A stretch of 18,664 nucleotides of DNA. It comes from Spirochaetales bacterium. Its GTDB lineage: Bacteria; Spirochaetota; Spirochaetia; JABEVK01. Shown piece by piece: positions 1-18,664 of this stretch. A program made the position numbers and the translations under genes. Numbering within the stretch: position 1 is the stretch's first letter; every line of letters starts with the position of its first letter. The stretch is taken from contig JBAXAI010000056.1 of assembly GCA_037142615.1 (NCBI GenBank), forward strand, positions 1-18,664, in the 5' to 3' direction. Under the pieces are notes generated by a model, which was not told the DNA's origin, made no database searches, and saw nothing but the letters and a program-made list of their open reading frames with translations.

Positions 1-2
1 AC

Positions 3-1517
3 GGCGAGGCCTGCTGCGCTAGCCCCACGCTGTTGGGCAAAATTTTGCGCGGTGACTGGGGTTTCGAGGGCGTGGTGGTGAGCGACTGCGGCGCCATCGA
101 AGACCTGCACAACGGCCACCTCATCGACCCCACCCCCGAGGCGGCCGCCGCGCACGCCCTGCGCGAAGGTTGCGACCTCGAATGCGGCTGGACCTACCCA
201 AACCTGAAACAGGCGCTCGCGCAGGGTTTGATCACCGAGGCCGACCTGGACCGCGCGCTGAAGCGCAGCCAGGCCGTGTTGATGCGCTGCGGTTGGTACG
301 ACGACGCACCTGCGGCGCCCGTGCACGCCGATCCGGGGTCGGCTGTTGTCGATAGTCCCGAGCACCAGGCGCTGGCCCTTGAGGCCGCCCGCGCGTCCAT
401 CGTGCTGTTGCGAAATGCGGCAAACTGCCTGCCGCTTGGGGCCGCTGTGAAGTCGATCGCTGTGATCGGACCCAACGCCGACAACCGCGAGATGCTGCTG
501 GGCAACTACAACGGCACGCCTTCGCGGCCTGTGACTCTTCTGGAAGGGTTGCGGAACCTGGCGCCCTCAGGTTGCCGGGTCACCTATGCGCAAGGCTGCG
601 CCCTCACCGCCAAGCTCGACGTGGCGTGGGGAGAACGGCCCGACGGGCTGTTTGCCGAAGCGCTGGCCGCCGCCCAGGGCGCCGAGGTCACCGTGCTGTG
701 CCTGGGCCTCGGTCAAAGCCTCGAAGGCGAGCAGGGCGGCTCGTCGCAAGCCGAGTGGGAAGGAGACCGCAAGTCGCTGGGCTTGCCGGCGATCCAGCAG
801 AAACTGCTCGACGCGCTGGTGGCCCAAGGTAAACCGCTGGTGTTGGTGCTGTGCGCCGGCAGCCCTCTGGCCGTCGATCCGCCGGTTGCGGCTGTTGGGT
901 CGATTTTGCAGGCGTGGTACCCGGGGCAGGCGGGGGGGACGGCGGTCGCCGAAATCCTCTTTGGCGCCGTGTCGCCTTCGGGGCGCCTGCCGGTGACGTT
1001 TCCCCGCTCCGTGGCCGATCTTCCGCCGTTTGTCGACTACAGCATGGAGGGTCGCACGTACCGGTTTGCCACCGCCCGGCCGCTGTACCCGTTTGGCTTC
1101 GGGCTGAGCTACACCCGTTTCGACTACGGACCGCTGGTCCTCAATCGGACCCGGTTGCGCGCAGGCGAGACCGTGACGGCAACGGTCACGGTCACCAACG
1201 TGGGCGTTCGCGGTGGAGGCGAGGTCGTGCAGATATACCTCGAAGACCTCGAAGCTTCGGTCCGGGTTCCCCTCAGGCGGCTTGTCGGCTTTGGCCGTGT
1301 CAGCCTGGAGCCCGGTGCGTCGCAGGAGCTGAGCTTCGAGGTCAGCGTCCGCCAATTGGCGCTGGTGACCGAGGCGGGTGAGCTCGTGGTCGAACCCGGC
1401 TGGTTCCGCCTGACCGCTGGGGGACGCCAGCCCGATGCCCGCAGCGCCATCCTCGACCCGACCCCTGTCGTCGATGCTGAGTTTGAAGTTCTCGAATTGC
1501 AAGGAGTGAACCGATGA
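3..1517 (+). CDS. Glycoside hydrolase family 3 (beta-glucosidase/beta-xylosidase) with C-terminal Fn3-like domain; 5'-truncated by the window edge
   Basis: The frame is open from nt 3 (GEACCASPTLLGKILRGDWGFEGVVVSDCGAI), including the GH3 nucleophile motif VxSD. GH3 C-terminal motifs SIVLLRN, IAVIGPNA, EGDRKSLGLP, AWYPGQAGG, PSGRLPVTF and PLYPFGFGLSYT are present, then Fn3-like GGEVVQIY...LVGFGRVSLEPG. The stop overlaps the next ATG (ATGA). Confidence 0.95.
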   Translation, partial: GEACCASPTLLGKILRGDWGFEGVVVSDCGAIEDLHNGHLIDPTPEAAAAHALREGCDLECGWTYPNLKQALAQGLITEADLDRALKRSQAVLMRCGWYDDAPAAPVHADPGSAVVDSPEHQALALEAARASIVLLRNAANCLPLGAAVKSIAVIGPNADNREMLLGNYNGTPSRPVTLLEGLRNLAPSGCRVTYAQGCALTAKLDVAWGERPDGLFAEALAAAQGAEVTVLCLGLGQSLEGEQGGSSQAEWEGDRKSLGLPAIQQKLLDALVAQGKPLVLVLCAGSPLAVDPPVAAVGSILQAWYPGQAGGTAVAEILFGAVSPSGRLPVTFPRSVADLPPFVDYSMEGRTYRFATARPLYPFGFGLSYTRFDYGPLVLNRTRLRAGETVTATVTVTNVGVRGGGEVVQIYLEDLEASVRVPLRRLVGFGRVSLEPGASQELSFEVSVRQLALVTEAGELVVEPGWFRLTAGGRQPDARSAILDPTPVVDAEFEVLELQGVNR

Positions 1518-2770
1518 ACATCCCCGAATCGCGCCTGTTGCACGCCGCCCTGTTGAACTTCGACCGGGCCTGCACCCTGCTTGGCAACGAGTTCCCGGCC
1601 GACCTGCTGGCCAAGCTCCGCCAGCCCAACGAGCGCATCGAGCTGCGACTTTCGCCCCAGTTTGGCGATGGCAAGATCCACACCATCCAAGCGTACATCG
1701 TGCACCACAGCGACGCGGTGGGTCCGTGCAAGGGAGGCATCCGCATGACTCCGGGGGTCACCCTCGACGACGTGACCGCGCTGGCCATGGAAATGACGTG
1801 GAAGTGCGCGCTCATCGGCGTGCCCTTTGGCGGCGGCAAGAGCGGCATCGTGGCCGACCCGCTGGCCCTCAGCGCCGACGACAAGCAGGTGCTCATCCGC
1901 AGTTTTGCCCGCAACGCCCACCGCAACATCCACCCTCTGGTGTACATTCCCGCTCCCGACATGGGCACCAACGAGCGCGACATGGGGTATATCAAGGACT
2001 CCATCAGCCATTCGCTGGGCTACGCGACCACGCAAGGCAGCTACGTCACAGGCAAGCCCGTCATTTTGGGCGGCATACCGGGACGCAAGGAGGCCACCGG
2101 GCGTGGTGTAGTCCTGTCGACGGCCGAGGCGCTGGGCGGCAGCGTCAAGAGCGCGAGGGTGATCCTTCAGGGCTTTGGCAACGTGGGGGCCGGTGCCGCC
2201 GAAATCTACGCCGAGCTGGGCGCCCGCGTGGTGGGCGTCAGCGACATCGACGTGGGCCTGTACGACGAGAAGGGCCTCGACGTTCCGGCGCTGTTGGCAC
2301 ACGTGAAACGCACCGGCTCGCTGAAGGGCGCAGGACAAGGGCGCGAAGTGGACCGCGACGGCTTGCTGACGCTTCCCTGCGACGTTTTGGCACCCTGCGC
2401 CGGGGCCGACCAGCTTACCGCCGCCAACGCGGGCCTGGTCCAGGCCCAAGTCATTGCCGAGGGCGCCAACGGGCCCACCAGCCCCGACGCCGACGTTATC
2501 CTGCACTCGCGCGGCATCCAGGTGATTCCCGACATTCTGTGCAACGCCGGTGGTGTGTTCGTCAGCTACCTGGAGTACACTCAAGAGACCCAGCAGGAGC
2601 AGATGACCCGCGAGCAGGTGATCGACCGCCTCGACCGCCGCGTCCGCGAGCGCTTCCAGCTGGTGCGCCAGACCGCCGCCGACCGGGGCTTCACACCCCG
2701 CGAGGCCGCCATGTACCTGGCGCTGCAGAAAGTCTGTTCGGCCCACGTGGCCCGGGGGAATCTGCCGTGA
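1514..2770 (+). CDS. gdhA: Glu/Leu/Phe/Val dehydrogenase, glutamate dehydrogenase-like (418 aa)
   Basis: Motifs GPCKGGIR, MTWKCA, PFGGGKSG, IPAPDMGTN, VTGKP..GG..GRKEATGRG, Rossmann QGFGNVG, EGANGP and PDILCNAGGVFVSY. RBS AAGGAG upstream. Confidence 0.9.
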   Translation: MNIPESRLLHAALLNFDRACTLLGNEFPADLLAKLRQPNERIELRLSPQFGDGKIHTIQAYIVHHSDAVGPCKGGIRMTPGVTLDDVTALAMEMTWKCALIGVPFGGGKSGIVADPLALSADDKQVLIRSFARNAHRNIHPLVYIPAPDMGTNERDMGYIKDSISHSLGYATTQGSYVTGKPVILGGIPGRKEATGRGVVLSTAEALGGSVKSARVILQGFGNVGAGAAEIYAELGARVVGVSDIDVGLYDEKGLDVPALLAHVKRTGSLKGAGQGREVDRDGLLTLPCDVLAPCAGADQLTAANAGLVQAQVIAEGANGPTSPDADVILHSRGIQVIPDILCNAGGVFVSYLEYTQETQQEQMTREQVIDRLDRRVRERFQLVRQTAADRGFTPREAAMYLALQKVCSAHVARGNLP

Positions 2771-4824
2771 CGCTTGATGAGTTTGCCCTTGACCTGGTGA
2801 AGTCGGTCACTCCCGACGGGCATTTGTGGGTGGGCAGTGGCCGAACCACCGTGCAGCCGGTGGCCCGTACCGCCGCCGGGGTGGGGGCCTTCTATTCGCC
2901 GCCGGTGGCCGCCCACGGCGTGAGCCTGGCCGTCGTGTTCACCGTCGACGGCTTCACCGTGCCCGACACCGGCAACACCGGCAAGGGCGACATCGGCCTG
3001 CTCTACCAGGGCGGCACGTGGTACCCCGACAAGTTGGTGCGTCACGGCAGCTACCACCACCGTAAAAACGGCGTTTTGCGCTCTTTCGCGGTCGAATCGA
3101 CCCTGGTGCCTTTGGCCGACGCGGCGGGGTACGTGCTCCGGCTGAAGTTGACCAACCGTAGCCCTCAGCCCCTTTCGCTTTCGGCCCATCCGAGGTTGGA
3201 GCCCGGCAAGGTGGAGCTGCGCCCGCTTTCCGACTGGGTGTTCGGCCTGCCCCGGGGCGGTGACCCCCTGGTCGAAACGGCCCCTGGCGCGTGGCAGACG
3301 GCCGGCTACGGACCTCAAACCGAGCTTCGGGTTCAAAGCGAGACCCGCACGGTCGTGGTCTTCCCCGGCGAGTCTCACCTTTCCGAAGTGGTCGTTCTGG
3401 CGGGCCCGCGGACTGCCTCCCGCCTCCCTTTGGTCGACGCCACCATTGCGGCCCGGCGTACCTCCCAGGTCTGGAAGGCCCGGGTGGAACGCTTCACCGC
3501 ACGCCTGCCCGACGTGACCAGCACGGTTCCCGGCCTGGCCGACTACTACCGCCGGTCGGTGGCCAGCGGACTGGTGTGCCTTTGGGAAGATCCTGCCTTT
3601 GTGACCAACCCGTTTTTGGCGACCTGCGGCCTCGACGGAGGCGGCGTCAACACTTACTTGTGGGACCTCGGCGGTTACGTGCCGCAAGCCGCGACCCTGC
3701 TGTTGGGGTCAGACCTCGTGCCCATCGCTCAGGCCTTAGCCCGGGTACCGCTCGAAACCTACTTTTCGATCGCGCCCGATGGCACTCCTTCCGGGACTCC
3801 CTACTCGTACAGCGCCTTCTCGTTCCTGTCGCTCGTGTGGTCCATCAGCTGCCTGGTGGGCCCCGACGAGGCGCTTTACCGCGAGGCCCGGCGGCTGTTT
3901 GAGCTCGCTGAGACCCAGTTTCCCCGGCATCCGGACCCGAAGTTCGCCGACCTGCTCGACTACGGTGAACAACGCAACATGCTCGAAATGCGAGGTGCCG
4001 GGTGGGAGCACCTGGTAGCCAGCCCCAACGCCGAGCGCGCGTGGTGCCTCGACCGCTTGGCCGATCTCGGCTTGCACTTCGGCGCGGTCACCTTGGGCGA
4101 GGCTGCCGGGCTTCGTACCCGCGCCGAGCGCATCCGCCTCGCCATCCGCGAGCACCTTTGGGACCGCGAGCGCGGGGAGTTCAAAAGCGTGTTTCCCGAC
4201 GGTCATGTCGAGTACGCCCGCTCCATCCAGGCGTTCGACGCGCTGCGGGCCGGCGCCTGCGACCCCGAAATGGAGGCGGCGCTGCTGGCGCAAGTCGTCG
4301 ACGGGCAGTACCTCGGCGACTACGGGGCCACCAGCGTGTCGCGTGCCGACACCACGCACTACGAGACCAACGACCCCGACTGGTCGGGGGCGGGCGCCTA
4401 CACCGGCGATCCTCCCGCGCTGGCGCTGACGTTGTACGAGCGCGGGCACGCCGCGCTGGGCTGGGACGTGTTGCGACGGCTCTTCTGGATGGGCCAGCAC
4501 CTGCCGTACTTTCCGCAGGAACACCGCTGCGACACGCCGACCACCGTGGCCCACAAGCGCGCCAACGTCATTTCGGGGCTGGGCGGCGCCGAGGCGCTGA
4601 TCTTCGGCCTCACGGGGCTCCAGGTGGATCTGGGCGGTTCGCTGTCGCTGTTCCCCAACCCGCCTCCGGGTGGCGAAGTGAGCTTTCGCGGGCTGCAGGT
4701 GCGCGGCGCCACGCTCGACGTGGTTCTGCGTCCCGGCCACGCGACCATCACGGTGAACGGCACGGTGGTGCTCGACGGACCTCCGGCGCTTGTGACCTGG
4801 CCGACAGGGAGAGCCCATGGGTAA
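2767..4824 (+). CDS. Putative (alpha/alpha)6-barrel glycoside hydrolase (MGH1/GH63-like or amylo-alpha-1,6-glucosidase-like), 685 aa
   Basis: The likely start is GTG 2767, overlapping the dehydrogenase stop (GTGA); the upstream 347 codons of the tracked ORF look like a shadow frame. Six-hairpin-glycosidase-like motifs YLWD, HLWDRERGEF, YLGDYGATSVS, DPDWSGAGAY and LPYFPQE, with beta-rich N- and C-terminal domains. Exact family and substrate are uncertain. Confidence 0.7.
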   Translation: MTLDEFALDLVKSVTPDGHLWVGSGRTTVQPVARTAAGVGAFYSPPVAAHGVSLAVVFTVDGFTVPDTGNTGKGDIGLLYQGGTWYPDKLVRHGSYHHRKNGVLRSFAVESTLVPLADAAGYVLRLKLTNRSPQPLSLSAHPRLEPGKVELRPLSDWVFGLPRGGDPLVETAPGAWQTAGYGPQTELRVQSETRTVVVFPGESHLSEVVVLAGPRTASRLPLVDATIAARRTSQVWKARVERFTARLPDVTSTVPGLADYYRRSVASGLVCLWEDPAFVTNPFLATCGLDGGGVNTYLWDLGGYVPQAATLLLGSDLVPIAQALARVPLETYFSIAPDGTPSGTPYSYSAFSFLSLVWSISCLVGPDEALYREARRLFELAETQFPRHPDPKFADLLDYGEQRNMLEMRGAGWEHLVASPNAERAWCLDRLADLGLHFGAVTLGEAAGLRTRAERIRLAIREHLWDRERGEFKSVFPDGHVEYARSIQAFDALRAGACDPEMEAALLAQVVDGQYLGDYGATSVSRADTTHYETNDPDWSGAGAYTGDPPALALTLYERGHAALGWDVLRRLFWMGQHLPYFPQEHRCDTPTTVAHKRANVISGLGGAEALIFGLTGLQVDLGGSLSLFPNPPPGGEVSFRGLQVRGATLDVVLRPGHATITVNGTVVLDGPPALVTWPTGRAHG

Positions 4825-6583
4825 CTACGACAAGTTTCCTCGCGTCGAGCTGCCCGATCTGGCCGACCAGGCCTGGGCGGGTTGGCCAGCCGTGGGCTCC
4901 GAAATCGCCCGCCGCGCCCAGAAGCTGCTGGTCGGGGGTCAGACCTCGGCAGCGGGACGGGTTGTGGTTTGCGTCGACACCTACCCCGGCGTGCGCGACG
5001 CCGAATTGCTGGTGGCGCTGGCGCAGGCCTTGCAACCCAGGCTGCTGATCGACGCGGCCCGCGCCAGCAAAAGCCCGGCCGAGGTTTCGGCGATGGTCGA
5101 CCGCGAACTGACCACCGACCGCGTGTTCGGCCTGCTCAGCCGCCGCACCGTGGGCGAGTTCCTCGACCCGGAGGCCTCGGCGGCCGCCAGCCACCGGCTC
5201 GCGACAGCCCAAGGGGTGGTGCTGGTCTACGGCACCGGTGCCAGCCTGCTGTGTACCCCCGACGTGCTCGTGCTGGCCGACCTGGCCCGCTGGGAAATCC
5301 AGCAGCGCTACCGCCGCAAGGAGACCCCCAACTGGCTGGCCGCCAACACCGGCGAAGACGTGCTGCGGATGTACAAACGCGGTTTCTACCTCGACTGGCG
5401 GGTGTACGACCGGCACAAGAAGTCGCTGTTCCCCCGGCTCGACTACGTGCTCGACACCAACCGACCCGGCGACCCGGCACTACTGACCGGTTCGGCCTTC
5501 CGCGAGGCACTGGCGCGCACGGCGCAGCGGCCCTTCCGTGTGGTGCCGTTCTTCGACCCCGGGGTGTGGGGTGGCCAGTGGATGAAGTCGGTGTGCGGCC
5601 TCGACCCGTCGCTGCCCAACTACGCGTGGTGCTTCGACTGCGTGCCCGAAGAAAACAGCCTGGTGTTGGGTCTGGGCCCGGTGACCGTGGAACTGCCCTC
5701 GATTGACCTGGTGTTTGCCCGCCCCGAAGACCTGCTCGGCCCCCGCGTGCACGCCCGCTTCGGCACCGAGTTCCCCATCCGCTTCGACCTGCTCGACACC
5801 ATGGGCGGGGGCAACCTCAGCCTGCAAGTGCATCCGCTGACAGAATATATCCAAGACCACTTCAACATGCCCTACACCGAGGACGAGAGCTACTACCTGC
5901 TCGACGCCGGCGACGACGGCTCGGTGTTCCTGGGGCTCAAGGAGGGCGTGAACCCTGCAGCGATGATGGCCGATCTTCGCGCCGCGCAGGCCGGCGGGGC
6001 GCCGTTCCCCGACGAAGAGCACGTCAACCGCTTCCCGGCCCGCAAGCACGACCACTTTCTGATTCCCGCTGGCACCGTGCACTGCAGTGGACAGGGCAGC
6101 CTGGTGCTCGAGATCAGCTCGACGCCGTTCATGTTCACCTTCAAGATGTGGGACTGGGGCCGTTTGGGAATGGACGGCAAGCCGCGGCCTGTGCACCTGG
6201 ACCACGCCGAGGCCAACATCCAGTGGGACCGCACCACCGACTGGGTGAAGCGCGAGCTGGTGAACCGCATCGAGGTGGTGGCGCAAGGTGATGGCTGGAC
6301 CGAGGAGCGCACCGGCCTGCACGAGCGCCAGTTCCTCGAAACCCGCCGCCACTGGTTCACCGCTCCCGTCGACCACCACACCGGCGGGGGCGTGAACGTG
6401 CTCAATCTGGTCGAGGGCGAGGCCGCCGTGGTCGAAAGTCCCACAGGAGCCTTCGCCCCCTTCGAGGTGCACTACGCCGAGACGTTCCTTGTTCCGGCCG
6501 CCGTCGGGGCCTACCGCATCCGTCCGCTGGGCGAGGCCAAGAACGGCCGTTGGGGCACCGTGAAGGCCTTCGTCCGCGCCTGA
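4817..6583 (+). CDS. Long-form class I mannose-6-phosphate isomerase-like cupin protein (588 aa)
   Basis: C-terminal PMI type I motifs PFFDPGVWGGQW, FPIRFDLLDT..GGNLSLQVHP, DESYY, HFLIPAGTVH, VLEIS and TFKMWDWGR. It carries an extra ~235-aa N-terminal domain and overlaps the upstream gene by 8 nt. Confidence 0.8.
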   Translation: MGNYDKFPRVELPDLADQAWAGWPAVGSEIARRAQKLLVGGQTSAAGRVVVCVDTYPGVRDAELLVALAQALQPRLLIDAARASKSPAEVSAMVDRELTTDRVFGLLSRRTVGEFLDPEASAAASHRLATAQGVVLVYGTGASLLCTPDVLVLADLARWEIQQRYRRKETPNWLAANTGEDVLRMYKRGFYLDWRVYDRHKKSLFPRLDYVLDTNRPGDPALLTGSAFREALARTAQRPFRVVPFFDPGVWGGQWMKSVCGLDPSLPNYAWCFDCVPEENSLVLGLGPVTVELPSIDLVFARPEDLLGPRVHARFGTEFPIRFDLLDTMGGGNLSLQVHPLTEYIQDHFNMPYTEDESYYLLDAGDDGSVFLGLKEGVNPAAMMADLRAAQAGGAPFPDEEHVNRFPARKHDHFLIPAGTVHCSGQGSLVLEISSTPFMFTFKMWDWGRLGMDGKPRPVHLDHAEANIQWDRTTDWVKRELVNRIEVVAQGDGWTEERTGLHERQFLETRRHWFTAPVDHHTGGGVNVLNLVEGEAAVVESPTGAFAPFEVHYAETFLVPAAVGAYRIRPLGEAKNGRWGTVKAFVRA

Positions 6584-6619
6584 GGCACCAACGAGTTTGC
6601 GAAAAAGGCTCAACCCGGG

Positions 6620-6647
6620 GGACACATTTCCGGTCGGCGCGTGTTAC
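6620..6647 (+). promoter_or_regulatory. Candidate ECF-sigma-type promoter of the ECF/caspase operon
   Basis: GGACAC-N16-TGTTAC in the 100-nt intergenic region upstream of the RBS GGAGG (6673-6677). Spacing is ECF-like, but the assignment is inference only. Confidence 0.3.
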
Positions 6648-6683
6648 ATAGAACGAACCGATCGAAAGTTCCGGAGGAAAGTC

Positions 6684-7262
6684 GTGAAAAAGTCCCTGCT
6701 GACCGTCTTCTTTGTTGCCGCCACCCTGATTCCTGGCCTGGCCGCCCAAGAGCTCGTGCAATTGCGCCTGCCAGTGGTGGTATCAACACCGTGGACCGGA
6801 GCTGACTGGTCCCAAAACGCCACCCTCGGCCTGGCCCCCGAGCTGATCTTTGACCAGATCGGTTTTGGTGTCGACGGTGGGGTTCGCTTTACCCGCGACC
6901 TGAGCAAGGCCTGGAGCCTGGACTTCCGCGGGCAGCTGTTCACCAGCTTCCACTTCTTGGGCGTGCAGTCCAACCTCGACCCGTTCGTGCTCGCTGGGCT
7001 CGGGTCCGCAGGCTGGGTCGACCTTACGCACGGGGTTGCCCCCCGGCCTGGCGACAACCTGACCGGTATCGCCCTCGCGCTGGTGCCCTCGCTGGGGGCA
7101 GGTCTGGCCCTCGACCTTGGTGGTCTGGTTGTGGGACTCCGGGCCTTGTGGTTCCCCACCGTGTGGGATATTCCCGCCGCGCCTATCGACAGGTATCTTC
7201 TTGTGCCGGCTGAACTCAGCGTGTTCGTCGCCTGGGCGCTGGCCGACCACGCGAAGTGGTAG
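6684..7262 (+). CDS. Exported hypothetical protein, probable small outer-membrane beta-barrel (192 aa)
   Basis: GTG start after RBS GGAGG. Signal peptide MKKSLLTVFFVAATLIPGLAA. Alternating amphipathic strands GFGVDGGVRF, SLDFRGQLFTSFHF, LDPFVLAGLG, SLGAGLALDL and VVGLRALW. Confidence 0.65.
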   Translation: MKKSLLTVFFVAATLIPGLAAQELVQLRLPVVVSTPWTGADWSQNATLGLAPELIFDQIGFGVDGGVRFTRDLSKAWSLDFRGQLFTSFHFLGVQSNLDPFVLAGLGSAGWVDLTHGVAPRPGDNLTGIALALVPSLGAGLALDLGGLVVGLRALWFPTVWDIPAAPIDRYLLVPAELSVFVAWALADHAKW

Positions 7263-7269
7263 CCGGGCG

Positions 7270-7749
7270 ATGACCGACGTCGAGGCCCTGTACCGGCGCT
7301 ACGGACCCATGGTCCATCGTCGCTGCCGGGCGCTGTTGGGCGAGGAAGGTGCGGCCGACGCTTCGCAAGAGGTGTTTGTGCGGCTGTTGCGCACCGGGAG
7401 TCGGCTCGAAGACCGGGGCCTGTGCAGCCTGCTCTACACCCTGGCGACCCACCAGAGCCTGAACGTGCTGAGGGCCGAAAAGTCGCGCCCGGGCTTTGCG
7501 GCCAGCGATCTGCTCGAAGAAATCGCCTGCCTGGACGAGGGTGAGGACCGCACCCTGGCCACTGACCTGCTCGAACGGGTGTTTCACCAGCATCCAGCCT
7601 CGAGCCGCATGCTCGCCACGTTGCACTGGGTCGATGGCCTGACCCTGGAGGAAACGGCGCAGGCCGTCGGTTTGTCGGTGTCGGGAGTGCGTAAACGACT
7701 GGCCAAACTGAAAGAATCGGGACGACTGCTCAAGGAGGCTCCCCTGTGA
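7270..7749 (+). CDS. ECF-type RNA polymerase sigma-70 factor (159 aa)
   Basis: Region 2: VEALYRRYGPMVHRRCRALLG..AADASQEVFVRL..LYTLATHQSLNVLR. Region 4: LHWVDGLTLEETAQAVGLSVSGVRKRL. ATG 7270 lies just after the upstream stop. Confidence 0.92.
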   Translation: MTDVEALYRRYGPMVHRRCRALLGEEGAADASQEVFVRLLRTGSRLEDRGLCSLLYTLATHQSLNVLRAEKSRPGFAASDLLEEIACLDEGEDRTLATDLLERVFHQHPASSRMLATLHWVDGLTLEETAQAVGLSVSGVRKRLAKLKESGRLLKEAPL

Positions 7750-8501
7750 AAATCAACACCTTGCACGCCGAACAACACCACCTGGGCGAACTTCCCGCAG
7801 GGCTGCAACCCGACTGGACCGAAGCTGAGGCCCAGGCCTCCCACACTGAGCTCGCGGCGGCCGATGAGGCCTACTTGGCGCGATACCCTGCGGACAAGGC
7901 GGCCGCTGCGATCCAGGCTGCACTCGCGGCACCGTCCCCGCAGGCCCGCAGCCAGAGACCTTCGCGGCTGACCCGCCTGACGCTGCGGTTTGCTCCCCTT
8001 CTGGCGGCGGCCGCGCTCATCGTCGGCATCGGCACCGGTCCGCTGCTGGACAGCCTGAACACCGAGCGGACCAAGGGTAGCGCCGCCAATGGTGGCGCCA
8101 AGCTCGCGGTGTACCGGCAAAGCGCCGACGGCGTCACGCTGTTGGCCGAAGGGGCCAAGGCCCGGGCCGGTGACCGGCTCCAGGTGGAGTTTGTCGCGCC
8201 ACTCCGCAGTTGGGTTCTGGTGTTTTCGGTCGACGGAGCAGGGGTTTTGACCACCCACTACCCAGCCGACTCGGCGGCCAGCAAGGCCACGCGGGCCGTT
8301 CAGGTTGCCACTGCCGACACGCTGGTGAATCAGGCCTACGTGCTCGACAACGCGCCGAACTTCGAGCGGTTCTACCTCGTGGTGGCCGCCCACGGGTTCG
8401 ACCTCGCCACGGTTTGGAGCTCCCTGCGGGCGCACCCGCTCGACACCCGTCTTCCCGACGGCCTCATTGCGTATCCTCTGACCCTGACCAAGGAGCCCTG
8501 A
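7746..8501 (+). CDS. Putative single-pass membrane anti-sigma factor with extracytoplasmic (DUF4384-like) domain, 251 aa
   Basis: Coupled to the sigma gene (GTGA). N-terminal helical domain LHAEQHHLGELP without a ZAS HxxxCxxC motif, a basic stretch, then a TM helix FAPLLAAAALIVGIGTG and RTKG. The beta-rich C-domain (RAGDRLQVEF..WVLVFSVDGAGVLTTHYP..AYVLDNAPNFERFYLV) resembles DUF4384. Confidence 0.7.
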   Translation: MKINTLHAEQHHLGELPAGLQPDWTEAEAQASHTELAAADEAYLARYPADKAAAAIQAALAAPSPQARSQRPSRLTRLTLRFAPLLAAAALIVGIGTGPLLDSLNTERTKGSAANGGAKLAVYRQSADGVTLLAEGAKARAGDRLQVEFVAPLRSWVLVFSVDGAGVLTTHYPADSAASKATRAVQVATADTLVNQAYVLDNAPNFERFYLVVAAHGFDLATVWSSLRAHPLDTRLPDGLIAYPLTLTKEP

Positions 8502-8502
8502 C

Positions 8503-10506
8503 ATGAAACGACTGGTTTTGCTCACCCTGGCGGTGGGCCTGATGACCACCCTTACCGCGGCCGATCTGCGCCGGTTTGCCCTTTTTGTGGGTGCCGACAA
8601 CGGCGGATCCGGGCGCGTGGCGCTTCGTTATGCTGTCAGCGACGCCAAGGCCCTGCAGGGTGTTCTCACCGAACTTGGGGGCCTGGCCAGCTCAGATTCC
8701 TCGGTGCTCGGCAACCCCGACCGCAATGCGGTGCTGAAGTCGCTGGCTTCCTTCGGGCCGCGTGTCGCCCAGGGCAAGCTGGCCGGTTCCCGGGCCGAGT
8801 TCCTGTTTTATTACTCGGGCCACTCCGACGAAAACGGGCTTCTGCTGGGAAACACCCGCATCGGCTACGGCGAACTTCGCGACGCTCTGGCGGGGGTCGG
8901 GGCCGACGTGCGTTTGGCGGTGCTCGACTCGTGCGCGTCGGGGGCGTTCACCCGGCTCAAGGGCGGCACCAAGACCGCGCCGTTTTTGCAGGACGAGTCG
9001 TCGGTGCTCGAAGGCCACGCCTACCTCACCTCGTCGTCCGAAGACGAAGCGAGCCAGGAATCCGACAAGATCGGGGGCTCGTTTTTTACCCACTACCTCA
9101 TTTCGGGTCTGCGCGGTGCCGCCGACACGACAGGCGACGGCCGGGTGAGCCTCAACGAAGCCTACCGGCACGCCTTCGACGAAACCCTGGCGCGCACCGA
9201 AGACACCCAGGCGGGGCCCCAGCACCCTTCGTACGACATTCAGCTTTCGGGTACCGGCGACCTGGTTCTCACCGACCTGACGCAGAAGACCAGCCGCCTG
9301 GTGCTCGGCCCCGACGTCGCGGGCCAGGTGTTTGTGCGCACGCAGTCGGGCTCGCTCGTGGTCGAGGTCCGTAAGTCTGCCGGCGAGGCGTTGAGCCTCG
9401 CGGTTCCCGCTGGTGTTTACGAAGTCGCCTTGCAGGCTCCCGAAGGGTTTTCCCAGACCCGACGCGGCGTCGTCGCTGGTGAGGCGGCCAACGTGTCAGC
9501 GGCTGACTTCACTCTGGGCACCAAGCAGGCTACCCGTGTGCGGGGCTCCGCGTCGGGGGGGGCTGCGCCAACCGTGGTCGGGCAGGACTATCTGCGCCTC
9601 AACTTCGGCCTCACGCCAGGCCTCGAACTGTTCGACGCCAGCGACAAAACCACCGCCCTCAGTCTGCACGGCATCCTTTCTGTCACGGGCTATTCCCGCG
9701 TGTTGCAACTGGCGGGCGTCGGCAACCTTTCGCAGGGAAACGAAGGCCTGCAGGGTGCCGGGGTGTTCAACATCGTCAGCGGCGAGGTGCTCGGCGCGCA
9801 GTCCGCAGGGGTTTTCAACCTGAGCGGGCCCTTGCGCGGCGCTCAGTTGGGTGGGGTGTTCAACCAGGCCGAGTCGGTGTGGGGGTTGCAAGCGGCCGGG
9901 GTGCTCAACATCGCCGGCGACGTTTCGGGGCTCCAGACCGCCGGGGTCGTCAACATCGCCCGCAACGTGAAGGGCTTTCAGCTCGGGCTGGTCAACATCG
10001 CCAACCACGTCGACGGCATGGCTCTCGGCCTGGTCAACATCGCCGACAACAGCTACGGCAGCTTGGGCTTTGACTACGACGTGCGCGGCCAGCAGTGGAC
10101 AACCCTCGAATGGGGCGCAGGCACGCTGCACAACATTCTCATTGCCGCGCCGGGCACACAACTGGCCCTCGACGGACTCAAGGGCATCGGACTCGGGCTA
10201 GGCTGGGGCAAGGAAGTCCGCCTGGAAACCCAGGCCGTGGCGTTTTACACCTCGTCGGGCTGGAACTTCGAGTCAACCGCGGGCGCCCCGGTCGCCGTGA
10301 CCCCTGCCTTCCGCGCCGTGCTGAACGCCAAACTCGGCTTTCTGGGCGTACACGTCGGCTGGCTGGGCACGGCTGGCTTCCCGGGCTACACCGCCGACAC
10401 CACTCTTGTCGGCGGGCCCGATACCCTCGAAACCCAGGCCTTTACCCCCGGCTACACCTGGCTCATCACCGGCCGACCGTTCTTGGGGGCCTCGATCGGC
10501 TTTTGA
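8503..10506 (+). CDS. Exported caspase-family (peptidase C14, ortho/metacaspase) protein with repeat region and beta-rich C-terminus, 667 aa
   Basis: Signal peptide, RRFALFVGADNG, LRYAVSDA, catalytic His in YYSGHS (H107) and Cys in VLDSCASG (C144), then SQESDKIGGSFFTHYLISGLRGAAD..GDGRVSLNEAY..QHP. About eight G-x-Q-x-x-G-V-x-N repeats follow and the protein ends FLGASIGF. RBS AAGGAG. Confidence 0.88.
   Translation: MKRLVLLTLAVGLMTTLTAADLRRFALFVGADNGGSGRVALRYAVSDAKALQGVLTELGGLASSDSSVLGNPDRNAVLKSLASFGPRVAQGKLAGSRAEFLFYYSGHSDENGLLLGNTRIGYGELRDALAGVGADVRLAVLDSCASGAFTRLKGGTKTAPFLQDESSVLEGHAYLTSSSEDEASQESDKIGGSFFTHYLISGLRGAADTTGDGRVSLNEAYRHAFDETLARTEDTQAGPQHPSYDIQLSGTGDLVLTDLTQKTSRLVLGPDVAGQVFVRTQSGSLVVEVRKSAGEALSLAVPAGVYEVALQAPEGFSQTRRGVVAGEAANVSAADFTLGTKQATRVRGSASGGAAPTVVGQDYLRLNFGLTPGLELFDASDKTTALSLHGILSVTGYSRVLQLAGVGNLSQGNEGLQGAGVFNIVSGEVLGAQSAGVFNLSGPLRGAQLGGVFNQAESVWGLQAAGVLNIAGDVSGLQTAGVVNIARNVKGFQLGLVNIANHVDGMALGLVNIADNSYGSLGFDYDVRGQQWTTLEWGAGTLHNILIAAPGTQLALDGLKGIGLGLGWGKEVRLETQAVAFYTSSGWNFESTAGAPVAVTPAFRAVLNAKLGFLGVHVGWLGTAGFPGYTADTTLVGGPDTLETQAFTPGYTWLITGRPFLGASIGF
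9703..10047 (+). repeat. Intragenic ~14-16-aa tandem repeats (beta-solenoid-like; LA_2272-type surface repeat)
   Basis: LQLAGVGN, GLQGAGVFN, GAQSAGVFN, GAQLGGVFN, GLQAAGVLN, GLQTAGVVN, GFQLGLVN and GMALGLVN; recurring GTCAACATCGCC at DNA level. Confidence 0.85.
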
Positions 10507-10521
10507 CGGGGTCCGTGCCGC

Positions 10522-11943
10522 CTACTCGAGCCCCGGCAGGCGGAAGAACTCCTTGGCGTTGCTGTAGCAGATGCTCTTCACCAGGCCTCCGACCAGTTTT
10601 TCGTCGCCGGGCACGAGGCCCTCTTCCATCCAGCCGCCGACCAACCGGCACAGCACGCGGCGGAAGTACTCGTGGCGCGGAAAGCTCAAAAAACTGCGGC
10701 TGTCGGTGAGCATGCCCACGAACCGGCTCAAGAGGCCCTGGTTGGCTAGCGCCCGCAGTTGCAGGTCCATGCCATCGATGTGGTCGTTGAACCACCACGC
10801 CGACCCGAGCTGCACCTTGCCCGCGACCGAACCGTCCTGGAAGCACCCGATTACAGAGCCCAGCAGATCGTTTGCGGTCGGGTTGAGCGAATACAGAATG
10901 ACGCGGGGCAGGGCGCCCTCGCGGTCGAGGATTCCCAAAAAGGCCCCGAGGGCGAGGCCGACGGGAGCGTCGCTGATGGCGTCGTAGCCGGTGTCGGGCC
11001 CGAGTTTGGCAAACTGACCGGGGCTCAGGTTGCGCTGCGCCCCGATGTGCAGCTGCATGGTCCAGCCCTTGGCTGTGTTCAGGCGGCCCACCTCGAGCAG
11101 AAGGTCGGTTTGCAGGGCTTCGGCTTCGGCCGCCGTCACCGGAACACCCTTCAGGCACCGGTCAAAGGTAGTGTCGAGCTCGGCAGCGGTGGCAGACCTT
11201 GCGGGAGGGACCACCAGCGCGTGGTCAGTCAGGCGGCAACCCGCCTGGTGAAACGCCTCATGCCGGTGCCCCAGCGCAGCCTTGAGATGGGCACGCGTCG
11301 CAATGGTTATTCCCGCCGCCGCGCCCAATTTCTTCAGGTAGTCGGGCCACGTGGTCAATTGCACAGCCACCGCCTTGTCGGGCCGGAAGGTCGGCGCCAT
11401 GACTACCAGGTCCGTTGCTGCCGACTTGGACCCCTTGTGCCGCAAGTGATGCGCCAGGTCGTCGGCCGGGTCGTCGGTGGTGCACAGGGCCCTCACCTTC
11501 ATCTTGGCCAGCAGTTCCTGCGTCGAAAACCCGCCGCCGCGCAGTTGTTCGTTGGCGGCGTCGTAGATGCGGTCGGCGCTCGCCGGGTTCAGGGGCTCGG
11601 TGATGCCGAAGTACCGCTGCAGCTCCAGGTGCGTCCAGTGGTAGAGCGGGTTGCCCAGCAGGTGGGGCACGGTGGCGGCCCAGGCGCGGAAGCTCTCGCG
11701 GTCGGGCTTGCGCCCGGTGATCAGCGCCTCGGGAAGGCCGTTGGCCCGCATTTGCCGCCACTTGTAGTGGTCGCCGCCCAGCCACAGCTGCGCCAGGTCG
11801 GTGAACCTGGTGTTGTCGGCCACCTCGTTCGGCGGCAGGTGGTTGTGGTAGTCAAGGATGGGCTCGTTCTTGGCCCAAGCGTGAAACAGGCGCCGGGCCG
11901 GCTCGGTGGTCAGCAGAAAGTCTTCGTGCAGGAAAGGTTTCAT
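10522..11943 (-). CDS. uxaC: Glucuronate (uronate) isomerase, 473 aa
   Basis: Start ATG 11943 (MKPFLHEDFLL) overlaps the uxaE stop. Motifs PILDYHNHL, WLGGDHYKWRQMR, GNPLYHWTHLEL, CTTDDP, QLHIGA, GSAWWFND and GMLTDSRSFLSFPRHEYFRR. Confidence 0.96.
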   Translation of the reverse strand: MKPFLHEDFLLTTEPARRLFHAWAKNEPILDYHNHLPPNEVADNTRFTDLAQLWLGGDHYKWRQMRANGLPEALITGRKPDRESFRAWAATVPHLLGNPLYHWTHLELQRYFGITEPLNPASADRIYDAANEQLRGGGFSTQELLAKMKVRALCTTDDPADDLAHHLRHKGSKSAATDLVVMAPTFRPDKAVAVQLTTWPDYLKKLGAAAGITIATRAHLKAALGHRHEAFHQAGCRLTDHALVVPPARSATAAELDTTFDRCLKGVPVTAAEAEALQTDLLLEVGRLNTAKGWTMQLHIGAQRNLSPGQFAKLGPDTGYDAISDAPVGLALGAFLGILDREGALPRVILYSLNPTANDLLGSVIGCFQDGSVAGKVQLGSAWWFNDHIDGMDLQLRALANQGLLSRFVGMLTDSRSFLSFPRHEYFRRVLCRLVGGWMEEGLVPGDEKLVGGLVKSICYSNAKEFFRLPGLE

Positions 11944-13196
11944 CGCAGGTTCTCCAGAAACAACGGACGCATGTGCTTGTCGAAAAGATTGTCGGTGACG
12001 CGTTTGCCCACCACCGCCGCGTGTTTTTCGAGCGCGCCCAGGTAGCGAGGCCCCAGTTCGGCGGCCACCTTGTAGCCCACGTGGATCAGTTGGCGGAAGC
12101 TCGGGTTGAACGCCGGGTTCTTTTGGTCGTGGGCCAGCGCGGCCACGAACTGAGCCGCGTTCCATTTCCCTATCGTGTCGGGCGAGGGGAGCTTCTTGGG
12201 GTCGATGTCGATCACCGACGCGTACGGTGCGGCCAGCTCGTCGTAGCGGCCCAGCGCCCCCAGATAGATTTCCTTGGCGAGGGCCAAACCGTCGGCGCCG
12301 GCTTCGGCCAAACCGGTCACTTCCTCGAGCCAGGTCGTCCCCGCCGTCTTGATGTGCAAGCCCGCGTTGTGCTTCTTGACCGCGCGGCCGATGGGGCCGT
12401 ACAGGCTGAACTTGTCGCTGCCCGAGTGCACGCTGAGCTTCAGGTTGGCCGGCAGTCCGTGGGTCGCCACCGCGTGGGCAATCACCAGCAGGTCGTCGCC
12501 AAACTCCTTTTCGAACACCGCCAGGTTGCCCACAAAGTCGACGCCCTTGTTGAACCGGCCCGAGAACTTGGGCGCGATGGTCTGGATGGGAATGCCTTCA
12601 TCGGCGATGGCCGACAGGATGAACCACAACTCGAGAGGGGTTTGCGGCAGGTCGGTCTCGTCCATCGAGATTTCGGTGACAAAGTGGCCTTTGCCCTTGG
12701 CGGCCTCGATGCGCCGGTAGATTCGCCCGGCTTCCTGCACCGCGAACAGGTACTTGCCGGCGATGCGCTCGACGTCCGAACTCCCTAGCGAAAACGGTCG
12801 GTCGATGCCCGGCAGCTCGAGTTTGCCGGCCTTGAGGGCGTGGCGGGCCGCAAACGCGCCCAGCGAGGCCGGCTCGGCCGCTTTGCCGATAAAGTCGGCC
12901 ACATCGAGGGTGTAAAAGTCGCAGGCCGCCAAAAAACCATCCACGGTCTTCTGCCCGATGTGGTCGGCATCGCAATAATAGGGGTCACTCCAGCCGAGGG
13001 CCTTCACGGCGGCGTCGGCCTCGGCCCGGGTGGCGGCAGGCTCGCTGTGGATGATGCTGTGCTCGCGGAACGATTTGTTCCACACCGGGGCGATGGTCAC
13101 GCCCGCGGCTTTGGCGGCGACAAAGGCCTGCAACTGAGCGACGCCCTGGTGCGCGAACCGGTCGCCGATGCCCATCGAAAAACGGGGTAGGGTCAT
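11940..13196 (-). CDS. uxaE: Tagaturonate/fructuronate epimerase, 418 aa
   Basis: FSMGIGDRF, DADHI, EISMDET, IAPKFSGRFNKGVD, KLSVHSGSDKFS and HIKTAGTTWLE are UxaE family motifs. RBS AAGGAG; adjacent to uxaC. Confidence 0.9.
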   Translation of the reverse strand: MTLPRFSMGIGDRFAHQGVAQLQAFVAAKAAGVTIAPVWNKSFREHSIIHSEPAATRAEADAAVKALGWSDPYYCDADHIGQKTVDGFLAACDFYTLDVADFIGKAAEPASLGAFAARHALKAGKLELPGIDRPFSLGSSDVERIAGKYLFAVQEAGRIYRRIEAAKGKGHFVTEISMDETDLPQTPLELWFILSAIADEGIPIQTIAPKFSGRFNKGVDFVGNLAVFEKEFGDDLLVIAHAVATHGLPANLKLSVHSGSDKFSLYGPIGRAVKKHNAGLHIKTAGTTWLEEVTGLAEAGADGLALAKEIYLGALGRYDELAAPYASVIDIDPKKLPSPDTIGKWNAAQFVAALAHDQKNPAFNPSFRQLIHVGYKVAAELGPRYLGALEKHAAVVGKRVTDNLFDKHMRPLFLENLR

Positions 13197-13217
13197 AGTG
13201 AACTCCTTGAAACCAGA

Positions 13218-14075
13218 CTAGACGCCGCTAGAGGCGCTGAAGCCGCCGTCGACCGGCAGCACGATGCCCGTCACAAACCGCGACAGGTTCGAAAGCAAGA
13301 ACAACACCGCGCCTTGCAGCTCCTCCACCTCGCCGAAGCGGGCCATGGGAGTCCCCGCGACGATCTTGCGGGCCCGGGGCGACTTCTCGCCGGTTTTTTC
13401 ATCGAACATCAAAAAACGGTTCTGCTCGGTGAGAAAAAAGCCCGGTGCCAGCGCGTTGACGCGGATGCCCTGCGGCGCCAGGTGCACGGCCAGCCACAGC
13501 GTCAGGTTGTTTACCGCCGCCTTGGCCGCCGCGTAGCCTGCCACCTTGGTCAGCGGGCGAATCGAGGCCATCGACGACAGGTTGAGGATGACTCCGCCGC
13601 GCCCCACCATGTCTTGGCCAAACACCTGGGTGGGCAGCAGCGTGCCGGTGAAATTCAGCCGCATCACGTCGTCAAAGGCGTTCGGGTCCATGGCAAAAAA
13701 GCTGGACGCGAGGTCGCCGCCGGGCTGAAGCGTTTCGGCTGGAGCCGTGGCCGTTGGTTTGTTGCCCCCGGCACCGTTGATCAGCAGGTCGATGCGCCCC
13801 AGGCGCTCGTGGATCTCTGATCGAGCCGCCTCAAGGGCGGCTCGATCGAGCACATCGAAGCCCAGCCCGACGATGGTGCCCGCTCCCGGCACCCCTTTGA
13901 GTTCGGCGTTCAGCTTGTCGGCCAGCGCCTCGGCCTTCGCCCGGTCGCGCCCCGCGATGGCCAGCTTGACCCCGGCAGCGCCCAGCGCCCGGGCCAGCGC
14001 CACACCGATCACGCCGGTTCCCCCGGTCATCACGGCCACCTTGCCGCGCAAATCTGCAAAATCCAATGGGTTCAT
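13218..14075 (-). CDS. uxuB: SDR oxidoreductase, D-mannonate oxidoreductase/fructuronate reductase (UxuB-type), 285 aa
   Basis: Start ATG 14075 overlaps the LacI stop (ATGA). Motifs TGGTGVIG, LINGAGGN, LNFTGTLLPTQVF, SSMASIRPLTKVAGYAAAK (YxxxK), RVNALAPGFFLTEQNR and PVDGGFSA. Context is uxaE/uxaC. Confidence 0.82.
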   Translation of the reverse strand: MNPLDFADLRGKVAVMTGGTGVIGVALARALGAAGVKLAIAGRDRAKAEALADKLNAELKGVPGAGTIVGLGFDVLDRAALEAARSEIHERLGRIDLLINGAGGNKPTATAPAETLQPGGDLASSFFAMDPNAFDDVMRLNFTGTLLPTQVFGQDMVGRGGVILNLSSMASIRPLTKVAGYAAAKAAVNNLTLWLAVHLAPQGIRVNALAPGFFLTEQNRFLMFDEKTGEKSPRARKIVAGTPMARFGEVEELQGAVLFLLSNLSRFVTGIVLPVDGGFSASSGV

Positions 14076-15076
14076 AGTGTTCCTTTGTGGTCGTCGCCCG
14101 CCACATGGCTTTCCCGGGCCACAAACGCGGGCCGGAAACTTTCGTAGTGATCGTTGGCAAGGGTCGCACCGCTCATCCACGCTGACAGGTGTTCCTGCGC
14201 GCGCTCGCCCAAGCGGTGAAAGCCGATGTCCCAGGTGCTCAGCGCCGGCACGGTCTGCTCGGCGAACGGGAAATTGTCAAAGCCGATGACCTCAAGGTCG
14301 TCGGGCACCCGTACCCCGTTGCGCCGCAGAAAACTGAGCGCCGGAATGGCCACCTGGTCGGTACGGAAGAACATCGCGTCGAAGTCCTTCCAGCCGCCGC
14401 CTGCAGCCCGGGCCAGGAAATCTTCGGCCGAGTGGATGCCACCCCAGAACGACAGGTCGGGATGGTTCCAGTACCGGAAGGCCGGCCGCATGTCCCAGTC
14501 GTATTCGTACACCACGAGGATGCGTTTTCGTCCGCGGCGAAAAAAGTGCTCCATGCTGCTTTCGACGGCGTGCCCGCGGTCGATGTCGAGCGAAGGCACC
14601 ACGCCCCGCAACCGCGAACCGATGCCCAGAATCTTCAGGGTGGACTTTTCGACGGCCTGCCGCAGCGTCTGCTGACCTTCGTCGTGGCCAAACAGGTCGG
14701 TGAACAGCACGATACCGTCCTTGTACCGCTCGGCGTAGCCTTGCAGCGCGGCCACCGCCCGGTCGGGGTCAAAGCGGTGCTCGGCCAGCGCCACCTCGAA
14801 GCCCTGACCCGAGAACTGCTCGACGAACGGCACCAGAAAATCCTGTCGGGTGAAGGCGTCGATCTGGTCGACAATCAGGCCCACGCTGTGCGTTTTGCGG
14901 GTGCGCAGGCTGCTCGACAGGTAGTCCTTTTTGTAGCCCAGCCGCTCGGCCGTTTCGCGCACTTTTCGGCGCACCTCGAGCGACGCGAAGCTGGTGACGT
15001 TGTTGTTGAGGATGTTGCTGACCGAGCTGACCGCCAGACCGCATTCGCGGGCGATATCCTTGAGGGTGACTGCCAT
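14072..15076 (-). CDS. LacI-family transcriptional regulator of the hexuronate operon, 334 aa
   Basis: HTH VTLKDIARECGLAVSSVSNILN, hinge LGYKKDYLSSSLRTRKT, and C-terminal VPDDLEVIGFDN..PALST. Confidence 0.93.
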   Translation of the reverse strand: MAVTLKDIARECGLAVSSVSNILNNNVTSFASLEVRRKVRETAERLGYKKDYLSSSLRTRKTHSVGLIVDQIDAFTRQDFLVPFVEQFSGQGFEVALAEHRFDPDRAVAALQGYAERYKDGIVLFTDLFGHDEGQQTLRQAVEKSTLKILGIGSRLRGVVPSLDIDRGHAVESSMEHFFRRGRKRILVVYEYDWDMRPAFRYWNHPDLSFWGGIHSAEDFLARAAGGGWKDFDAMFFRTDQVAIPALSFLRRNGVRVPDDLEVIGFDNFPFAEQTVPALSTWDIGFHRLGERAQEHLSAWMSGATLANDHYESFRPAFVARESHVAGDDHKGTL

Positions 15077-15092
15077 AGAAATCGATATCTAT
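15075..15092. promoter_or_regulatory. LacI-type palindromic operator
   Basis: ATAGAAATCGATATCTAT is an 18-bp palindrome with one mismatched pair and a central CG. It lies between the -10 box and the LacI start codon. Confidence 0.75.
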
Positions 15093-15119
15093 CCTAAATC
15101 CACCCCGATTTTACGTCAA
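15091..15119 (-). promoter_or_regulatory. Sigma70 promoter for lacI-uxuB-uxaE-uxaC
   Basis: On the - strand: TTGACG (15119-15114), a 17-nt spacer, then TAGGAT (15096-15091). Confidence 0.75.
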
Positions 15120-15132
15120 TCCCTGCGCTCCG

Positions 15133-16206
15133 CTAATTCCTGCGTATCGACTTCCCTTCGCGCGCCGAACGGGTGAGCAGCGTCACCACCCGCAAGGCTT
15201 CCAGGCCGTCGGCGCCGCGTACCCCCCGCTTGGCCTCGACTCCGGCGCCACCCTCGGCGCGGCTGCATTCCACAAAGTGCCGCATCTCTTCGGCGTAGCC
15301 CAGGGTGTAGCGTTCGTCGACGGCTGGTCGCGACCAACCGGTGGTCACCTCGGCCTTTTCGACCGTGTAGGCAAACCCGGGTATCGAGTACGCGCTGATG
15401 GCCGAACTGGCGGTCAGGTCGATGTGGAGGCGGCCCTTTTCGCCGTAGATGTCGATCTGGTCTTCCATGCCGCCCACCGTCAGGTAATTCGCCTCGACCA
15501 GCGCCGTGGTGCCGTCCTCGAACCGCAGCAGACCCGCGGCCCAGTCTTCGCCCTCGAGCGCGTGGTGGCGCAGGTTGCCCGCCAGACCGCCCGAGCTCAT
15601 GGCGGTCAACTCGGTCCAAGGTTGATTTTTCAGCGCGAGCACAAACCCTATCGGGTGGATGCCCAGATGCAGCAGGCTGCCACCGCCGCAAAACTCCAGC
15701 GTTTGCGCGTAGGGCGAGTGCGAACCCGAGTGGCATTCGCGGGCCCGCACGTACAAGGGCCTCCCGAGGCCACCTTCGTTCACCAGATCGAGAGCCTTGA
15801 GAAGCGCCGGCGCGAACAGCCAGTCTTCGGCGTAGTACAGCCTTTTTCCGGTGCGTTCGGCGGCCGCGACCATGGCCTCGGCGTCTTCGAGCGTCGTCGC
15901 CAACGGTTTTTCGCACAGCACGTGCTTGCCGGCCTCAAACGCCGCCAGCGCTGCGGGTGCATGCAGGTAGTTGGGCAGGCAGATATCCACCAGATCGGCC
16001 CCGCTGTGGGCGATAGCTTCGCGGAAGTCCTGGTAGTGCTTCACCGCAGGCAGACGCCAGCGTACCGCCAGCCGCTGCGTCTTGGCCGGGTCGCGGGCGC
16101 AGAGCCCCACCACCTCGGCAAGGTCAGTCAGCCGCGAATAGGCGTCGAGGTGCAAGTCGGCGGCAAAGGCCCCGCCCAGCACAAGAATCTTCGTCTTGCG
16201 GTTCAT
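15133..16206 (-). CDS. Gfo/Idh/MocA-family oxidoreductase, 357 aa
   Basis: Rossmann ILVLGGAFAADLH, DLVDICLPNYLH, GKHVLCEKPLA and GGGSLLHLGIHPI. RBS AAGGAG. Confidence 0.92.
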   Translation of the reverse strand: MNRKTKILVLGGAFAADLHLDAYSRLTDLAEVVGLCARDPAKTQRLAVRWRLPAVKHYQDFREAIAHSGADLVDICLPNYLHAPAALAAFEAGKHVLCEKPLATTLEDAEAMVAAAERTGKRLYYAEDWLFAPALLKALDLVNEGGLGRPLYVRARECHSGSHSPYAQTLEFCGGGSLLHLGIHPIGFVLALKNQPWTELTAMSSGGLAGNLRHHALEGEDWAAGLLRFEDGTTALVEANYLTVGGMEDQIDIYGEKGRLHIDLTASSAISAYSIPGFAYTVEKAEVTTGWSRPAVDERYTLGYAEEMRHFVECSRAEGGAGVEAKRGVRGADGLEALRVVTLLTRSAREGKSIRRN

Positions 16207-17211
16207 GGGTACTCCTTAGGGGGCGAAAGGCTCAGCTCGCGGGCCAGTTCAGCGAGCTCGCGCCAGCTTTTTTCGAGCACCGGCACGCCCCGTCGCGAGC
16301 ACTCGTCCTCCATCTCAAACTCCGGCAAACCGGCGTACAGCACGCGGTCGTTGCCCTCGGCCGGCCGCGAAAAAGTGGCTCACCCGCGCCGAGCTCGTGG
16401 CCGTGTCGCTGATGCCCGGCCCAAACGCCGCTCCGGCCAGCAGGCCGCACAGAATGTCGACCATCAGCGCCAGTCCGTAGCCCTTGTGGCCCGAGTGCTC
16501 GGTACCCGCGCCGCCCAACTGCAAAATCCCTCCGCCAGCCCGACGGAACATGTCGTCGAGCACGCCGCGCGCGTCGGCGGCCACCACGCCGTTCTTGTCG
16601 ACCGCCCAGCCGGGGGGCAGGGGTTTTTCCAGCCGGTCGTACACTTCCAGCTTTCCCCGGGTCACCACCGTCGTCGACATGTCGAGCACAAAGGGCGCCT
16701 CGCGGCCCGCCGGGGCCGCAAACGCCAGCGGGTTGGTGCCGAACATCACCTCGCACCCGCCCGTCGGCACTCCCAGCGCCGCCGTGTTCGTCATCGCGAT
16801 GCCCACGCAGTCGTGTTCGAGTGCCATTTGGGCGTAGAAGCCCGCGATGCCATTGTGGTTGCTGTTGGTCACCGTGGCCATCGCCATTCCCACCTCGGCC
16901 GCCCGCGCCAGCACCGCTCGCATCGCCGTCACGCTCGCCGGTGCCCCCAGGCCTCCGTGCGCGTCGAACACCAGCGCCGTACCCCGGTCGGCGACCAGTT
17001 CCACCCGCGCCTTGGCGTCCATTTGCCCTTCGCGCAGCCCGTTCACGTAGCGCCTCAGGCGGCCCACCCCGTGCGACGCGATTCCCCGTGCATCGGCCGC
17101 CACCAGCACCCGTGAAGCGTCCAGCGCTGCCTCGACCGATACGCCCAAGGCCCCAAACACTGAGCCGCAGAAGGCCTCGAGGTCGCCCCGAACCACCCTG
17201 ACATTGTTCAT
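16203..17211 (-). pseudogene. Ldh_2-family (malate/L-lactate/ureidoglycolate-type) dehydrogenase disrupted by a frameshift with apparent internal deletion at ~16363
   Basis: N-part motifs ADARGIASHGV, DAHGGLG, NSNHNGIAG, FGTNPLAFA, LDMSTT..RGK and HKGYGLALMVDILCG run to SHFFAA. The family-like tail PAEGNDRVLYAGLPEFE...GVPV...WRELAELAREL..EYP* is in another frame (16364-16203), and its TGA overlaps the Gfo ATG. Confidence 0.8.
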
Positions 17212-17298
17212 CCCGCCAAACTCCCGCTCGAACTTCTAGACATGATATCCAATTATCTGGCAAGCTGGACAAAATATCCAGTCCGGAAGGAGCCCCCC

Positions 17299-18243
17299 AT
17301 GCTGCCCAAGGAAATCGTCCGCCGCGCCGTCCACTTCGACTATCCGCCCCGGGTCCCGCTGCTGTACTTCAACGAACACCTCGAGCGCTCCGACGTACGC
17401 TTCACCCAGTACAAAGAGGTCCGCAAGAACGAGTGGGGCTACGAGTGGGAAAAAATCGACAACACCATGGGCCAGCCCAAGCACAGCCCGCTCACCAGTT
17501 GGGACCTCTGGCCCGACTTTCCCATCCCCGACCCCGACGCGCCCGGGCGGTTTGACCATGTGCCCGCCTTCATTGCCGAAAACGCTGACAAGTACCTCAT
17601 GGGCGGCGTGGGCGACGTCACCGGTTTCAACGTCGTCACCTTCATCCGCGGGTTCACCGAGTCGATGGAAGACCTGTACCTGGAACCCGACAGCCTCGAA
17701 GCGCTCATTGACGCCGTGCTGGGCTTTGAAGCAGGACTCATCCGCAACTACGGAAAGTTCGACCTCGATGCCATCCGCTTCGGCGACGACTGGGGCACGC
17801 AGAACGCCCTGTTGATCAACCCCGCGCTGTGGCGCCAGGTCTTCAAACCCCGTTTTCAGGCGCAATTCGACCTCGTGCACAGCCTGGGCATGGACGTGTA
17901 CTGGCACTGTTGCGGGCAAATCCACGACATCCTTCCCGACCTCATCGAAATCGGTGTCGACATCCTCAACCTCAACCAGCCCGATTTGTTCGGCGTCGAG
18001 CAGTTGGGCGCCGAGTTCGCCGGCCAGGTGTGCTTCAACTGCCCCGTTGACCACCAGACCGTCGCCATTGGCGGCAACCCCGATGACATTCACCGCTACG
18101 TCGAACGCCTGAACCGTTCGCTGGCCACGCCCGCCGGCGGCTTCATCGGCTACCTCGAGGAATATTCCAGCGTCGGCATGCCCGCCGAAAACTGGCAAGC
18201 CATCCAGGACGCGTTCGAAACCTTGGCCGGAACCAACAAGTAA
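17299..18243 (+). CDS. Uroporphyrinogen decarboxylase (URO-D/MtaA-like) family protein, 314 aa
   Basis: RBS AAGGAG before ATG 17299. Motifs NEWGYEW, FIRGFTESMEDLY, FGDDWGTQNALLINPALWRQVFKP, WHCCGQIHDILPDLIEIGVDILN and GGFI. Confidence 0.85.
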   Translation: MLPKEIVRRAVHFDYPPRVPLLYFNEHLERSDVRFTQYKEVRKNEWGYEWEKIDNTMGQPKHSPLTSWDLWPDFPIPDPDAPGRFDHVPAFIAENADKYLMGGVGDVTGFNVVTFIRGFTESMEDLYLEPDSLEALIDAVLGFEAGLIRNYGKFDLDAIRFGDDWGTQNALLINPALWRQVFKPRFQAQFDLVHSLGMDVYWHCCGQIHDILPDLIEIGVDILNLNQPDLFGVEQLGAEFAGQVCFNCPVDHQTVAIGGNPDDIHRYVERLNRSLATPAGGFIGYLEEYSSVGMPAENWQAIQDAFETLAGTNK

Positions 18244-18246
18244 AGC

Positions 18247-18268
18247 TGCCTCGCGAGGCACCTCTTTT
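18247..18268 (+). terminator. Possible intrinsic terminator after the URO-D gene
   Basis: Perfect 14-bp palindrome TGCCTCGCGAGGCA (18247-18260) followed by CCTCTTTT; the U-tract is weak. Confidence 0.4.
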
Positions 18269-18270
18269 GG

Positions 18271-18417
18271 GCAAACCCGGCCCGCTTTACGGGCCGGGCC
18301 GGGCTATCCGGGGCTTCGGGCGCACCTCCGGCTGCTACGCGGTGCGCAGCCGGCGCCCTACGGTCGTGGCCGGGCGTTCGCCCCGCCACGACGTCCCCCT
18401 CCTATCCCTTTTGCAAA
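18271..18417. repeat. Multi-hairpin REP-like or structured intergenic element
   Basis: Stems CCCGGCCCG/CGGGCCGGG (18276-18298), GGGCG..CCGGCTGC/GCAGCCGG-CGCCC (18318-18358) and GTCGTGGC..GCCACGAC (18363-18392), flanked by GCAAA...TTTGC. Confidence 0.6.
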
Positions 18418-18424
18418 CCGAGCT

Positions 18425-18658
18425 CTACCGGTCAATAAGATCCGGCGGAACGTCAGGAACCTTTGCCATTACCCGTTTGGCCGCTTCGCGATTTCCCAAC
18501 TTTGCCCTTTCTTGAAGATACTCCTCAGTTTCCAATGCAGTGATCTTCTCCGTAACCGCAGAAGCGATAAACTGATTGATCGAGATGTTATCATTCCTAG
18601 AAAACCTCTTGATCATCTCATGAAGCGAATCGGGTAACCGAACACTCAAGGTACTCAT
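18425..18658 (-). CDS. Ribbon-helix-helix (HicB-family/CopG-like) antitoxin, 77 aa
   Basis: MSTLSVRLPDSLHEMIKRFSRNDNISINQFIASAVTEKITAL is an RHH pattern, with a C-terminal KVPDVPP motif typical of this small antitoxin family. AT-richer than the rest of the window. Confidence 0.8.
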   Translation of the reverse strand: MSTLSVRLPDSLHEMIKRFSRNDNISINQFIASAVTEKITALETEEYLQERAKLGNREAAKRVMAKVPDVPPDLIDR

Positions 18659-18664
18659 AGCTTT

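Follow-up and report, generated by a model that had tools for sequence, protein, structure and literature searches.

Gene content of the locus

The window, an 18,664-nucleotide stretch of Spirochaetales bacterium DNA (contig JBAXAI010000056.1 of assembly GCA_037142615.1), contains at positions 6684-10506 a real, widely conserved operon encoding a stress-type ECF sigma factor, its putative membrane inhibitor and a caspase-like protease. Its four genes, g1 to g4, lie tightly joined on one strand, with the following features.

6617..6649, forward strand: ECF-type promoter, with -35 element GGGACA (6619-6624), 16-nt spacer and -10 element GTGTTA (6641-6646)
6684..7262, forward strand: g1, exported protein of 192 aa, with GTG start and GGAGGA at 6673-6678
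7270..7749, forward strand: g2, ECF sigma factor of 159 aa, sigma2 and sigma4 only
7746..8501, forward strand: g3, candidate anti-sigma factor, a single-pass membrane protein of 251 aa, beginning with a helical cytoplasmic N-domain (aa 1-74)
7977-8045, forward strand: transmembrane helix of g3 (aa ~78-100), followed by a linker
8067..8078, forward strand: candidate site of g3 cleavage, R108-T-K110-G111, within the linker next to the membrane
8100-8492, forward strand: periplasmic DUF4384-like β-sandwich of g3 (aa 119-249)
8503..10506, forward strand: g4, exported C14 protease of 667 aa, with signal peptide (aa 1-20) and a β-sandwich at aa 265-331
8566-9276, forward strand: caspase domain of g4 (aa 22-258)
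8821..8934, forward strand: catalytic dyad of g4, H107 (8821-8823) and C144 (8932-8934), preceded two residues upstream by S105 and D142, respectively
8953..8967, forward strand: candidate site of g4 autoprocessing, R151-L-K153-G154-G155, within the flexible loop past the catalytic Cys
9580-10050, forward strand: β-helix of g4, LA_2272-type repeats (aa ~360-516)
10051-10503, forward strand: eight-stranded barrel of g4 (aa 517-667)

Gene calls and junctions agree with the tight coupling given in the preliminary description: g1 and g2 are separated by 7 nt, g2 and g3 overlap in GTGA and g3 and g4 are 1 nt apart, all four genes being intact and the junctions translationally coupled. The setting, previously described as lying between unrelated sugar operons, comprises carbohydrate and other metabolic genes, with GH3, Glu dehydrogenase and a GH-like protein upstream and uxaC, uxaE, SDR, LacI and a GFO oxidoreductase downstream. 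The G+C content of the cassette (0.65-0.67) is the same as that of its flanks. PADLOC found no defence genes near the cassette, its sole result being a weak caspase match. Contigs from an independent run span the entire cassette with the same DNA, at ≥99% identity and with no indels. A truncated second copy, consisting of the promoter, a g1 paralogue and 78 sigma codons, is present on another contig (C39).

Conservation of the cassette

Linkage of g2, g3 and g4 is close to obligate. Among 67 loci located from g4, g3 is present in 65 and the sigma factor in 58, order and strand being constant and no other conserved family occurring around them. When g3 was used as the seed (n=30) the caspase was found at every locus and the sigma factor at 29, the sole exception being cut by a contig end, while in four myxobacterial genomes searched with the sigma factor all 12 loci have g3 and/or the caspase adjoining. 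In nearly all loci g3 lies directly between sigma and caspase, and the linkage is kept across phyla. These counts place the gene arrangement far beyond chance. ECF/DUF4384/C14 neighbourhoods had earlier been noted for bacteria such as myxobacteria; co-occurrence is conserved from each of the three seeds, and the trio forms a unit, myxobacteria included.

Departures from the full trio are uneven. Sigma-less g3-g4 pairs exist, and Archangium-type genomes having them encode the sigma factor in another cassette; sigma-g3 pairs without g4 were not seen among the 30 g3-seeded loci. At one locus (L056) the promoter directly precedes g4, with no g3 in the remaining 230 nt to the contig end. As to g1, originally counted as part of a four-gene system, it falls outside the conserved core, being present at only 9 of the 67 loci.

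Promoter and g1

The conserved promoter has the form GTAACA-N16-GTGTTA, the site in the window lying just upstream of g1. Of 57 other loci, 35 have the pattern G[TG][AG][AG]C[AGT]-N16-[GT]TGTT no more than 150 nt 5' of their sigma gene, to be compared with a mean of 0.06 and a maximum of 1 in 200 shuffles. A matrix made from these 35 sites, all from other genomes and with the window excluded, scores 24.4 at the window site, its top match on either strand of the 4.27-Mb genome. The same promoter is kept at seven loci with sigma-less g3-g4 pairs in Archangium-type genomes. The suggestion that the sigma factor may induce its own operon is thus well supported, since this conserved ECF-type promoter falls inside the 6584-6683 stretch where a promoter had been proposed.

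The same motif stands directly upstream of g1 homologues in nine of nine loci, so that g1 is likely to be an output of the regulon, the rest of which consists of small exported or outer-membrane proteins. Residues 3-25 of g1 are hydrophobic and resemble a Sec signal peptide, as judged by hydropathy calculation rather than by a signal-peptide predictor, and a lipobox Cys is absent. The C-terminal residue is aromatic (Trp in the window, Phe in most homologues). One Atlas neighbour cluster of g1 carries OMP_b-brl (score 0.96), and the corresponding Pfam family gives non-significant matches (E 0.09) to two of ten homologues. The protein is probably a small outer-membrane β-barrel.

Sigma factor and candidate anti-sigma factor

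Assignment of g2 is based on TIGR02937 (55.3 bits, cut-off 42.9) and Sigma70_r2 (E 1.5e-8), matches to region 4 being under their cut-offs. The topology of g3 bears out its earlier description as anti-sigma-like: a single hydrophobic span at about residues 78-100 is preceded by five Arg within 15 residues, placing the N-terminus inside by the positive-inside rule, with a β-sandwich outside. The AlphaFold2 model of g3 has a pLDDT of 85.8.

The g3 family comprises 2525 representatives. DUF4384 was detected in 46 of 142 members, and the g3 of the window itself has no Pfam match, DUF4384 included. A profile search yielded no solved relative by sequence, and the fold comparison list was filled by β-sandwich matches, leaving the N-domain unrepresented. 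That domain has no match among anti-sigma families (zf-HC2 appears in one of the 142 members, with E 0.0016), and since it contains no Cys it cannot be a zinc anti-sigma domain. We infer that it holds g2 as an anti-sigma factor.

Conservation of the g3 linker is striking. Across the 142 members K110 is present in all, G111 in 141 and R108 in 130, and in 63 of 64 full-length g3 proteins from the loci a K-G pair lies within 35 aa downstream of the transmembrane helix. Beside it the model of this disordered linker has its least confident residues, 101-109 (pLDDT below 50).

The protease and its outer-membrane anchor

The match of g4 to Peptidase_C14 (39.1 bits, cut-off 21.4) covers residues 23-224. 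Residues 4-22 are hydrophobic and typical of Sec export, in keeping with the signal peptide reported earlier, again by hydropathy calculation and not by a signal-peptide predictor; a lipobox Cys is absent here too. The intact His107/Cys144 dyad was correctly placed in the preliminary description: both residues, together with D47, S105 and D142, are invariant among 71 aligned homologues, and all 67 loci have the dyad motifs. We conclude that g4 is under selection as an enzyme. By way of context, the genome has 22 C14 matches in all, most of them outside such a setting.

The metacaspase 'ND' motif has its Asp at the alignment position of D47, and D47, S105 and D142 coincide with the acidic S1 residues of TbMCA2 (Asp95/Ser156/Asp211) and MALT1 (Asp365/Asp462) (PMC4357240). 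Orthocaspases cleave after basic residues (PMC6426788). On this alignment g4 appears to be a metacaspase-type enzyme with an acidic S1 pocket, a specificity that matches the K-G candidate site of g3. A similar motif lies within g4 itself: K153, G154 and G155 never vary among the 71 homologues and R151 shows conservation of 90% or more, RxKGG follows CxSG by 2-8 residues in 67 of 67 loci, and residues 147-155 have a pLDDT below 50. The g3 K-G and g4 RxKGG motifs are both kept in distant paralogous cassettes. In some lineages the P3 Arg is absent from g3 with no matching change in g4, so there is no covariation beyond K-G.

In the AlphaFold2 model of g4 (pLDDT 88.2) the caspase domain is followed by domains of a different kind. 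VIA-align comparisons gave Z 19.6 with caspases for residues 19-256; β-helices for residues 360-542 (3p4g, 13.7; HxuA, 12.2; EtpA, 11.7; HMW1, 11.5); and, for residues 517-667, the OprF, OmpA, OmpW and PagL barrels (11.9-13.9, the OprF/OmpA-like match being 13.9). Matches to NCBIfam LA_2272 repeat and VC2662 were under their cut-offs. Both ends of known OprF/OmpA-like eight-stranded barrels lie on the periplasmic side, so the protease would share a compartment with the g3 linker. Judging from the model, g4 is an outer-membrane-anchored protease, most likely facing the periplasm. The earlier placing of the caspase in the envelope is retained as a prediction, but the protein is not a free periplasmic enzyme, having its own barrel and β-helix stalk. 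The stalk, sandwich and caspase may or may not reach a site some ten residues from the inner membrane.

Proposed mechanism and alternatives

Taken as a whole, we give about an even chance to the explanation that best accommodates these observations, an autoregulated envelope-signalling operon in which g4 switches the sigma factor on through g3; the interpretation first offered for the locus is partly supported. In such a scheme g2 would be held at the inner membrane by the cytoplasmic N-domain of g3, acting as the anti-sigma. The Lys/Arg-specific protease g4, its barrel fixed in the outer membrane and its β-helix stalk extending into the periplasm, would become active upon an envelope signal, perhaps through self-cleavage at RxK|GG in its loop. 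As site-1 protease, it would next cut g3 at K110|G111, only a few residues from the membrane on the periplasmic side; removal of the stub by the genome's RseP-type site-2 protease would release g2, and transcription by g2 from GTAACA-N16-GTGTTA promoters would feed back positively on the operon and also yield small envelope proteins, g1 among them. The role of g4 as site-1 protease is our best reading, and we infer the cleavage of g3, its position and the involvement of RseP. The shared K-G motif, the acidic S1 pocket and the DdvA and craspase precedents support the cleavage indirectly. The K-G motifs may instead have a structural role, or another protease may cut there. The genome does encode a Peptidase_M50 site-2 protease, but so does each of the 14 control genomes, which makes the point a weak one.

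It is also conceivable, if somewhat unlikely, that the caspase is an output rather than the trigger: g2 and g3 would be an ordinary sigma/anti-sigma pair, released by a DegS- or Prc-type protease or by direct sensing through DUF4384, and g4, merely co-expressed, would act with g1-type proteins on other envelope proteins in quality control, remodelling or self-destruction. Lying downstream in an autoregulated operon, g4 is certainly induced by g2, and the small exported and outer-membrane character of the remaining regulon, the many C14 proteins of the genome lacking such a context and the locus with g4 directly behind the promoter and g3 absent all sit well with such a role. It would leave unexplained, however, why g3 and g4 are linked more tightly to each other than either is to sigma (sigma-less pairs exist, whereas g4-less sigma-g3 pairs number 0/30), and why the invariant K-G of the g3 linker matches both a basic-P1 pocket and the g4 loop motif.

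We consider it rather doubtful that g4 partners or guards g3 without proteolysis, docking on the DUF4384 domain so as to shield it from other proteases or to relay a conformational signal, in the manner of TonB-dependent transducers and their FecR-type anti-sigmas, with its protease activity confined to its own maturation. The order sigma, anti-sigma, outer-membrane protein does mirror fecI-fecR-fecA, the flexible RxKGG loop suits self-processing and transducers are reported to be bound to the anti-sigma when no signal is present, sparing it from proteolysis (PMC11637429). Yet an invariant dyad and S1 residues exceed the needs of docking, g4 has neither a TonB-dependent receptor barrel nor a signalling domain, g3 has no FecR match, and the invariant g3 K-G is again unaccounted for. 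Scarcely credible is a chance adjacency, or a decaying cassette with no joint function in this genome: the truncated copy on contig C39 might be taken to favour decay, but four intact, translationally coupled genes, linkage across phyla and the indel-free agreement with contigs from an independent run contradict it.

Comparison with known systems

The Escherichia coli σE/RseA/DegS/RseP system is an example of regulated intramembrane proteolysis in which DegS is an inner-membrane HtrA-type serine protease. The present cassette resembles it in pairing an ECF sigma with a candidate single-pass anti-sigma in an autoregulated sigma operon and, as proposed here, in having the anti-sigma cut first by a site-1 protease on the periplasmic side, close to the membrane, and then by an M50 site-2 protease. 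It differs in that the site-1 candidate is an operon-encoded, outer-membrane-anchored C14 cysteine protease and that the g3 N-domain matches no RseA or ZAS family. In FecI/FecR/FecA an outer-membrane, 22-stranded TonB-dependent transducer signals to an inner-membrane anti-sigma. Gene order and trans-envelope signalling between these two membranes would be common to both, but g4 combines an eight-stranded barrel with a protease, and g3 has no FecR domain.

The gene order itself is already in print. Four of five metacaspases of Myxococcus xanthus lie in sigma-factor operons, and sigma-70/metacaspase operons were also noted in Anaeromyxobacter, Haliangium, Sorangium, Ralstonia and Fibrobacter (Asplund-Samuelsson et al. 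2012, PMC3501461), very probably the same neighbourhood as this cassette. In the accessible text of that paper gene order is all that is given; an anti-sigma, an outer-membrane anchor, a promoter, a motif and a mechanism are all absent. We have not found the proposed mechanism, where novelty was originally anticipated, in print; the additions to the first reading are the outer-membrane barrel and β-helix of g4, the dedicated ECF-type promoter, and the K-G/RxKGG motifs with the acidic S1 pocket. The taxa of ECF25 (Deltaproteobacteria, Spirochaetes, Fibrobacteres and Acidobacteria; studied member SigG/SapG of Nostoc; PMC7826278 supplement) overlap those of this cassette, a comparison of g2 by taxa and not by group HMM. 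However, the ECF25s1/s2 promoter is GGAAC / GTC, its -10 differing from the GTGTTA seen here, and the main text and searched part of the supplement of PMC7826278 make no mention of a caspase.

For type III-E craspase (see also PMC10028731), a preprint (bioRxiv 10.1101/2022.08.17.504292) describes cleavage by Csx29 of Csx30, which binds ECF-type RpoE, and DUF4384 as one group of Csx30 C-terminal domains. A sigma-binding N-domain in Csx30 and a DUF4384-type domain common to the Csx30 group and g3 link the two, but craspase is cytoplasmic, RNA-guided and CHAT-type, there is no CRISPR here, and g3 is a membrane protein whose DUF4384 domain lies outside the cytoplasm. DdvS/DdvA of M. xanthus likewise comprises an ECF sigma, a transmembrane anti-sigma and a periplasmic caspase-clan His-Cys module, DdvA having a caspase-like CHAT domain (PMC11506125). 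Self-cleavage in its membrane-adjacent linker before RseP was proposed there, with the protease step unproven, and RseP dependence was demonstrated for truncated DdvA; the corresponding linker of g3 holds the candidate site. DdvA, however, fuses TPR-CHAT to a zinc anti-sigma domain and controls a CBASS/CRISPR island (PMC11506125), whereas here g3 lacks Cys and the C14 protease, encoded separately, carries an outer-membrane anchor of its own.

Organisation and genomic setting of the cassette

The cassette consists of four genes, all on the forward strand:

6684-7262, + strand: g1, a small exported protein of 192 aa
7270-7749, + strand: g2, an ECF sigma factor of 159 aa
7746-8501, + strand: g3, a single-pass membrane protein of 251 aa and candidate anti-sigma factor
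8503-10506, + strand: g4, a Peptidase_C14 protein of 667 aa

The tight coupling reported in the preliminary description was found at the same spacings, with a gap of 7 nt between g1 and g2, a GTGA overlap between g2 and g3, and a single nucleotide between g3 and g4. The neighbouring genes on both sides belong to carbohydrate or other metabolism, with GH3, glutamate dehydrogenase and a GH-like protein on the upstream side and uxaC, uxaE, an SDR, LacI and a GFO oxidoreductase on the downstream side. G+C content is equal in cassette and flanks. The genome amounts to 4.27 Mb in 76 contigs, one of which, of 18.7 kb, the window represents in its entirety, and contigs from an independent public run span all of the cassette DNA with at least 99% identity and no indels. 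No RNA record is listed for the cassette; a single metatranscriptome contig, matching over 34 bases at 90-95% likeness, is uninformative on expression.

Two observations concern the immediate neighbours. Directly 5' of the cassette, a 588-aa ORF (4817-6583, + strand) has the look, by eye, of a cupin or sugar isomerase, and gave no Pfam match (E 1e-5) and no PADLOC match. On the other side, the longest uxaC ORF (10522-12165, - strand) carries 74 extra N-terminal residues before its Pfam match and overlaps uxaE; the true uxaC start is probably further inside this ORF.

Conservation of the gene trio

A scan seeded with g4 and limited to one genome per species yielded 67 loci, from Spirochaetota, Myxococcota, Aminicenantes/Acidobacteria and a few others, whose ORFs were searched with the four proteins of the window. 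Besides the seed itself, present in 67/67, g3 is found in 65 loci, always on the same strand and directly 5' of g4, and the sigma factor in 58, always directly 5' of g3; g1 is present in nine of the 67. The nine loci lacking a sigma gene comprise six of Archangium type (L018-L023), L061, and a further two (L053 and L056) that are cut by contig ends. All-against-all clustering of the ORFs of the 67 loci produced no further conserved family, the other large clusters being shadow ORFs of the opposite strand.

Searches seeded with the other members of the trio gave the same picture. A profile of g3 relatives was matched by 40 of the 301 genomes sampled within the phylum of the source genome (30 of 126 genera), and the caspase gene lies directly 3' of g3 in all 30 loci returned and the sigma gene directly 5' in 29, the one exception beginning 82 bases from a contig end. 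When sigma was used as query against four myxobacterial genomes, g3 and/or the caspase adjoined the sigma homologue in all 12 loci returned, so that there are several paralogous cassettes per genome. Conserved co-occurrence of the three core genes, which had been put forward as a test of the earlier reading, is therefore seen from each of the three starting points. The cassette is a real, conserved module and almost certainly a functional unit.

The g3-g4 pairs that have no adjacent sigma gene (L018-L023 and L061) keep the cassette promoter motif directly 5' of g3. For three searched genomes with such pairs, the sigma factor is encoded in another, complete cassette, and several anti-sigma/protease pairs may consequently feed one sigma factor or be driven by it.

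The sigma factor and the candidate anti-sigma factor

Judged by its sequence, g2 is an ECF (group 4) sigma-70 factor: it is small, contains sigma2 and sigma4 only, and scores above the cut-off of the superfamily model (TIGR02937, 55.3 bits against 42.9). Sigma70_r2 is matched at 34.8 against a cut-off of 24 (E 1.5e-8); matches to the region 4 models lie below their cut-offs.

The position and topology of g3 are those of a membrane anti-sigma factor. Its gene directly follows that of the sigma factor, and the protein has a predicted cytoplasmic N-terminus and a single hydrophobic span at approximately residues 78-100, with five Arg residues just before it. We regard g3 as probably being the anti-sigma factor. 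The family is large, with 2525 representatives at E <=0.001 after clustering at 50% identity, nearly all of 220-300 aa and drawn from Spirochaetota, Myxococcota, Acidobacteriota and other phyla. An AlphaFold2 model based on an alignment of 142 relatives (pLDDT 85.8) comprises cytoplasmic helices at 5-12, 26-46 and 49-61, the transmembrane helix, a linker whose residues 101-109 have pLDDT below 50, and a β-sandwich at 119-249.

No Pfam family, DUF4384 (PF14326) included, matches the window's g3 at E up to 0.1. Nonetheless, and in line with the preliminary description, which had named DUF4384 for such neighbourhoods, this domain was detected in 46 of the 142 aligned relatives (best E 5.4e-7), though not in the window's own protein. 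The sandwich resembles Ig/macroglobulin-like domains (Z 8.4, rmsd 2.2, 88 residues aligned), but the likeness does not go beyond that of a common fold. This C-terminal domain fills the Foldseek and VIA-align lists for g3, in which residues 1-100 are barely represented, and the sole match of the g3 profile to a solved structure is to a designed coiled coil (E 0.34). The N-terminal domain contains a conserved LLERYxLGELP stretch, which we take to resemble the YxDGEL helix of anti-sigma domains; within this stretch, E9 and E15 are both nearly invariant.

Since residues 1-74 of g3 include no cysteine, the protein cannot be a class I or zinc anti-sigma factor (ZAS, HxxxCxxC motif). The zf-HC2 family has no match in the window's g3 and none in the genome to which it belongs, and is matched by one of the 142 family members (E 0.0016).

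As a separate observation, S161, D163, H171, D201, E207 and F209 of the periplasmic domain (8226-8372, g3 residues 161-209) are invariant in 142 sequences. To judge from the alignment, this invariant polar set has the appearance of a binding site for a ligand or metal, and may be the sensory input.

The protease and its predicted outer membrane anchor

By its caspase fold, His-Cys dyad and Pfam match above cut-off (PF00656, residues 23-224, 39.1 bits against 21.4), g4 is a C14 protein, the group of caspases, metacaspases and orthocaspases. The dyad residues H107 and C144 are where the preliminary description placed them and, together with D47, S105 and D142, are invariant in an alignment of 71 sequences; the dyad motifs are present in 67/67 loci. 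Among 8000 candidates scored, 3849 relatives of the same length were found at E <=0.001, those with a source name being called 'caspase family protein' or 'LA_2272 family surface repeat-containing protein'. Like g1, the protein starts with a signal-peptide-like hydrophobic stretch.

The g4 model, calculated with 71 relatives, has a pLDDT of 88.2, with values mostly above 90 in the barrel region (517-667), and was compared with 48,161 chains using VIA-align. The caspase domain (19-261) superimposes on a pro-caspase with Z 19.6 (rmsd 2.8, 208 residues aligned), on plant metacaspase 4 with Z 18.7 and on MALT1 with Z 18.4. Between this domain and a β-helix (360-542) built of GxQxAGVxN repeats come an extra β-sandwich (265-331) and a disordered linker (347-361); for the β-helix, Z values of 13.7 to a β-helical antifreeze protein and 11.5-12.2 to two-partner-secretion domains were obtained. 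The C-terminal 8-stranded barrel (517-667) matches OprF (Z 13.9, rmsd 3.0, 113 residues aligned), OmpA and OmpW (both Z 12.9) and PagL (Z 11.9). By sequence, the caspase domain alone had no match to solved structures at E up to 1, and the g4 profile matched only plant metacaspases (E 0.0064-0.21), metacaspases 9 (0.0064) and 4 (0.063) being the best.

As modelled, the C-terminal domain is a small 8-stranded outer membrane barrel of the OmpA/OprF/OmpW kind with a terminal aromatic residue (the protein ends ...ASIGF). The caspase would then not be free, carrying instead its own outer membrane anchor. The ends of an eight-stranded barrel are periplasmic, and there is no pore through which a passenger domain could pass; by this general topology, a periplasmic position of the protease is the most likely.

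The genome of the window contains 22 Peptidase_C14 matches. Of the full-length ones g4 is the most divergent, at 42 bits compared with 95-149 for the 18 strongest (shorter or partial ones score 32-88), and tblastn relates none of the 22 other than g4 itself to g4 over its full length.

A candidate enzyme-substrate relationship

In a profile alignment with plant metacaspases, D47 of g4, at the start of helix α1, pairs with the Asp of the metacaspase 'ND' motif; S105 and D142 are each two residues before the catalytic His and Cys, respectively. We take the pocket residues of TbMCA2 and MALT1 to have the same offsets from the catalytic residues as in g4. In a structural review of clan CD, the S1 pocket is composed of Cys92, Asp95, Ser156 and Asp211 in TbMCA2 and of Asp365, Asp462 and Glu500 in MALT1 (PMC4357240); orthocaspases cut after Arg or Lys (PMC6426788). 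Invariance of D47, S105 and D142 at matching positions suggests an acidic pocket for a basic P1 residue throughout the g4 family, and g4 itself may be assigned, on its sequence, to the metacaspase/paracaspase type of C14 proteins, with the acidic S1 pocket seen in Arg- or Lys-cleaving enzymes.

A corresponding basic motif, R108-T-K110-G111, is situated in the g3 linker just outside the membrane. Among 142 relatives, the Lys is present in 142, the Gly in 141 and the Arg in 130. Of the 64 full-length g3 proteins from the loci, 63 have K-G no more than 35 residues after the transmembrane helix (that of L037 is further out) and 56 have RxKG. In g4, R151-L-K153-G154-G155 occupies the flexible loop after the catalytic Cys (147-155, pLDDT below 50), roughly where caspases and metacaspases self-process, and RxKGG is found there in 67/67 loci. 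Both K-G motifs are kept even in distant paralogous cassettes in which the sigma factor is only 32-42% identical. At the P3 Arg, g3 and g4 were not found to covary: this residue is lost from g3 in some lineages with no matching change in g4, and there is thus no covariation beyond K-G. Prediction of a complex between g4 (21-345) and g3 (98-251), with alignments, gave 0.30 and 0.27 relative to a mark of 0.32, values that speak neither for nor against binding.

Promoter, putative regulon and g1

A motif of the form G[TG][AG][AG]C[AGT]-N16-[GT]TGTT, typically GTAACA-N16-GTGTTA, occurs within 150 nt 5' of the sigma gene in 35 of 57 other loci, compared with a mean of 0.06 and a maximum of 1 in a shuffle control (n=200). 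ECF promoters have this AAC-N16-(C)GT geometry. A weight matrix was made from the 35 sites, leaving the window out, and used to scan both strands of the window's genome. The best match genome-wide, scoring 24.4, is at 6617-6649 in the window, 34 nt before the start of g1, making g1 the first gene of the operon in this genome. The third-best (20.2) is on another contig, C39, at the same spacing before a g1 paralogue. The matches at C10:119384, C3:49920, C3:160313 and C59:6108 each fall within one or more open frames exceeding 100 codons and are probably due to chance. Simple scans of 6400-10800 gave no sigma-70-type promoters and five terminator-like sites against 4.0 expected, no excess.

In all nine loci with a g1 homologue a high-scoring site lies directly 5' of that gene, and in seven of these it is a second site, distinct from the one before sigma; no g1 site went into the building of the matrix. 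Across the 67 loci, 69 sites score at least 17.

Placement of the 69 sites scoring at least 17 in 67 loci
Before the sigma gene: 36
Before g1: 9
Before sigma-less g3-g4 pairs: 7
Before other adjacent ORFs: 12
Before the lone g4 of L056: 1
At a second g3-like ORF in L041: 1
Nearly identical copies in L062: 3

The 12 other adjacent ORFs (in L015, L024, L028, L029, L032, L036, L049, L051, L066, L067, L069 and L070) are co-directional or divergent and mostly small, most having, by eye, a signal-peptide-like start. Ten were compared with Pfam, revealing two glycine-zipper proteins, one bacterial TSP3-repeat lipoprotein, one pectinacetylesterase and one weak DUF7107 match, the other five being without match. 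From its placement of sites the system induces itself plus, lineage by lineage, small envelope proteins. Its output seems to consist of envelope proteins, different ones in different lineages, with g1 as this genome's version. Glycine-rich barrel-like proteins were also seen among the products of promoter-preceded adjacent genes.

The three L062 sites (2242-2274, 2565-2597 and 12476-12508) are copies of a motif-like 33-mer, scoring 20.1 and away from the cassette, two of them each one base away from the third. Rather than a promoter, the 33-mer is probably a repeated element.

Neither g1 nor its homologues have a significant Pfam match, and no relation between g1 and the g4 barrel was shown (BLASTP E 2.1). 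Contig C39 carries, at about 12722-13638, a further copy of the cassette front in truncated form, with the same promoter motif and 34-nt spacing as in the window. Its g1 paralogue is intact (202 aa, 74% identical); its sigma paralogue retains the first 75-78 codons (67% identical), then a stop and then unrelated DNA, without g3 or g4 behind it. Control of the intact g1 paralogue by the window's sigma factor would be retained.

Proposed mechanism and alternatives

In the model that we favour, g2 would be held at the inner membrane by g3 until outer-membrane-anchored g4 cuts g3 at K110-G111. The short g3 stub would then become a substrate of the single M50 protease of the genome (such a protease is present in every control genome too), and the freed sigma factor would transcribe its own operon and g1. 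We judge the chances of the whole chain, from sequestration of sigma through the g4 cut and M50 step to self-induction, to be evenly balanced, and those of g4 cutting g3, taken singly, to be even at best.

Other roles for g4 may be considered. It could be only the output of the switch, a reading that we think unlikely, or it could dock on g3 or guard it in the manner of FecA with FecR, which we find less plausible still. Against these, cleavage is favoured by the tight linkage of g3 and g4, which persists without an adjacent sigma gene, and by the invariance of the exposed K-G in g3. Weighing in the other direction, the g3 N-terminal domain is unclassified, and this counts against the cleavage model.

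The cleavage model may be elaborated, far more speculatively, into a trans-envelope sensor and irreversible switch with stalk-gated reach, self-amplification and a minimal caspase cascade. The caspase would hang from the outer membrane on a rigid β-helix stalk and the g3 K-G site would be reachable only on perturbation of the envelope, for instance of outer membrane integrity or inter-membrane distance. Self-cleavage at the same RxK|G, combined with sigma-driven resynthesis of the protease, would give a self-amplifying response. The outcome would be a minimal 'caspase cascade' in a bacterium, with a transcription switch in place of a death pathway as its physiological substrate.

Bacterial C14 caspase homologues are abundant and usually discussed in terms of cell death, and to our knowledge almost none has a defined physiological substrate. 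In this cassette a specific enzyme, g4, can be paired with a specific candidate substrate, the K110-G111 linker of g3, in a form open to testing, and a defined promoter supplies a transcriptional read-out. If the cleavage model is true, g4 would represent a new kind of site-1 protease dedicated to the activation of ECF sigma factors, operon-encoded and anchored in the outer membrane; there would be evidence that the logic of craspase and DdvA, a caspase-like protease freeing a sigma factor, is widespread outside phage defence; and DUF4384 would gain a function.

Comparison with known systems

Gene order of this kind was already in print. In 2012 four of the five Myxococcus xanthus metacaspases were reported in operons with sigma-70-family factors, as were sigma/metacaspase operons in Anaeromyxobacter, Haliangium, Sorangium, Ralstonia and Fibrobacter; the accessible text of that article gives the order of genes and no mechanism (PMC3501461). 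Group ECF25 of the ECF classification has single-pass anti-sigma factors with DUF4384 and comes from overlapping taxa, and on this anti-sigma domain type and these taxa g2 may be a candidate member; the available part of the supplement names no caspase for the group (PMC7826278). A literature search, thin on subscription journals, found no paper mechanistically linking anti-sigma factors with C14 proteins, orthocaspases or metacaspases; nor were the mechanism, the outer membrane anchor, the promoter and the shared K-G motif found in print.

Among characterised systems, DdvS/DdvA has a caspase-clan CHAT domain fused to the periplasmic side of the anti-sigma factor, and self-cutting of the linker before RseP acts is proposed there, not shown (PMC11506125). 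DdvA is a TPR-CHAT protease fused to an anti-sigma factor, whereas g3, of 251 aa, has a β-sandwich only and no fused protease, so that it is not a DdvA-type protein, and the protease is a separate C14 protein. In craspase, Csx30, which binds sigma and in some cases has a DUF4384 domain at its C-terminus, is cut by Csx29 (bioRxiv 10.1101/2022.08.17.504292). Signalling through a TonB-dependent transducer and FecR was also considered and rejected: no Pfam match to either family was obtained with g3 or g4, and such a transducer is a 22-stranded receptor with a signalling domain, in contrast to the 8-stranded barrel of g4. The cassette is best described as a variant of ECF sigma/anti-sigma signalling that comes with a concrete protease-substrate hypothesis. 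It would work like DdvS/DdvA, craspase and sigmaE/RseA/DegS/RseP, yet belongs to none of these families because its protease is a separate C14 protein with, as modelled, an outer membrane anchor of its own.

Follow-up and report, generated by a model that had tools for sequence, protein, structure and literature searches.

In an 18,664-nt stretch of Spirochaetales DNA (the window), an ECF sigma factor, a single-pass anti-sigma factor and an exported caspase-like protease are encoded by three successive genes, and the anti-sigma factor and protease contain between them three short motifs built around a basic residue followed by glycine. These motifs are nearly invariant in hundreds of bacteria and are predicted to lie in flexible loops; judged from sequence comparison and structure models, they are good cut-site candidates for an undescribed envelope signalling switch. 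The module is probably a caspase-type site-1 protease system, for which we infer cleavage. That all three elements are genuine linear motifs under strong selection in a conserved envelope module of three genes, working as cleavage sites in the mechanism proposed below, we regard as a serious possibility, somewhat short of an even chance.

The module lies on the forward strand. Its first gene (7270..7749) encodes a 159-residue ECF sigma factor that matches TIGR02937 with 55.3 bits against a cut-off of 42.9, and Sigma70_r2 above its cut-off, while the region-4 models score below theirs. The second (7746..8501) encodes the 251-residue single-pass protein assigned as the anti-sigma factor from its translation, its AlphaFold2 model and the names of some homologues, and the third (8503..10506) encodes the 667-residue exported caspase-like (C14) protease, recognised from PF00656, its AlphaFold2 model and Foldseek matches. 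Neighbouring start and stop codons overlap or abut throughout, the sigma stop codon and the GTG start of the anti-sigma gene sharing the sequence GTGA. The gene assignments of a preliminary description of this DNA hold: profiles, conservation and Foldseek agree on an ECF sigma factor, a single-pass anti-sigma factor and a His/Cys-dyad protease of family C14. The enzyme is closely linked to its presumed substrate: among 80 loci found through the anti-sigma factor, a caspase gene lies directly downstream of the anti-sigma gene in 75 and an ECF sigma gene lies directly upstream in 75. A caspase gene is also present in 30/30 loci of a second sample and in all six of six further modules. Elsewhere in the window lie genes for GH3, glutamate dehydrogenase, UxaC, UxaE, an SDR, a LacI-type regulator and a GFO/IDH/MocA oxidoreductase; no CRISPR, CBASS or other defence genes are found among these neighbours. 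The same genome encodes an M50 site-2 protease (PF02163 match at G000:C1:247445-248734, E=3.4e-55).

This linkage bears on the possibility that the sites are cut by another envelope protease of the DegS/DegP, Prc/CtpA or trypsin-like type, with the caspase-like protein acting as a downstream effector or sensor. Such a reading has precedent, since the site-1 proteases known for anti-sigma factors are serine proteases, according to abstracts on AlgW, Prc and CtpA. Nevertheless, we consider it very unlikely, given how tightly the anti-sigma factor is linked to the C14 protease in both samples and that one of the motifs sits within the catalytic domain of the C14 protease itself. Moreover, comparison of the window's upstream ORFs across loci revealed no other conserved protease gene in the module.

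The anti-sigma factor was modelled by AlphaFold2 with a mean pLDDT of 82.9. The model comprises N-terminal helices at residues 5-12, 26-46 and 49-61, a transmembrane helix at 74-97, a flexible linker at 98-111 and a periplasmic beta domain that begins at residue 119. Searches of the window protein gave no Pfam hit and no match to an anti-sigma model of Pfam or NCBIfam; JGI labels some of its homologues 'anti-sigma factor RsiW'. The beta domain (residues 119-249; 8100..8492, forward strand) is DUF4384-like, as judged from its modelled strands and from relatives: PF14326 matches 15/54 members of the family, the window protein not among them. Ser161, Asp163, His171, Asp201, Glu207 and Lys249 are invariant in this domain. 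The juxtamembrane linker (8037..8078, forward strand), the one stretch of this model where pLDDT drops under 50, ends in E107-R108-T109-K110-G111 (ERTKG; 8064-8078), and the bond between Lys110 and Gly111 is the candidate site-1 cut. Lys110 and Gly111 are present in all 112 unique anti-sigma sequences and Arg108 in 100 of them; in a set of 81 sequences the corresponding counts are 81, 81 and 70. No sequence among the 112 has Arg in place of Lys110, and Lys110-Gly111 are the sole invariant residues between positions 16 and 160.

The main alternative to cleavage is that the motifs are kept for structure or binding and are never cut, the sigma factor merely controlling expression of a protease that acts on other envelope substrates. 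In this case, the Lys-Gly pair of the anti-sigma factor would cap the DUF4384-like domain at its N-terminal end or contact it, the motif TRxKGG of the protease would belong to an active-site or regulatory loop that orders on substrate binding or dimerisation, and the Arg-Gly pair at the third site would cap the beta-sandwich. We hold this to be possible, with the balance against it. Spacing in the anti-sigma factor speaks on both sides. The distance from the transmembrane core to Lys110 varies from 19 to 42 residues, whereas that from Lys110 to Arg124 is mostly fixed, at 8-9 residues in 64/81 sequences, a point in favour of this alternative. However, it is 11-16 residues in 16/81, where insertions of 4-7 residues separate the Lys-Gly pair from the first strand, and since these insertions are tolerated the pair is not locked into the fold.

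The protease model (mean pLDDT, 87.9) consists of a signal-peptide-like helix (residues 2-16), a caspase domain (~21-248), a beta-sandwich (~250-340), a linker (345-361) and a repeat and barrel-like half (362-667). PF00656 matches residues 23-224 with 39.1 bits (cut-off, 21.4), and all 60 members of protease alignment A2 match it too. The six strands of the caspase-hemoglobinase sheet are found at 22-30, 66-70, 97-108, 136-145, 171-178 and 241-248, and Foldseek retrieved caspases-1, -3, -6, -7 and -8, procaspase-1, MALT1 and the metacaspase Yca1 with a probability of 1.00 and TM scores by target of 0.54-0.68. Conservation and strand ends identify the catalytic dyad (8821..8934, forward strand) as His107 (8821-8823), found in SGH where strand 97-108 ends, and Cys144 (8932-8934), found in the invariant motif DSC where strand 136-145 ends, with Asp142 two residues before it. 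His107, Cys144, Asp142 and Asp47 each occur in 151/151 sequences, a set made up of the window protein and 150 representatives of clusters at 50% identity. Asp47 pairs with the Asp of 'LRGCVND' in metacaspase-4, in a weak alignment (E=0.11). From metacaspase structures, Asp47 and Asp142 are predicted to line S1, and the two probably form an acidic S1 pocket. We infer that the caspase domain lies on the periplasmic side of the outer membrane rather than on the cell surface.

Non-caspase C14 enzymes that have been characterised favour Arg or Lys at P1, and the orthocaspase MaOC1 requires autoprocessing (PMC5756287, in part), in agreement with the background given in the preliminary description. 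According to the same excerpts, type II metacaspases are cut in the p20-p10 linker, and those of type I never undergo autoprocessing at this place, a point against cleavage in the module. The loop motif of the window protease, T150-R151-L152-K153-G154-G155 (8950..8967, forward strand; TRLKG at 150-154, 8950-8964), begins six residues past Cys144. It lies in the beta4-beta5 loop (residues 146-170), which bridges the strand ending in Cys144 and strand 171-178 and is the topological place of the caspase inter-subunit linker; pLDDT is below 50 at residues 147-158 and 160-167. The candidate autoprocessing site, Lys153-Gly154, is nine residues past Cys144. In an alignment of 120 proteases, Lys153, Gly154 and Gly155 are each invariant, with Arg151 in 118 and Thr150 in 110; the 151-sequence set has Lys153 in every member and Gly154 in 150, and a set of 107 has Lys153-Gly154 throughout, with no Arg replacing Lys153.

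Conservation is not restricted to the motif. The 25-residue loop around Lys153 scores 0.78, against 0.69 for the whole catalytic domain, so TRLKGG, which had been regarded as lying in a variable linker, is instead a core family motif in the best-conserved loop of that domain. Conservation of the entire loop (147-167), beyond what a cut site needs, suggests an additional role in the active site or in binding and thus favours the structural explanation. The same is true of two further observations. First, 8 of 22 paralogous C14 proteins inspected in the same genome carry [TA]RGL in the equivalent loop after the catalytic Cys, so that Arg/Lys-Gly may be a general feature of C14 loops. Second, Arg204-Gly205 is another conserved basic-Gly pair in the protease, and it lies inside a confidently modelled helix, which means that such pairs need not be cut sites.

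An invariant Lys in flexible segments, one next to the active site and one in the partner protein, would also fit if Lys153, or Lys110 of the anti-sigma linker, were a pseudo-substrate that fills S1 and either keeps the protease inactive or tethers it to the inner membrane. Displacement, rather than cutting of the anti-sigma factor, would then carry the signal. In plant metacaspase-4, the linker residue Lys225 occupies the active site of the resting enzyme, which counts in favour of this arrangement. However, Lys225 is also a cut site, and the pseudo-substrate explanation therefore overlaps the cleavage model. We consider it unlikely as an account of its own.

The third motif, T344-R345-V346-R347-G348 (TRVRG; 9532..9546, forward strand), lies at the end of the beta-sandwich, before a linker that has a conservation of 0.16 and varies in length among homologues; the segment 345-361 has pLDDT below 50. 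Its candidate cut is Arg347-Gly348. In the 120-sequence alignment Arg347 is found in 118 (Lys in the other two) and Gly348 in all, but Arg345 in only 46 and Thr344 in 70. The representatives plus the window protein give 147/151 for Arg347 and 148/151 for Gly348, and among 107 proteases the junction pair is Arg-Gly in 96 and Lys-Gly in 4. Beyond the linker, the repeat and beta-barrel-like half (residues 362-667; 9586..10503, forward strand) is all-beta in the AlphaFold2 model, ends in Phe and is presumed to be an outer-membrane anchor. Matches of the protease to an LA_2272 repeat and to VC2662 are both under cut-off. Other lineages have smaller modules in place of this half, and three complete barrel-less forms with a tail of only 54 residues retain the Arg-Gly pair. 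Release from a membrane anchor, the function suggested earlier for the third site, is thus not the whole story, and retention of the pair in forms that have no barrel is also a point for the structural explanation.

Translation of 7746-8501 and 8503-10506 followed by a regular-expression scan recovered all three motifs at the residues and nucleotides first reported, and no further match to [TE]R.[KR]G in either protein. When the sequences were shuffled 20,000 times with composition preserved, the anti-sigma factor had one or more matches at a frequency of 0.008 and the protease two or more at 0.0005, and no shuffle gave both; these values overstate significance, since the motif was defined post hoc. 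The motifs had been placed at linker positions, and all three fall in the only, presumably flexible, segments with pLDDT below 50 of two models that are otherwise confident; this argues against the structural explanation. So does the R-x-K-G core, which is common to two unrelated proteins encoded by genes that are mostly adjacent, one of them belonging to a protease family with basic P1 preference (PMC5756287, in part). The homologues uphold the prediction of conservation for the basic-Gly pair, which is kept at all three sites, two of them adjoining linkers of variable length, but not for the [T/E] position or for Arg345. The five-residue pattern [TE]-R-x-[KR]-G was therefore over-specified: the conserved cores are R-x-K-G in the anti-sigma factor, T-R-x-K-G-G in the loop and R-G at the junction, where Arg at -2 is not retained.

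The comparisons do not bear out the proposal that the motif is a code matching each enzyme to its own substrate. Covariation at P3 between anti-sigma factor and protease appeared in a first sample (4/11 versus 0/65) but was not replicated in a second, which contained six counter-examples; the combined table, [[4,8],[8,87]], gives p=0.028, a value not corrected for kinship. All four anti-sigma factors of one multi-module genome carry R-[VI]-K-G, and no module-specific matching of flanking residues was seen across the samples compared. The basic residues are strictly partitioned, with Lys fixed at the anti-sigma and loop sites and Arg, with rare Lys, at the junction, a pattern that would not be predicted if the enzyme took Arg and Lys alike. 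The lack of Lys/Arg exchange at two sites, the lack of flank matching and the Arg-Gly pair of barrel-less forms together weaken the code. We conclude that what the sites have in common is a generic basic-Gly pair, frequently with Arg at -2, rather than a module-specific code; the DUF4384-like domain or tethering is the probable source of any specificity.

The partition itself can be read in several ways. Residues that cannot be interchanged are what structural conservation would give, and a strict demand for Lys would suit the tuned, slow or non-productive ligand of the pseudo-substrate model. It is also the one observation in favour of the invariant lysines being acceptors, with transpeptidation of the clan CD type cutting at Arg347-Gly348, the epsilon-amine of Lys110 or Lys153 receiving the acyl group, and protease and anti-sigma factor becoming cross-linked. 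Some clan CD enzymes are transamidases, but we know of no precedent for transpeptidation in family C14, and none of the three sites differs from the others in how well it conserves the Gly after the basic residue, which is better explained by a common P1-P1' reading. We regard the acceptor role as extremely improbable.

Under the cleavage model that we prefer, the protease, judging from its family, would cut after basic residues. Cleavage at Lys153-Gly154, where caspases split their large and small subunits, would activate it, and the active enzyme would cut the anti-sigma factor at the invariant Lys110-Gly111 in the flexible juxtamembrane linker, removing the DUF4384-like domain and leaving a periplasmic stub of ~13 residues. 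By analogy with RseA/DegS/RseP, the M50 site-2 protease of the genome would then clip the transmembrane helix and free the sigma factor. Arg347-Gly348, at the border between the protease unit and its C-terminal module, may be a third processing site, and this is the weakest of the steps. More tentatively, and in our estimate with the chances clearly against it, the module would represent a widespread, undescribed trans-envelope switch, in which an outer-membrane-anchored caspase-fold protease is dedicated to the site-1 cut of the ECF anti-sigma factor encoded with it, undergoing caspase-like activation at Lys153-Gly154 and cutting at Lys110-Gly111 after docking on the DUF4384-like domain.

The proposed system resembles the RseA/DegS/RseP sigma-E pathway in that a single-pass anti-sigma factor would hold an ECF sigma factor and a periplasmic site-1 cut near the membrane is proposed to precede M50 cleavage. 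In contrast, the site-1 cut is here assigned, as a candidate role, to a caspase-fold cysteine protease from the same operon with a C-terminal half of outer-membrane type instead of a PDZ serine protease, the sensor domain of the anti-sigma factor is DUF4384-like, and the cut is a candidate only. Three further systems lend the cleavage model precedents for sigma regulators as targets of caspase-fold proteases. The first is DdvA/DdvS of Myxococcus xanthus, for which caspase-like proteolysis in the flexible linker between transmembrane and periplasmic domains, followed by RseP, has been proposed (PMC11506125, in part). As described there, DdvA likewise combines a transmembrane anti-sigma factor with a periplasmic caspase-family (CHAT) module; however, its CHAT domain follows TPR repeats and is part of the anti-sigma polypeptide, whereas here a separate C14 protein has its own anchor and the anti-sigma factor bears the DUF4384-like domain. 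In the window protease Pfam finds only Peptidase_C14, and neither CHAT nor TPR.

In the craspase Cas7-11/Csx29, a TPR-CHAT protease cuts Csx30, which holds an RpoE-type sigma factor (10.1101/2022.08.17.504292, in part). As is proposed for the module, the cut by this caspase-fold protease falls in a flexible linker, which joins the sigma-binding N-terminal part to a C-terminal domain, and DUF4384, the family that the periplasmic domain of the anti-sigma factor resembles, makes up one group of the Csx30 C-terminal domains. If the docking proposal is true, DUF4384 would be a general caspase-docking module, connecting this system to the DUF4384-bearing craspase substrates. The craspase, as described in these excerpts, differs in being cytoplasmic, RNA-guided and CRISPR-linked, with a CHAT rather than a C14 protease, and it is reported to cut after Met or Leu rather than Lys (PMC11506125, in part). 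In the type III-B system of Haliangium, a Peptidase C14 gene (PCaspase) lies beside the sigma factor named as its target (PCc-sigma), but that enzyme is cytoplasmic, is activated by SAVED-CHAT after CRISPR signalling and, in the excerpt used, comes without a transmembrane anti-sigma factor or outer-membrane anchor (10.1101/2023.06.23.546230).

MaOC1 and the type II metacaspases share the C14 fold and His/Cys dyad with the window protease; theirs is a basic P1 preference set by an acidic pocket, with autoprocessing needed for activity (PMC5756287, in part). Unlike them, the window protease has its candidate site at a caspase-like spacing from the catalytic Cys, is exported, carries a beta-sandwich and barrel-like half and is tied to a sigma/anti-sigma pair, its activity being predicted. 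The best Foldseek match is the paracaspase MALT1 (8v4x_C), in which a caspase domain is likewise followed by a beta-sandwich (Ig-like) over ~390 aligned columns, although MALT1 is a eukaryotic cytosolic scaffold protease with 12% sequence identity and no membrane context. MALT1 cuts after Arg, often before Gly.

Profile searches with Plug, TonB_dep_Rec, STN and FecR gave no match in the three module proteins, and the module differs from FecA/FecR/FecI in having no STN transducer or FecR-type anti-sigma factor. The sole resemblance is structural: the nearest Atlas clusters to the C-terminal half of the protease are unnamed Bacteroidota proteins, with OMP barrels at lower TM, and one similar cluster has STN in 26% and FecR_C in 19% of its members. 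Dma offers another parallel, as an ECF switch joined to an outer-membrane beta-barrel by a disordered periplasmic tether, with proteolytic release of the sigma factor proposed. Dma, for which no dedicated protease is known, has barrel and anti-sigma factor in one polypeptide, whereas here the barrel-like half sits on the protease.

The sigma factor, anti-sigma and protease genes abut one another in the same direction, all on the forward strand. The ECF sigma factor gene (7270–7749) scores 55.3 bits with TIGR02937, against a cut-off of 42.9. The anti-sigma gene (7746–8501; 251 residues) has a GTG start that overlaps the sigma stop, and the protease gene (8503–10506; 667 residues) starts two bases past the anti-sigma stop. 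Residues 23–224 of the 667-residue protein match Peptidase_C14 (39.1 bits, cut-off 21.4), and its C-terminal half gives weak LA_2272-repeat and VC2662 matches. The flanks of the module are sugar and uronate catabolism genes, with no defence genes among them.

A direct protein search with the anti-sigma returned only 13 relatives. All of them have K110 and G111, and R108 is nearly invariant. Scanning species-representative genomes with the alignment of these 13 relatives gave 571 encoding stretches, of which we kept the best 80. In these loci, found via the anti-sigma alone, an ECF sigma gene lies directly upstream of the anti-sigma in 75 of the best 80 of 571, and a caspase-domain gene lies directly downstream, again in 75/80. 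Among the five without a caspase hit, L009 ends ~110 bases past the anti-sigma match and L045 <1 kb downstream; L016, L031 and L078 apparently lack the gene. A second sample, taken from the window's own phylum, had matches in 60 of its 401 genomes and in 43 of its 153 genera, indicating that the module is common. A caspase gene was present in all 30 second-sample loci and in 6/6 extra modules. Records containing the module are titled Spirochaetota, Myxococcota, Aminicenantes, Fibrobacterota and Proteobacteria.

The preliminary description placed a [TE]-R-x-[KR]-G motif at three positions, and all three are exact: ERTKG at anti-sigma residues 107–111, TRLKG at protease residues 150–154 and TRVRG at protease residues 344–348, with no other match to the pattern in either protein. 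In shuffled sequences, at least one anti-sigma match arose at a frequency of 0.008, and at least two protease matches at 0.0005. We thus confirm that the three motifs are present, well beyond what chance would give. Because the motif was picked after the fact, we took conservation, not the shuffling figures, as the test.

Scoring 8,000 candidates gave 3,849 protease relatives at E ≤0.001, and the subfamily comprises 2,356 representative clusters at E ≤1e-30. Among the 120 best homologues, H107, C144, K153, G154, G155 and G348 are each present in 120/120, R151 in 118, T150 in 110, and R347 in 118 with Lys in the other two; T344 is found in 70/120 and R345 in 46/120. A wider set, consisting of the window protein and 150 representatives of 50%-identity clusters (n = 151), gave a similar picture: K153 and G155 in 151, G154 in 150, R151 in 149, G348 in 148, R347 in 147 with three Lys, and D47 and D142 in 151 each. 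R204-G205 is a third conserved basic-Gly pair, but it lies within a confident helix of the structural model, which counts against a cleavage code. The linker past G348 is very variable in length and sequence (conservation 0.16). The second motif had been assigned to a variable linker as well, which our data contradict: the loop around K153 (147–167) has a conservation of 0.78, vs 0.69 for the whole catalytic domain. We conclude that the second motif is a core family motif.

In the anti-sigma, K110 and G111 are each present in 81/81 sequences (the window plus the best 80 of 571). Between positions 16 and 160 no other anti-sigma residue is invariant. R108 is present in 70/81, and position 107 is mixed (T31/E15/V15/I13). 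The K-G pair also occurs in 30/30 second-sample sequences and in 6/6 further modules of multi-copy genomes. Since the anti-sigma samples overlap, we removed duplicates and counted unique sequences. On this basis K110-G111 is found in 112/112 and R108 in 100/112; in the protease, K153-G154 is found in 107/107 and G155 in 103/107. The position two before the basic residue of the protease loop site (P3) is Arg in 89, Lys in 6 and another residue in 12, and the third site is R-G in 96 and K-G in 4, with another sequence or a gap in 7. The five-residue pattern is over-specified: its basic-Gly cores stand (K110-G111, K153-G154, R347-G348), whereas T344 and R345 do not. We also considered TRLKGG as a Gly-Gly-type cysteine-protease site and dropped this option, since the residue before the Lys is variable and the anti-sigma lacks the second Gly.

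The AlphaFold2 model of the protease (mean pLDDT 87.9) has a signal-peptide-like helix at residues 2–16, a caspase-type domain built on six strands, with His107 and Cys144 each at the end of one, a beta-sandwich at about 250–340, and an all-beta C-terminal half. Foldseek matched the model to MALT1, caspases-1, -3, -6, -7 and -8 and the metacaspase Yca1 at probability 1.00. As a single sequence the protease had no match to solved structures, and its profile matched metacaspase-4 only, weakly (E = 0.11). The pLDDT falls below 50 only at residues 147–158, 160–167 and 345–361. The loop at 146–170 connects the Cys-bearing strand to the following strand, with K153 nine residues past the Cys. In caspases, the loop after the Cys-bearing strand is where the large subunit is split from the small one. 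Processing between p20 and p10 is described in a review (PMC5756287).

The anti-sigma model (mean pLDDT 82.9) begins with three helices, followed by a TM helix at residues 74–97 and a beta domain from residue 119. Its one segment with pLDDT <50, residues 98–111, ends at K110-G111. Across anti-sigmas the Lys lies 19 to 42 residues from the TM core; it is 8–9 residues from R124 in 64/81 and 11–16 in 16/81, the window among the latter. Given that the Lys-R124 distance is mostly fixed but sometimes longer, the motif is placed relative to the beta domain without being locked into it. PF14326 (DUF4384) matches 15/54 anti-sigma family members; the window protein itself has no match. Profile-profile comparison of the anti-sigma periplasmic domain with the protease beta-sandwich revealed no homology (probability 0.15). 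Complex prediction for protease residues 21–350 with anti-sigma residues 98–251 scored 0.26 and 0.29, vs a mark of 0.32, and is neutral on binding.

Taken together, the data fit a relay of basic-P1 cuts, in which a cut in the anti-sigma linker would release the sigma factor. The observations behind this reading are the invariant basic-Gly pairs in flexible segments, the intact dyad, the invariant Asp47 and Asp142, and the near-obligatory gene linkage; an M50 site-2 protease is also present in the window's genome. From C14 family knowledge (PMC5756287), we infer that the protease would be specific for Arg/Lys and would need autoprocessing. We likewise infer that a linker cut would release the sigma factor, by analogy with RseA/DegS/RseP, DdvA, craspase Csx29/Csx30 and PCaspase/PCc-sigma, and we assume that the caspase domain is periplasmic. 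Cleavage at the candidate sites is plausible, but unproven. The anti-sigma and loop sites have Lys, never Arg, and the third site has Arg, rarely Lys; a pocket simply accepting Arg or Lys would not predict this split. Conservation extends over all 25 residues of the loop, which therefore probably has a role beyond being cut.

A code linking each enzyme to its own substrate, as had been proposed, did not hold up. In the first sample P3 appeared to covary between protease and anti-sigma (4/11 vs 0/65; Fisher p = 2.6e-4), but only two lineages contributed (L032/L081, 64% identical, and L052/L056, 96% identical). The second sample was contradictory: in six proteases P3 is S, Q or L although the neighbouring anti-sigma has Arg, and the combined p of 0.028 is uncorrected for kinship. 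We therefore reject P3 covariation as a sign of a common reader. A module-specific code within one genome is rejected as well: all four anti-sigmas of one phylum genome (G264) have R-[VI]-K-G, and hence the motif is unable to insulate paralogous modules from each other.

The third site could have been purely an anchor-release site. This is weakened by barrel-less proteases that retain R-G: three complete proteins (L018, L025 and L034) have only a 54-residue tail past it. R-G is also retained in 11 others (L005, L013, L033, L038, L042, L058, L061, L037, L063, L065 and L074), whose C-terminal part is shorter, at 152–207 residues. The other complete protease genes encode 282–499 residues of repeats and barrel. 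We conclude that R-G is where the protease unit ends, irrespective of the part that comes next, and is not specifically for barrel release. The 54-residue tails end in a Lys-rich, helix-like stretch, and the C-terminal module is exchanged between lineages. For protease residues 362–667 (window 9586–10503), the closest cluster of predicted structures in the Atlas (TM by query 0.69) contains Bacteroidota proteins, with STN in 26% and FecR_C in 19% of members; this hints that the barrel-like module may be reused by anti-sigma-type proteins elsewhere.

The window's genome contains 22 further Peptidase_C14 matches (for example C3:102316-102978, C27:4367-5044 and C2:159101-159742), which amounts to a large caspase expansion. 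Compared with most of these, the window's protease is far more distant from the Pfam model. All eight of those inspected have DACR[DN]NPF...[TA]RGL, with [TA]RGL 17–22 residues past the catalytic Cys. Judged from these sequences, an Arg/Lys-Gly in the loop may be a general C14 trait.

A search of the openly available literature, main texts only, turned up no paper on a module that combines a sigma factor, an anti-sigma and a periplasmic C14 protease. In the ECF reclassification by Casas-Pastor et al. 2021 (PMC7826278), the main text does not mention caspase, C14, metacaspase or DUF4384; its supplementary group tables may list this gene context. Control of sigma regulators by caspase folds is known, or has been proposed, for the cytoplasmic craspase (10.1101/2022.08.17.504292) and PCaspase (10.1101/2023.06.23.546230) and for the fused DdvA (PMC11506125). 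If the relay reading is correct, caspase-type activation and substrate cleavage in the bacterial envelope would free a sigma factor, giving a periplasmic, CRISPR-independent counterpart of craspase and DdvA and a first functional handle on DUF4384. Three exact candidate residues (anti-sigma K110, protease K153 and R347) are defined for it.

Window positions 1–6583 and 10522–18261 encode GH3, glutamate dehydrogenase, an MGH1-like glycoside hydrolase, UxaC, UxaE, an SDR, a LacI-type regulator and a GFO/IDH/MocA oxidoreductase; these carbohydrate and uronate catabolism neighbours have no obvious functional tie to the module. A 221-residue ORF (6597–7262, forward strand) ends 8 bases 5′ of the sigma gene. 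It has a signal-like hydrophobic stretch, a C-terminal Trp and no Pfam match, and its relatives adjoin the module in 7/80 loci. In one of these (L002) the relative shares the module's orientation, while in the six others it is on the opposite strand. Its product may be a small outer-membrane partner.

Two phylum genomes have multiple complete modules, four in G264 (L121-L124) and two in G057 (L125, L126); two of the four G264 proteases have Thr for Arg at P3 and K-G for R-G at the third site. At locus L118 (G319:C62:10208-11080), the anti-sigma match lies inside an open frame of 861 residues interrupted by a single in-frame TGA, which could be a fusion, read-through or an assembly error. Finally, the DUF4384-like domain of the anti-sigma (residues 119–249; window 8100–8492) has the invariant polar residues S161, D163, H171, D201 and E207, and K249, a few residues before the C-terminus, is also invariant. 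These residues, K249 included, could bind a ligand or a metal, or be a further processing site.
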